This document shows, piece by piece, positions 1-64,000 of a DNA stretch of 64,000 bases. The stretch covers positions 1,178,001 to 1,242,000 of the forward strand of contig JAMWBK010000007.1 of assembly GCA_029953675.1 (NCBI GenBank), given 5' to 3'. The notes under the pieces were generated by a model. That model saw nothing but the letters and a program-made list of their open reading frames with translations, was not told the DNA's origin and ran no database searches. The DNA comes from Rhodosorus marinus CCMP1338. Taxonomy: Eukaryota; Plantae; Rhodophyta. Numbering within the stretch: the stretch's first letter is position 1; the number at the start of each line of letters is the position of its first letter. Made by a program: the position numbers and the translations under genes.

Positions 1-1179
1 GATCCTTGATCTTGGAGCACAGAGCTCATCGAAATTACTTGGGAGCCATCGATAGACTCCATGAGAAAGGTCAAACGCCGAATTTCTGGATCAAGTTTTG
101 GCTCTCCTTCTCCGAGCGCCCGCCCGTTCACGAGCTCTTTCGTGTTGTCAACCAAGAACAAGTGCTAGAACACAGCGTGCTTCACCAATTCTGGTACTGC
201 TCTGTAAACGACGTTAACCCGCCTCCTATAGTTCTTTATTTTGCAGTCGCAAAGTTTGGGAATATGTGCTAGTAGTTGCGGTGGTGAGTTTGTGTATGGC
301 TCCACGTGTCGAACGTCCCTAATAGAGGGTGAGAACCCTTCGGTGTCGTGTCTCAGCACTTAGGGAGGATTAGAATTCCATACCATATCCATCGGCGCGA
401 CGTGCGGAGAAGTAGCATGTTTTTTTTATTCTCCGCTTCTTTTCTCCTCCTTTGTAGTCTGGCAGTTGTGCCTACGCCGCGTCATCAATCCGAGCAAGCA
501 GTAAAAGTACCCCTAATGGGTCCCTTTGGGTCCTGTTGTGACGAATTGATGACGCTTTGATGTTGGAGGCGAGCGGTTTACGCTTTCAGTAGTGTTTCCC
601 CCCACCTCTTTGTCAGTCTCGGAGTAAACAGATGCAATCCATTGGTCCGAGCTCAATCGAAGAAACTCTTTTAAGTTCAATCACAAAGAAACGGTGAAAA
701 CTTGAAAAGGTTGTGATGTTGATCATAATGACGAGTTTCGGTAATTTGGAGAAGGGAGCTGTCCGGCTTTTTCCAGTCATGCAACTATGGATCAGAATCA
801 CCTCGGCTGGGGGAACTGGGCGAAGCTCGACCCACTTGTCTTAGTAGAGCGAGTTCTTGTGCTTTGAGATTAATATCGATCTTTTCATTGTACAGAAGAG
901 TGCTACAATTTGCGCGGTCTCTTCGATCCAAGCGAAGAAGGTCCACTCCATGAATGCTATTGTCCGCAGTTAGTCCAAGGGGTGGCTCCCAAGGTATCGG
1001 GTGCTCAACTACATCGAAAAGCTTGCTGCACGTGAAGAACCCGAAGCTAATTTTTTTGACTACGTTCACCTATCACACACCCGCAACAAGCTTGTCTGAC
1101 GGAGTAGATTTTTTGCTGGTATAGCACCAGGCGCTCTTGTTTCAAAAGACCTGGTACACAGTCAACAGCAGCATGGATC

Positions 1180-2364
1180 TCATATCTCGAACAGTTTCAG
1201 GGGTTCTCCCGACTCTACATTAATGCTTGAAGTGTTTAGATAGGTCTCTCGCCAGCCGACTGGTTTGTAGAACTCAATCCCATAAGCGAACTGGGTCGTC
1301 TCCCTATCCAGCGTCAAGCCCTCAACCCTCACCCGTTTTGACGAGTGCACAACCATCGCTCCGTCCCTCCCCGAGCTGTCCCTTATGGAAATGTCCTGTA
1401 CCGAGAGATCCCTGCAAGCCTCGAACTCTATCGGAGCGAACTGCTCTCTCGTCCCTTCGACTCTCAAGTCCGAGAGACTTAGAAAGTCAATGTACTTCAG
1501 GAGAATCGGCCTACGGCAGTCAATAAAGACCATGCCGGTGATGTTGATATGTCCGTGACCAGGTCGGTGAGTCTGAGATAAAATTCCATACTTGTTTGCG
1601 ACTCCCACGACGTTGGTGATCTCTACCCGGTTGTTGGTTTCAAGTTCTGATCTTTGGTGGTCCTGTATTGCTATCGTATAGTAGCATCCCCTGGCGTAGA
1701 CGTTCCGAATCACAATGTCCTCAACCCCATCCCCAACCTCCACTGCACCTCTGAGATCACTGTTGAATGCTTTGATATTCTCGACCAGCACATGGCTCGT
1801 AGTAATCGCTCCGTCTCCAGCGGTGGTTAGAGCGACGAGGTCGCGGTTGTTTCCGGTCCCTGTAATGTCCCGAATAACACCATTTCTGACCGGTTCAGGA
1901 TCAATCTTGGAGCTTCTTGAGGCATGAACCATTATTCCGTCTCTTGAGGAGTTCACTAGCCTTCCCCTCTCGAGAATGAAGTTGCCGGCGCTCACCCACA
2001 GAAGTGACTGCCTCTGACTTTGCGGTATTGTTCCTTTGTTCCCTATCAGAATGAAATCAGTTATACTGACACCCTTCGATGCAACCCATATGGCCGGTTT
2101 CCTCCGAATGCCAGGCATAAGGCGCACCCGCACACCCCGAATTGTCATCGGCCGATGAACCTGAACCGATGTATTTGTTTGCCATACGCATCCTTCGCTT
2201 GCGACTAGTTCGGAGCCCGCAGGAGCTCTCCAAACCTGATCTCGAAGATCTTCTTTACATTCCAACTCTATAACCTCCGCAGTAACCTGAACCCTAGTCA
2301 GCAAACTAGCTAGGATTGCTATCCACACGAGTTTCCTCTTAAATACAGTAGACATGTTCTTCAT
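1180..2364 (-). CDS. Secreted right-handed parallel beta-helix (pectin-lyase-like fold) protein, paralogue 1
   Basis: Intronless 394-aa ORF. N-terminal signal peptide (KLVWIAILASLLTRVQVTA). Repeating beta-helix rungs (VIRDITGTGN, VLVENIKAFNS, IVIRNVYARGC, VEITNVVG). Clearly paralogous to 5077-6282 (shared C.EDL..Q, GAVEV.DG.EDI, IQDH motifs). Confidence 0.75.
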   Translation of the reverse strand: MKNMSTVFKRKLVWIAILASLLTRVQVTAEVIELECKEDLRDQVWRAPAGSELVASEGCVWQTNTSVQVHRPMTIRGVRVRLMPGIRRKPAIWVASKGVSITDFILIGNKGTIPQSQRQSLLWVSAGNFILERGRLVNSSRDGIMVHASRSSKIDPEPVRNGVIRDITGTGNNRDLVALTTAGDGAITTSHVLVENIKAFNSDLRGAVEVGDGVEDIVIRNVYARGCYYTIAIQDHQRSELETNNRVEITNVVGVANKYGILSQTHRPGHGHINITGMVFIDCRRPILLKYIDFLSLSDLRVEGTREQFAPIEFEACRDLSVQDISIRDSSGRDGAMVVHSSKRVRVEGLTLDRETTQFAYGIEFYKPVGWRETYLNTSSINVESGEPLKLFEI

Positions 2365-3893
2365 GTAACACGGTACAGCCCAATAACTTAAAGCTCTAGA
2401 TTACAAACGAGGCGAGCCGTTCGGTCCCCCTCAGCAACCTCATCCAAGCGTATTTTACACAACCACCCCGTCGTCGGACTGCACCCAAACTTCATCGTTC
2501 GTCAACTTCTGATTTGAATCATCCAGGCTTCTTAAATCTTCTCACACATTGATGGTTACATCACCAGAATTCAAAAAACAGCATCCAAACTCCAACGTCC
2601 TCTCAGAATTCTCCTCCGCATCGGCCACAACGGACATGACTTGCCAAACCCGAGCTCTGATTGCCATCCAATGCGGGCAGTGTCCGTTTCAAGAAAGCTC
2701 GGCTCCCCCCAACAAAGGTATGAAAACAATTAATTTATACCACGTATTTAGAAACGGTAATATTTCAAATTCATTTTATGACAACGTTAGTTGAAAAAAT
2801 AAGTAATTTAAAACTACTGTTGAACCGACAATTCTATTCGTTCGTTTTTGATGCACTGAGAATTTTAGTAATATTAATTTTGGTTTATACAAATGAATGA
2901 TGAATAATTATGCACCATTTTTTCAGTCGGAAAATCTAGGCTGGATAATGATTGAACGTTTTGGGTTTTGGATTGAACTTGACGGTTTTTTCATCTGGGT
3001 GTTGTCGTCAGTGGTTCGGCTCCAGTCGAGAAGGGTTGAGCTGTGGATGTGACATGCACCGCTCACTACCGAGAAAATGAGGAGGGAAGGTTGATCAGAG
3101 CTGTTGAAGACTTATGGTCCGGCATTGTGTCCGATTGAGAGTCGTTGGCGCGGTTCTTGAACTTATCTGACTTCGAAGGGATAGTGCTGACGACATCAGG
3201 AAGAGTCACTTCAATTCATTCCCCAGTCTGATTCCGTCCAAGACACGTCGGTGACGCAAGTACGCTGGGAAAGGGGTTGCCTCAATTGGATGGGAAGTCC
3301 GCATTCTCGATCTCGACATTGGAGACGGGTCTGGCTCACCTGCTTGACCCGTTGATAATGTCCAAATCTCCTCTACCCCAAGTAAAAGGCCTTCGGACTT
3401 AAGAGAGTTGAACCGTGGCCATCAAGAAGGGTTATCCGCTCAACCTCTAATCGAATGTGTCGCCACTGTTTGCCTTGTTGACCTGAGCTCGACTGAACGT
3501 GCGAACCATTTCCGTTGATCACCTGAACCGCTTGGGGGTTTCATGCCACCATCGATGCTCACTATATTCGCGATCGTTCTTGCTCCTTGAGCTACCAGTC
3601 ACTCAATCCAGTCCCTACTGAAGAAACAAATAATTCTCTATCGATAATACCATCAAAAAAACTATTATATCCGTAAAATAAGAAAACGTTATAAGAAAAC
3701 TTGAACGTACAAATCTAAAAAGCCGATCTGATAAATTTAATAAAAGCATATTATACCGTATTTATCAGTACAACTCAAAAGAGGCAACTCTTCATAGCCG
3801 CCAATACAAAATCCTTTTTTCGATACTAATTACTGCGCACGTCATGTATTGGACAATTTTAAAACTAATTCATGTTGTCAATGATGGACCTTC

Positions 3894-3964
3894 GAAGTGC
3901 ACAGAGCGAGAGGCCCCGGAAGGAGAAGTGCACAGAGCGAGAGGCCCCGGAAGGAGAAGTGCAC
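3894..3964. repeat. 31-bp tandem repeat, 2.3 copies
   Basis: GAAGTGCACAGAGCGAGAGGCCCCGGAAGGA at 3894-3924 and 3925-3955, plus partial GAAGTGCAC at 3956-3964. Confidence 0.95.
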
Positions 3965-5076
3965 TTGAGAGATAGTTGGAGGAAACGTGAAGGATTCTTT
4001 GAAATTGTTCTACGAGAACTGAACATAAAAAGGTTCTTAGGACTCGATTGTGAGTCTTTAAATAGCAAGGCTGTTGATCTTTTGAGTGTTTTTAAGCATG
4101 AACGCCATCAGGGCGAGATATATCCTGTAGGGCAAAGGATCGAAGTTGTCCTTCCACAACTCCGTCTAAGGATTGATCGGATGAGATTATGTTGATGTAG
4201 AGAAACTAGAACGGTTGAGGCTTCCAGTTTTCGTTTAGAGCAAGTGAGAGCCTTGGGATTTGTGTACATCACCGTGGCAATATGCGTGTTGGAGCGGCTC
4301 ACTGCTTTGAGGGCGGGTAGGGAGGATTCTGGAAGTCGACCTGAGGCTGCTAGTTAGGTTTTGGGGGTTTTTCCTTGAATTCTGTTTCGTCTTTTTCCGC
4401 TAAGTCAGAACGGCACCATCAAAATGGCGTCCGTTTGATGTCCTTAGCTTTTGTCACTCAAAATTACCACTGTGTACGCAAAGCCACTGGGCTTCGGGAG
4501 AATGATTCAGTCCCGTTCGAGATGTCTTGCGATGTGTTTTTTTTTGTTTTTTTTGGCGTGGTTAGATCAGAACCTGGCTGCGGTGCAATGTACTGCTTAT
4601 GCATAGAAAAGTGAAAATTTCTGCTGGTCGGAGCAATTCCTTAAGTGTTCAGCGTGGTGATCGTCAACCGCGGAAGGATTGCGTATCTCCCTGGTAGAGA
4701 CCAGAGGCATCTGTTTGGTCGAGTGGACTAGCCAGCCGGATCCACGTTCCTCTCCACCAAGGCCGGTCGAGTGAACCCTTGGTGCCTGGTTCGTTGATCA
4801 AAGTGGCTCATGAAGGGGAAAGTTTCCCAGTGACTTTTGGCGAAATTACACGTTCGTGCAATTTTCGGATGTGCCAACATGGCAGCATTGTGTCTTTACA
4901 ATTTGCAAGGTACAAAAAAGCTATCCTTTTCTCTCATTCTCGTCGTAGACTGACAATTCTCACCTTTGTCAATCGCGGCGAATATTAGAGCCGCTTGTCT
5001 ACTTTCCATAACTTAAAAAAACGAGTATACTGTTGTTACAGATGAGCATTCTTCTCGTCTCCAGACAATTTGTGCT

Positions 5077-6282
5077 CTAGCTTTGTCTGATCGTTCCTAT
5101 GTTGTTCGCTAACACAATATTCCCGAGGTTACTCTGCGGATTCGTTTCGAGGATTCTGATGCCAACGGTCTTCGCTGAAGCCACATCATTTTCCTCAACC
5201 ATCAAACTCTCAAAGTCCTTCGACAAAGTTGCAAGCACAGTGATGCCATACTTGAAGGCTGAGCCTGAAGTGAGTTTCACCGAGTAGACGCGGGCATTCT
5301 TGGAGTTTTTCACCCAAACTGCACTCACACTACCCAGTCTGTTACCAAAGTGGGCGTCGCGCAGGACGAGGTTGTCACAGTTCATCAGCTCGATTGCATT
5401 ACCAGTCCCCTTGTTCCCTTCACTCCTCACATTGTATATGGTGAGGTTCATGATATTCTTCAAAGACATAGTCCTTGTGCAACCCCGCGCATACACATCG
5501 GAGATTTCGATGTCGGAATGCCCAATATCGGTTGTCTCGGATCGAACAGCAAACTTGCACCTGTACGCGTGCACGTTCGAAATCTTTATCCGGTTGTTGC
5601 TCTCCAGTTTGCCCTTACTGTGGTCCTGAATATCCACAGCATAGACGCACCTTTCCGCGTAAATGTTGTCCACTATGATATCCTCCGCTCCGTCGCTGAC
5701 CTCCACCGCGCCCTTCTTCCTGCTCTTGTACGCACGGATATTCTTCACTGTAATATTCCTGGTCCCTCTTAGGCCATTGTCTCTTGTACTTATGGATACA
5801 ACGTCTCTTTCACAGCCATGTCCTTCAAGGTTCTCGAGGAGTCCTCCAACGATATCGCTCGCGCCTTGGTTCGCTCTGACGGCTACTCCATTCTGAGACG
5901 AATCGTAGAAAACTCCATTTCTGATTGTCACGTCGCTCTTGAAGACCAAGATCAGAGACATGCGGAAAGCTTCTTTGACAGAATCCTTGTTCCCGGTTAA
6001 GACGAAGTCCTCGATAATGACGCCTGGCTCCAGCACTTTGAAAATTGCTGTCAACCCTACTCCGCTCTTCAATTTTGCTCTCACTCCCCTAATTGTGATC
6101 CTGCTCCGTATCGAGATTGCGTTATCCACAGTCCATTCGCAATTGCTATTTGCACGGAGAAAATCACCGTCGCTCGCTGACTCGATCTGCTCCTCCAAAT
6201 CCTCTGAACAGCGTAACCATGTGGTCTTCGATGCGGCCAGCCAGACCAGCATCAAAATCACGAACACACGCATCTTGAACAT
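5077..6282 (-). CDS. Secreted right-handed parallel beta-helix (pectin-lyase-like fold) protein, paralogue 2
   Basis: Intronless ORF. Likely start is the ATG at 6282 (MFKMRVFVILMLVWLAAS, a signal peptide), not the ORF-track start at 6435. Beta-helix rungs (ITVKNIRAYKS, IIVDNIYAERC, IKISNVHAYRC, IEISDVYARGC). Confidence 0.75.
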   Translation of the reverse strand: MFKMRVFVILMLVWLAASKTTWLRCSEDLEEQIESASDGDFLRANSNCEWTVDNAISIRSRITIRGVRAKLKSGVGLTAIFKVLEPGVIIEDFVLTGNKDSVKEAFRMSLILVFKSDVTIRNGVFYDSSQNGVAVRANQGASDIVGGLLENLEGHGCERDVVSISTRDNGLRGTRNITVKNIRAYKSRKKGAVEVSDGAEDIIVDNIYAERCVYAVDIQDHSKGKLESNNRIKISNVHAYRCKFAVRSETTDIGHSDIEISDVYARGCTRTMSLKNIMNLTIYNVRSEGNKGTGNAIELMNCDNLVLRDAHFGNRLGSVSAVWVKNSKNARVYSVKLTSGSAFKYGITVLATLSKDFESLMVEENDVASAKTVGIRILETNPQSNLGNIVLANNIGTIRQS

Positions 6283-9200
6283 CTTGGAGAACTGAAAAAT
6301 GGTCAGAGAGAGCTGACCAGAACGCCTTCTACAAGATTCCGACAAAGACGATATCGACTTCAACCGGTTGCCCCAGCACGCGTTCCTATCCAGCACCAGC
6401 TGCCCCGTCGCACGAAAGGCTGTACAGCCAAGCAAATCGATATATATATACGCTCAACAGTTCGATGGCATATTCGTTAAATACCGCAGAGCAGTTCGCG
6501 TCAAGAAAAAACCTTTTTCAAAACCTCCTTTTGGAGAACGCTACCCAACAGCCGCACTTCTCAATACAACCAATTCCATTCCCACCTCTCCTCCCCCGCC
6601 CCCCCCATTTAACGATCCTTCTCGTTGGTAAAAGCGCTGTTAACACACTAACATATACATCCAACCCCTCAGTCCCTCTCACTCTCTCCTCCCCCTGATC
6701 TATAGTCTCCCTCTCCCCCCTGGCACATTCCGGTCACAAAAACACAACTGTTGAAAAGCGTTTCTCTTCATTTTTGTTCGTTTCTAGAAGAATTGAACGT
6801 TTGCACAAACAATTTACTTAGCCCATCATCGGCAAAGCAGAGAGTGCCAACTCTACATTTCCTGAACCCCTATATTTCCCCACAACCTCTGTGAGGTCCG
6901 TACTAGTCATCTGATGCTAGTATGTCCGTTGAACTGTGTGATAGAAAAAAATACCTAGGGGGGGGGAGAGGGGGCGGGAGAAGGTGAAGGGGGGAAGAGG
7001 AAGAGGATCGGAATATGATACCAGAGAGAACTGGAACATGAATTAGGAAAACAAAAAAAAGAAGAAAGCTATTGGGTCAGTTTGTTCTGATTACCTGTCA
7101 AGATTGAACAAAACTGCACGAAGAATGCGCAGACTCTTTTCCGTTTCCCAGCGCCTTTTCGCTTTATTCCTAAAAAACTCTTTGGGTGATGGAAGTTCTT
7201 CTAATGAGTAGTTCCGCGTCCTCTCCCACCCTCCGTGTCTCGGGAATACAAAAAAGAAAGACAAAAAAAATCCTGTATTTGAAACTCAACGGGTAAAAAG
7301 GAGACACTGTTGATTTTTTTGTTCTGTTTTTGACCCCTTTGTGGATTCTTGTAGGCACATATCCACCAAAAATCGTTAAGCAAAAGCCGGGTTTATTTCG
7401 TCAATTCTTTTCTCGAGTTAGTTGTTTTTTTATTCCCAATTCGCTTCCCGCGAGGCCCACTCCCCTCCCCTCCCCTCCCCTCCCCGGGGGGTGGCATTTG
7501 GATTTCGCCTCTTCCCATAGATCCACTTGGGGCACCCCCAGGGTAATTCTGTCCAACCACTCTTTTGATATTTCAGTAGAAAAATGGATGGTGAGGAATA
7601 TGCTAAATATTCCTGAACATTCACTTCAACTCGCGTAAGAAACTCATAAAATTCATCTAAATGATATCCAATGGATGATTTGTATGACACAGCAGTTTGG
7701 CAACTCAAACTCAATATTTAGAATTTCAATATTCAAGTTCAATTCGTGAAAAAGTAGTTTTTCCAGAGTGCAGGAAACCTAATTTTTTTTGGCGGCGCGA
7801 GAGTTTGATAATCTAATCCCTACTCGCTCTAATCGTACGTTTGTGGGAATATTTCTAGGCCAGAACTTCACCGTTACTACACAGAAGCTCAATTCTGAAA
7901 TGGAAATAAGGAATATTCTGCCCAGAATGGTCAAAAATAGAGTTCTTTGTCGTTGACCTTGCATTCTTGGATCGCGCTGCCAAAGCGTTCTCACATATAG
8001 GGAGGGGGGGTTAGGAATTCGCCATTGGCGCGATCAACGATTGTTTTCATCGACATGGTTTGTCTCAGATCTTTGAAAAGCTTGACTAAAACGTCGTTTC
8101 CGGGGTGGACTTGTACTTTTTTTTTTTACGCATGTTAATATTCTCGAAATTTTGGCCTTGTTTTTTCATTTCTGACGCATATTCTTTTGCTTGTTTCATA
8201 TTCCGTCGAGCGCAGGACAAAAAAGAACAAACGTTTTCGGGAATATCCGTGTATATTATAGAGCTCTGCAGTCCTTACTTTAGAGGGGAACATTTGAGTT
8301 TCGACGGGTTATTATTGAGAACCGATTTTGATCAGAGCTAAACTCTCAAAATTGGCATTGCCGCATGCCCAAATCTTAAGATCCAAGCTCTACCAATGAT
8401 AGCACGGGAACTGAATCGACGCAGAATTGATTGGTGGAAAGGATTGAATTCCGTTGAAATTCCGGACGAAGTCGACTGTTACAAGGAGTGGGGCACTGGA
8501 GGTCAATCGTCGTCGACACCGAAGTCATCTGGAGACCGAGGAAAAGTGTACAATTATTGGGAGACATGGGCCATGATAAGGTATCCGTTGAGCTTGGACC
8601 CGTCGCAGACGCACCACAAGCAGAGCGGAGCATTCTAGTGCGGGGAAACCCGCCGAGCCTGGCTATCCAATTTTTGAGGACAAGAAGTATGGACACATAC
8701 CGTCCACCCCACCTTTTCCACGGACCGCTCGACTAGCATGCAATAACTACAGCTACATGGAAGTGACTTTTGATTGGTTAAATTATTAAATATATGATTT
8801 TCTTAAAAATAGGAGAAAACATGCTCAGACACCTCGACATCCTTGTATTCAGAAGTATTTTTTATTGTCATTGTGGGTTGATCCTGAGCTGCTTCTGCAA
8901 CCGCTGTGGACAAGCCACGCCACATCGGGATCGAAGCGCGAAAGTAGAAACCGTTTGAAAATTTGAAACAAACTGGGTAAATGAGGGATGGTCATACATT
9001 TTAGAGGGGGGGGATCGATTCTTTTGAAATGATCAGAAGTTTCACCTTCCCACCCCCACCCCCCCCTGCACTTTCTTCTAAACGGTTGGTAAGCCGGCGA
9101 CCTTGGAAGTTTTATCTGCTATTTTTTTCTCTCGGATATTGCACCTAAGAAGGTCACGTATATTGTTTCGAAAGTTTACGTTTTTTGGTGGCCGTTTCGA

Positions 9201-11098
9201 CACGAGGTCCCCCGCAAAAAGAAGGCATGCATTTAACAATTTACTAGTTATTTTTCCAACCTTCCAAACGCATGGTGCTGATTTCTTCTTTTTTTGAGGT
9301 TGAACCAGTCCGTGATATTAGACCGATGGAGGTGGTTAGCAAATGGAACAGAAAGCAAGGGACTCCCGACAAAAAACAACTGAACTTCCTCAAGAACGTG
9401 GAAACTATATTCTCAAGGAGGATTTTTTCAGTTTGGAATGATTCGTGAAATTGATGTTTTCGTGTTTAATGATTAAGTAACTTTGGATAGTTTGTGAAAA
9501 GTTTTTCGGTACTGAGAGACGTCGGTCTCTCTTTGGCTAATTAGTTGTTCGTTGCTTTAGTATTTCCGGGGATTTCTGTTTTGAAGCGCTAAGAGATAAC
9601 TACGTCTTGGAAGATGATGTGCATGTGTTATAAGGGGGTTGGCTGGTAGAGAAAGAAACGCCATCGTTTCAAATTACATGCCGGTGAATGAGAATGAGTG
9701 TGTATAGGGGAGAGATGGCTCACAATATTGCAACGAGCACATGGTATGCTTTTTGTTTTGCACGTCAACTGGCAAACGGGGAATTTTTAGTTAAGGAGAT
9801 GGTTGCTGGTGGCCCGGGAATTTCAATTTCCTTCAATCCGGGTTTAGAAAGTGCTAGCCCGCAGACAGCTCTCCGCGCCCCATCTCCACCTCAAGTTCCT
9901 TCTATTCGCACTTGAATGGAAGGATTTCTATATGTATCTCGCCCACCCAGTTCATCGTTCTGCTCCCGGACACGATGACACGTGTGAAGTGGGTGAGTGT
10001 TCCGAAGCTTCTATTAGGGAACGAACAGCTTTTAGGTTCTTTTCCACCAGCTCGGGATGGACTTGATGTTTATGGAGATGGGCAGGGGGCTTTTAGTGCC
10101 GGCTTCATCTGTTCCTTATATTTTTCACCAACGTTTTTGTAACACAAACTGCGTAACCCGTTGAAATTTTTTTAGTCTGCGTTACGAACTAACTTATGAA
10201 GCGAGTATCCGATCCCGAACGGATAACAAACTGATCAGGTATGGACTGTAAAGTGCACGGCACCCGGCCCCATCGCAATGGAGAGCGAAACAGCCCAGAC
10301 CAGACGTGCGCTACCCCCGCCCACTCCCATTTTCAAGCAACACGAACTGAGCTCGCAAGTTTCCGTAAGACTTGTAAGATGACATGTACGACCTTGCCAA
10401 AAAGTGTGTTTTTCGTTTATGCAAGGTTGAGCCACTAACGGTACTCGTTGCAACAAAAGGTTCGCGACAAGAAGATCCCTGGGCTTACTTCCGTTCGGCT
10501 TGCTCTCAGTCACTAGTTAGCTTCCACCAGTCATACTCAAGCGGCGAACGGCCTAGTGGCTTCGAAGACTTTTTTGGCGTGCGGGAACTGCCAGGCGCAG
10601 TGCAAAAAATCGCAGGTTGGCAGCAGCCAAGGGATCCGTTTTAATGCATTGCGACTGAATGTGTTGTTCAAACAATGCTTTTCCCAGTGCAGAAACCACT
10701 AAATCGCCATCAATCTAGTTTCCAGTCTCATATGAGTCGAGGACTTTTCGTTCCCAAACCGCCGTGTTTCAATCTCCCCCTTTTTTTCTTTTTTTTCGAT
10801 GCTCTTACCGCATAGACAAGGGCAAATCGTAGCCACGCAACCACGTCAGCGAGCTTGGAATGCCGGTTGTCTCCCCGGTTCACAACTCTACGTAGCCGCA
10901 TACGGGAGCCCAACATTCTGGTGCGGGGTTCACATCGCAGGATGAGTCCAGCGAGGTGAGTCCAGAGTCGAGAGTCGACTTTGCAATGTTGTTTTTTTTA
11001 TTCACTCGACTTTCGCCGAATCTAGCCAGGCACGAAGGACAGGCTGTCTTTGTTCGAAATCGACTGACACGTGCTCCATTAACGCGCGACGCAACGCG

Positions 11099-11369
11099 TG
11101 TCGGTGATCCAAATTGATTTTAAATTCCCTTTTTCTTTTTATCTTTTATCTATCTTGGATGCACCCCCTTGAGCTCTAATCCTGAGACGGAAGGTCGAAA
11201 CTTCCGTATTTATAGGCTTCCGGTTCATATCCTGGGTTTGCTAGACTACTATTATTAGATCTAGACTTTTCTAGTATTAGCCAAATATCAGCCATTTGGC
11301 TCGACTATTATTAGACCTGTTTTGGGCTACACACTCCTGACGGCTGACTTGTTCGGTCAGGACGTAACA
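11099..11369 (-). repeat. LTR copy (left, inverted)
   Basis: Reverse complement of 12893-13168, with TGT...ACA termini on the minus strand. PPT-like AGTGGGGAGGAG immediately upstream on the minus strand (11371-11382). Confidence 0.75.
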
Positions 11370-11868
11370 ACTCCTCCCCACTGAAAGAAAGAACTATCCG
11401 GTGGAAGAAGAAGCTGCCTTGTGGAGGTTTGTATAATACCGCATTTGTTTCTTGGCATTCTGGTTCTGCGGTAGTTGATGGTAGGGCAACCATCTCAAGT
11501 CGTCCGTTGTCTCGCCTTCAAAGTAAACGAAGTATTCGTTCAGGTTCTTTTCGTCTCGACGATGTCCAAAAACTGACTTCAACTCGCGCTGTGGTATGTC
11601 TGGTTGTAATGCGGGAACTACATGCGAGGCTTCAGGTTCCGGTCCATTGAACTTTCGTAATAACGAGACATGAAGAACATCATGTAGTTGAGAATTCCCC
11701 GGGAGCTCCAGCTTATATAGATGCTACGTTACCAATTTGGCGGGGGGCAAGGAGTGTTGATCCTGTTGGCGGCGTAGGAGGTTTGCGGCTGCTTCCGGTA
11801 AAGGGGTAGTCGGGGTATCGTCCGGAATAATGAGATCAGGTAGTAAGGATGGATTTGCCCCATAAAGA

Positions 11869-12891
11869 ACCTGCGAAGCTTTTTGCCAGAGGCAAAAACC
11901 ACTCCGACACTCAGCGGGAAAGTTGAATCCACTGCCTGCTCCAGACGGGAGATTTCAGCCGTATCGATGGATTTCATTGGCGCCATAACCGAGGACGGGT
12001 TCGACGCGATCTTCGTGATCGTCGATCGCTTCACAAAGTATGCCCGTTTCTTACCGACAACGACAACGGCGACTGCGCAACAAACCGCGAAGCTGTTCTT
12101 ACGTCATTGGGTTAGGTTTGCTGGTATACCTATAGACATCATTTCTGACCGAGATCCAAAATTTCCGGGACTGTTCTGGAGGGAATTGTTGAAGATGCTG
12201 CAAGTAAGGCAAAACTTGAGTACAGCATATCATCCACAGACAGACGGACAGACAGAGCGAGTCAATCAGACGCTGGAGACGTACCTGAGGTGTAGTTCGA
12301 CTGCAACGAATTGGGCAGAAGATCCTATCGATTGCAGAGCTGGTGTACAATCGTCAGATCTCGGAAGCGACGCAGTTCTCCCCATTTGAGCTACTTTATG
12401 GGGCAAATCCATCCTTACTACCTGATCTCATTATTCCGGACGATACCCCGACTACCCCTTTACCGGAAGCAGCCGCAAACCTCCTACGCCGCCAACAGGA
12501 TCAACACTCCTTGCCCCCCGCCAAATTGGTAACGTAGCATCTATATAAGCTGGAGCTCCCGGGGAATTCTCAACTACATGATGTTCTTCATGTCTCGTTA
12601 TTACGAAAGTTCAATGGACCGGAACCTGAAGCCTCGCATGTAGTTCCCGCATTACAACCAGACATACCACAGCGCGAGTTGAAGTCAGTTTTTGGACATC
12701 GTCGAGACGAAAAGAACCTGAACGAATACTTCGTTTACTTTGAAGGCGAGTCAACGGACGACTTGAGATGGGTTGCCCTACCATCAACTACCGCAGAACC
12801 AGAATGCCAAGAAACAAATGCGGTATTATACAAACCTCCACAAGGCAGCTTCTTCTTTCACCGGATAGTTCTTTCTTTCGGCGGGGAGGAG
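11869..12891 (+). pseudogene. Frameshifted Ty3/gypsy integrase with C-terminal chromodomain
   Basis: Manual translation across frameshifts: CEAFCQRQK (Zn-finger CxxC half), LNPLPAP, VSMDFIG, DDE core, SPFELLYG, IGNVA/YKLELP..LHDVLHVSLLRKF (end of the GPY/F module, with an upstream deletion), chromodomain-like KSVFGHRRDEKNLNEYFVYFEGESTDDLRWV. Confidence 0.85.
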
Positions 12892-12892
12892 T

Positions 12893-13168
12893 TGTTACGT
12901 CCTGACCGAACAAGTCAGCCGTCATGAGTGTAGCCCAAAACGGGTCTAATAATAGTCGAGCCAAATGGCTGATATTTGGCTAATACTAGAAAAGTCTAGA
13001 TCTAATAATAGTAGTCTAGCAAACCCAGGACATGAACCGGAAGCCTATAAATACGGAAGTTACGACCTTCCGTCTCAGGATTAGAGCTCAAGGAGGGCAT
13101 CCAAGATAGATACAAGATAAAAGAAAAAGGGAATTTAGAATATTTAGAATTATTTTGGATCACCGACA
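12893..13168 (+). repeat. LTR copy (right), ~276 bp
   Basis: Starts TGTTACG two bases after the PPT GGCGGGGAGGAG (12880-12891), contains TATA-like CCTATAAATA (~13045) and ends CCGACA. Confidence 0.75.
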
Positions 13169-13468
13169 CACGTTGCGTCGCGCGTTAATGGAGAACGATC
13201 GCTGCAGGGATTGTCGTCGACATGTCGAGGTTGCTTGAGTGAGAAAATTTGCGAGGTGGATTTTTTTTTGCCGAAGAGAAACTTCTGCAGGATGCCTAAA
13301 GTCGGAAGACAGAGGGTTGTTGGGTATGGGACAGTAAAAGGCGCTATTTCACGTTTGACAATAGCAGTGGTAGTCCGACAGATGGACGTATGCGGCTCTG
13401 CAAAGAGGTTGATTGTGACATCCTGAGTACCTGGTCAGCAGCTGCCTCTCAGGGTAACCGTATCTGTG

Positions 13469-13544
13469 GAACACAGTCGTTCCGCTTTTCCGGAAATATA
13501 GTGACGAACACAGTCGTTCCGCTTTTCCGGAAATATAGTGACGA
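13469..13544. repeat. Perfect 37-bp tandem duplication
   Basis: GAACACAGTCGTTCCGCTTTTCCGGAAATATAGTGAC at 13469-13505 and 13506-13542. Confidence 0.95.
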
Positions 13545-13824
13545 TCTGCGCGTTCTGCCGGGAACTGTTGAGTGCTAATTATTTTAATTATTTGCGGGAG
13601 CGGCTGTGAGACTAGGAGATAACAGGATGATGTCTGTATCTTCAGCAGGCAGACATAGCGAGGACCGCCGCATCTTTTAGATCGGTGCAGTGCTTCTTCG
13701 TCTCTTTGGTTTGGTGTTCCGGATTATTGCGAACCAAATGCCCATTCCGCTACATGAAAATTATACTGTTATCAGGTTGGTGGGGGACTATAATATTTCG
13801 CATGGGTCCGCACTGACGCCACGG

Positions 13825-15338
13825 TCAAAAGAAGCTTGGTTTTTTGATTACTCCGGAGAAAAGCACCATCCCGGAACGGTGCAGGATGGTAAACGCGAAC
13901 GGTCGATCCACGAGGAACTCAATTGGCGGCCTACCAAGGGACATTCTCATCATGGTCACAGCAGTAGCCGCCGCGGCTTTGGTGCCGTACTCGTCGACCT
14001 GTCAGTGTTGAAGACGACCAGGTGAGCGATCATTACGTACGCGGCTGAGATTTGATTCAATCTGAACAGTTGCTGCAACCAGCCTTACCTCAATAACAGC
14101 TTTGTGTGCAACATCTCCGATAATAGCATCATCACGAGTGCAGATCCCTTTCAGCATACCCAATTCCGAAAAGATGGACTCAATTCCCATGCTGCGTAGT
14201 ATATCCTTCACACTGGCTGCGTACTCAACCTTAAACCGGGGCATCTGCACCTTCACTTTTTGCATCTCCCACGGTGCACTCGATATCGCCCCATGTGGAT
14301 TAGGCACGTCTCCTGGTGAAGGCAGGGTCACGACAGCGTGGAAATCACCAGACTTTCCTGCTGGATAGTAATGACATGGGGCGCTTTTAGCTCGAGGAGT
14401 TCGAACGTATCCTCTCGTGTCGACTTGCTTTCAACCTACCGTACGGAAGCTTAACGCTCGCTTCTCCACTCGGCAACTTGCGGTACATGAAACTAGTCTG
14501 AAACGTCTTCATCATCTTACAGGTCTCTGTTGAGCCATCTGCCTGGGTGAACAGAGCATCTTCGGTCGCCTTTTCGGAGAACTGGGAACTCCACTGGCCT
14601 TTGAAGTACACTGCGTTCACCAGCATCGCGATTGCATCCTTGTGGAGCTTGGCCAGCAGATTCTTGATTAGACCATTTGTCTGGGCCTCCACCTGATCGG
14701 GCCGAACAGTAATTTCATGAAACCAAAGCATCAGGTTCCTTGTCCTTGGATGAGTCACTGCTCGGTGTGGTATTGCTCACCCATTCGTTGATAGGATCTG
14801 GACTCGTGGGAAGCGCCGCTGTATGTACTGACAGCTTGTCCATTTGCCATTTGTAGGCCGGCTTGAGGCTCTCCGACATCCACAGCGAGTTGACGAACTT
14901 TGTCTGGACTGCCTCAGTATCTATTTGCAGCTCTTCCGTGAGATTTTCCAAGACGTTCCCAGCGCACGGCAAGAACTTGTCCAACTCTTTTTCTCCAGCT
15001 GAACCTGCGGTTGTGCCCAACCTTACCATCGACATGGCAGCCGCGATGCTAAGAGGCGAAAAGAATACATTTTCCTTGGGATTTGACGCAATCATCGCGT
15101 CGAAAACGCTGCTACCAAAAGCATTCACGCTCTTCACCAGCTCATCATCCTTCATACCAACCCCGCAGAATCCACCCACAACGGCAGCTTCCTTAGCCAA
15201 CTCCAGGTCCCTTTGAAAAACCTCAGGCCTCTCTATCCTTCCGCGAAACCCAAAAAACCAAACAATCCAAAGCCCCAAAGCGCCCAAGAAAACTCGAACC
15301 GTCAAAGATTGGGATGCAACCCCCTTCCCCTTTCCCAT
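13825..15338 (-). CDS. Serpin (probably inhibitory), 4 exons
   Basis: Serpin motifs NVFFSPLSIAAAMSM, INEWV, LVNAVYFKGQW, MPRFKVEY, VAHKAVIE. Manually found last exon VDEYGTKAAAATAVTMMRMSLGRPPIEFLVDRPFAF..VLFSG, stop at 13825. Predicted GT-AG introns 14693-14780, 14361-14439, 13999-14088. The start is uncertain (15338 or the downstream MKDDEL). Confidence 0.9.
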
Positions 15339-16363
15339 GGCTGTTCAAACCACACAGCAGGCTAAAATATCAGCGTGGGCGCACATAACCAGCTTCAACA
15401 ACACCAACAAAAGCATAGACCTAGCCGTGGTCACTAAGAACCTTTCCGTAACTATCCTCCTTCCCTCGAAGCTCCCCCCCCGCCCCCAACCAGTCTCTTA
15501 AGGCTGTCCACCAACAGATATCCACATCAGGTTTCCCCTCGTAGAAATATATCAAAACCAATCCAAAACACACCATCGCAGCATTCAGTCGATTTTGAAG
15601 AAAAAGAATCAATAATTATTCCTTTCATGACAATGTCAGTCAATATTTAAATTAATTGACTGAACAACATATGTGACACTTAAATTGGATTTAACGGTAT
15701 CATGGGCTGAATCCGTTGAAGCGCGTCTCACATCCAGAAACAAATTCAAGTTTTATTAGTTTTTTTGAGGGATAAATCTCAGGGGGCGTTCTGATTGGAT
15801 ATTGTTCAGGAGTTTAGTCATTGTGCGTTTTAATTGATTGATTTGAGGAGAGGGTTGGGGTTGTGATGGACTTGGAGAGGGAACGTTGTTTGTGAGATTG
15901 GATGGTCAATGTGTTTTGCGTCGGAAAGCTGTGAAGTATTTTCGTCGAATAGGGACCAGCGGATCTGGACAGATTCTTGAGGGAATCTCTAGTTCAGTTC
16001 TCGTGGAGAAACAGATATCTGGTGGGTGATGATTGGGTTGCTTACTGCTGATATCTCGGCGGTAAATCGTACGCTGGACAGGGTGAGGAGCGGGGCAGGG
16101 CAAGCGAAACTTGTTCTTTTACAGACACGCATTTGAAAAGCGCTTACCGTACTAAAGCACGCTTGTGTAGAACTGTCCCAAGCAACTGACCACTTGCCAA
16201 TCTACGGGGGAGCTTTTTAACCGTTGGCACCGCCTCGTGTAAGACCCAGCTGTCTCCAGCCGAATGGAGGATTCCCCTTGGGGTTTGGGAAGAAGGAGGT
16301 TGTCTGGGAAGAGCCTAGCTCTTCTGTTCTGCATTCGATTGTTTTAAACGCGGTTAAGTAGTA

Positions 16364-17436
16364 ATGGGTAGGTGTATTGGCTGTAGGAAACAGACGCAAA
16401 TTTTCTGCTACGTTCACCAGGAGTTTGTAGGTTTAGAGTGCCTTGTGGGTTCGCTTGGACATGCTCGGTGTTATGTTGGCTCGTATCGCGGTTGGGTTCA
16501 GGACAGTTCATACCCTTGGCCGCCGAAGTGTGTCGTATGTTCAAAGGAACTGATGTCGGATGATGGAGTTACTCGGTTGACGTGTCTAGGTACAGCATGT
16601 TACACTGCATCAGCACCTTCGTTTTCAACGGAAGTCTTAACCCCTTGCATCTTGGTCGTCTTAGCCATTGTTGAGGATTCATGTCTCATGAACAGAGCCC
16701 CAGGAGATGGTAAATGTCCGCATTGCGAGGTACTGATCAGTTCAGAAAGGCAAAGCGACCAGAGAAGCTCGTCCCCTTCGCTTATTCAAACAGCCCACTT
16801 GCTCTGATTGCCCTACCTAGACAAGCTTGGTTCCTCCTCGGACGGATGGAGGAGCTATCGCTCAAGACTTAAGGATCAAGTTGAAGGACGTACCTTTGGT
16901 GAACAGGCTCTCCCCGAACATTGAAATTTTGACTCCAGAGCAGGGAGATCCTTTTAGCGCGAGGGGAGGCGATGTGGCGATCGAAATCGGAGCAGGAGCA
17001 AACACGAAGATATCCTCGACAGGAGTTCAGAAATACGTTGATAGCGAGTCTGTGCATCAGAGTGGGATTGTACCGGAGCTGGACGAAGATGATAAGCAGC
17101 TGAAAGCTCAGAAGGAAAGAGGGCGTAGGACGTTCATGTCCGCACTGAGGTAGGGTGGGCTGCCATTACGGCGACGTAATGCTCAGTCTTGTTCTAAAGT
17201 CGACTGCCTCTGTTCTACCGAATCGGGGATGCAGATTCTTCAGAACACATCGAAGAGGGATGTTCTTCATATTCGTAGTTCTCGTTTGTGTTGCGATTTC
17301 CGTCGGTGTCATCAGGGCGGCAATTTCGCAGGGAACTGCGAATGTGGAACGTCGTCGGGATGCAGCTCGCGCTTTTCAAGAAACGACGAGGAATCCGAGA
17401 AACTTTGGAAACTTCGATTCAGAGCGCAGAATGTAG
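16364..17436 (+). CDS. ZFPL1: Zinc finger protein-like 1 (cis-Golgi B-box/RING-like zinc finger with C-terminal TM), 4 exons
   Basis: N-terminus C..C......FCYVHQEFVGLECLV...HARCYVGSYRGWVQDSSY matches the ZFPL1 pattern (FC..H...VC..C.V..H..C.V.SYL.WL.D.DY). CPHC after intron 16590-16664. C-terminal hydrophobic segment (FFIFVVLVCVAISVGVI). Confidence 0.8.
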
Positions 17437-18629
17437 CCCGATCTAGCTACCGGATGACACCCTCACGCGCTCCACTTTCACCAAAGAAGATGCGCTCTTG
17501 ATTTACTGAGACATCCTCTCTCTTTTCGATGACACAAATGGAACATCCAACCACGCACGTTGTCCCCCAGCCGATTCCCGTGGAGCTCCGGACAGTTAGT
17601 ACCATTGAAAAGCTGAGGCAGGGACCTTAAACCAGGTGATCGAAAGAATTGCAATTGTAAAACTCACGCGTACTAGTAAACCTAACAAAATTTTAATATC
17701 CAACAAGCCGCGCAATCCAACCAGCAATTATGAGTGTTGGTCTGTGTCAGAGATGCATGGGGTCCAACGCCATCCGATGCCTTAAAGCACGCGTTCTCTA
17801 CCATAATCTCCTCGGCGGCTTCGCTGATCATGAAGCTTCCCGTGAAGTCTAGTTTGAGGTGGTTTTAAATACTCACACGACTGGGGATCTCCAGTTCGTC
17901 CACCGTACCGAGCTAGACTTTCTGCTGATCTCGTCGGGGCCAGGAAGAGTGGATACCCGCTTCCCGAAGACATCAGCCAAACCATCAACGGACACCAGAT
18001 CGATTTAGAAACAAACTAACTCTAAAATTGAGAATCCATTTCCTAGATAAAAACCAGATAGAATATTTCGAAAGTTTCACAACCAACAATGCGCTCTATA
18101 TTTAGAAAATCCCCAAGCATTTTTTCTCCATTCCTCGATAAAAATTCGAACGAGGAAAAAAGTTTGGATCTTAAACTCAAAACCCTCACTTTCCGGGGAG
18201 GGACAGCTGTCAAATTCCAACGGATATTTTGTTTTGCTTCTGGAGGGTGATGAATGATGAATAGTTTTCCACGGCCACGATTAGTAAGTAATATTGGTCG
18301 GCTTTGAAATGATCATGCCATTGTGTGATTTCTTCTTTTTCTGGTCAAAAAATAAGGAGCGAAAAAGTAGTTTATGAGGGAGAGAGCAGTGGGCGAGAAG
18401 GGCCGACTTGGTCCCCAATAAAATTGTTTTGAAGTATGGAAATTTTTTATCGAGTTGAAGGAACTTGTGGATGAAGCTGTGGATTGATACTTATCAGAAT
18501 GGAGGGGATGTGGATTGGTCTGAGGTTGGTGGGGGGGGTGGGTGGGAATGGAGATGGGTAGATGAGAAAGGAAGAGAGAAAAGGAGGGATTAGAGAAGTT
18601 TTGAAGAGATCTAGCGATCCAATAAAGGT

Positions 18630-19642
18630 ATGGATTCTTGTTTTGTATTTGGAGGGGGTAGATTGGGCTGTGGTTTGAGGGGTGTTGGAGGTGGTGTTTG
18701 CGAGAGGGTTGGTAGGGGAAGGGGATCATGCGTGATGTGCAATGTATCTGTGAAGGGGAAGGGGAAAACTCGTGGGATTTTGAAGATCGTCGAGGATGAG
18801 ACTTTGAACCAGTTTTTTGTGGATGATGGGAAGGGCGGGAGAAGGGAGCTTGACCAGAAAGAGAAGGAGTACCTCGTTATGGACGCTTTGCATGCGAGGA
18901 CGACACGTATGTATGGAGCCCCGCGGGATCTGGTAGTATCTGATGAGCAGTTGGATCTGCTGCAGGAGGATTTAATGTGGCAGGGATCTAGGGTCTTGCT
19001 TCTCAATGCGAAAGAAACAGGGTATCTCGAAGCTGCAAGGGCATATTACAGAAACGAACCCATCATGAGCGATCATGAGTTTGACGAGCTACGACAGGAG
19101 CTGGTCATGGAGGGATCTGTCGTAGCTGTATCTGACCGGCCAAAATGTAGCGTGGAAACGAGGATTTGCTCAACGGATCTTGCCCCTGACTCAAAGCGAA
19201 TGTTTGCTGTGCACCTTCCAGCGGCAGGAGTCGGCGCAATCGTTTGGGCAGCCATTTCCTATGGAATTCCGTTCCTTAGGAACGTGAGTGACCTTTATTC
19301 GCTCCTCTTCGGCCTACCCGTCGTTGTTTTGTTCTCAAAGGTGCGTCAGCAAGCGTATCAGGAGTATCTCTGAAAGCGCAAGGAGTCTGCTATAGCGTTG
19401 CTTAACCCAACTCTGAATCCTAGGTGACCACAAGCATGGTAATAAAGGATCCGTCTCAGATTCTTCGGGGTGCTTGCCCAAACTGCGGGGAGGACATAAG
19501 AGCACATTTTGGAAGTATCTTGACAATATCTGGTCCTCAGAAAACGTCTCAAATGAAGTGCGACCACTGCAGAGCCCAGTTAACTTTCCGCGCAGAAACG
19601 AGAAAAGTTGAAATCAACGCGAATAATATGACGCGCGCGTAG
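18630..19642 (+). CDS. PGRL1: PGR5-like protein 1 (cyclic electron flow), 2 exons
   Basis: LQEDLMWQGS, EAARAYY..EPIMSDHEFDELRQEL..EGS, RPKCS, two TM segments, C-terminal GACPNCG and CDHC. Intron 19341-19423. N-terminal MDSCFVF transit peptide. Confidence 0.88.
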
Positions 19643-20090
19643 AAAAGTGTCGTGCCAGTCGCCAAAGAAACTTGAAATGTGGGCGGTGCTAGTCCTGGAG
19701 CCCTAGGGACTGGGCTGGCAATGTAATCATTAGTGAGCGCGCTAACGGAACTTCAATTTCCACATGGAAACCGACCAACGCCCGGGCAGGTACGGGTGTA
19801 ATACAATAGAGTTTTTACTTTCTACTAAGGAATCCATGAGAATACGAAAAAAAGGACTAACAAGCGAGAATAACCTTCAGGAAGCAACAACAAAAACCGC
19901 GTCCCCCTGTGAAGTGCAAGGAAGCAATGCGAGCCATAAACGCCATCTCCCGCAGATTCGACCGGCCACTGCGCAAAAACTCTGAGACCGACCATCTACT
20001 CGTTAACGACTAGCAGGTCGCCTTGAGAGGATTGTCTTGTCCACGCTCAGATTCAGTGTTCCAGTTATTCGCAAGGCTCGAGGTCTCACC

Positions 20091-21938
20091 TCAGACTGTG
20101 TTGGCTATGGCTGGACCCTGCGGGGGGTTGTTTCTGGAAAGGGACTTCAAGTACGCGCTTGTCGGCCTCTCCCCAGGCATAGCGGTGCCGTTCGCAGTAG
20201 GCTCTTTGCCAAGCTTCATGCTGACACGGGCAAGCTTTACGTCGTCCAAAGCGACTCCACTCTGGATATCACTACTTGCTGCCTCAACTGGCTGCACAGC
20301 AGCCTTTGCCTCCTCATCCTTCCAAAAGACGTCAACTGGTGGAGGAGGGGTGGTCTCCCTAGGTATATCTTCAATTCGAGATGTGATTGACGTCGTGAAC
20401 CCAACGGCAAAGTTAAAGCGTTCGAGTGCTAGCATATCGATGCCTGCAAGATCCACCAGCCTTTTTATGTTTTTCCCGCCTGATCGGCGAGGTGACTTCC
20501 AGTATGCCCTCCATTCCTTGGCGGTCGGGGTCTTCGTAGCAATGAGTTTCTCCTTTTTCGCCGAACGCGCTGGTGCAGATTTTACAACCACGATCGTTTT
20601 CGGCTTTGGAGGGGCCTGGGGGGTCTCCTCAATTGGTTTTGAAGTAACCTGCTTAGCGCGAAAGACTTGCGCTTTCGCCTTCGCCTCACTGGCGGCTAAA
20701 GGTTTTGCGTCTTGGACAGCGCTCACCGGCACGCCGTTCGAAGCAGCGCTCTCTTCTGTAGTTGCGACTGGGCTAGGAGCCTCTAACACTTCAAAGCCTG
20801 GCTCGGTTTCTTTGGCATCTCGGGCTTGCGATTTTACAACTTTGATCACTCGTACTGGAGCTGCTGGTTCCGGTGTAGCAGGTTTGCTCTGCTCTACGGC
20901 TCCTTCAATCGCAGAATCCGCACTGACGTCGCTTACGAAGGACGCGATCTTCTGGATGTTCGCCGTCCTCTGCTCCGGAATGTCTCCGAACACCGCGTGT
21001 CCTTCCCCAGGAAGCTTAACCAACTCTTTCCGTTGGAACACAGTTGCTTTTTTCATGATCAACTCCGAGTTTGATATGCTCGAGCGGTGGTCGAGCTCCT
21101 TGTGCAGAATTAGCAAATTATCGAGCGTAACTCGTGGCAAACTCTGCTCGAGATCATTGGATAGATCCATAATAAGTGCACCACATGCGCATCGGAGAAT
21201 CGTATTGTACCCACTAAGTGGATCCTCCTTGGAGAACGCAGCCGCTTCGGCGTCGCCGAACATTTTGTCCCAGTCTGTCTTGGAGATCACATCCGGTAGC
21301 TCCCATTCTGGAGTTAGGTTTCGCATGAGGTTGAGCCCACCCTTCACTAATGGCATTGACATCTCTTCAATTCGTACGAGCGGAGAACACAAAATGACTC
21401 CCTTCAGCAAGTCAGCCAAGTCAGGTTTGAGGACTGCCTGCAACGATAACAGTCCACCAAACGATTCGCCGAGCAAGAACAGGGGTGTTCCCGGAGCTAC
21501 CGAGTCCTTGAGTCGCAGCAGAGCAGCTTCAATTTCATCCATGAAGTCTTCCGGTTCCTTGGCATACATGCGAAATCCGTCAATATCGTCGGACTTTCCG
21601 TGAGAAGGGAGATCCAATCCGTGCACAACAGCCTGCGAATCTTTGCAGAGTCCTTCAGCTAGCTCAGCATACCACCCCGAGTGGAACAAAAAACCATGCA
21701 GCACGAGAACGGCGGCAGCGGGCTTTCCTCCAGGAACTCTTCTCCTTTCAAAAACCTCACGAGAAGGATCTCTTGCTGACGTGATTGGCTCCCCATCAAA
21801 ACCAACACTCCAATTCAGCTGGGACATGCTCGTGAGGCCTTTCCGCCACGCGCTAGCCCTCCGCCCTTGTAAGGTTGAAGCTGCATAGTTCAGCTCCTTC
21901 ACTCCAACGCCGCCAACAAATCCAAGCTCACCAGCCAT
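20091..21938 (-). CDS. Monoacylglycerol-lipase/lysophospholipase-like alpha/beta hydrolase with long Ala/Pro/Lys-rich C-terminal extension; probably plastid-targeted
   Basis: HGFLFHSGWY oxyanion region, GLDLPSHGKS, nucleophile elbow GESFGG, acid (ELDHR) and His (GEGHAVF). N-terminus MAGELGFVGG. Confidence 0.85.
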   Translation of the reverse strand: MAGELGFVGGVGVKELNYAASTLQGRRASAWRKGLTSMSQLNWSVGFDGEPITSARDPSREVFERRRVPGGKPAAAVLVLHGFLFHSGWYAELAEGLCKDSQAVVHGLDLPSHGKSDDIDGFRMYAKEPEDFMDEIEAALLRLKDSVAPGTPLFLLGESFGGLLSLQAVLKPDLADLLKGVILCSPLVRIEEMSMPLVKGGLNLMRNLTPEWELPDVISKTDWDKMFGDAEAAAFSKEDPLSGYNTILRCACGALIMDLSNDLEQSLPRVTLDNLLILHKELDHRSSISNSELIMKKATVFQRKELVKLPGEGHAVFGDIPEQRTANIQKIASFVSDVSADSAIEGAVEQSKPATPEPAAPVRVIKVVKSQARDAKETEPGFEVLEAPSPVATTEESAASNGVPVSAVQDAKPLAASEAKAKAQVFRAKQVTSKPIEETPQAPPKPKTIVVVKSAPARSAKKEKLIATKTPTAKEWRAYWKSPRRSGGKNIKRLVDLAGIDMLALERFNFAVGFTTSITSRIEDIPRETTPPPPVDVFWKDEEAKAAVQPVEAASSDIQSGVALDDVKLARVSMKLGKEPTANGTAMPGERPTSAYLKSLSRNNPPQGPAIANTV

Positions 21939-23846
21939 CCTTAGCTAATTCACCTAACCACAAATATATGAAAAAATCAACCAGAATCACACCTTCGTCC
22001 CTCTCCACCCACAACGACACCAACCCAAATGCTTCGCACTCTACTTCAACCCCGAAGCAAGCACCGAAAGTCTAACGTCACTTCAACCTCCCACCATGAC
22101 CAATAACGCTTCCAATTTTCCAATTCACGTATCAACTCCGGACATCGGCCCTCCTTCACACTTTCCCCCAAAACAAAACTTCCCTTCGGGAAACAAATAA
22201 ATTTTAAGTTATCAATTCAACGCTTAACTTTTTCCCCCTAAACGAGATCTAGATATTGCCAAAATGCTCCCAAACGGCAAGAAAATCCATAAATTCCGAG
22301 GAAAAACTGAACGGGGCGGTGAGGGGGGGTGAAGTAGACTACAATTCAGCATTTCAGGTGGTATCAGTGCCATACAACTTTCTTCCTCCCCTCTAAAAAC
22401 AAATGAAACTCATCATGTCATGTGATTTCATGAGATTCTATTGTTTTCCCTTTTCCTAGTAACTGGGTGGGGGGGGTATTCCCAAAGAAGAAGAGAAAGA
22501 GATAGAAAAATCTAAAAAGGGCCTTTTTTTCTAACCCCGCTCAAGAAAAGGAAAAAAAAAACAACAAAAAGCTGGTCCCCGTGCAATTGGCTTAAACTTA
22601 GGTGATCGACGGAGATCGGTTGATAATTGCGGTATCCTCCAATATTCATTAATTAAAATAAAAACAAATCAACGGTTTTGAAACGTTAATATTCTCGATT
22701 TTGATTATTTTGTTTTGGATTGAATCGATGTCAGTTATTTTATTTCCAAAATATTTGGTCGTATTCCAGTTTGGGACGCAACGGTTGGGACCAAAATCGG
22801 ATTGGGCTAAACCGTTTGGTTCTTTCCCCTATTTTTCTAAAGTTTTGTTCTTCCGTTAGTGAGATAAGTCTTTGATTGGCTGATTGGAACTTGTGAGGTT
22901 CAAAACTGATTGCTGGATTCTGCGTGTCAGCGAGACTGCAATTTCTCGTTCTAAATCAATTGGGATATAAGCAAAATTTATATTGAATGTTCATAATATA
23001 AGTCTCAACAAAAATAAATCTGACATAAAATAGAACTATTCAAGCATTCAATCTATGTAGAGAGGAATTTTGGGGTAATATTCTTAGAAATAGATTAAAA
23101 GGTTCTGGAGTGTTAAATTTATTAATTGATTTTGGGGGAAACGGGTGAATGGAGTGGGAGTACCGATCAGGTCACCGAACCCCCAGCCAGACGTTAAGTG
23201 ATTGACAATAAGAGTATTTACAACTGAAAGCAGAGTAGTAAGTTCTATGCTCTTAAGGATACCGGCGAGGTGATGCCAGGATCTGCCCCTATCTTTGCAA
23301 GTGTCAAGAAGAAGAACTCGCTTACTAAGTACCTGAGATACTCCTTCCAGGAGCGGCGCCATATGGATTAGAACCTTGTTTGAGGTTGAGGGTAGGGTAG
23401 CCCCCCACAGGAGTATGCACATGCATTGAAGCACCATGTCAACGGATAGCTTGCTTCAACAGCCAAGTTGGCAGTCTAACCGCCCCGAGGTAGCAAGGCT
23501 GCTTTCTCTGCAGTGGTTTTGATCATAGTTTACAAATAGAGAATAAAACAAATCAAGAAAAGACTAAAATCTTGATCAAGCCGCCGAGTCTTGTTAGTAA
23601 ATGTACTAATTGGTACGATTTCCGGCCTGCTTTCATCGCGGTGGGATTGGAAACAGGACGTCTCATTGTCTACTGTCCGCCGAGTGGGAATGGTGCAGGC
23701 TGGCACTGTTTGAAATTTTTTTGTTTTTAAGCAACCTTCTGATACGCTTCGTAACCGGTTGGTGTTCTCTCGGATCCGTTTGTACTCTCCTGCCCCTTGG
23801 CGTGATCCCGTGAGGTTTGTAAGTGTGAAGGACCTTTTGCATTTCT

Positions 23847-24893
23847 TTATTTGCTGGCTTCGGAAGTTGTCAGCTCCTTCACAAATGAGACTACTTCTCG
23901 AATGTTCTCGACACGTCTCTCTGGAGCGTCCTGGAAGACTTGATGGCCTCTTCCGGGAATCCTGACCAGTTTCTTCTTTCCGCTGACTTGAACCTCCTTC
24001 ATGATGAGCTCGGAGTTGGATATGCTTGAGCGTGTATCCTCTTCGTTGTGTAGGATGAGCAAGTTGCGCAGTTTCATATTTCCAAGCGTCGCCTCTACTC
24101 TATCAATAGCTTCGAACATAGACACTGCAAAGGCCAGACGCATCGGTTCTCCGTATCCGACGAGGGAGTCGTTTTGAGAAAGCTCTACCGCTACGGGATC
24201 TCCGAATGCTTCAGCCCAAGTCTTGCCAGACAAATCCTGCCCGGGAGGCACAGCAGTGGCAAACACGTTCCTCACAAGCCTCATGATGGTGAGCACGATC
24301 TTCGACGGAACGATTTCCTTGTTTGGTAGCAGCACAGGTCCACAAAGAACAACACCCTGAAACAGGTCCGCGAACCTTGGGTTTAGATTCAGGAGGAGAA
24401 CCAACAGCCCCCCAAAGGACTCCCCCAGTATGAAAATAGGTGCATCATCTGGCAGCGCCGACCGAAGACGGTCGAGAGCAGCCTCAATCTCTTCCAAAAA
24501 ATCCTCTGGACTTTTCCCATATGCTCGCAGCCCATCAATGTTATCGGACAGCCCGTGCGAAGGAAGGTCAATCGCGTGAACTTCGGTAAGGGCTTCCTGG
24601 CTCAGGTCACGAGCTAGCTCCCAGAACCAGGCAGAATGCCATAAGTAGCCGTGGACAATCAAGAGGCCAGATGCCGGGGTCCCTTCCGGCACCCTCCTCC
24701 TGTAGAAAATCTTCATGGACGGGTCCCTGGATGACGCAACATACTCTCCATTAAATCCCTCCCCAGAGTTTAGCGCCCCCATTCTTACTATGTTGCTTCG
24801 CCTGAGTCGGAAACAGCAACTCTCTTCATAGACCTTCAACCTGGGCTTTACTAGTCCCACACTGCAGACGAAACTCAAGCGCTTCACCTCCAT
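23847..24893 (-). CDS. Monoacylglycerol-lipase-like alpha/beta hydrolase, tandem paralogue; probably plastid-targeted
   Basis: HGYLWHS, DLPSHGLS, GESFGG, EEDTRSSISNS, GRGHQVF. High similarity to the hydrolase domain of 20091-21938. N-terminus MEVKRLSFVCSVG. Confidence 0.85.
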   Translation of the reverse strand: MEVKRLSFVCSVGLVKPRLKVYEESCCFRLRRSNIVRMGALNSGEGFNGEYVASSRDPSMKIFYRRRVPEGTPASGLLIVHGYLWHSAWFWELARDLSQEALTEVHAIDLPSHGLSDNIDGLRAYGKSPEDFLEEIEAALDRLRSALPDDAPIFILGESFGGLLVLLLNLNPRFADLFQGVVLCGPVLLPNKEIVPSKIVLTIMRLVRNVFATAVPPGQDLSGKTWAEAFGDPVAVELSQNDSLVGYGEPMRLAFAVSMFEAIDRVEATLGNMKLRNLLILHNEEDTRSSISNSELIMKEVQVSGKKKLVRIPGRGHQVFQDAPERRVENIREVVSFVKELTTSEASK

Positions 24894-25647
24894 ACTCAGA
24901 AATCATCACTGAGATCGCCTTTTAATCTTCACCTGGTCTGTTCATCAGATGAAGAAGTTTATATGCACAGGGCAGATCTCATCTGTCCCATCCGCGAAAC
25001 GAACAGCTTCCTTCAAATGAAAACTACTCAAACGTCTAGGAATGTGGGGTAGTGGCCCGCAACGTTTCTCACTCAAACACATTATGCAGACAACGCTCCA
25101 GATTTCCTGATTTCCGCCCTGTAAGAAGGCCGATGCTGAACAGTGGCAACCAACTTCGGGGCTATCCATCGCTCGATAGTCTAATCTCGGCCACTACTAA
25201 GCAACTCATACGGCTCGAATCCAACTTGATAAGTATTTTACCACACTATGTGAGGAGCAAGAATGGGGGGGGGGGGTGGTGGTAGTGCAGGGGTATCACT
25301 TCTATGAAAAACAGTCTATATCGTATATAGTCGGTACCGATTTTCCCATATCTATACTTATTTATTAATAAGACATATAGTTCTTTTAGGATTATAGCGT
25401 TTAAATCTTATTTATAGTCGTTTATTGTTTTAGATTAATGGGTTTTTGAACAGGGGTTGCCTCTTTAGAATCTGCACATGAGATGCAATCAGTTTGCGAA
25501 GCGGAATCGATCGATGACCGGCTGCTGTGACAGGCGATATTCAGGTTTGAGGAAACACACAGGCAATAGGGTTGATGGCGGTTCTAAGTAAGCGGAAGAG
25601 GCGCGGCTAGAGAGCCGCAAGGGTCGTGCTTGAGCACTTCGCTTTTC

Positions 25648-25848
25648 TCAGGGGTGCGATTTGTGGAAAGCTCCGTTTTTAATTAAATATTCCACCAATA
25701 TGAGCGTGCTTTTCAATGGCACAGTGGCCCATGATGCTCCATGTCTGAAGCAGGTTGAAAGCTTGGTATCCAATTTGACCAGCGAAGTAGCTTTGAGAGC
25801 ATTTCGCATATCTGGTGTTCGATGTTTCGCGAACAACTCTGAAGTCAT
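25648..25848 (-). pseudogene. ENTH/VHS-like domain fragment
   Basis: GASWATVPLKSTLILVEYLIKNG resembles the epsin ENTH consensus WRHVYKALTLLEYLIKNG. There is no complete ORF around it. Confidence 0.45.
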
Positions 25849-26143
25849 TGCGGAAATGGCCTTCCGTCAGATGGGCTGATCCTGTCCATATCCAACAGTT
25901 GCTCGGCCCCTCGACTTGGCTACGTAGGAATTGTTCTACCCGGACAGCACAATCTAAAATGCGCGAACATTGAACACTTGTTGGTCATATTGGCGCAGTG
26001 GCGTGTGAGACTGCCACCCACCATACCTGGGACAGGGCACTGAGTAAATACTGTTTATTACAATTCGTACATAAAGAGGGGTTTGTTAGTAGTTAGCAAC
26101 GGTAATAGCATGATACGGAAAATATCTGGAACAGTTTTTGTGA

Positions 26144-28803
26144 CTAATCCGAGGACAAGGATGCGATACCAAGTGGATTTGTCTCTCTATTCGAGGTGGT
26201 TCTAACGTCCGATACCCGTGTTTCACTTGATGACACAGGGTAGGCTGCCGAACTCGCCCCAAACCGGCACATTTTGTAACGATCGTCTTCTGGTCCCCTT
26301 CGAGCTAGTGCGTCCGTCGGAATGCCCCCACCGGTCCGGATGGTGAAGGGGCCATTTGACCCAGTACCGCTGTTGGTTATCTTGGCCTTCCAAATTACCC
26401 CGCGGTAGCCCATCCGAGTTCCGTGCCTCCTCTCGACGAAAGCAGTGAGGGCCTTCGCGTAACCGCTGTTCGAGTGGCGTCTCAGGCCTACGGACATGAA
26501 CGAGGAGTGCATCCATGTCATCTCGAACATCGTCGGATCAATAAATAGATCCCCGTCGGCGGTGACTAACGCGACTTGACCCACGTGATGGAACAGGAAT
26601 GCTGGTGGCATCATAGTGACTGGATCGTGGGCGTTGACCATTCTCCAGGTGCAAGGAACAACCGCGTCGTACTCCTTGACAAATTGGTGATTGCCTGCAC
26701 GCGGACTCCCGTAGGTGTACACGAAGACTCCCTCACCGGGATTCATGGTCTTCGCCGTGTCATAGCTGGACAGAGTGGCCAGAGCGCCACCTAAAGAGTG
26801 TCCAGTGAAGAAGATCGGGCGGGGTTCTAGGCTGTACAACCGCTCTAGCTCCTCCAGAATCCGCCTCCGAACTGTCTTGTACACGCGCATGAAACCAGCA
26901 TGCACTAGAGGTCTGGTAGGACTGCTCCAGCAGCGGGTTCCGTCCATTTCCGCGGCTGGTTGATCGTCCCACATGTGTTCTACGGGTACACGCCCTGTGC
27001 GCAGATCCGTTCCAACGTTCCGCGAAGACGAAGTGCCCCTAAAAGCCACAACAATACGGTCCTCCGCGGCAAGAACCAAGGCGTGCGTGTCCGTGGGCTG
27101 ATCCGAGATGTACGAGACCACCTTATTGTTGTTGTCCCCAAAGTCCTGTTCACGACGGAGATAACAACACATACACAGCCGTGAGTAGCCTGTCGTCTGT
27201 TCCCACGCCGTGCTTCCTAGCGATTGTGATTCACAGCCGTCAACCCACCCTCGGAGATCGAGCTTCCTTGTGATCCTTTCCGTACGAGTATGGAAGCCAT
27301 GCAAGGTTGAAGAGCATAATACAAGTTTCCATAACAAAGCTGGTCTTTTTAAACTTTGGATCGTGATGCCGTTCGAACACTCTGTACCTAAACAGGCTCT
27401 CGGTTGGCTGCAAAGATTCCAGGAAAGGACAGCCGCTTAGCTACGAATTTTCCACTTTCGGATGACTTGGACGTGATGAAACATACGTTGTGACTTTTCT
27501 TGTACCGACACCTGATCAGGTCCGTCAACGTTGGGGCCGACGCGGGTAGCATGAAGAACAGCTGCTGTAGAGCATACGCGGGGATGATCGTTAGGTAGCT
27601 CAGCCTTCCGGATGGAGGCCGAAACTGGTATACACCCTGATACTTGGCTACAAGTATCATCGTGTCGTTGCTCGAAAGCATTATGTTCAATGTCCCGAAA
27701 ACTGTCGTCAGGACAAAAGTCAGGGCCAAATAATAGCGGAACTGCCTGGAGACGAACATGAAACCGACCACCAGGACAGTAAGGGTTAGCTCTCAACCGT
27801 TGATCAGACCCTCCAAAAGCTCGCAACAATGGTCCCTCGATAGAGTTGGAAAGACTTACCTAAAGCCGATCTGGAGTGATCTGTAATCGAGGTAGTCCAG
27901 TGAACGGATGTATCTTGCAGTTACCGTCATTTCACAGGTAATGTACAGGACGACCATAAGCTCTGTGCAGAAATTTGCGACGAGCATGAAGAGGAGCCCC
28001 GGCGAGAAGCCGTCTTTGCTGAAGATGATTTCCATACCGGTAGCTAAGGATGACAGTGGCAGCCAATTCAAGTTGACGTTGAGGAGGAATGACACGGCAA
28101 TTCTTGTTACCATGAACATCCCTAGAATAAACATTTTCGGCCAGTACGTCCAGGGAAACCACTGTCCGCGTGGTGTTCTGAACGAAATAGCAGTCGACCA
28201 GATTTGGAAGAAGATCCCCGTGATTCCCAGACAAGAAGACAGCAACGTCGAAATACGGAGCACCGCCTTCCAAGATTGGTCATTAAGTACCAGTACTGGT
28301 AGGAACACAGTGTTGAAGAACGGAATGTAGATGACCGAGCATGATATCCCGAGGATAAATACATACGCCATTTCCCTCGTCCTCAGCGCCTTTGGGGTAG
28401 CCAAAACGACCACAGAATAGTACACGGTCATGAATGTAAGAGCGACCGCTACCATAATCTCCACGACGAACTCAAAAACTCTGTACCAGAAAGCCGGCTC
28501 AACAATCCAGTAAGTCTCTCCCCCAATCTGTTCTGGGCGTACCCAGATCGTATTTGCTAGAACAAGATAAACGATCGTAGAAATAACCATATAAACTGCC
28601 GAAACAACGTACAACAGCGTCACCTTCGTGAGCTCCGAAGCATGAAGAGTCTCAATCTTCAGTCTTGGCTCCGACACAATAGTCGGCATCGAAAGCCCAT
28701 ACGTTCCAAAACTAGTATCATCTGGAACAGGTATACCTGTGGAGTCATTCAGCTCCTCCAGAGTCAACTCTGGATCCGCTGCGGGCTTCTCTGAGTAATC
28801 CAT
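26144..28803 (-). CDS. Multi-TM (Wntless/TMEM181-like) domain plus class-3 lipase fusion, copy A, 4 exons, ~787 aa
   Basis: Exons 27860-28803, 27487-27745, 27249-27407 and 26144-27145 join in frame across GT-AG introns. About 8 hydrophobic helices. Lipase motifs VAFRGTSS, GFMRVY, FTGHSLGGALA, YTYGSPRAGN, DPVT, RHSN. Confidence 0.85.
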
Positions 28804-29919
28804 CGCTGTCTAACCCATTTAAAAATAATTTAACATTGCCTTCCCCAAGACAACCACTCCCAGCGCAACCACCCGGCTTTCAAACCGCCTGGTCTGCCCC
28901 GGCCCGCCCTACCCCTTTCCCTCCACCCACCCAAACCAGCAAATCCTGGACATCACCCCCGTTCCTTTCTTCACCTCCTTCCTTTCACGCTCAAAAACCC
29001 TCAGTTGTTCCTCAACTTATGATTAAGCCACATCGGTATCCACCCAAAACTTCCTTTCATCCGGTGCGCCTCCCTACCCAAACCCCCCGCCCACCTCCGT
29101 TCCCCACCCTCCCCACCACTATCAGCCCACGTAATCCAACCAACATTAGCCACGGCCAAATCAAACTATTCCCTTCACACCCTCTCCCCCCCCAACCAAA
29201 AAAGGTCAATTTTCAAAACAAAAAACCTAAAAAAACAAAGCCATAAAAAACACTCGCTCGCCCCCTACAACCTATCACCCCCCCCCCTTTTCTTAGAAAC
29301 GTGTTAAAACCCTCAAATTCTACATTTTCTCTGCTGGAAAAGCTGATAAATGAATCTAGCCTGAGTTTTCCGCCCATAAAGTTTGTAAAATACTAATTTC
29401 CACTAATACTATTTCGGGGTGGAGGGGTAGGGGAAGAAATTTGGTTGAAAAATCCATTATTTCTTAAATTTGTACTTATAATTTCTAAATTAAGTATGAT
29501 TATGTTCAATTATGGAAAATATAGTATGTAGTACATTATTTTATTGTATTCAATTTATTTATCGTATGTTGGTGGCGGATTTTTAGGTTGTTTTTTTGGT
29601 AGTGTCGTTGTTTTTGTTTTTTTTTCGGGTGTACGTTGATGTTGGTTTTTGTGCGCGGGGGGGTTTGCTTCGGCGGTGGGGGTGGGGGTGGTCTTTGTCA
29701 GTAGGGCACACTGGTGTGAAGAGTGCGCGAGTTTTGAGGGTTTGAGCCAACAATGTCTGGCTCCTCATCCTTCGTCTCCTGGAGGTACTGCTTGCATATT
29801 TGTATGAGAGCGTAGTATAAACAGTTCGGAAGCTTCGTTTACTCATATTTTGACGCCTTTTGCGTTTAGAATAGATAGGTTTGTTTGGCTTATGGTACAT
29901 GTACAGTTGTCCCTGTTTG

Positions 29920-32531
29920 CTATGGGACGTCCTTATTCGGGTCCGTGTCCTTGTCCTCGAACGCTACTGTTGAATGTGAAGGTCTGATATCTACTCGCCG
30001 CTCCAATTCTGAGCTCTGAGGCCACCCAAGCTTGGCTGACAACGTCTCCGCTCCTCCGCTGGAAACTAAGAACGAGGAGCTCATCGACGTGGATGGCGCC
30101 CGCCGTGAAGATGTCGGGATTATCGCGCTGAATAGGGTGCTTCTTTGTCCAAACTTAAAGGTATCCAATTCGTTCTTCCACACCGCGCATCGCGTTCGTA
30201 CTTTGAGCTCGTCCCGTCTCTCAACGAAGGCTGCGAGTGACTGCGCATATCCACTGTTCGAGTGAGTCGCAAGCCTGAAATTCGGCAGGATCGAGCGCGA
30301 TGCATGCATCCAACCCAGCTCGAACATGGTGGGGTCGATAAAGAGCTCCCCTTGCGCCGTAATCAGCGCTGCTTGTCCGACGTGCCGAAAATAAAGCGGC
30401 GGAGGCATCTTCGTCACCGGATCTTTGGCGTTGATGATCCTCCAAGTTCGCGGAACTCGCTCATTGTACAGGTTCGTAAATTGCTGGTTTCCAACTCTCG
30501 GACTGCCAAAAGTGTAGCAAAACAGTCCCTCTTCCGGCTCCATAGTTCTCGATAGATCATAGCTGCAGAGCGTACCCAGGGCGCCTCCTAAGGAATGTCC
30601 TGTGCAGAAGATCGGCCGCGGCTGTTTTTGGTAGAGTCTCTTCACTTCGGCGACGACAGCTGGTTGAACCGACAGGTAAGCATCCAAAAAGCCTCTGTGG
30701 ACCATCGGCCCTTTGTGCCCACACAAGTTGCTCCCCGTATTCTCGTCGGTGGTACCACCAGCTTCAGCGTGCAACTCCTCCAGGGGACCCATGGACGTCC
30801 TCAGGTCGGTCCCGACATTCCGAGTTGACGAAGTGCCCCTGAAGGCAACCACGATCCTATCGAAAGCAGCATAGACAACGGCATGGGTATCCGTCAAGTT
30901 GTCCGCTGCGTAGAGAGAAACGTTGTACTTTGAGCATCCAAAGTCCTGGACATCGCAGAATTTTGGATGGAGAACGAGATCAGCAAAGGGAAACAATCCA
31001 TTGCGCCAGATTGGAATTGCCATGCGTCGTATTACCATGGGCCTTCGCGTCTCCTTCTTGTGCTTCTTACCATAAGAATAGGCTAGCCATCCAAGATTGA
31101 ACAATGTGACACAGGTCTCCAACACAAAGCTATTCCGTTTGAACTGCGGCTGTCCCCGCTTCTCCAACGATCGATATCTGTACTGACCTTCTGTCGTCTG
31201 TTGCACGTGAAGAAAGCCATTAGTGGTGGAAAGTTGTGCAAGAGAGACGCGTCACAGACGTACGTTTTGAATCTGCTCATCGCGGCATCGAAGCAGGTCA
31301 GAAATGCTTCTGGCAGAGGCCGGTAGCATGTAGAACATTTGCTGGAGTGTGAATGCTGGTAAAACCGCAACGTACGCGAGGCGGCCGGAAGCTGGACGAA
31401 AGTTGTGGCGACCAGTGTACCTCGAGATCCCGTAGAGAACGTCAGTACTTATCAACGTCGCCGTTAATATGCCGAAAAGCGTCAGGAGCAACATCGTTAC
31501 GCCCAAGTAGGAACTGAACTGCCTACATACCCGAATAAACACGGATCACAACCATCAGCAAAACCATATTTCACCAATCGCATGCTCCACAACGTGCCAC
31601 GGCAAAGAGCTCACCTGAAACCGATTTGGAGAGATCTGTACTCGAGGTAGTTCAACCTTAGCAGATGTCGATAAGTTAAGACAAGTTCAAATATTAGGCA
31701 ACAAAGGATCCCGAACTCAAGCACCGCGTTTGCCCCGAGCAAGAATATGACATTTTCGCTGTAGGTTACGGTCTGGAGCCTCAATTTCATGAGCGCTACA
31801 ACCAGTGAACAAGCTGGAATCCAGTCAAAGTTGACCCGAATCACCGTAGATGCCAGAATTCTCGTCATAAAAAATACCGCAACAACGGCCATCTTTGGGT
31901 AGTAGGACAACGGCATCGACTGATGCCTCGGGAGACGGAAGGAGATAATTGTTGACCAGATATAGAAGATCATACCCGTCGCACCGAGACATCCCATGAG
32001 GATTGTCGATACTTCGATGTGGTTTGAGAGCATATCAAAGTTAAAATTGTCAACAGACTGGAAGGTGTTCTCCGTAAGCGGCACCATGATGCAGGTTACG
32101 GAAACTCCGAGCACGAGCACGAAAAGCATTTCTCGAGTTCGATTCTTCCTTGACTGCGAAAACACCGTAAGTGCGTAGAAGACTGTCGAGATCCCCGTGA
32201 AAAGGCACAAAATCGACTCAATGCTGAAGTCCACGATACGAAACCACTGCGGTGGATAATGGTACCAATAGGTACTACCGCCATCCAGCACTATAGACTG
32301 CAACCACAAAGTTTTCGACATTGTGAAGTAGAAAGTGTTATAAACAATCATGAACACAATAGATACCAGGAACAAAGCAGAGACACGACCGAGCTCACAG
32401 GCGTGTAGCGTTTCGATTTTCAGCATAGGCACGGATGCCGAGTGAACGACAGATTGTGCGTTCGACTCAATCTCATCACCGGTTGAGTCGAGGAGTTCCG
32501 AGTCTATAGTCAGCTGAAGCGTAGAGTTCAT
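29920..32531 (-). CDS. Multi-TM (Wntless/TMEM181-like) domain plus class-3 lipase fusion, copy B, 4 exons
   Basis: Exons 31615-32531, 31264-31522, 31036-31197, 29920-30945, with the same intron positions and phases as copy A. CTGHSLGGALG, FGSPRVGN, DPVT, THSN. Confidence 0.85.
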
Positions 32532-33065
32532 CCTTGAACCCTCTGAAACAAACACGAAGCCACAAGTTCGTTCAACCGCCTCGCCCGGCACCCTCGAGAC
32601 TGGGCCAACGTCCAGTTCCGAAGACTCACTCGCCTCCCCACAGTCCGCTCAAACTTTTCTCGACCCATTACAACCATACCAACCAACCTATTCACCACAT
32701 CCAAGCAACCTAAACACTTGATACTCATCTTTAAAAGATCAGGGCTTGGAGGCCTCGAACTCCGACAGAGCCTCAGCTCCACCCTACCAACCGGGGGCCG
32801 CACTTTTACACAATGACCTTCCCTCTTCCAAACCGATCATATCCATTGGCTAATCCCCCGGTACAGGGAATATAACTTTTCAAAATAATTCGGAAGCAAT
32901 TTCTATACTTAGAAATTCTCGATACTGTCAACAAAAAAGTATGAATATGAATGTGAACGTGAATGTGAATGTTCACTCACCTGACCAATACTTGGCTAAG
33001 TTTTTAATTAAAAGTATTCCAATATGTTTATGTGAATCTTGGAAATGATACCGATTCACAATGTT

Positions 33066-33220
33066 TTCATTTTAGCTTGTCTCCGTTTATTGATGTGTGC
33101 CTGATAGTTGAGATACTGGTGGGCGGTTTGGCCCTGTGATAACAGTGCATTCATCTTAGCCTGTCTCCGTTTGTTGATGTGTGCCTGATATTTGGTGGCC
33201 GGTTTTGGCCCCGCAATCAC
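33066..33220. repeat. Imperfect ~84-bp tandem duplication
   Basis: TTCATyTTAGCyTGTCTCCGTTTrTTGATGTGTGCCTGATA begins at both 33066 and 33150. Confidence 0.85.
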
Positions 33221-34391
33221 ACTATCGTGTATGGCAAGGTTGGTCGTTTTTTTGAAAGTATGTCTAAGCCATACAGGCTATATCTTCTTTAGCCATGCAA
33301 CCTGAATCTTTTTGGAAGCTCTTGCTGCAGTTGTGGAATCTTTCAGCCTTCTACCTTACGGGTCATCCTCTTAACTTCACCCAATCGCAATCCACAACTT
33401 GTATTGGCAGCGTTCTACTGTAACGAGGGAATTCAACGAAAAATTGTCAAAGCTGAAACCTTCACATTCAAAAAAAACTTTGGTTCTACAATCCAAGTCC
33501 CTCGTTAAAACTACTCGTGCTCCCACAACCACGACTACATATACCTATCGTTTATTCTTCTATCTTACTTAGGCCTCAAGTTAAGGTCATCATCGTTTCG
33601 ATGGGAAACCGCTTCTGCAGTTTACTATGCGCGTTCCAAGTTCACAGGCAAATTCAGGAAACATGTCATCACCACCTCGACGTGCAATCAACCTCGTGGT
33701 GCAACATTCCAAATTCTCGTTATTGCGTAATCATTCGCCCCCGAAACGACGACTTGTAGTTTGGGGTTTTGCCATATCCGCCAGATAAAAAAATACGCGT
33801 CCGAATACGTCCGATATTAGTTTAGTTTTTCTGAATCACGTAATAATTATTAAATTTATGCAGACGAGCGTCGGATATAGGTTTATTAGACTCGAATTGG
33901 AAACAAAAAATAGGTTTTATCTGATAGCTGTCGTGTAACGATCGATAGAAGTTACATATTCTTCAATCAACGACAGATGATGATTGGATATCAATCTTCT
34001 TCTTCGTGACACGGTGGACTTCTTCAAAATATTTCAACGTTCTGAAAAAGCACTGTGACGTCTCCACCTTCCAGCAATGTCCGGCTATGCAAAATTATGC
34101 TCGGGCTGTGCCAAAATCTCTGGAGGTGCAACACCCTTTTGAGCTTAATCGTTATTGCACATCCCGATGGAGCAAGAGTATAAGCACGATGGGCAAACTC
34201 GATATTCCCAGGTTAGCTGGAGAGAAGAAGGAAAAAGATAGAGAAGAAGAAGATAGAATTGGGATATATTACCTAATTTGGGAGTAATTAGGGGGGAGTA
34301 AAACCCGAAGTATGGAATAATTTGAGTAATACCCAGCTGGCAGTATGAGACGTGATAAGCACAAGATTGTGTATAACAGCCTGTTGAACTC

Positions 34392-34510
34392 AGAAGCAAT
34401 CATGATTTAATATATACGAGAGTGACAGCTTGTCATTCCGAGAAGTAATCATGATTCAATACTGGAACCGGAGATGATTGACGATTAGACTAATGGTCTG
34501 AATCAATATT
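34392..34510. repeat. Degenerate ~48-49-bp tandem repeat
   Basis: AGAAGyAATCATGATTyAATA at 34392 and 34441, with a third degenerate copy (CTGAATCAATAT) at ~34498. Confidence 0.55.
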
Positions 34511-36457
34511 GGACGGTTTATCGGACAGGTGTTTTCGACAACTTACAACCGCATGCTGACTAGTTTTGTACAAATATTCAATATTATATGTATTTTATCA
34601 TGGAGAGAATTTATCAGACGAGTCAGATAACGGTCATTGGACGGTTTTATGACTACCCTCCCCGTCTCCATCTGCTGTGACAACTGCAGGTTTTCCCGTT
34701 GGCGGAGCAGCCTGTGACCGTAGCTAGCTGTCTTGACTATTTGGATGACAATATGGAGGATGAGTTATATACGATCGCCTCCAAACCCCACCGGTACCAC
34801 TGTTCGCTGTATTTCTACATATGGGATAGTGTGTGATATGTCTCATGCTTGAAAAAGAGGATGGTAGAAATGGTTTGGAGAGGAGCAAGAAGTATTCGAA
34901 AGCTGGTTACCCCCTTTTTCATGGAGTTCTTGGGGAGCGGCCCGGTTAGTCAAGGAACGCAGCCCAGGGTCAATATTTTTTTTTTGGTTGTCCTCCACAT
35001 CACGCAGAGAGTGTAGATTATATTTTAGTTTTCCCATTGGTTAGCAAGCGGCGTCTGGACCCCGGGGAAGGTGGTCTTAAGTCAGCTTAGAGCGAACATA
35101 GAGTAGTGGTATTGCGCTGCGGTAGGTAGCTGCCGAATAAAGGCTACGGGGTTGGAGCCTTCGATTTCGAGAATTTCGTCGATTTTCGACTCCAGAGTTT
35201 CAGGTTTTGGTTACCTGTTAAGCTCGCCTACGTGGTTGCCTCGTCGCTACTCTACCGTCAACTTCCTTGTCAACCGCAGACTGTGCCGCTTAAGGTACCC
35301 TGCCGTTGCCGGCTTCGATTCTCCAGCTCGGTTGTTCTGACACTATAGGACACGCACAACCTGTCTTGCTCAAAAGCGTGAAAGAGAAATTGTCGTCTGA
35401 GCACATAACGTACAAGCTATTCTAGAGACCTCCTTGGTGGGGCCTGCAAAGAATGAACTTGGAATCTGTCGATGCGCTCGGAAACCTCGGAGGCGTAATA
35501 TGGCTACAGTCAAAACATAGCAAGGCTCTCAAAGCGCTGCTCGTCACTTCCGCGAGCTTAAGCGGCGAGGTGGGCGATCACCTTCCACTGTGCTCGGTCA
35601 ACCCCGGCCAGGAGTCGCTTTCATATGAATGAATCTGTTTAATCGTAGACTGAAAGAAAAACAGCCGAGCAGACTATGCGCGGCGAAGATATCGCGCCTC
35701 CAACATCAAAGCAGCGTTCATACGCCCCACAGCAAAGAAACTTAAAGGTGGAAACGAGCAGAGACGATCAGCTTTCGTGCCAAGGGGGGAGGGGACTCCC
35801 AAGATTTTGTGGTACCCCGCTTGAGAACTTCACTCTTTTCTACCCCTTTTTACAATGCCTCTATAAGGTTGACTGGCACTAGATTTATCCATTTACCCAA
35901 AACACTCCAAAAGCCAGTTCAGAATAGTAGATAAGATTGTTCAGGGGTTCTGAAAAAGCGCGGGAAGTTCATGTAGTTTGTGTTGCTTATTGTCCTCACA
36001 CCTCAGCTCTCAACCCTCTATATACAGTGGTTTCTGAGGTTTTCTTAGAGCTTTACCGTTATACACTATTTTACAATATTTTTGCACTCGTATTTGTTAT
36101 TGTGGTACCGCTCCAGGTGAGAGTGCCGCCCCCTTGGTTCGGCGGAACAACTCCCGAAGCCAACGAGAGCCAACGGAATCCATAAACCCAAAGCACTCAA
36201 CGACCAGAGGTACTAACAGGCGATGAGCTAGAGCCGAAGCACGAATGCCTAGGGAAGACAAAGCCCGCGCATAGTTCAACTTTCATACCCCGCGGATACT
36301 CAGGAAAGTGTTTCAGGGAGACTACTTTCTGGGTATGACTTAAGTTGCACTTCGTCACATCGATAGTGGTCTACTAATATTTAATATAGCCTATATAACC
36401 CTGTGCAACGATGAACTCGTCACCAAACTTGGCTCAAATCCTCCCATTGTCGGGCGA

Positions 36458-39024
36458 TTATGATGTTCCAATGGAGGTGCCAAGTGAGGTATCTTGGGTG
36501 AGCTCTGTACCGTCAGTTCCAACAGCCTTGAAGTTCCACAGTCCAATATGCTTCACAAACCACTCTCCGTGTCGCTGAAGGCAAAAGTTTGAGAAATATT
36601 CGTGGTAGGCTGCTCGTTTGTGTCTCCTGAAGCTCAGCTCCTGGACTCCACAGTTGCCGAATGTTGAGTGGAGCCACGCCATCTCGTAAAGGCCTGGGTC
36701 AATGTACAGGTGTCCGGCATCTGTCAACAACGCAGCTTGGCCAACGTGCCGAAAAAACAATGGAAGAGGCATTTTCGTGACGGGGTCCTTTGCTGCGATG
36801 ACTCTCCAGTGATGTTTGACCAGCTGATCATACTCTTGCTTGAAAAGCTTGTTCCCTACCCGAGGGCTCCCAAACGTGAAGACGAAAACCGCATAGTCAG
36901 GCTTCTCCTTTTTCACGTCAAAGCTGCATAGAGTTGCCAGAGCACCTCCGAGCGAATGTCCGCCGAAGAACAACGGACGGCGGTGATGCTCCATCAGACG
37001 ATCAATCTCATCTAGAATCTGTTCCCGTACGGACGTGTACGCCATAAGAAACCCAGCATGAACCAACTGCTTACGTTGGAACATCGCCCTGCGTCCCGAA
37101 ATTGGTTTGAACTCGCGTTCAGAGTGCGCCGACAGCGCAGTTGCCGGCAAGAAGGCCACGTTCAAGTCCGTCGCCAAGTTCTTCAGCGACTGAGTCCCTT
37201 TGAAAGTCACTACAATCCGGTCAACTGCTTCGAAAATAAGCGAGTGCGTATCCGTTTCCTCGTTGCTCACATACTTTGTGATTCGAAAACGGTCGTCGTC
37301 GAAGTCCTGTTGGAGAGGTGAAAGATCGTGATCCCTGTCAGCTTGAAGTGAACAACTTTCGGTAGCAGTTGAGGCAAACGTACAATCGGCGCTAGAGGAG
37401 TCTTCGCCTTACTACCGTATGTGGACGGTAGCCAGCTGAGATTGATCATGATTGCACACGTCTCGGATACGAAGCTCCTGCGATTGAAAGTCGGGTCATC
37501 GGGTCGTTCCAGTAGCCTATTGGAAAACTGTTTTTCTGACATCTACCAAACACCACAAGTAGAAACAAGACCTTCGGTAAGACCTAGTGGCTGTTGTAGC
37601 TCGCTCAGTGAGTCTGTGAAATTCTTACGTTCTGCTCCTGCAGCTCGCAATGACATCGAAGGGCCTTGTTGAACGGCGGCGCTCTGGCCGGCAGCAGGAA
37701 GTAGAGCTGTATCATCACGTAGGCAGGGACGATTAGAGCGTAGGCCAGCTGGCCGTATTGAGCCTGGAAGAAGGTATAGCCCCAGAACTTTGTACTCAAT
37801 AGGATGAGATCGTTTTCAGTAGCAAACATGCAAACTGTCGATACTACGATTGTGTACACAAAGGTCGCCGCTGTATAGTACGCGAACTGCCTGAGAAGGG
37901 CGTCGAACGCCACGCAGAAGTTTTTGGGTATTAGCCGTCTGACGAGTTTGTTTGGTTTCCATTGCAGTGAACCCCTTTCATACTTACATAGCTGCAATTC
38001 GGGTAGTCCTACGTTCCAGATAGTCCAGCTTCGTGACGTAGCTTTTCAGCAAACCCATTTCAAGTGAGATGATCAAAATCACCAACGTTTCCATCACGAG
38101 ATTCGCAATGAGCGCGAAAAGCTGTGAGGGACCAAGCCCACTTCCAGATCGATTGATCTTCCCGAGCCCAACCACGAAAGACAGGAACGGGATCCATGAG
38201 AAGAAAATCTTGGAAAACCCCCCGAGCAATGCACGGACGAAGACGTGAAGAAATAATAGTATCATTTTGACATAATAGGATTTTCCCAATCCTGTTTCCG
38301 GTTCCTTCCGTAGCGATATGGCCATGGACCAGACGAATAGTGAGATTCCACCTGAACCCAGGACTCCCGCAACCACAGAGGTTGCTGTTGTTAGCGCGAG
38401 AAAGGCTTCAAAGGATATAGAGAACGCATTCGACACCTGCAGAAACCCGTCCTGGAACAACGGGATAAGCAGTACGGAGGTGCAGAATCCCAGAATGAGA
38501 ACGAAGACCATCTCACGAGTGCGCGCCGACCTCGGCACTCGAAGAACCGCAATCATGTACAGCGTAGAAGTGACGAACAGCATGAAAGCGAGAAGTGCCT
38601 CCATGACTGTCGTAAACGTATCAAACGAATTAGGCGCAAGTATAAACCCATACTCATTGCCTCCAAACGTGCCCGAGCCGAACCAGACCGTGTTCGCAAG
38701 CACAATAAATGCAATCGCGAATACAAAAGTTAACAGGAAACAAGTGACGAACACGGTGATGCTGCGTGTAAGCTCCTTTCCGTGGATGACTTCAATCTTC
38801 AGCTGTGGCTCTGTAGTCGTGAACAAAGTGGATTTCATTGCACGCTCAGTAGTGGTCATCATTATTGGTAACTGCAATTGGGGATCCGTTGTTTGCCCAC
38901 GACCAGCCTCAAGCTTGTTCCCTTCATTCAAAGGATACGTCTCTTGAGCAGAACACGAACGACCTGACGATGATGGACTGGGTTCGGAATTACAGGGCTT
39001 GTAAATCTCATCCGTAGAGTCCAT
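36458..39024 (-). CDS. Multi-TM (Wntless/TMEM181-like) domain plus class-3 lipase fusion, copy C, 4 exons
   Basis: Exons 37988-~39024 (start uncertain), 37629-37890, 37384-37542, 36458-37306, with the same intron positions and phases as copies A and B. FGGHSLGGALA, FGSPRVGN, DPVT, RRHK. Confidence 0.85.
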
Positions 39025-39884
39025 CTTTCTTTCCCCCCCAAACTCTGTATCAGCATTGACCAACCCACAAGAGGAGTTTTCCAAATTGGTCCTCAGAAAC
39101 TTCGTTTCTTCCGCGCTCTCATACTGTTCGTTGTATCGGTGTATCCTGAGCTGTTTAAAACATCTTCCACAACCACACTGACAACAATGCCTCAATGGGA
39201 CCCATCGAACTGCACATGTACTCTCCCAGGGGTTTGAACAATTTAAAACTCGGAGAGTCTACAGCTCCGTCTCCATGTCTCAGCGTTGCATGTAGTCCCA
39301 AGATGTTTCACCCCTGAGTCCAGCGCCCTCTACTGACATAAAACCAATCAACTCATTCCCACAGATGATCAAACCGCGTCCAAATAGCTTACAGACCCCT
39401 ATGCTGCCCATAAGACTGCCAATCCTACTAAGTGTTTTCTATAAATGGCAACTCGCTCATCAAGGCCATCCCAAGAACCCTCTAGCTTTCAGCCCCCCGG
39501 GCATGGTAGACACCCAGTCATCCCTTGTCGGCCCTCCTTCTCAACTTGCTCGCGAAACAGGCTTTCGTTATAACCGATAGGAGGGCGAGAAAAAAATAGC
39601 TTTGGAACTTGCTCAAGCTTTGTCACACACCTGGTGGATTACTGAACACCATATCCCTTCTAAGACATAAACGTTCCTAATTACGTTTCAATACCCTATA
39701 TGTTCCATAATACTATGTACCAAATTACTTTTCTATTCAAAAATAAGTGCTTAATTTAATTTTATTTTTGAGTTTTTATAGGTGGGGTAAACGTAAAATA
39801 GGACGAGAGGTAGGTGGATTTGTATTGTCCTGTGAAAGACGGTAGAGGTATCATTCTTCTCGTTGTCGATGTGCATCCCCTATG

Positions 39885-41321
39885 GGATTGCTATTACGCA
39901 GGCTCTTAACTGAGGAATTACGTTTACTTCTGTAACGGACTGCGTATGCTCGGATACGGGCGACCTCATAGAGTCAATGATGATATCCCAGGGCGTGTCC
40001 GGCAAGTGCTTCACCGGACATGATCGAAGACTAACAATTTCCCAGCAAAATAGATGATAGGTAGATACGGGTAATGGAGAGTCAACAAGCAAGCTTTAGA
40101 GCAGCTCTCTACTCTATTAGAAGTTTCTTCTTGTGCTTCTTGACCATCATCGGTCTAATCCGAGGCAAAGGTCCCCGCAATGAGTGACTCTAGGAAGAGA
40201 CTGCCGCCTCCTCCAAAACTAAGGGAGGGGTACTACTCGTCACTTTGGGTTTTTTAAACATTGTAATTTTGAAACAGGTCATATCTTAATTGTAAGCATT
40301 TGAACAAAAAAAGCCCCTTCCCCACTATTGATATCCCAAAGTTGCTTAGAGCCAAATTAACTCAGCTAACTGCCACGTGTCCTTATTTTGATGGTCGGCT
40401 ATGTTTGGAATCCACGTTTCGCATCTAATAAACGTTGTTTTGACGAATAAATTTATTGTATGGTGAATTTTTTTCGGCGTCCTTAAGAGCGGAAGAAAAT
40501 TTTTCAGACACAATTTAATGAATGTGTTGCGAGGCCGCCAAAGTAGTTGGCTACGTTCCTATTGGGCTGAGGTAAGGAAACAAATGTTCAGGACTCCTAG
40601 GTCAGAAAGGTGGAACAGCTTGTCTTGGAGGGACCAATAGAAGTCGTGAAAGGTCTTGAAGGGAAGAAACAGATATGTGAACGATCGACCAAGTGGAGAA
40701 AAAGACCCTTGAACGGCTGGACACGTCAAGAAGGCAGCATCAGTAGTAATCAGATCAGTTTTAACCAGCAGAGTTGAAAAAAAAGCAAACTGTACATACT
40801 GCGTAAATGAAAGTTATTGATCTGTAGTGATCCCCTCCTCAGGAAGATCAACGCCTGCTCATCTCGAACCCACGTTGCGAGCAATCCTCCCATTGCTGTC
40901 TAGCAAGCTCGCCGTTTTTTTGTGTTTTCCGCTTCGAAAAGCAGCGGCGATCACCAAGAAACGGCGAGCTTGCTGCGTGTTTTGTTTTCGGCCTCCTCTG
41001 TCGATTTGCTGGATGATGACTTTCAAATCCAGATCCTTTCGCGGAGGACGCAACCTCCCGCGCGGGGGTGCGGCTTATTGAGCCCTGGGAAGGAGTCTTT
41101 ATCTTTTCCTCGAGGTGCAACCGGAATTATGGTGGGTCTTTCCACTGGATTTCTGTGCTTGTGGTTGCCATCACGCAGGCTCCCAACTCAGGAATTCCGT
41201 TTACTTCTGTAACGGGCTAGGGCTGCGTATGCTTGTAGAGGACTCTATGCCGTTTTCATAGAGTCAACGATGATATCCTAGGTCATGTCCGCATAGTACT
41301 CCGCATGGCATGATCGAAAAC
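39885..41321. repeat. Diverged ~140-bp direct repeat pair (39885-40031 and 41163-41321)
   Basis: Shared blocks ACGCAGGCTC, AGGAATT.CGTTTACTTCTGTAACGG, CTGCGTATGCT, TCATAGAGTCAA.GATGATATCC, CATGATCGAA in the same order in both copies. Confidence 0.8.
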
Positions 41322-43201
41322 ACTTGTTTCGAAGACAAATCTTCCAGTTCAATCTTTCATGCGGGGAAAAGTGAGAACTCAAGCCGATTTCCAGGTTCCC
41401 TCAGCCGATTCACCTTCCGGCAAAACTTATATACTAAACCGAGACTGGCTCTTTTAGGTTTGATGACGGCCCCTCCAGCTGTCTGAAAACTTCTAATATA
41501 ATTCTGTTCAGCATGGATGCAGCACCTAGAGGTTGTTTAACAGTACAGAGCTCAAGCAGCGGCTGTTCCCAGGTGCTCAGCCAGTCGGGGCACCTGCCGG
41601 GGCTTGGAACCACCTAGGAGCCAATATCACCAACTTCTGGACCTTTTTTCTGCGCGTGGAGCCTAAATCAATCACTGCATAAGGGACTGGCCGTCATGAC
41701 GGTTCCTATTTGGGGAGATTGGCGGTCTTGCTTTGGTCCGGTAAGCCCCGCACTCTTGGCTTGAGCCGTCTACGACTGTCTTCTGGCTATAAGCCAAATT
41801 AAATTTTGCCTCCTTTTCCCCCGCCGTACCAACACAAGTGATCTATTCGCGTTATCTTCAGAGCCGTTTCACAACTTAATTTATGGATGATCAGATGGCT
41901 AGATTATTGTACGGGATATTTGAGCTCTTAAATTGGGCCAACCCCCCAACCCCCCCCTCTCGTACACAATCTACTGCGTCGGGCTGGATCTAGGTTGGAA
42001 CAGATTCGCATTTACCCCAGCCCCAAAAGTGGTATAGTGCGCAGATTCGCTTCCAGGCTGAGTTGTACCTCATCATCTACTGTCCCTCCTGCTTTGTTGA
42101 TTCCGGTCATGGTCCATATGTTCTCGGTGGACATATGCGCCGTTCCAATCAATGCATCGAAAACTTGAGCCATCTCGGGCTTCCGTTCTCTGGGTTAAGC
42201 CGCATTTGACCTTTTAGCCCCCCCAAACCCAGCGCAAAGAACCAGTGATCTATTTGTACAGAGCCATACTATTCAACTTCGCTCACTTCGACGAATGAAA
42301 ATGCTTTCCATCCTAGGGTCGCAACCAGCAGTCAACAAATCCTTTGGTCCCAACCCTCCAGAAGAACGATATTTCATCTGAAACCTTAAAAGGTGGGGTG
42401 GCGTTGGTGCTCCAATCATCCGCTCGTGGTCCAGACACGTCCAGTTCCTGAAATTCTCATCCCTCTTAAGGATCATCACACCAAACGCAAATTTTTTTTT
42501 GCCAATTTCGTTTTTTCTTCTTCTTCAATGGCATCGGATCTTAAAAGGTTCATTTTGCACATCCATGAAAACAAATGTATTTCTTCTATAATATGAAAAA
42601 TCTTTTTTTTGCTAAGCCATCCTGTTTTGTTGTTTTCCAAAAAAACAACAGCGAATAGCTGTCAGTATATCTTATTTCAATATTTTTATATTTTTTGGCA
42701 GTAATTGAAATTATTTCTGATTAACAACGTTGGCATTGGGAGGTTTTTTTGATTTTCATCTAAGTGTCACAGGTAAAATATCTATAATACAGTCAATATG
42801 AACAGTAATATTAATAAATAGAAATTATTTTGAGTATGTAGTTGACTTAGATCTATGACACTTGAATAAAATTGCTTATCAATGTCTAGGAATCCGTTTT
42901 CGAAAGGTTGTGCGTGGGAGAGAGGATAGGGGACTGGGGTAGGGGATGAGGGAGCGGGCCATCGATTTGCAGCCTCTACCGAGAGCGTGCACATCCCTTG
43001 TGGATTAATTATACCATTAAACGGTTTCTGGGCTGTTGGTTATCATAGACCACATTTTGAGTGCGGCGGCGTACTTAAGTGACTGGACCTGCAAGTTGAG
43101 GTCTTGAGTTCGATCGGATCATCAAGGCAATTAGTGAGCGGGTTGGTTTCGTGTTTCATAAGTGAAGTCGTGTGGTTAGTTGGAGGGAGGCATAAAGGAC
43201 A

Positions 43202-44302
43202 ATGCAGAGCGTTAAGTTGGGATCCCAAGGCTTGCAAGTAAGCAAGATGGGATATGGGTGTATGGGTCTCACAACTGCGTATGGACCCAAACAACCCGAC
43301 GCAGAAGCAATTAAACTTCTGAAGAAGTCTACGGAGCTTGGCATGTCTTTCTGGGATACTGCCAATGTCTATTGCTACCCCGACATTTCAAAACTTTTGA
43401 GATTTCAGTCACCAGTTACATGCCAGGAGGAGATTCTTGGTCGAGCGATAACGGATATCGGAAGGGAGAACGTAACCATTGCGACGAAGACCGGGTTGGT
43501 ACTTGGCGTCTTCCCAAAGATTTCCTTGACCGCGAATGGTGACCCAAGTTTCATCCGGAAACAGTGCGAAATGTCGCTCAAGAGACTCAAGGTAGACTAT
43601 CTAGATCTCTTCTACATTCACCGAATAGATCCGAACATCCCCATCGAAATCACCATGGCGACAATGCGGGATCTCGTCCATGAGGGAAAGGTCAAATACG
43701 TTGGACTCTCTGAATGCTCAGCGGCGACGCTCAGAAGGGCCCACAAAGTGCACCCTATTTCCTGTATTCAGATGGAATGGTCCCTTTGGTGCCGAGAAAT
43801 TGAAAAAGAAATCGTGCCAACCTGCGCTGAACTGGGTGTGGGCATTGTTGCGTACTCGCCTCTTGGAAGGGGGTTCTTCGGAGGTGAGCTGAGAACTACT
43901 TCAGACCTGAAGAGTGCGGATTTTCGGAGCAATACTGGACGCTTTCAAGAGGAGAACCTAGAGAAAAATCTCGCCCTTCTCGAAAAAGTCGAAGCGCTAG
44001 CAAGGACCAAAGGTGTTTCAAGCGCGCAGCTGGCGCTATCCTGGGTCCTCCACAAAGCGGATCTACTCAATGGTGCAGGGGTGGTGCCAATACCAGGCAC
44101 GACAAAGGAAAAGAACCTAATCAGTAACGCCGGCGCCGTGAACATCGTCCTCTCCGCGGAGGAAATAAAAACTCTGGAACAAGCAGTTGACCAGAACCCA
44201 GCGCATGGAGCTCGCGGCCAGAGTGGGCAGGTGCAGTGGGAAAATGACAAGAATCCGCCGCTGTCGCCGTCGGACGCGGCAAAGTATAGGATTAAAGTAT
44301 AG
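43202..44302 (+). CDS. Aldo-keto reductase (AKR13/auxin-induced-like subfamily)
   Basis: LGSQGLQVSKMGYGCMGL, WDTANVY, IATK, SLKRLKVDYLDLFYIHRID, GKVKYVGLSE, VAYSPLGRG, VVPIPGTT. Intronless. Confidence 0.93.
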   Translation: MQSVKLGSQGLQVSKMGYGCMGLTTAYGPKQPDAEAIKLLKKSTELGMSFWDTANVYCYPDISKLLRFQSPVTCQEEILGRAITDIGRENVTIATKTGLVLGVFPKISLTANGDPSFIRKQCEMSLKRLKVDYLDLFYIHRIDPNIPIEITMATMRDLVHEGKVKYVGLSECSAATLRRAHKVHPISCIQMEWSLWCREIEKEIVPTCAELGVGIVAYSPLGRGFFGGELRTTSDLKSADFRSNTGRFQEENLEKNLALLEKVEALARTKGVSSAQLALSWVLHKADLLNGAGVVPIPGTTKEKNLISNAGAVNIVLSAEEIKTLEQAVDQNPAHGARGQSGQVQWENDKNPPLSPSDAAKYRIKV

Positions 44303-44914
44303 CTGGCATGTATTTGCCCCATTGAGAAAGACCTCCGAATAGTCATCTCTTCACGTCAGACTCCGCAACAGCCAAACTGGACCCCACGGAGCCGCTGGTA
44401 GACAAAAAGCAGGTGCCGAGACGTCGCTGCCTCCTCCTCTAGCGGAAGGTGGTTTACTTCTCCACGGGGATTTGCCCTTACCGCACACCACAGCTAGAAC
44501 TAGGAAGCAAACCCTTGCGGATGTAGTGATAAAGATGAAAACGATCTGTCCAATACTGAAACTACCTTGAAGTCTGTTGTACTCTGTCTTCTTCTGTCCA
44601 AGAGAGAAAGCGTCTGGACGCCGATCCAGTATCCGTCGTTAACCTCAAGATCACAAAATGGGACAAAGAAACGGCGGGCGGTGTTTTACATAACTCCCCC
44701 ATCAGCGACTTCGGACTCTGCAGAAACTTCGCCGCTTGGAGGGCATCCTTCGAAACCTTTTTGTGAGCTGTTCTTGCGACCCTACGCGTTGGTTTAGTAT
44801 CTTAGGGAAGGAAATTTCCATGTGCTCATCGCTCAGGAAGTGCTCGGAGAGGGTGGGGCAGGTGGAAAAGACACGAATGATCATGTTCGCTTCTTAACAG
44901 TAGCGAAGCTAGAG

Positions 44915-45853
44915 ATGGGTGGAAGCGGAGGAGTTCGTGGGCCGAAAGCGAGACGCGTGCTGGAGTTTTACAGAGTTCACTTCGGCGTTTCTCTGCCGTT
45001 CAATGTGCTTTGCGATGGGACGCTGATTCACTTTGCTCTAAAGCATAAGCTTTTCTTAAAGGAAGCTCTTCCTGTACTATTTGGGCGGCAAATTGCTGCT
45101 CATGTAGTGGTCTCTTCTTGTGTTGTCTCTGAGCTCCGTTCTCTCGGAGAAGAGTTCTCAGCTGCATCTCTAATGGCTAGCCGAGCTAGAAGGGTAGATT
45201 GTCCACACGCGAACAAACGTGTTGCAGCATCGGAATGTGTTCTTGAGCTCTTCAAGGCGGAGAAGCATGGGATGCTTCTCGGGACGGTTGATAAGGAGCT
45301 TATCAGTACCGCCAGAGCTATTGGAGGCGTCCCGATCGTCACGATTTCGTCAGGATCATTGATCTTGGAGACGCCATCGAGGCAATCTCGCAGCCTTGCC
45401 TTGGAGATTGAAAGGAACAAGAGGAAAAGATCCAGCTTGCCTCCTCCAAAGCCAGCCGCTGAAGACCCGTTGAAGCCAAGATTTCGACGCAGAAAGGCCA
45501 GGGGGCCTAATCCGCTCTCAGTGAAGAAGAAGAAGACAGCGGAATCGGCCGTGGGAAAGAAAAAGAAGAAGAAGAAAAACAAGATCCAAACACCTGAAAA
45601 CACAGAGGAGAAGCAAACCCAAGGTCTGGAAGCTAACCATGCGAATAAGAGCAACGCGGGCGCCGATGATGGACAACCAGAAACCAAAACCGAAAAGGCT
45701 GGAATCAGAAAACGAGGAAAGCGAAAGAGAAAACGAGACTCAGAACTTGAAAATCCAATCCAAGAACCGGAGGCTCTTCCGGAACTAGAAAAGGAATTTA
45801 GGAAGCGGCATCGGCGCAAGCGAAGATCCGCCAAAAGCGTCAAACCCGAGTAG
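44915..45853 (+). CDS. UTP23: rRNA-processing protein UTP23 (PIN/Fcf1 domain plus basic tail)
   Basis: FYRVHFG...FNVLCDGT, VVSSCVVSELRSLG, CPH....ASEC, RRKARGPNPLSVKKKK. Likely ATG at 44915. Confidence 0.88.
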   Translation: MGGSGGVRGPKARRVLEFYRVHFGVSLPFNVLCDGTLIHFALKHKLFLKEALPVLFGRQIAAHVVVSSCVVSELRSLGEEFSAASLMASRARRVDCPHANKRVAASECVLELFKAEKHGMLLGTVDKELISTARAIGGVPIVTISSGSLILETPSRQSRSLALEIERNKRKRSSLPPPKPAAEDPLKPRFRRRKARGPNPLSVKKKKTAESAVGKKKKKKKNKIQTPENTEEKQTQGLEANHANKSNAGADDGQPETKTEKAGIRKRGKRKRKRDSELENPIQEPEALPELEKEFRKRHRRKRRSAKSVKPE

Positions 45854-45942
45854 AACCGGAGTTTTATGTGGTCATCTATTTAATACAAAAGCGCAGTTTA
45901 TCTTATTACATTTCTCTAGCCGATTTCTGTCGAATTCTCGCC

Positions 45943-46272
45943 CTACTGTTTCATCGATGTTGAAAATTCCTCCAAAGCACCAAGAAATGACTTGGCGATG
46001 ACGTCCGCAACTCCAGCGAGATCTTTTACGCTTCCACCAAACGCTTCAGCTGCGGATTCTCCTCCTGCAATTGTCTGTACGCGAATATTCAATCTGTCCT
46101 CACTTGGATGAGGGATTGAATACCCAGCAAACTCAACGCCAGGTCTTCTAGCGAGCATGTATCTCACAGCGTTCCCCATAGTATGATCTTCCCCTCTCAA
46201 AACAATCGTCGCACATGATGGATCGTCGCCAGCTACCTCAAGGCAAAGGTCTTCACCTCCAGAATTGGCCAT
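45943..46272 (-). CDS. POLR1D: RNA polymerase I/III shared subunit AC19 (RPAC2)
   Basis: EDHTMGNAVRYML...PGVEFAGYSIPHPSEDRLNIRVQT is the AC19/RPC19 signature. Confidence 0.92.
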   Translation of the reverse strand: MANSGGEDLCLEVAGDDPSCATIVLRGEDHTMGNAVRYMLARRPGVEFAGYSIPHPSEDRLNIRVQTIAGGESAAEAFGGSVKDLAGVADVIAKSFLGALEEFSTSMKQ

Positions 46273-46504
46273 GACGATTCCTAGCGTAGCAGAAATTTTA
46301 ACACCCTACTGAAAACTAATGTCCAAGAAAGGATTTCTACTCTCCTCGACTAGCCTCTATTTCCTAACAAACCTTCCTACTGCGACCTAGCTTGCGGATA
46401 GGTTAGTCCGGGCACTTCACTCCTTCGGACAAATAGCAATCCCAATCGTCGGTTTCGAGGTCGAAAAGCGAGAGCGGGCGACACCCCGATGTCACAGAGA
46501 TTTT

Positions 46505-47403
46505 ATACTTTTTTATACTTTTTTTTTACTACATCTAAGATTATGGAGCCTAGAATACGCCTTTTATGCACAGATGTGACCATATGACCCCAAAAGTTTC
46601 CTCAGAACATTTAGGATATGTCTTCAACGTATATCTAGAGTTTTTCACAGGAAGCTGGCCCCATTGACAGATGAGCTCAGCTAATGAAGAGGTGAACACG
46701 GTCTGTCCATATAGCCGGGACTATAGTGGCATCCACAGGTAGTGGCGCTTATGAACGCCAAGACAAGTAGAGCATCTAAGGAGCCCTCTCAACAGGGTAG
46801 CAAACTAGATTCTCTAAGGGAAAAATACGCGTTGTAAACGAATCGCGTTGACAGCTTGTTGGGGATTACGGCGCCAGAGCTTACGATTGATTCCTGCCCT
46901 CACCGAGCCCAAGGCCTCTCCTTTGTGCTCAAGACGTTGAGTAACTTCCGCAAGAAATTCTGCTGCCGCCATCTCATGCCGTCCAAATGGCTCCAAAGCA
47001 AAATGGACTAAGATGAAATAAATCTGATCGCCCAGAGGGTCTTGCACAACGGGCTTGCTTTCCAGCTTGAGGTTTATGTGCTAATCTCTGTTCTTTCGAG
47101 CCTTCTCTGATGTCTTCCCGGGTGAGTCTTAGCCGATTTCAGCGCCAAGGAGGCAAGCGACGCGCGCGGGCGCCAGATTCTTCAGCTAGGAAACTCGCAA
47201 TAACCCGATAAGCAACCTGCCCGTGTCACACTGGGTACCACGAAAAATGGTAGGGATGGTTGATCATCCACGTAGCAAACTCGTAGAGGGCCGCCGTGGC
47301 TCGTCGTTCATCGTTTCCGGAAGGCTTGACAACCCTGCATGTCAAGTTTCACAATGGACTTTCACTTTTTTATACGGTTTAAGCGTCTCATACTTTTTTA
47401 TAC
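46505..47403 (-). mobile_element. 5'-truncated non-LTR retrotransposon remnant (RLE-endonuclease type) with A-tail and 14-bp TSD
   Basis: Identical ATACTTTTTTATAC at 46505-46518 and 47390-47403. T9 tract at 46519-46527 (poly-A on the minus strand). Minus-strand peptide FILVHFALEPFGRHEMAAAEFLAEVTQRL...LWRR..QQAVNAI resembles the C-terminus of RLE-type LINEs (F.PLA.E..G....A..FL.....RL...QR.NA). Upstream frame contains stops. Confidence 0.55.
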
Positions 47404-48045
47404 CTTTAATACTCGTTAGTACTCGTTAGTACTTTCAAAATTCCATACTTTTAAAAAATTTTCCTTAGTGTACGACGATTTTAGATTCCACAAACTTCTC
47501 GGTGTCCCACCATCCTCGCTGTACGACCACTCCCTTAGGCTGTTCTGCTCTCCTCGGCTTTGCCCGAACCGATTTGGAACGTTGTCATTTCACTCAGGTC
47601 TGTGAACGAGACACGAATTGTATAGTCCATGAGTTCACTACAAATGCCGAGTGTACAGCACATCGCAGCCTGCCAGCGTCATTCAATGAGAATAGTGTAG
47701 TTGTGTCACCAAGTTTTTTTCATAAGAAGCAAGTGCTTGCCAGTCAGTGACTAGGCGAACGAAGCTAAAGTGTTTGGGCCGTAGAGTTGAGAGTCGTTCT
47801 GTAGGGAAGCTGAAATTGTATCCTTCGGTCGCTGCTATTGTCAAGGTAAAAGCTTTCTGAAACAGCTTGACGCTACGACCGTGTGCATCTTAAATTCGGA
47901 GTTTGCATTCAATCCCGCCAATGTGGAAGTGGAAGTCGTTCGTATAATTAGTACTTTGCTTTACGGGAGGCCGATGTGCGATGTGTGCCCCGTGCCCAAA
48001 TTAGTGGCTGTCCATAGGCAAAAACTTGGTATTTACATTTGTTCA

Positions 48046-50995
48046 TTAGAGTTTGAGATCTGCATTCAGGACCCGCTTTGCCGTGGCAACTGAGAACAGC
48101 TTGATATCCTCGGCCTTCTTTGGCCAATCTCCGCCTACAGTGTCTGCGACAATAGCTATCAGTCTTATCATTCTCGCAGACCTACTGAGATGGTAGGACG
48201 AGATCAAGTCCTCCATACATGCCTCCAGGAGCTCGGGATCTCCTCCCTCAGTCATCCATTGCTTTAAGACCGGAGCTAGCCGTGTCGGAGTTTCATTAGC
48301 GAATATGAGGTGAATTCCATCCTGGCTTTTCGACATCCTCGGTGACGGAGTGCTATGGACCTCGATGGCATCACGCATAACGCTCGGTTCTGCCGCTTGC
48401 GCGAACTGGAATGATTCGAAAGCGAGTGTTGTTCTCAATGAGTAACAGCGGGCTGATGCACGTTTTTCCTTCAAAGCTGTAATGGCTGCTAAGCATACCT
48501 GCAGCATGGATGCCTGTCGGCTTCCTCCTCGAGCGTTTTGCAACGTTGCCTGCGGGGTATTCGTTCTCTGAACTTGTCTCTGATTTTGCCGATGTTCTTC
48601 CAGCACTTCTTGCTGGACGGACTCCGGTAGGGAGCGAAAAACACTTTCGTCCCAACCGCTTGGAAGGCTGGAGCTATCAATTAGCTTTGGTGAAGGAATC
48701 TTTGCAGGTGCTGGGTTTGGCTCTGTCGAGCGTCCCATAGAAACGCTGGACTGCTTCATCCCCTTGTTCAGGAAGCGCGCGATGTTCGACCCGGATGCAT
48801 TGGCAAGGTCGATAAACACAAGATCGTGAACCTGAATTCCGAGCCCGCGGAGTTCTTGCGGTGGTATCTGTTGGAGGATCAGCGGTTCGAATCAGCGACT
48901 ACTCGCGATAAAAATTAGCGCACACCTGCAAATGCGTACCTTAACAGCGTTGAGCAGCTCAATGCTCTTTTCAGTAATAACGTTTGCGTCCGATGTGCGC
49001 TCGGTCTTTGTGGACCGGTTGTAGATGTCGCAGGGACCATGACCGAGCGTTTTGTGAGGCATACTGGCGTTCTTCATCTTCCAGTATACCTTGATAGTGA
49101 TTCGTTGGCCTACCGCTCGCGCCTCTTGGAGTTTTTCACTCACAACCGTGGCAAGATCGCGTACAAAGTCGTGCATCTTTAGCCCCTCATCCTCGTAAAA
49201 GCGGACTCCCCAGCTCGCCTCAGCGCCAAGCGATTTGCGGACCTTCATGGGCTGCACTTGCTTATCGTCTAGTCCGCGGCTCGCTCTATACAACGATCCC
49301 CCATTTTTCTCCCCAACAAGCGCCTGCAGCTGGGAAAGTGAACGCTTTTGAAGATCATCACATCGTTGGACGCCGAGCTCCTGCAATTTCCCGCCAGTGC
49401 TCCATCCTACGCCCGGAAGTTCCCGAACGGGCAGGTCCGCAACATACTGCACGGCCTCCTCGTCGCTGAGGTAGAATTGTCCATTTGGTTTAGCCCTTTT
49501 CGTCGCTAGGCGAGCCAATAGTTTGTTGGCTCCAATCCCTGCAGAAGAAGGACAACCGGTCTCCTCCGCAATCCTCCGTCGGATTGTTAGAGCAATCCTC
49601 TCTGCGGGTGGCATATTCGACAGCTCAGGCATCGCAGCCAAGATGTCTTGGGGAAGGTCTGCATCTGTCACGTCCAGGAAAGCCTCGTCAACGGACACCG
49701 CCTCAACAACCGGAGACAGCTCGTAGAATATACAATATATTTGGAACGTCACCCGCTCGTAATCTTCGAACCGGTAAGTAACAATCTTCAGTTCTGGACA
49801 AAGCTTCACCGCCTCACGGAAGAACATACCAGCCCGAACACCTTTCTCCCGGGCTTCGTAAGAAGCTGAAGAGATCTCTCCACCGTGCTGGTGGCACACA
49901 ACAAGAGGCATTCCAGCCAAAGATGGATCCTTTGCCACGGCAACCGAGACAAAAAAGCAATCCATGTCGATGTGAATTATGGATCTCACCGCGCCGCTTT
50001 CCTTTGTAGCACCTTTCGTGCGCAGAAGATCGCTGGCACTGCAACCTGCCAGAAAAGATCCAGGTGAGGAAGTTCGGCGTGAGATATCGAGCATGGTCAT
50101 CGGTGTTTTCATTAAGATATTGCACAAATCAGACCAGTACTGACTTAGTAGTTTACCTCGATGCTTTGCAATGGCGGCGATTAAGCTTTCGTATCGAGCC
50201 CGGAAGGACCCGATGAAGTGGAGTCTTGAGGCGTTAAAGTAGTCCCTCACAAAGTTCGGGTTTTCGCGGGTAGACTTGTGCAACAGCTTTTCCGCGAATT
50301 TGTCGTAGTCTCTGTCCTCCCCAACGTCTGTTTTGACTCCAGCAACTTCACTAGCCTGTTCGGGGTTTGCTGTTTTCCTCATCGATCTACCGGTGTAGGG
50401 CTCGGTACTACTGCCTCTAATGAGAAGTAAATTGCTAGCTGCTTAGATGTCGTAGAGTTCATTATTCTATTCACAGTCGCTCATCCTGTTGTATTGGTCT
50501 TGCGTACCCTTTGACGAGGTTTAAGCTAGACTGAGTTTCGTCGCGAAGCCCAGGGACAAGGAATTCGCTCTCGGGCAGTCTTTGCTTTTGGCTCAGTGAT
50601 TTAACGATCCAGTCTGGGGTGACGACGTATTGATGAACTTGGTTGCTCATCATCGCCTTCTGGAGCTGAACAATTTTGAACTTTGGAAAGTGTGTCGCGA
50701 CGACATGGGTGACAATTCGTGGATGGAAGTAAGTCTCCAACTTGCCGCCGCCTTTGTAAACCATCCTCCGAAGCTCATCTCGACCAGGGCTTGTAAATCC
50801 ATCCACCCAGACCACCACCCCTTTGAAAAAAAACCCGGGCTCTACTCCCTCCGCCTCGAAATCAGCTTCATGTTGCTCGCGAAGCTTCCTCTCTTTCTCT
50901 TTCATGTACACACCAAAATCTCCTCCATCCCAATCCCATTTTTCGTCCTTCTCCTGCTCTTCTTCGTCATCTTTCTTCCTCTTTCTCACCCACAT
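48046..50995 (-). CDS. REV1: DNA repair protein REV1 (BRCT plus Y-family dCMP transferase plus C-terminal domain), 3-4 exons
   Basis: GGDFGVYMKEKERKLREQ, BRCT (FFKGVVVWVDGFT, VVTPDWI), SRLHFIG, IHIDMDCFFVSV, SASYEAR..GV, VEAVSVDEAFLDV. Introns 50417-50507 and 48868-48939, and probably an in-frame one at 50046-50156. Confidence 0.95.
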
Positions 50996-51713
50996 TTCTC
51001 AACCGCTATCAACATTCAGCCCGTCAGCTTCAAGCAGAAGGCACAGTATCTCGAAAATGTAAGAATCACGCGACTAGGCGAGTGATCCTGCCTTCAAGGA
51101 AACACTGTGCAAACAGGAAGCACTTCCCCAGCTCTCCGGATCAGCAGCACACCTTCAACCGGTTTCCGCTCTACAGATTGGCCTAGACTTCAACGGCTGG
51201 TGACAGAGAAATGGGATGCTGGCGCGGGGATGTTGCAAACGAGGAGAGCCCGGAGGCTGTGCCTCGCCCACGTCCCACTTCTCCTAGGCTGTTTACGACC
51301 TTGAACGTCGTTGAAGACGTTTGGAACTGTTTTTCCAAGAAACGAAGGAGCTAGAAATTCAACGCATAAAACATGGGGTTGGTTTTGCTAAGTTAAGGGA
51401 ATTGGATCGGAAGTGGAGGTTTGTAGTGACTCAGCAAGAGCACTCTATCGGTGTACGGGAGGAGATGCTCGAGAAGAGCTGGTACAAACTGGTAGGTACG
51501 GCATTTCCCGTTGTACCCTAAAGAATATGAGGAATCCACTTCCAGTACCCAATAAGCTTTTTCCGGTATAAGCTTCACGCCTTTGGACTTTTTAAGCTTT
51601 CGTATTTTTATTCAGCGCAGGCAGTTATTCTGATACTGCCCATGTATCTTCGTTGATATATATATACACGAATGGATCGGTCTTCTTCCTTTTGGAGGAC
51701 GGCAGTATACTAT

Positions 51714-52766
51714 CTACACTTTCTTCTTCGTGATCGGAGAAAGCATATACTTGAAGCTCGATACTACGTAGTCCACCTTTCCGACTTGGAAAAGCTCATC
51801 ACCAGCAGCCAGGTCGAGTCTTGTGGCCACAAAATCGTTGCACCGCTGATTCTTGTAGAAGCTGACAGGATTTCCATCCTCCTTAATGAACTCCTGAGCG
51901 CCGCCCCCATCCGGTTCGTTTGCCCCATGAATAACAAACGTAGTCTCATCGAAAAACGCATTCTTAGAGCAGCCGAACTCGTTGCGATAATGCTTGAGTA
52001 CGAAACGAGCAATTTCCAGGTGTGTCTCGGTGCATTTCACGTCCTCGTTATAGTTAGGATAGCTGTCAAGGAAGTAATCTGACACAGCTCCGATCCCTGC
52101 GGGACTCCCCCCAATGTTCGTGACGTAGTATGAGAGTTTCCTCAAATTGAACATTGGCAATACGATGCCCTTGCAGAATATTGGGGATTGAATGCGCATT
52201 CCACGATGCGTCTTAGCGATCATCGTGAGCCCGAGGTGCACGACGGGACTCTCGCCATACGGAATATACACCATCGCGTTGAAAGCGATTGGCTTCCCAT
52301 TGTCGAAACCTACGGTTATCACCCGGTTCCTCATCACATCCCGAAGCCCCGTCCTGTCAAACACAGCGTGGCTGGGTATCACTCCCATTGACTGCATTGA
52401 GACATCTCCTAGCCAAGTTTGCAAGTCCTCGAGCCCAGTCTCCGACATCCATCGGCCAGGCTGATCATAAGTCTTGCACACGATTTTCTTCCCTCCCTTG
52501 ACGCGTACTTCTGAGGTCCACACCTTGATCAGGGGCGAGTGAAGCAGGCTGTTTCGCTCAAGGTCCTCCTCCGGTGATAGAAACTGAAAGTTGACTCCAG
52601 CAATCGACGTAATCAGCGACGCAACTCTCAGCGCCAGCCTATACCAACTCGACCCTATTTTCCCATAAGGCAACTGCAGCAGTATCGGAAGTAGCGCAGG
52701 CAGCAAGAGAACCGCAAGCAGAGACGCCAGAGCATAACGCCCAACGTTTTCTAGCAACCTTGCCAT
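51714..52766 (-). CDS. Uncharacterised protein with N-terminal hydrophobic anchor and probable GNAT acyltransferase fold
   Basis: Intronless ~350-aa ORF from the ATG at 52766. Hydrophobic YALASLLAVLLLPALLPILL. VVHLGLTMIAKTHRGMRIQ resembles GNAT motif A (beta4-R/Q-G-x-G). Confidence 0.6.
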   Translation of the reverse strand: MARLLENVGRYALASLLAVLLLPALLPILLQLPYGKIGSSWYRLALRVASLITSIAGVNFQFLSPEEDLERNSLLHSPLIKVWTSEVRVKGGKKIVCKTYDQPGRWMSETGLEDLQTWLGDVSMQSMGVIPSHAVFDRTGLRDVMRNRVITVGFDNGKPIAFNAMVYIPYGESPVVHLGLTMIAKTHRGMRIQSPIFCKGIVLPMFNLRKLSYYVTNIGGSPAGIGAVSDYFLDSYPNYNEDVKCTETHLEIARFVLKHYRNEFGCSKNAFFDETTFVIHGANEPDGGGAQEFIKEDGNPVSFYKNQRCNDFVATRLDLAAGDELFQVGKVDYVVSSFKYMLSPITKKKV

Positions 52767-55700
52767 CTGCGAACCAAAAAAAAAGAAGAACAACCACGAC
52801 AAACGCGAAAGAGAATTATACAACAATTTGATCTTCACCTCAGTCCAGACATGTCACTTTCAGGAGTCTTTACCCTTCCCTTCCCAACCGCCTCAAGCCT
52901 CAACCCTTCTCCCGCTCGATCGACCGCCTTATACCTGAGCTGCAAACAGATTCGCTTTCATCCCCATCCCTTTACAATCGACTAGCCGCTCACACCAAAA
53001 AATTAGCTCAGGTATTTTTCTCATCTTGCACGGGTAGGTAAAGTATAAGGGTATTAACACCCTAAGTCCGTTCAATGTAACTCTCTGTGCTGATGTGTTT
53101 GCAGAGGGACCAAAACGGAATACTTCCAAGTTTATGGGATCCTCGGGGGGGGGGGGGTGTTGCTCTCTAACGGGCGTCGTGAGCAAAATATTTCGAATTT
53201 ACCATTCGTAGATATTTGTATTTTGATATTTTAATATAACTTCCTGGTTAATGATTGATAAGTTCTAAAAATACATAAATATGAGAGAGATATCTCGCAA
53301 ATTCATGGCTTTTCGGTAACGTATGTTCTGCGCAGAAGTTTCTATTTTGGTTTTAAATTTGATATACGAAGATTCGGTGTTGTTTTTGTTTGGTTCATAT
53401 TTTAATGAGATCAGTCATTATAATTTTCGGATGGGGAGTGAAAAGCAGATTCTGATAGAGTCTGATTGGCTCGGAAGGTTTGCAAAAGTGTCAAAGGACG
53501 GCTTACTTTACCGCAGCAAGAAAATTTCAAAGCTTTTTGCTGATGGGTTTCCAGTTATGGACCTTCGAGGGAGAACAAAGAAACATGAATAGGTGGTTTC
53601 CCCCGTTGTGCCCCAATGATTCGGTCAATCATTCTATTCGGTCTGAATCCTCCTCCGATTCATCACTCTATATATGCGTTTTGTGATTGAGCTGGACCAA
53701 GCATTGGGAAAATGATCGGCGGCCTGTTGTGATATATGTTTTCCCAAAGAAGCTCTTGCGTTTTCGACTCCTCGGCGGTTGAATCTTGCTTATACGATCA
53801 TGCCAAGGTTCCGATAGATCGGGCTTCGACTGGACCCGCTCCAATTTGTTAATGGTGAATAGTTTGTGGGTGTGCACCCACAACCCCGACTTCTTCGACT
53901 CTGTTTTTTTTTGGTTCGACGGAGGCTGAGTCCTCTGCTGGGTGGGAAACCCCGAATTATGGTCATGGTTTGGGCGCGAGGAAAATGTTAATGCGCCAAT
54001 AGCTGGGTGGATGAGCAGTCCTAGGGGAACTGAATGCTATGATTTACATAGCTGGGCTCCGTGAACAAGTGGTCGGCATGCCGATTGTCCGCTTTTTTTT
54101 GTGCTGACCTCCACCGACAAGTAGCAATCTTGTGCATTGGCTCATTTTCTTCCAGCTAAGGACATGAACTACAAGGGCACAGCATAAAAAGAAGGTAAAA
54201 CATGACGACATGCGACGTTGGTGCGACAATAGAGCTATTTCTTGAGCTGCATCGAAATCATAATTGCACCCTGAGTGCTCCCCGAGGACGTGGTGTCATA
54301 GAATTAAGCTCTCTGCGTCAAGCATCCGGTGATCGTAACAGCGAGCGCACACGTTCATGCTTTTATGCAATACGGGGGCTGCTTTGCCCCGCGTCCTTTC
54401 AACGCAGCTGGAACGGAGCCAGAGGATCACAGTTTCCAAAGCTCAGCTTCGGGCGTCAAGCCATTCGATTGACGACATTTTATGCTTCTGGTGCAAGCTC
54501 AATGGACGGAAGAGGTACCTGACTAAAACGTCGAAAAGCAACGAGTGCGAACTTCATGATTTGTAGAATCTTGTTCCTGCAAGAGCGTCGCGTAAACACG
54601 GGTTGGGTTCTCGATTGAAATACTGTCGGAGAGACGCTGATTTCCACCCATGTTCTGGCGATACGCGGTTCGAAGGTAACAGGCTATAGGCTCGGCAGCT
54701 TTGATATGCGACAGAGTTCGAGTTATCCGGAACGCAGGTTCTCGTCTACAAACCGTCATAGAGCAGCCTAAAGTTCCATCTGCAAGGCTACATTCTAGGA
54801 GGATTAAACAGATACATAGGTTTGATCCGAGGTTAAGTCCCAAAATGAGGCACGAGAAAGAGCATCAAGGCGGTCGCGGTAACACTTCCGCTTGGCGCCA
54901 TAGAGAACTCAAAAACATCTCAGATTCAGGGGACAAACAGATGAGCCAGGCCCGACATCAGAGCCCTGACGTGAGCGACTCCCGTGTTCACTGATTCCTT
55001 ACGACGCCGCAGATTGTTCGCTGCAGCGTACCCCGACGGCGGAAAGCAGGCAGGCCGGCACTGCACAACCAACACTCTTCTTCCCCACCCTACCAACGGA
55101 ATCCGGTCGTTCCTCCCCCGAGAAAAGCGAATAAAGCAAGTCCACGCGTCCCTTTCAAGAAGAATATCGTTTAAACTATCACAATATTGTTTAAGTGATA
55201 TTATTGGACAAGTACTGGAATTAATGTATTTTTACGAAATGATGCATCGTATATTTCTCGCAAATGTTTAATCGTCCCCCCCCTCTCCCCCCGGTAGAAA
55301 AATACCTATATTTCTTAAAAAAGTACGTTGCTTAAACTTCCGAAGTGTTTTTGGGGCGAGTAACCTATCCACCAATCATTTATGAATTCGCTTCGTCGGA
55401 GTCCATAGAATCCAGTTTACGCGTCCTTGACTATTGCTCTCCGCTTCCCATTGGTAAAATATCCAACCATCAACGAGTGGCACAGAATTGACGAGGCATT
55501 GTTTTCTTTTTAGACAAAAATATCACGAAGATTCAGAAAATTGTATCCAATTAAATATTAACGCGTGTCCTTCCGGAAAGTATCAGAGGCCATTCGGCCG
55601 TCTCTTTCAGGGTAACAAAATTTCTTTTGCTATATTATAAACTAGGCGGCAACCTAGGAGACTATTGTGGAGGCTGGGCATGCTCCTACCACGACCTACA

Positions 55701-56194
55701 ACGCAGCCCATAGTGGTGCTCGCGGGCAGCGCAGTGTCTCTTAGCCGCAGCTATTTTGTGTATGCTGATCACGTACACCGCCAAACTTTTTTTGGATCGA
55801 GTTGCAAGGTCGAGCTTTTATGAAAGGCCTAGAACTTAGCAAGAAAAACCCGTGAATCTGAGGTTTGGGGGGTAGGTGTTGTATGTAGTGTGTGTCCGCG
55901 GCAATGTGCTACAGATAGTGAGGAGAACAGAGGAAAAAGTAAGGTCCAATCTGGGATTGAGGCCGCGATCGGGGTGAGCTGCTAGTTTGGAGGGAGTGAA
56001 CGTAGGAAGGGGCTGTATGCCGACTTCTGGAGAAGGCTTTTTCGGTTTTGATGGTATTAGTAGGGTTCGCGGGGCAGGCTGGGTTGTTGGTTTATGGTTA
56101 GTGGTTTGGGGTTAGTAATACAGGCATTTTTCTGGTGGACTAGTAGATCGCTTTTCACCGGGATTGTGCGGTGGTAGGGAAAGTTCGGATATTT

Positions 56195-57121
56195 ATGAAG
56201 AAGGATGCTGCGGGAGGAAGGGGGGTGAGTGGGCCCTCCAAGATAAGCCCGCGGCCGGAGATGAATGGAGAGGTGATGAGAGAGGTAACTGTATCGCCGA
56301 ATACGTTACCAGCCGGCGCCTCACCCAGTTCTAGCCCGCCAAATGGAGTGAAAAAGTCACGGAAGCCCTACACGATAACCAAGAATAGGGAGAACTGGTC
56401 TCAAGACGAGCACGAGAGATTTTTAGAAGCGCTGAGACTGTACGAGAGGGATTGGAAACAGATAGAGAGTCATATTGGAACAAAGAATGTCATCCAGATT
56501 CGAAGCCATGCTCAGAAATACTTTTTGAAAGTGCAGAAGAACAATACCGGCGAGCACGTACCTCCACCACGAAAGAGGCGAAACAATAGGAACGGTTTTA
56601 AAGCGGAGGACAGATCAAGAGCTGGAAATCCCCCGGCCCCGAGAATAGCCATGCAGATGCCCACTCAAGTGATGCCAGCCGGAATGATGGGCATGCAACA
56701 ACCAGTGTATGCGGACGGATATGTTGGCTCGCCGAACCTGTCAATGATGGGGGCAAACGGGGATATGAATCGGAAACCAAGCAACATGAACTTAGGGGGC
56801 CAGAACAAGAACATGAGCGATGGGGTTAAGTCTCACAATACCCAGACACAGAGTGAGTTTTCTCCGGAGCAAAACGCGCAGACTGGAGATCGGGGGAGTG
56901 TTAATACAATGCTTGAGAAGCCGAGGATGAACTTCGCAAGGATATACGAGTTCTTTTCTAGGCTATTTGATCCATCCCAAAGTACCTCCGAGCTCGAGAA
57001 GATTGTTGAGCAGACGTTCAATGTTTTGGACTGCGAGATCATAAAACTGCTGGCTCAGAATCTCGAGATGAACTTGACCGATACCGAATTTAGGAAGATG
57101 CTCCTCGAGACCTATCGATGA
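56195..57121 (+). CDS. Single-repeat SHAQKYF MYB transcription factor of the REVEILLE/LCL (RVE4/8-like) clade
   Basis: RKPYTITKNRENWSQDEHERFLEAL...IRSHAQKYFLKVQK..TGEHVPPPR, plus a C-terminal LCL-like domain (NFARIYEFFSRLFDP...EIIKLLAQNLEMNL). First ATG at 56195. Confidence 0.88.
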   Translation: MKKDAAGGRGVSGPSKISPRPEMNGEVMREVTVSPNTLPAGASPSSSPPNGVKKSRKPYTITKNRENWSQDEHERFLEALRLYERDWKQIESHIGTKNVIQIRSHAQKYFLKVQKNNTGEHVPPPRKRRNNRNGFKAEDRSRAGNPPAPRIAMQMPTQVMPAGMMGMQQPVYADGYVGSPNLSMMGANGDMNRKPSNMNLGGQNKNMSDGVKSHNTQTQSEFSPEQNAQTGDRGSVNTMLEKPRMNFARIYEFFSRLFDPSQSTSELEKIVEQTFNVLDCEIIKLLAQNLEMNLTDTEFRKMLLETYR

Positions 57122-58038
57122 GCCGGGCAGCTGTCTTCATCAACGGTTGCACCAAAGAGCCAGGATTCGCGTGCGATAGGATGCCGACGTCGTAATCGCT
57201 TTCACCTACATACATGTACGGAATGCTGAAGGTAGTGAGTTGCCCTGAGAGACAGGCGGACGTTCGTGTTCGCCCTCGACACACAAGTCTACATAGACGG
57301 TCTTGTGGTCGGGGGTTGTCCAAGATGGGTACGCTGGCGTCGAGCGTGTGCGGCTGTCCGGAGACCTGCTGCTGAATCCATATGTTTTCTGACTGAGCGT
57401 TCTCTGTCTGGTTATGCTGATCTGAGCGGGAAGACGGTCAAGGCAAGGAGAAAGCTGAGTCTGACCTGCATCGCATCAGATCGTGTTGCTCTTGGCCATT
57501 TGTTCGGCATTTGTTCCTGTGAAGATGTGCCATTCCTCTTACTGTTTTCTGTTCATACTACTATGTCGTTTCTAAATAATAATTATTTCCTGTTCAGAAG
57601 AAGGTCCGCCCCGTCTCAAATCGCGTATTTTATACTTTTAACAGACTATGAAACCTACCCGGGTATGTTCTCATTACTCGCACATTGAACGCACACTACC
57701 GTTCCTCTGTTGAGGACAATCGGTGCAAGCTGCTCGCGTAGGGAAGATTACCACCCACAAAATTCATCAAACCCGCTTTCGAGCTCAGACTGAGGCATTG
57801 AATTTCACCCCAGCAGTCTTGCCGAGCGCATCGGGCCTCTCTAATGCAATTCCAAGGCAAACCCAGACTGGATCACTTCTCCCGGGCGATGGGATTTATT
57901 GGCATTTTTTCAGCGGGTCAGTTTGTCTCTCCGTCGAATTGACTATTGCCTGACTGATGGGTTGAGGTGCTCATCATGCTCGGGCAAAAGAATGCGATCC
58001 CCACTAGTGAGCCGTGTGATAGTAGATTGAGTTTTGGG

Positions 58039-59433
58039 ATGCTGTTGTTTATTGCTGGCGCAACCGCTTCCAAGGTGAAATCTCTCGTGCCGGGGCACCG
58101 CCGGGGCAAAATACGAACTGCGGCGTGCACATCCAAATCTGACGAGCCTGGTTTCCTCGAGGATGAGGAAGCGAACGAGGCGTTGCGAAAGAAGCTGCTG
58201 TCGTGGTATGAGAGAGAGCATAGAGACCTCCCTTGGAGAGCAACGCCGTTTTCGGGCAAGGTTGACGTCGACGAAGGCGCTGCTGGTTCTCCATATGCCG
58301 TATGGGTATCCGAGATTATGCTGCAACAGACTCAGGTAGCTACAGTGGTTCCTTATTTTGAAAGATGGATGAAGGAATTCCCTACACTCGTTTCCCTGTC
58401 AAGGGCCGAAGAGGATAGAATCAATGAACTCTGGGCGGGACTAGGGTACTATCGACGTGCTCGTATGCTGCACCAAGGGGCGAAGGTGAGTCACCAAGAT
58501 TTCCCCTCCGATTGACAAGCATTGTCGTCTCTGAACTTGCGGCCTGCCCCGTCGCGTGCGCAGCTTGTCGTTGAAAAGCACGGAGGTACAATTCCCCAGG
58601 ATACTGTAGACCTGCTGAAGATTCCCGGTATTGGTCCTTACACTGCTGGAGCTATTGCTTCCATCGCATTTCGGAAGGCAGAGCCGCTCGTTGACGGCAA
58701 CGTTGCGAGGGTATTCTCTAGACTGCTGAGCATCGACGAGGAGCCTAGCAACAAGGTGTTCTGGGTTGCTGCTAGAAGGGCTTTAGACGGGAATAATCCT
58801 GGAGACTTCAACCAAGCTCTTATGGAACTTGGCTCAACTGTGTGCACCCCGAAAGTGCCCTCCTGTGCACAGTGTCCCCTGAGACTTGAGTGCAAATCAC
58901 GCAACGCGGCTTTGGAACGTGGGCTCGATATAGAGGACTACGTGACGAAGTTTCCGAGGAAACCGAAGAAGACAAAGCAGCAAGAACAGGCAGTCGCAGT
59001 TTGTGTTGTGGAAAATGACGGACACCTGCTGATGTTGAAGAGGCCTAAGACTGGACTGCTTCCAGGTTTGTGGGAGTTTCCTTCCGTAGAGGTTGACTGC
59101 GATGACGATAAAAATGATGCAAATCGTATTCGACGCAAGCTGCGGACGCTCGGGCTGGCGCTTCCCAAAACCAGAACCCTCCAATGCGTCGGCTCGGTTG
59201 GTCACATTTTTACTCACATTCGTCAGACCTTGAGGATATACAAACTCGAGGGAGCACCAACCAATGAAATCGACTCACGGATCGAACACCGCTGGACTAG
59301 AGAAGACGAAGTTGAGGGCACTGCAATTTCAGCACAAATGAAAAAGGTCTTCGAGAAATCGAAATCGCTCAGCAAGCCCGATGATGGTTTGATGGACAAG
59401 TTCGTCACTAAACGTAAGCGCAAACGGGATTGA
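58039..59433 (+). CDS. MUTYH: A/G-specific adenine DNA glycosylase (MutY homologue), 2 exons
   Basis: RDLPWR, VWVSEIMLQQTQV, WAGLGYYRRAR, HhH LLKIPGIGPYTAGAI, DGNVARV, 4Fe-4S CTPKVPSCAQCPLRLEC, NUDIX-like GLWEFP. Intron 58486-58563. Start uncertain. Confidence 0.95.
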
Positions 59434-59689
59434 TCGCAGACGCGGTGCCGGGGACCTCTTTTGCACGGTGTGTGTGGTGCGTGGCTTTCCTTAAAAGAGC
59501 CCGTGACTATCCTTCAAACATGCCAAGCTCACCAAAAATCGATGTATAGTTTGCAGTGACTATATACAATTACTACCACAGTCTAGGTCGTCATCGAAAG
59601 AAATCAGCATTCTAAAGAGCTCGAACCCAATATCCAGCGCGAGCAACTTCTGAATAAGACCAGCTTCTTCAAACGAAAAGAACAGTATG

Positions 59690-62670
59690 CTACGATTCCG
59701 TCCTATCCGGCTCCTCCTTTACAACATCCATGTCGACGGGAGTTGGCGTATCAACTGGCTTGGGCTCTTCCTTAACTGGTGGGGGGTCCAAGTGAGGTTC
59801 GACTTTCGCTTCCAGCCCCTGCCCTAATTCGCCGACTTGCATTCCAGCCTCCGGCAGATTGCCTTCAGATTTCCCTTTTATGCTGGCCTCCGTTCCCAGA
59901 TTGTCGCGTACGGATTCAATCTTAGCTTGCACACTCTCCTCGTCTTGTTTGACCTTAACTCCATCAACTGTATCAACAGGAAGTCCCGTAGGTCTCTTGC
60001 CTTCGTCGTTGGCATCTCCGTCGGCTGGTTCGTCGACCTTGACCTTTTTCTGGTCAGGCTCAGTGTTGTCCATGGTCGAACAAGCGCAGCAATCACAGTA
60101 GTAGTCAGGAATCGGAAACACTGCAGCTTGAATCCTCCTTAGCGCCATTCGAACTCGTTCGCGAATGAGCTCATCATCACACTCCACTTCTCCGGAGTGG
60201 TGATCCACAACAACTTCTACCAAGTCCAGGACGAGACGGCTCTTGTTCTTATCGCCTTCGACTCCTAGGACAGTACCGAACCGCGACGCTAGCATTTTCC
60301 GGCTAACTTCAAGGGACCTACGACAGATCTCCACAGAGGAGGCAAAGTGAGCATGCCACTTCCAAATGGTATTCAAGCGCTTAATTTTTGCCCTACCTTT
60401 TGTAGTAGTCGTCATCAAGCTCAAACGTGACCGGATCCTTATCAACTAGATCGTTCATCGAGATGCATATTGACGCGATTGAATCAGCAATCATATCCGC
60501 CTTGTACCCTGCTAGCCACTTGATAGCTACAGAGAGTCCGTCTTCTACAGGTTCAACCGACACGCCTCGTCCGACTGTGAAATAGGGTCTGGTCGTTTCC
60601 TTCGAAATTCCCGTCTCAACTCCACCAAACGTCCTTACCACTTCACCAGTGAGCGTCTTAAACGATCGACGAATCGGTACCACGAGTTTCTGGGAAATCT
60701 TCGATATCTTGATGTTCGTGTACGTGCTGAGGTCCTCCTGCTTAACGAGCGTGTGGTTGAAATCCTGGCGGATTATGACGCTCGAGATCTCCATTCCATT
60801 CTCTGGTTTTCGCTTAGGCAGCACTCCTATCGCTTTGCCGATCCTTTCTCCATGGAACTCCAGCTGCACAGGCTGGGTGTTCTTCGGAGTAAAGATTTTG
60901 ATCTTGTGCCCTTCAGAGCCCTTATTATATCGGTCTTCAAGAGCCAAACGAAGGCGCCCCATTTCGTTCGATTCACCGTGTACAAGGACAATATTTGTCG
61001 GCTTCGCTTGGTCTATAAACTGACTTGTCTGCAGAAAGTCAGAGTGAGCTGAAAACGTGATGTAGTCTACACTACAACGCAAGGGCAGGTCCTTGCCGTC
61101 TGATGCTCTCGAGATTGACGTGGGCTCAGTTAGAATGTGCTTCGCAAGGGTTCCATCGACGCAGTATCCCGGAATGATGCATGCGTTGCGCTTATCGCTA
61201 CACCAGCGCTCGAAGAGCTCCCGAGAAAGACCTGACTGTAGCATCCCAGGTGACGCCATGATCACGCAGGGCTGACTGTCATCGAATTGGTCCATGCCCC
61301 GAAGGTTCGAGACGTATTTGAACGCGAAAGGGTTTGATACGTCGTACCTGCTCGCGGCAAACAACGAAAGCCTATAGTAAGACATCCATCTCTGGTCCAG
61401 GAAGAAACAAACTTCCGCTTACCTCTTCTTGACGTTGTCGTTCATCATGTTAATATAAGTCTGGTATACGGTCATGCATCTCTTAGCAAGCATGGACGCA
61501 TAGTAGATAGGCACTTCTTGTAGATCCGGATGTGCTTCCCAAAACTCGTCCAAGATCAGAAGAAGCTCTTGGGCTCTGCCCAACGCGAAAACCGGAAGCA
61601 ATACCCGGCCACCTCGACGAACAGCTTGGGCGACTTTCTGAGTGAACCGCGATTCTCTTATCTTGCGAGGCTCGTGGACTTGCACTCCATACGTACTGGT
61701 TGTCAGACGGAAGGTCAGGAGAGTCAGTATGCTGAGGAAGCGGTATTTGCGATATCTATTCCACTGATACCTTTCAACAATGAGGACATCGGGCTTATAC
61801 GGCGGGATCTCAGCTTCCTTAAGATGCCTATCCTCTTGGCGAGAGAAGTCTCCAGTATACAACACACGAACGCCAGCGATTTCAATCATAAACATTGCGG
61901 CTCCCAGAACATGACCAGCGTTGTACGCCCAGAAGCGAATCCCGTTCACTGTCATCTCCTGATGATAGTCCAGGGACTCTATGCGTTCCATTGTTTTCAA
62001 AATATCCTGGCCACGGTTTTTTCGGTATGAGCTCGTTTTGCTTTTTTGCGACGCTACGGTCTGCGTGTGTGTCGAGCTTCGCTCTGCTTACCTGCTCGTT
62101 ATAGAGATTCTCCTCGGAGCTCGTTGAGTGGCTGCTGACCCGCACAAAATCACTAAGAAGAGCTTTATAGATCGCCTGCAAGAGAAAAGATTCCCGTGAA
62201 TGAACGAACGCCGGCCGTGACGGCTTGCGGCAAAAGTACAGTTGACGTGCGTACCTTAGTTGGATGAGTCATGAATATCCGCGCCTTTGGATTGAAGTTC
62301 GTTCTCTCGAGCAAGTATGGAAGCCCAGCGCAGTGGTCCAAATGAAAATGGGTGATCAACGCCAAATCAATCTCGTCTGCATCGATTGCATCAAAGAACG
62401 GCAAAGAGGCAAGCCCAGAATATGCCGGATGCACGCCGCAATCAAAAAGTACGCTCTTTCCTCTATATTTTACCAAGCAACATGACCTACCGACCTCGCT
62501 TCCCGCTCCAAGCGGGATCACCTAAGAGTCACAAAAAGGGACGTCGAATGCTGAGACTCTTCAAAAACAAATATCACAGAGGAGCCTCAGGGCTCATGCT
62601 GAGGTGTCCATCATACCTCCAAGATATCTCCACCTCCTCCCGGAGGGGAGACTTTAATAAGTTCCGCCAT
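59690..62670 (-). CDS. CPSF3: Cleavage and polyadenylation specificity factor subunit 3 (CPSF73/YSH1 endonuclease), 7 exons
   Basis: [19 protein letters not shown] metallo-beta-lactamase motif, [58 protein letters not shown]. First exon 62617-62670 found manually. Introns 62522-62616, 62176-62254, 62007-62091, 61696-61770, ~61348-61422, 60318-60396. Confidence 0.95.
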
Positions 62671-62776
62671 CCTATCGATGACAGTGCACCCGCTCGACCA
62701 CCAACCCACTGCCTCCTCGGATTGGAATAGTCAGCAACTTTACTTCACGATCGACTAGTGATTATGGCGGTCACCA

Positions 62777-62976
62777 ACCAATTAGATCAAATACGTACAT
62801 TATGTCGATCCTATTAACTATCTATGACCAATTATATCACGTATCTGCTTTATATCAATCCTAGTATCAAAATTAGACCAACCATATTAAGTATACGCTT
62901 GTTACAATTCCGGTTAACTAGATATGACCAATTAGATCAGGTATGAGCTTCTCTATCGATTCTATTAACCAATGAA
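62777..62976. repeat. Degenerate 4 x 50-bp tandem array upstream of CPSF3
   Basis: Units start at 62777, 62827, 62877 and 62927, each with ACCA. Consensus approximately ACCAATTAGATCAnGTATnnGCTTnnnnTCGATCCTATTAACTAnnTATG. Confidence 0.8.
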
Positions 62977-64000
62977 GAGAGTATACAACCACGAACCGGG
63001 GAGGAAAGCTGAAAGCTCAAGGGTTTTGATTCGTCTTACTAGTTAATTCGGTCTATATATATGATATACGGTATCGTTCCAACTTTTTGGGCAAAACATG
63101 AGAATCTGGCTTCAATCACCCCTTCATTTGGTGTATACTCGTTCACTGCTCCAATCTCCCCACAAAACCTAAAAAGCCTCCAAAACTATGGGACCAAAAA
63201 ACCGTGGAACTGATCTGCTCGTGAATAAAAACTGATCGGAGGGGGTCGCTTTTTAGTCTAAAAACTAATTGGGTTTCAATATTAATTTTCTTAGTGCGGA
63301 AGATAGTGGATAAAACCCCTCAATAATAAAGGTTATTGGATCGCATATGATAAAAGGACGTTCTCTTAACTACTTGCCCATTAAAATGGGGGTCGGCATG
63401 GGGAGTTCGTTTTGCCGATCTGGATGGGGGAAAACAGGTACGGAATATTTCCCGTTTCCCTACGCTTCCTAGAATATGACAACTTTCCCATTGCCAGGAT
63501 GTAGAATTCCGAGGTTTTTGCTCCCCACATCATATACCAAAAACGCGTCCCGGATCCTTACGGGGGATAATAAAGCCTACCTCCACTAGAAACCGTTTTT
63601 TTCTTTGTATCGGTCGAGGATTCAGTGAATGGCTTACAAACGATTTTATGATCATTGATTGGGAAATCTAGAAGGGATTGAGATGTTTAAGTACTATTTT
63701 CCATAGTGCCCGAAGCTAATAAGCGTATTCGATTCATATACACCAATAATAGTGACTTTATATTCCGTAGGAAACATGGTTGGTGAGTCGAAGTACGTAA
63801 ATGTCATTAATTATTTCATATATTTGTCCATGTACTCCCGTATGTGTCCATATCACCTCAAAGAGACTACTTTCCAATTCCCGTTCACGGCGTGTCCGAC
63901 TCGAGAAAGCAGAATTCTGATTTTGAAGATTGAAATCCTCGAAAACAGTCTGTTTTCGGTGTAGGCCGAGAAATCTTGCACTCAAGAGCACACGCCTCTT

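Follow-up and report, generated by a model that had tools for sequence, protein, structure and literature searches.

An apparently immobile inverted duplication of a decayed Ty3/gypsy chromovirus 3' end in the red alga Rhodosorus marinus

Introduction

Chromoviruses are Ty3/gypsy elements (Metaviridae) of algae, plants, and fungi, in which two LTRs in direct orientation flank gag-pol and a polypurine tract (PPT) lies directly upstream of a 3' LTR starting with TG. They include the closest kin of the locus described here, both within Rhodosorus (P0007 and L002, from JGI/MMETSP0315 data) and among full-length elements (P0052 and P0029). Inverted terminal repeats enclose retroelement-derived sequence in DIRS-like elements, which use a tyrosine recombinase and contain an internal complementary region. 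Mu killer-type duplications of maize consist of a partial mobile element inverted around a spacer, and both transcription from an outside promoter and siRNAs have been shown for such loci. Inverted partial copies around a spacer are also found in rearranged endogenous pararetroviruses with micro-scale inverted conformations (PMC9868043), and in Drosophila populations inverted tandems and oppositely nested insertions of complete LTR retrotransposons have been documented as outcomes of double or nested insertion (PMC5932611).

Here, we analyze a 64-kb stretch of DNA (the window) from contig JAMWBK010000007.1 of the red alga Rhodosorus marinus CCMP1338, in which the end of a chromovirus occurs twice, in opposite orientations, around a spacer. 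The locus shares with chromoviruses a DDE integrase core (57-71% identical to the integrases of full Ty3/gypsy polyproteins), a probable tail of a Tf2-type SH3 domain, a chromodomain fold, and a PPT followed by an LTR of the form TGT.ACGTCCTGAC, but it keeps only the 3' ~1.3 kb of such an element, lacks gag-PR-RT, 5' LTR, PBS, and target-site duplication (TSD), carries its LTR copies inverted instead of direct, and has a chromodomain that falls below the Pfam threshold. With Mu killer-type loci and the rearranged pararetroviruses it has in common the inverted partial copy around a spacer and, in principle, the capacity for a long hairpin transcript with homology to its family; it differs from Mu killer-type loci in being derived from a red-algal LTR retrotransposon with its own promoters facing outward, and in being known from DNA sequence alone. 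Unlike the Drosophila cases, the two partners are the same 3' fragment, with an identical inner tract and perhaps some shared sequence beyond the LTR. DIRS-like elements differ in their enzyme, the locus having the remnant of a DDE (rve) integrase, and the inverted ends are here a secondary duplication and not a family trait. Rather than an element, the locus is a fragment of a Ty3/gypsy chromovirus that has been rearranged; it has the look of a single event with an inert product, of a kind already known (inverted TE duplications), and not of a new type of mobile element.

Genomic setting and architecture

The genome of R. marinus is compact and gene-dense (31 Mb), and its assembly is based on ONT reads (NextDenovo) polished three times with short reads using Pilon. 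The inverted structure sits within 7.5 kb without called genes, so that the gene calls place none on the structure itself; Pfam and Rfam searches of 6283-13824 returned no match to any other TE or gene remnant, and a word-indexed search found no ORF of the locus in the protein collection. Only one called gene is transcribed toward the structure:

13825..15338 (-): serpin gene, 417 aa, with introns; its 3' end lies ~630 bp from the structure

A repeat finder and blastn independently identified 11070-11867 and 12394-13197 as inverted copies, which align over 808 columns at 96.7% identity (13 mismatches, 9 gap openings, E = 0 in blastn) and form the only long repeat of the window. Both arms comprise an integrase C-terminal tail, a divergent chromodomain, a PPT, and an LTR, laid out as follows:

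11070..11867 (-): left arm, reverse-complement match to 12394-13197, repeating the final ~0.8 kb of the element in inverted orientation
11868..12393 (+): spacer, 526 bp, unique, with the integrase catalytic core (rve), collinear with the right arm
12394..13197 (+): right arm, running directly on from the spacer

The spacer continues into the right arm without loss of collinearity, which makes the boundary between these two a natural one and leaves 11867/11868 as the novel junction; it falls between the integrase zinc-binding domain and the core. An earlier interpretation made from the letters alone (the sequence-only reading) had claimed an inverted double 3' end of a Ty3/gypsy element around a 526-bp spacer, outward-facing inverted LTRs, a novel inner junction at 11867/11868, an integrase core within the spacer, an absence of Gag, PR, and RT, and a distinction from DIRS, and on each of these points the alignments above and the domain and tblastn searches below agree with it.

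Coding remnant

The spacer matches Pfam rve (PF00665; E 7e-8, 33.1 bits against a cutoff of 32.6), which was the only catalytic domain found; neither tblastn nor Pfam detected a tyrosine recombinase, and a DIRS-type element was rejected for that reason. In tblastn searches of the 64-kb window, full-length relatives matched the integrase and its C-terminus only, and no gag, PR, or RT was found. Both strands carry a broken gene:

11868..12868 (+): right remnant, broken integrase-chromodomain gene, 5'-truncated
11394..11867 (-): left remnant, broken gene with the integrase C-terminal region, chromodomain, and natural stop
about 11406-11597 (-): left divergent chromodomain, placed by alignment to relatives and an AlphaFold model

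Missing from the right remnant are gag, PR, RT, RNase H, the 5' LTR, and most of the zinc-binding domain, and the rest is broken by frameshifts at three points, by a single in-frame stop, and by an internal deletion of ~55 codons, which in comparison with P0007 amounts to most of the SH3-like domain. The left remnant is free of frameshifts; its in-frame stop and its internal deletion, one of each, recur in the right arm. With its 5' truncation, frameshifts, stop, and domain deletion, the coding remnant is dead. The Tf2-type SH3 domain (GPY-F) is matched at profile positions 39-63 of 64 only (E 2e-4; 22 bits, below the cutoff of 30), and the left arm retains just its tail. Pfam Chromo gave no match to the chromodomain of the locus, even at E <= 10. 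When aligned to P0052 and P0028, whose chromodomains are Pfam-verified, the left-arm open frame stays in register, and an AlphaFold model of this frame, built on an alignment that included chromodomain-bearing relatives, predicts three strands and a helix with pLDDT of 80-91 for residues 41-100. The best 50 PDB matches to the model were all chromodomains (TM 0.6-0.86 on the target, rmsd 1.3-2 Å), and the predicted fold confirms the identity of the integrase C-terminus as a chromodomain.

LTRs and element ends

Downstream of the coding remnant, each arm continues through a PPT and an LTR to a short terminal block:

12880..12891 (+): right PPT, GGCGGGGAGGAG, conserved in L002
11371..11382 (-): left PPT, its state unchanged from the outgroup L002
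12893..13170, perhaps to 13195 (+): right LTR, with a TATA-like motif at 13046-13053 pointing rightward
11097..11369, perhaps out to 11072 (-): left LTR copy, with a TATA-like motif at 11207-11214 pointing leftward
13171..13197 (+): right terminal block, 27 nt, CpG-dense
11070..11096 (-): left terminal block, 27 nt, CpG-dense

The start of the LTR, TGT[T/G]ACGTCCTGAC at 12893 (here TGTTACG), was set by its conservation in the related element L002 together with the adjacent PPT, and the PPT stands directly upstream of this TG-starting 3' LTR, as it does in Ty3/gypsy chromoviruses. The LTR is short (about 280-300 bp), and both LTR promoters face outward, the right one antisense to the serpin gene. 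Two ends of the LTR come into consideration: a candidate CA at 13168/13170 would leave about 27 shared nt beyond the LTR, and alternative TG..CA termini at 11072/13195 would leave just 2. The ~25 bp beyond the LTR that the sequence-only reading had named would apply under the first of these ends only. The terminal block contains 6 CpG in 27 nt, a level reached by 0.14% of the 27-mers of the window, and its composition differs from that of the LTR body (3.6 CpG per 100 nt) and from the flanks. Terminal inverted repeats at the candidate LTR ends scored no better than shuffles. To judge from its sequence, the block may be either the U5 end of the LTR or duplicated flank.

Divergence between the arms

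The innermost 357 bp (12394-12750 against 11511-11867) are identical between the arms, and every difference lies in the outer ~450 columns, a distribution with a probability of 1.5e-6 under a uniform model (about 5e-4 if only the 13 substitutions are counted). With L002 as outgroup, the right arm shows about 7 derived changes and the left arm 2, and so the arms diverged independently after their common ancestor. The identical tract ends inside coding sequence, at no structural landmark, as expected of a conversion tract, and the pattern suggests that the tract arose through later gene conversion from arm to arm. A polishing artefact was rejected as its cause, as read pairs find good anchorage in the unique spacer right beside it. 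Conversion may have spread the stop and the deletion that the arms share, since both fall within this tract; they need not predate the duplication.

Relatives and signs of mobility

An exhaustive search of 5.8 billion clusters and a word-indexed search yielded no protein closer than 70-71% identity, and no second copy was present in the window or in the fetched R. marinus DNA (about 73 kb genomic); the single-copy status of the locus refers to this DNA and to the called proteins. A metagenome scan, which missed even the contig of L002, returned only chromoviruses of <=43% identity. L002 and L084-L086 (MMETSP0315/JGI contigs) are related families that end before any LTR end, the contig of P0052 has no LTRs, and a scan for the PPT/LTR-start pattern across viral contigs gave no matches. 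A sister strain of Rhodosorus transcribes related elements, all of them collinear, indicating that inversion does not characterise the family.

No 4-6 bp direct repeat that could be a TSD was found at four candidate boundary pairs, and the similarity between left and right flanks, which might hint at an empty site, was not above chance. ARAGORN detected no tRNA-like remnant of a PBS and a permissive Rfam scan gave one chance-level lncRNA match; the PBS region would lie at the 5' end of the element, which is missing. Where a complete element has direct LTRs around gag-pol, the LTR copies here are inverted, and no 5' LTR is present in the 64 kb. At the novel junction, the first bases of the spacer and the bases just inside the right arm are complementary at 3 of 5 positions with the terminal pair mismatched, so that the junction looks like a homology-free join. 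Two proposals of the sequence-only reading find no support in these results: a self-primed fold-back origin lacks the complementarity it needs at the inner junction (3/5), and a non-autonomous mobile unit has against it the lack of a TSD, a PBS, a further copy, or any called protein above 71% identity in the sequences searched. The check it had suggested, a search for other copies with the same junction and TSDs, returned none in the window or the fetched R. marinus DNA. Judged by these features, the structure looks immobile and inert.

Origin of the inverted duplication

On balance, we favor a local event on the chromosome, an inverted duplication within a decayed chromovirus remnant that is now immobile. 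We propose that, at the level of DNA, double-strand-break repair or replication template switching gave rise to a second, inverted copy of the last ~0.8 kb of the element (integrase C-terminus, chromodomain, PPT, LTR, and possibly <=27 nt of flank), and that this copy was attached, with no homology to guide it, at a break within the integrase gene. Each arm would then have gathered its own mutations, and the inner 357 bp would have been re-homogenised later, most simply via arm-to-arm gene conversion. The location of the LTR end bears on this proposal. An LTR body ending with CA at 13168/13170, followed by a shared and distinct 27 nt, fits the duplication of an integrated copy with some of its flank; an LTR ending at 11072/13195 would mean that the repeat stops <=2 nt from the terminus, and would favor a cDNA origin or two insertions over a random breakpoint.

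Minus-strand synthesis soon after the first strand transfer has made the LTR through the integrase C-terminus, and the left arm could be such an incomplete or folded-back cDNA, end-joined into a break in a resident copy, or else the whole inverted dimer could have arisen as cDNA before its insertion. Such an origin at the reverse-transcription stage would account for an arm that spans exactly the 3'-terminal part of the element from at or near the LTR end (the left arm starts with TG at 11072, if the LTR terminus is there), the homology-free inner junction suits capture by end-joining, and relatives are transcribed in the sister strain. We nevertheless consider it unlikely: the missing TSD means that integrase did not insert the unit, the ends carry no recognisable PBS-derived sequence, terminal complementarity for self-priming is lacking, and with an LTR end at 13168/13170 the shared 27 nt would be foreign to the cDNA of a normal element. 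Twin priming as in L1 elements was rejected, being a process of non-LTR elements that does not duplicate sequence. Two independent head-to-head insertions of the same family, followed by a deletion from the integrase C-terminus of one to the core of the other, are slightly more doubtful. A deletion would also leave a homology-free inner junction, the 3-4% divergence of the outer arms could in part stem from the source copies, and inverted tandems and opposite nesting have their precedent in the Drosophila insertions mentioned above. However, this scenario requires two arrivals, only a few kb apart, of a family that seems to have very few copies, and the identical stop and domain deletion in both, or else conversion in any case; the 357 identical bp would still demand a separate event, and the 27 nt of shared non-LTR sequence would clash with it if the LTR stops at 13170. 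That the second arm was made by a chimeric or fold-back long read or by a polishing error is scarcely credible, even though the assembly is ONT-based with short-read polishing, which struggles with inverted repeats. Fold-back read chimeras are spacerless palindromes with identical arms, usually at contig ends, whereas this structure has an asymmetric 526-bp spacer, is bordered by unique DNA on either side in the middle of a 2.2-Mb contig, and shows 3-4% outer divergence with outgroup-polarised derived changes on both arms; moreover, its identical tract lies beside the unique spacer, where paired reads anchor best, which reverses the pattern expected from a polishing artefact.

Potential as a source of hairpin RNA

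Like Mu killer-type loci, the structure is an inverted partial TE around a spacer that can fold as RNA in silico: on either strand its predicted fold reaches about -1700 kcal/mol with about 780 arm-to-arm pairs, compared to -590 to -680 kcal/mol for control segments. The sequence-only reading had suggested a source of hairpin RNA and siRNAs, and the predicted stem of ~780 pairs agrees with that part of the suggestion; a hairpin transcript driven by the LTRs is not supported, since the LTRs and their TATA-like motifs point away from the center and only read-through from outside could cross the arms. A long hairpin RNA would form only if outside transcription read in, for example minus-strand read-through from the serpin gene.

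We give little credence to the idea that the locus acts like Mu killer and silences its own family of chromoviruses through hairpin RNA or siRNAs. Silencing triggered by TE inverted duplications is an established precedent (Slotkin 2005, in the account given by PMC9868043; PMC11624286), at least one red alga, Chondrus crispus, encodes DCL and AGO (PMC12026948), serpin transcription is directed at a structure with a predicted stem of this length on either strand, and the expression of a related family in the sister strain would give the locus something to silence. Weighing against these points, the promoters of both LTRs are directed outward, neither a gene nor a transcript is on record across the structure, the called proteins of this genome include no intact copy of the family, so that perhaps no target is left, and the outer ends of the arms are decaying, which gives no sign that the stem is under selection. 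The complete chain, by which serpin read-through would yield a ~0.8-kb stem that is diced into small RNAs suppressing the chromovirus lineage in Rhodosorus, is by analogy conceivable and slightly less probable again. If true, it would be the first described transposon-derived hairpin silencer of a red alga and direct evidence for RNAi-based transposon control in the Stylonematophyceae.

As it stands, the locus is a small structural curiosity, a rearranged chromovirus relic retained in a compact red-algal genome, and would gain greater weight only with small RNAs that map to its arms, given how little is known of the control of transposons in red algae. It shows that inverted duplications of TEs, from which hairpin-RNA loci and fragile sites can develop, arise in this genome as they do in plants and flies, and its identical inner tract between diverged outer arms is a neat, small-scale case of apparent gene conversion from arm to arm. 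In alignments with relatives, two of the three canonical aromatic-cage positions of the locus chromodomain are non-aromatic, and this divergent domain with its replaced cage positions adds a minor data point to the diversity of chromoviruses in Rhodophyta.

Structure and coding content of the rearranged chromovirus end

The two arms of the structure (11070-11867 and 12394-13197) were 96.7% identical over 808 aligned columns, with 13 mismatches and 9 gap openings. A repeat search and blastn agreed on this inverted repeat, which was the only long repeat in the 64-kb window (base 1 of which is base 1,178,001 of the 2.21-Mb record JAMWBK010000007.1, assembly GCA_029953675.1). By exact sequence, an intact aldo-keto reductase ORF of the window matched this record alone. 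The 526-bp spacer between them (11868-12393) encodes an rve integrase core scoring above the Pfam cutoff, and its coding sequence is collinear into the right arm, making 11867/11868 the only novel inner junction, exactly where the sequence-only reading had placed it. That reading had described a chromovirus 3' end present twice, in inverted orientation, around an integrase-core spacer, and the repeat search, blastn, Pfam, the predicted fold and the related transcript contig L002 all bear it out. Likewise, tblastn with full-length relatives as queries detected no gag, protease, reverse transcriptase or RNase H in the 64 kb, the first three of which had been noted as missing. The original observation is thus real and, apart from the ~25 bp said to lie beyond the LTR, which would depend on where the LTR ends (see below), accurately described.

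Features of the structure and its surroundings
11070-11096 and 13171-13197, both arms: outermost 27-nt block, 6 CpG per 27 nt
11207-11214, minus strand: TATA-like motif of the left LTR, facing away from the centre
11868-12868, plus strand: right-hand integrase-chromodomain remnant, 5'-truncated
12880-12891, plus strand: polypurine tract, right copy, conserved in L002
12893, plus strand: right LTR start TGTTACGTCCTGAC, following the polypurine tract, conserved in L002
13046-13053, plus strand: TATA-like motif of the right LTR, facing away from the centre
13825-15338, minus strand: serpin gene, 3' end ~630 bp from the structure

Three frameshifts and an in-frame stop interrupt the right-hand remnant, and an internal deletion of ~55 codons took most of the SH3-like domain, leaving just the tail of the Tf2-type SH3 domain downstream of the core; the left-arm remnant (11394-11867) has the stop and deletion in common with it and no frameshift. 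The chromodomain stretch received no Pfam call. In the left arm, where its frame is open, it aligned in register with the Pfam-verified chromodomains of the database relatives P0052 and P0028, and its best three matches among PDB sequences were all chromodomains, but weak (E 0.5-1.3). An AlphaFold model, whose input alignment included relatives, showed three strands and a helix (pLDDT 80-91), and the best 50 PDB matches to that model in Foldseek were all chromodomains (rmsd 1.3-2 A). In alignments with relatives the conserved Trp is retained, but non-aromatic residues occupy two of the three canonical aromatic-cage positions, and we therefore regard the stretch as a divergent chromodomain.

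Divergence between the arms and their boundaries

Differences between the arms are unevenly distributed: no mismatch or indel occurs in the 357 columns beside the spacer, all of them being confined to the outer ~450 (P = 1.5e-6 under a uniform model; ~5e-4 with the 13 substitutions only). Identity gives way to divergence inside the sequence coding for the chromodomain and not at the polypurine tract or LTR boundary, as would be expected of a gene-conversion tract limited by the non-homologous spacer. With L002 as outgroup, nine differences could be polarised. The right arm carries the derived state at about seven of them and the left arm at two, so the arms have evolved separately since their common ancestor. 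The shared stop and deletion are located within the identical tract and may have spread between the arms by conversion; their sharing is therefore no proof that decay preceded duplication.

At the inner junction, the first bases of the spacer are complementary to those just inside the right arm at three of five positions, with the terminal pair mismatched, which leaves self-primed fold-back synthesis by either reverse transcriptase or DNA polymerase, and with it the fold-back origin suggested earlier, unsupported; the join looks homology-free. Around the structure, we found no 4-6 bp direct repeat indicative of a target-site duplication at four candidate boundary pairs, no significant terminal inverted repeat at the LTR ends, no similarity of left flank to right flank, and no tRNA or PBS-like remnant. 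In composition the terminal 27-nt block resembles neither the flanks nor the LTR body, whose end is AT-rich, and its CpG density is matched by only 0.14% of window 27-mers. Given a CA terminus and this compositional break, we lean slightly towards an LTR outer end at the CA at 13168/13170, with the CpG-dense block beyond it; alternatively, the LTR ends at TG..CA at 11072/13195. The former would imply that an already integrated copy was duplicated together with some flank, and the position of this end is the main uncertainty on origin.

Relatives and copy number

HMMER, run exhaustively over 1.84 billion representatives, returned 41,595 integrase relatives, the closest (P0007) at 70%, and a word-indexed search of 5.8 billion clusters added only P0151, also at 70%, with no protein from this or any near-identical locus. 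Both proteins and their kin come from JGI sample 3300016967, where they lie on short contigs. From its orthologue (contig L089) of the window's aldo-keto reductase (43202-44302; 89% protein and 88.9% nucleotide identity), we identified this sample as the MMETSP0315 'Rhodosorus marinus' transcriptome. The 11% difference in this housekeeping gene, nucleotide and protein alike, was noted separately; the MMETSP0315 strain and CCMP1338 are probably different species. Since the relatives' contigs belong to a transcriptome, related chromoviruses are transcribed in the sister strain; contigs L002, L084, L085 and L086 represent at least three distinct chromovirus families there, and their presence as transcripts marks this lineage of elements as expressed. 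At 70-79% identity to the window element, L002 has diverged further than the host aldo-keto reductase and hence represents a related family rather than an orthologue. No related contig from the sample contained inverted segments, all being collinear, and the structure was single copy among called proteins and ~73 kb of fetched R. marinus DNA. The highest-scoring database proteins (P0001-P0006) have two or three integrase cores each, presumably where gene calling in other genomes has run together neighbouring or nested retrotransposon copies.

Origin and hairpin potential

We somewhat favour a one-off chromosomal inverted duplication, in which a decayed chromovirus insertion would have had its 3' end duplicated, with later partial homogenisation of the arms through arm-to-arm conversion, leaving a structure now immobile and probably inert. 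Capture of a cDNA-stage product at a break appears unlikely, and two insertions in opposite orientation followed by a deletion slightly more so. For the nuclear genome of the unicellular red alga Rhodosorus marinus CCMP1338 (31 Mb, 15% repeats; PMC10250338), ONT reads were assembled with NextDenovo, followed by three rounds of Pilon polishing, and an artefact of a fold-back read or of polishing is the most improbable account, disfavoured by the separate evolution of both arms relative to L002, the asymmetric spacer and unique flanks within a 2.2-Mb contig.

Whatever its origin, a working hairpin silencer seems quite improbable. The proposal of a hairpin RNA source gains from a predicted stem of ~780 bp for 11070-13197 on either strand (~-1700 kcal/mol versus -590 to -680 in three control segments), but both LTRs point outward, so the element is unable to transcribe its own hairpin. 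The serpin gene is the only called gene directed toward the structure, the left-hand neighbours all being transcribed away from it; speculatively, the right LTR, if active, would yield serpin-antisense RNA. The seeding of silencing by transposable-element inverted duplications is well established, examples being Mu killer, rearranged endogenous pararetroviruses and proposed LTR hairpins (PMC9868043, PMC11624286); inverted tandems of LTR elements are known in flies (PMC5932611), and among red algae at least Chondrus encodes DCL and AGO (PMC12026948). The locus adds one more case to a type of structure already described.

Neighbourhood and other window features

No genes were called over the 7.5 kb from 6283 to 13824, though the genome is gene-dense (~1 gene per 3.7 kb), and outside the 2.1-kb element this interval had no Pfam or Rfam match and nothing else recognisable. 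Below threshold, Rfam gave a hit to the lncRNA family Mico1 (13304-13498, plus strand; 24.9 bits, gathering score 60, E 0.13), which is most likely chance. Between the element and the serpin 3' end there is a perfect 37-bp tandem duplication (13469-13544, 2.1 copies), and at 3894-3964 a short perfect direct repeat (40-nt match at 31 nt offset). Local tandem duplication is also seen on the minus strand in adjacent alpha/beta-hydrolase (Hydrolase_4) genes (20091-21938 and 23847-24782) and adjacent class-3 lipase genes (26144-28803 and 29920-31938; 787 aa each).

Follow-up and report, generated by a model that had tools for sequence, protein, structure and literature searches.

Here we describe three neighbouring genes of the red alga Rhodosorus marinus, A, B and C, each encoding a Wntless (WLS)-like membrane domain of eight transmembrane (TM) helices joined to a class-3 lipase. 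On balance, and with middling confidence, we take their products to be expressed, maintained integral-membrane class-3 acyl-hydrolases of red algae, in which the WLS-like bundle docks a cytosol-facing lipase.

Gene models and the lipase domain

The window analysed here is a 64,000-nucleotide stretch of R. marinus CCMP1338 DNA. The three genes are intact and lie on its minus strand, within the segment (26144-39024) that an initial annotation had singled out. All share one domain order: a short disordered N-terminus, the eight-helix membrane domain, a linker of approximately 40 residues, and a Lipase_3 alpha/beta-hydrolase. For gene B, the model gives exactly the R. marinus protein deposited at NCBI as NDN08_004546. 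The features are as follows.

26144-28803, minus strand: gene A, WLS-like 8-TM domain and Lipase_3, 787 aa, four exons
27860..28803, minus strand: gene A exon 1, N-terminus and TM1-TM6, ending in phase 2 with donor GTAAGT
27487..27745, minus strand: gene A exon 2, TM7-TM8 and the LPASAP juxtamembrane motif
27249..27407, minus strand: gene A exon 3, cytosolic linker (predicted) and first lipase-domain helix (SFVMETC...FNLAWL)
26144..27145, minus strand: gene A exon 4, lipase core and unconstrained C-terminal tail
26797-26795 (Ser571), 26626-26624 (Asp628) and 26476-26474 (His678), minus strand: gene A catalytic codons
29920-32531, minus strand: gene B, WLS-like 8-TM domain and Lipase_3, 787 aa, four exons
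31615..32531, minus strand: gene B exon 1, N-terminus and TM1-TM6
31264..31522, minus strand: gene B exon 2, TM7-TM8
31036..31197, minus strand: gene B exon 3, linker and first lipase helix
29920..30945, minus strand: gene B exon 4, lipase core and tail
30594-30592 (Ser564), 30423-30421 (Asp621) and 30264-30262 (His674), minus strand: gene B catalytic codons
36458-39024, minus strand: gene C, WLS-like 8-TM domain and Lipase_3, 768 aa, four exons
37988..39024, minus strand: gene C exon 1, longer N-terminus and TM1-TM6
37629..37890, minus strand: gene C exon 2, TM7-TM8
37384..37542, minus strand: gene C exon 3, linker and first lipase helix
36458..37306, minus strand: gene C exon 4, lipase core
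36955-36953 (Ser604), 36787-36785 (Asp660) and 36622-36620 (His715), minus strand: gene C catalytic codons

All nine introns are GT-AG and measure 66-114 nt each. Their positions align across the three genes, with phases 2, 0 and 0, and are homologous, as the initial annotation had read them.

Each protein exceeds the 22-bit gathering threshold of Lipase_3 (Pfam PF01764), with scores of 106.5 bits for A (E 1.4e-30), 111.7 bits for B (E 3.4e-32), and 111.8 bits for C (E 3.1e-32). The motifs GHSLGG and (H/K)DPVT and a downstream His occur in all three and are kept across the family, and the gene B triad aligns to Ser144/Asp203/His257 of Rhizomucor miehei lipase (1TGL). Foldseek matched the lipase fold to fungal class-3 lipases and esterases with E-values reaching 2.6e-11 and target-normalised TM-scores of 0.57-0.72, and phmmer against the same enzymes gave an E-value of 1.4e-20. 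With a complete Ser-Asp-His triad, the three Lipase_3 domains look active. Gene models, triad, and Pfam matches all agree with the annotated picture of three genes with about eight TM helices and an intact lipase.

Predicted topology, conservation, and a proposed role

Hydropathy plots gave 7-8 hydrophobic segments per protein, and the AlphaFold models contain eight TM helices. The TM2-3, TM4-5, and TM6-7 loops and the region after TM8 are enriched in Lys/Arg. Based on this excess in alternate loops and on the homology to WLS set out below, both termini are predicted to be cytosolic, and we therefore infer that the lipase sits at the cytosolic face of an endomembrane. Between TM1 and TM2, where WLS carries a GOLD domain of approximately 180 aa, the Rhodosorus proteins have a beta-hairpin of 18-19 aa (9-36 aa in most relatives). 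WLS_GOLD (PF21883) has no match in them, whereas the human WLS control matches at E 1e-73, so the large luminal sandwich is indeed absent, as first annotated.

Conservation is greater on the predicted cytosolic side, which holds 24 of the 27 positions conserved at 80% or more in the TM domain and linker, with a mean conservation of 0.48 versus 0.36 on the luminal side. The most conserved TM-domain motifs (RT.EQ.W, HSYR, FY.PK, DY..R.KQIGFRFF, and LPA(D/S)A) all map to the predicted cytosolic face. In the luminal half, two prolines are conserved and a Glu buried in the membrane within TM6 (E272 in gene B) is nearly invariant; these residues could mark a functional cavity. The full-length AlphaFold model (pTM 0.76 with 136 disordered residues) has a single confident two-domain arrangement.

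Because the conserved motifs lie on the predicted cytosolic face and the two-domain arrangement is confident, we propose that the WLS-like bundle would act as a fixed docking and positioning platform for the lipase, and possibly also as an allosteric regulator. By keeping the active site on the cytosolic leaflet, the bundle would let the enzyme hydrolyse a glycerolipid there, with DAG, TAG, phospholipid, and galactolipid as candidates. If a lipid is bound in the intramembrane cavity, its role would be secondary and modulatory.

The 7TM bundle could instead be a sensor of a luminal or extracellular ligand, or of a membrane property, that switches the cytosolic lipase allosterically and so releases a lipid messenger, e.g. 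free polyunsaturated fatty acid for oxylipins. A receptor would fit the GPCR-like fold, the conserved cytosolic face adjoining the enzyme, and the presence of at least seven paralogues with divergent luminal loops, as is typical of sensor families. A 7TM domain followed by a C-terminal lipid-enzyme domain is also known from the GPCR-PIPK proteins of protists and choanoflagellates (PMC12716839). However, there is no known ligand, signalling has yet to be demonstrated for any member of the GOST group, the loops on the luminal side are short, and there is neither evidence of a G-protein-type motif nor a 7tm Pfam match. We consider a receptor-enzyme unlikely.

The initial annotation had suggested a carrier wired to a deacylase, a model in which the bundle's cavity would take up a lipid, or the acyl chain of an acylated cargo, and pass it to the fused lipase for deacylation. 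The TM domain is of the same family as WLS, whose cavity accommodates a phospholipid as well as the palmitoleate of Wnt (PMC9711517); the buried Glu in TM6 is conserved, and the two-domain model is rigid. However, the large intramembrane cavity of WLS and TMEM87A opens to the lumen and, through a slot between TM5 and TM6, to the outer leaflet, but is closed on the cytosolic side (PMC9711517), where the algal lipase is predicted to be. In addition, the algal proteins lack the GOLD domain, which holds the protein moiety of a cargo, and the bundle is conserved least in its luminal half. Since most of the conserved residues are predicted to be cytosolic and the WLS cavity opens luminally, we prefer a lipase docked on the membrane and facing the cytosol; a hand-off from carrier to deacylase seems quite doubtful.

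It is improbable that the lipase faces the interior of a secretory, vacuolar or lysosome-like compartment and breaks down internal membranes or lipids there in an Atg15-like manner. The TM7-TM8 luminal loop does contain several Arg, and the cytosolic topology is a prediction, but WLS homology implies eight TM helices with cytosolic N- and C-termini, the Lys/Arg enrichment described above agrees with this, and a signal peptide is absent.

Assignment of the membrane domain to the Wntless/TMEM181 family

On profile and model evidence, the membrane domain can be assigned to the Wntless/TMEM181 family (PF06664), but only indirectly, as a divergent member without GOLD. Proteins A, B, and C have no direct match to PF06664 at E<=1, and a consensus of Rhodosorus sequences only has none at E<=10. 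Profile searches of PDB sequences did not find WLS, and hhalign against human WLS alone gave E-values of 0.08-0.14, which are not significant.

The connection runs through relatives. In hhalign, the Rhodosorus profile aligned with other red-algal members of the same architecture with a probability of 100 and an E-value of 1.9e-46, and HMMER connected it to the relative P0019 at E 1.7e-29. PF06664 was matched in 18 of 62 relatives, and three of these exceed its gathering threshold of 28.3 bits (P0019, 34.4 bits; P0042, 36.6 bits; P0030, 30.8 bits), as does the family consensus (39.5 bits, E 5.3e-10). E-values for the members and consensus above threshold range from 4e-9 to 5e-10. The alignments are collinear over TM2-TM7, spanning approximately 210-235 of the 247 profile positions for those above threshold. 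No other 7TM family was among the 25 most-matched Pfam families listed for the 62 relatives, and the GPCR families (7tm_1/2/3 and Frizzled) had no match in A, B, or C.

A Foldseek comparison with WLS, proposed along with the initial annotation, used the AlphaFold TM model of gene B (pLDDT 79, pTM 0.80). Human WLS took ranks 1-4 in the PDB (8tzr, 7drt, 7kc4, and 8tzs; E 6e-4 to 9e-3), with modest TM-scores of 0.41-0.45, and class-A GPCRs scored nearly as well (E>=9e-3). The annotated likeness to the WLS/TMEM181 TM core thus stands by way of relatives, consensus, hhalign, and Foldseek, but not as a direct PF06664 match of A, B, or C.

Convergence on a generic 7TM or 8TM bundle, unrelated to Wntless/TMEM181 by descent, would fit the missing direct matches to PF06664 and to WLS in the PDB, the GPCRs close behind WLS in Foldseek, and the non-significant hhalign result. 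We regard this as highly improbable: three independent relatives and the family consensus pass a curated threshold with collinear alignments, the Rhodosorus proteins are firmly tied to those relatives, no other 7TM family appears among those listed, and WLS holds all four top Foldseek ranks.

Transcripts and selection

Transcript evidence came from contigs and ORFs of related Rhodosorus strains. The transcript contig L001 lacks gene A introns 1 and 3 exactly (junctions 27860|27745 and 27249|27145) and keeps intron 2 (27486-27408, 79 nt); with these 79 nt removed, it has an unbroken ORF over 784 aa. The transcript ORF P0018 spans gene B introns 2 and 3 and confirms the exon 2-exon 3 junction. 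P0145, a transcript ORF of 769 aa, is collinear with the entire gene C model (82% identity, one gap), and the MMETSP ORF P0004 is a fusion protein of 753 aa. Both P0004 and P0145 carry the TM and lipase halves on a single mRNA. The splice junctions and fusion that had been annotated from the genome are therefore matched by transcripts of related strains (L001, P0018, and P0145).

The dN/dS ratio is 0.21 for the TM part, 0.10 for the lipase, and 1.03 for the C-terminal tail, with an overall value of 0.22 for gene A. These ratios indicate that purifying selection is acting on the TM and lipase halves alike.

Prokaryote-style callers do give two ORFs (P0001 and P0014) on a contig orthologous to gene A, in which intron 2 is retained, but the notion that the TM and lipase parts are separate genes, or that some copies are decaying pseudogenes, is refuted by the L001 junctions, the continuous 784-aa ORF, P0145, and P0018, and has next to no probability given also the full-length fused ORF P0004, the likewise fused NCBI model of gene B, the recurrence of the fusion across red algae, and dN/dS far under 1.

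Paralogues and distribution

The three genes are divergent paralogues, as annotated, with identities in the TM part of 41% (A-B), 34% (A-C), and 28% (B-C) and clear homology by tblastn (E 1e-54 to 1e-172). No fourth copy was found within the window by tblastn. The simple old tandem triplication that had been proposed is not supported in that form, as R. marinus has at least seven paralogues at four loci and the sister of gene A, NDN08_003305, is on another contig.

Searched with a HMMER profile, 1.84 billion representatives yielded 95 matches, and nearly all of the long ones contain GHSLGG approximately 200 aa downstream of the TM part. The TM-lipase fusion is present in at least 43 red-algal proteins. 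As far as these searches reach, the fusion was seen in red algae only, and the family appears confined to them. Our literature search turned up no 7TM-lipase fusion and no paper on a WLS-like TM domain combined with a lipase, an architecture that the initial annotation had supposed to be uncharacterised.

Comparison with known systems

WLS (GPR177/Evi), the metazoan Wnt carrier, resembles the algal proteins in its eight TM helices, arranged as TM1 plus a GPCR-like 7TM bundle, in the family-level PF06664 match over TM2-TM7, and as the best Foldseek match in the PDB. The two also have motifs in common, such as E..(V/I)..LGIS....IP in TM3 and (I/L)(G/I)FRF(F/K)F after TM6. Besides the short hairpin in place of GOLD, the algal proteins differ in bearing a C-terminal catalytic lipase domain and in having their conservation on the cytosolic side rather than in the cavity. 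Because Wnt is metazoan, they have no Wnt client. TMEM181 (GPR181), a GOST protein of obscure function, founded PF06664 together with WLS, a family matched here at the profile level. TMEM181 has a GOLD domain and lacks an enzyme domain (PMC9711517), and this published description sets the algal proteins apart from it. The luminal GOLD domain missing in the algal proteins likewise distinguishes them from the GOST proteins as a group (WLS, TMEM181, TMEM87, GPR107/108, GPR180, and TMEM145).

The closest functional analogues are the sn-1 diacylglycerol lipases DAGL-alpha and DAGL-beta, in which a polytopic N-terminal anchor is also followed by a cytosolic Lipase_3 domain, the algal topology being predicted. 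However, the DAGL anchor has four TM helices, unrelated to WLS, in contrast to the eight of PF06664 type in the algal proteins. GPCR-PIPK proteins ("GPCR-bigrams") similarly join an N-terminal 7TM domain to a C-terminal lipid-modifying enzyme (PMC12716839), but the 7TM domain is of another family and the enzyme is a kinase rather than a hydrolase. Fungal class-3 enzymes, such as R. miehei lipase (1TGL) and Aspergillus niger FaeA, share the catalytic fold and the Ser-Asp-His triad but are secreted and soluble, without a membrane domain.

Implications for the Wntless/TMEM181 family

Here the fold that carries Wnt in animals occurs together with a lipid enzyme, in an organism that has no Wnt. Even in choanoflagellates, neither WLS nor TMEM181 was detected (PMC12716839), so a red-algal clade would either imply a much earlier origin of the family or reflect horizontal transfer. 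We tentatively raise the possibility that the Wntless/TMEM181 fold is ancient and was lipid-handling at its origin, with a lipase partner in red algae, and that metazoan Wnt carriage was derived later from a lipid-binding ancestor of this kind by addition of GOLD. If so, the red-algal bundle would be an obligatory lipase partner that selects, presents, or gates a specific membrane lipid for hydrolysis.

Gene structure, transcripts and selection

The three genes lie in nuclear DNA of the red alga Rhodosorus marinus, and each encodes a WLS-like membrane domain (TM part) followed by a Lipase_3 domain. Gene models A-C were rebuilt from ORF fragments, the DNA sequence and alignment to one another. 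The model of the middle gene, B, is identical at every residue to NCBI protein NDN08_004546.

Exons of the three membrane-lipase genes, in window coordinates
Gene A: 28803-27860, 27745-27487, 27407-27249, 27145-26144; minus strand; 787 aa
Gene B: 32531-31615, 31522-31264, 31197-31036, 30945-29920; minus strand; 787 aa
Gene C: 39024-37988, 37890-37629, 37542-37384, 37306-36458; minus strand; 768 aa

All nine introns are GT-AG, measure 66-114 nt and occupy three aligned sites common to the genes, with phases 2, 0 and 0. The initial annotation, which had described three such paralogues with these shared introns, was right in every detail that the rebuilt models allow to be checked.

The splice junctions are supported by transcript contigs and ORFs of other strains. 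Contig L001 (3262 nt, JGI sample 3300017118, DNA identity 82-93%) aligns with gene A in three blocks, with introns 1 and 3 missing exactly at the modelled junctions, which indicates a partly processed transcript bearing the TM and lipase halves together. Intron 2 of this orthologue is kept (L001 1300-1379; window 27408-27486), and removal of its 79 nt leaves a single 784-aa ORF. Transcript ORF P0018 spans introns 2 and 3 of the gene B orthologue, and the 769-aa MMETSP ORF P0145 matches gene C collinearly over its whole length (82% identity, one gap). A further full-length fused transcript ORF, P0004, comes from another paralogue. Separate TM and lipase genes are excluded by the fused ORFs and by L001.

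By the Nei-Gojobori method, gene A and L001 have an overall dN/dS of 0.22; by region, the value is 0.21 in the TM domain, 0.10 in the linker and lipase, and 1.03 in the C-terminal tail. Purifying selection is thus acting on both domains, and this excludes a pseudogene. Intron 3 of gene B (window 30946-31035) is 90 nt long, in frame and free of stops, such that its retention would add 30 aa; in other strains, P0006 and P0018 likewise extend into intron sequence. Together with the retained intron 2 of L001, this suggests that intron retention is frequent in the family.

The membrane half probably belongs with Wntless/TMEM181

Hydropathy of the TM part shows seven to eight segments. The AlphaFold model of the gene B TM part (pLDDT 79, pTM 0.80) has eight TM helices, with a short beta-hairpin joining TM1 and TM2. 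The proposed affinity of this part to Wntless (WLS) and TMEM181 fared differently in direct and indirect comparisons. Pfam scans of A, B, C and a Rhodosorus-only consensus gave no match to PF06664, the Wntless/TMEM181 family, or to anything else in the TM region, and HMMER profiles, both Rhodosorus-only and of the broad family, did not find WLS among PDB sequences. Against human WLS alone (sequence checked against 7DRT), hhalign aligned only TM2-TM3 of the family alignment at E 0.08-0.14, with a rhodopsin control at E 0.2. In Foldseek, human WLS structures took ranks 1-4 for the gene B TM model (E 6e-4 to 9e-3, TM-score 0.41-0.45), with class-A GPCRs and Frizzled below them.

The relatives supply the connecting evidence. 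The Rhodosorus TM profile matched 95 proteins among 1.84 billion representatives (HMMER), and in nearly all of the long matches a GHSLGG motif follows the TM part at a distance of about 200 residues; the TM and lipase architecture is thus common to them. Pfam detected Lipase_3 in 43 and PF06664 in 18 of 62 relatives; P0042 (36.6 bits), P0019 (34.4) and P0030 (30.8) exceed the curated PF06664 threshold of 28.3 bits. All of the PF06664 alignments run collinearly through TM2-TM7. Among the matches listed for the 62, there is no 7TM Pfam family other than PF06664. The family consensus matches PF06664 at E 5.3e-10, and the Rhodosorus profile aligns with the rest of the family at probability 100 (hhalign, E 1.9e-46, 357 columns). 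The transitive chain from Rhodosorus through the red-algal family to PF06664 is strong, and the TM part is very probably homologous to the Wntless/TMEM181 family, in which the Rhodosorus clade would form a divergent branch.

Ahead of TM1, the amphipathic motif P.LKIETLHA.EL (gene A residues 45-58, aligned in B and C) is strongly conserved, its K/E to about 85% across the family. In sequence it bears a loose, weak likeness to the human WLS N-terminus (IIENMSTKKL).

The GOLD domain, the defining feature of WLS and other GOST proteins, is missing from the algal proteins. At the position of the luminal sandwich, which the initial annotation had also found lacking, the Rhodosorus proteins have an 18-19 aa hairpin between TM1 and TM2, and most relatives have 9-36 aa; the human WLS control matches WLS_GOLD at E 1e-73. 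Three relatives (P0032, P0040 and P0054) carry inserts of 73-187 aa here, which appear low-complexity or Pro/Ser-rich.

A class-3 lipase with an intact catalytic triad

Genes A-C match Lipase_3 at E 1.4e-30 to 3.4e-32. The closest solved relative is the Rhizomucor miehei lipase (1TGL, E 1.4e-20). Aligned with gene B, its Ser144 pairs with the Ser in GHSLGG, Asp203 with the Asp in KDPVT and His257 with the His in THSNSGY. The same residues are found in A and C, bearing out the reported intact motifs, and are invariant or nearly so among 29 aligned family members. The lipase domain of the full-length AlphaFold model matches fungal class-3 lipases and a feruloyl esterase in Foldseek (E down to 2.6e-11, target-normalised TM-score 0.57-0.72). 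Substrate specificity is not readable from the Lipase_3 match, triad or fold.

Topology and proposed working

Lys and Arg are enriched in loops TM2-3, TM4-5 and TM6-7 and after TM8. Based on this pattern and on homology to WLS, with eight TM helices and both termini cytosolic, the lipase should be cytosolic. We mapped conservation from the 29-sequence family alignment onto the model. At a cut-off of ≥80%, 24 of the 27 conserved positions in the TM domain and linker fall on the predicted cytosolic side, including motifs RT.EQ.W, HSYR, FY.PK, DY..R.KQIGFRFF and LPA; conservation averages 0.48 on this side and 0.36 on the luminal one. Only three luminal-side positions are highly conserved; among them is the Glu in TM6 (E272 in gene B, aligned in A and C), which is 93% conserved, buried in the luminal half of the membrane, and may line a cavity. 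With 136 disordered residues, the full-length model still reaches a pTM of 0.76, suggesting that its two domains are arranged in a fixed way.

Published structures of WLS and TMEM87A show a cavity that is accessible from the lumen and the outer leaflet and closed on its cytosolic side (PMC9711517). Taken with the predicted cytosolic lipase, the cytosolic-face conservation and the apparently fixed arrangement, this leads us to favour, with some reservation, a membrane-docked, cytosol-facing lipase. The WLS-like bundle would position the enzyme, much as the 4-TM anchor may do in DAG lipases, and could also be a regulatory platform.

An unlikely alternative to such docking is a receptor-lipase that is gated by a ligand, comparable with GPCR-PIPK fusions. 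Somewhat less likely again is the carrier coupled to a cytosolic deacylase that the initial annotation had proposed, since a cavity sealed towards the cytosol makes direct hand-off to the lipase awkward. A luminal enzyme is improbable beside the loop charges and WLS homology. Convergence on the fold by a TM part unrelated to WLS would fit the failed direct searches of A-C; set against the chain to PF06664, it is slightly more improbable. A gene-model artefact can be dismissed in view of the fused transcripts.

Distribution, copy number and neighbourhood

The named relatives are all red algae (Pyropia, Porphyra, Porphyridium, Erythrolobus, Palmaria, Gracilaria and Hildenbrandia), and searches with the broad alignment and family consensus returned red-algal proteins only, within a word index of limited reach beyond this group. 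Assembly GCA_029953675.1 holds at least seven R. marinus paralogues: three in the window, two in tandem on contig 3, and one each on contigs 4 and 6.

In a neighbour-joining tree the Rhodosorus copies form one cluster and each has an orthologue in other strains. Deep Rhodosorus nodes have low or unreliable bootstraps, and we used only the orthologue pairs and the pairing of gene A with NDN08_003305 on another contig (support 100). This pairing rules out simple in-situ triplication, and local tandem duplication alone, the origin first suggested, does not hold. The array belongs to an old, lineage-specific expansion that includes both tandem and dispersed copies. At JAMWBK010000003.1:1854534-1877236, NDN08_003305 stands in tandem with another TM and Lipase_3 gene (760 aa), and two tandem full-size ABCG/PDR-type ABC transporter genes adjoin the pair.

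Directly downstream of the triplet, on the same strand, are two paralogous alpha/beta-hydrolase genes (20091-21938 and 23847-24893, minus; 615 and 348 aa). Both match Hydrolase_4 at E ~1e-30, the monoacylglycerol-lipase/lysophospholipase type, giving five lipolytic-type genes in 19 kb. This linkage is absent at three other paralogue loci. A wider lipid-gene cluster was rejected, as the other neighbours are ordinary housekeeping nuclear genes; those at 43202-61385 encode an aldo-keto reductase, a UTP23/Fcf1-like protein, a Y-family DNA polymerase, a Myb/REVEILLE-like factor, a MutY-like HhH+NUDIX_4 protein and a CPSF73-like protein.

The B-C intergenic gap (3.8 kb, 32600-36457) has few ORFs, lower GC (0.44-0.46) and only a tiny tandem repeat. 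It yielded no tRNA or lipase-family copy, tblastn ruling out a fourth degenerate one, and tRNAs and large tandem repeats were likewise ruled out across the triplet region. Directly upstream of the gene A start codon, a Pro-rich 136-aa ORF (28836-29246, plus) and a 17-nt pyrimidine-rich tandem repeat (28953-28986) are probably low-complexity promoter or 5'-UTR sequence and not a gene.

Significance

Both component families are known; what is new is their combination. In literature on WLS/TMEM181/PF06664, red-algal class-3 lipases and GPCR-bigrams we found no description of a WLS-like domain joined to a lipase. Precomputed annotation gives at least one relative, P0021, both Pfam labels. Current database labels are "hypothetical", "fungal lipase-type domain" and "PLA1 DAD1, chloroplastic", the last of which is misleading.

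Apart from their part in Wnt secretion, little is understood about GOST and WLS-like 7TM proteins, and to our knowledge their proposed common role, the handling of membrane-embedded hydrophobic cargo, is a hypothesis only. In organisms that lack Wnt, the same bundle covalently joined to a lipid-hydrolysing enzyme is a natural experiment on this fold and lipids, of relevance to the fields of GOST/Wnt secretion and algal lipids. In a recent survey, choanoflagellates yielded neither WLS nor TMEM181 (PMC12716839), which makes a red-algal PF06664 clade unexpected. The clade also stretches the known range of the family well past animals. For algal biology, the genes form a multi-gene membrane-lipase family, kept by selection in R. 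marinus, whose members may take part in membrane-lipid turnover or release fatty acids.
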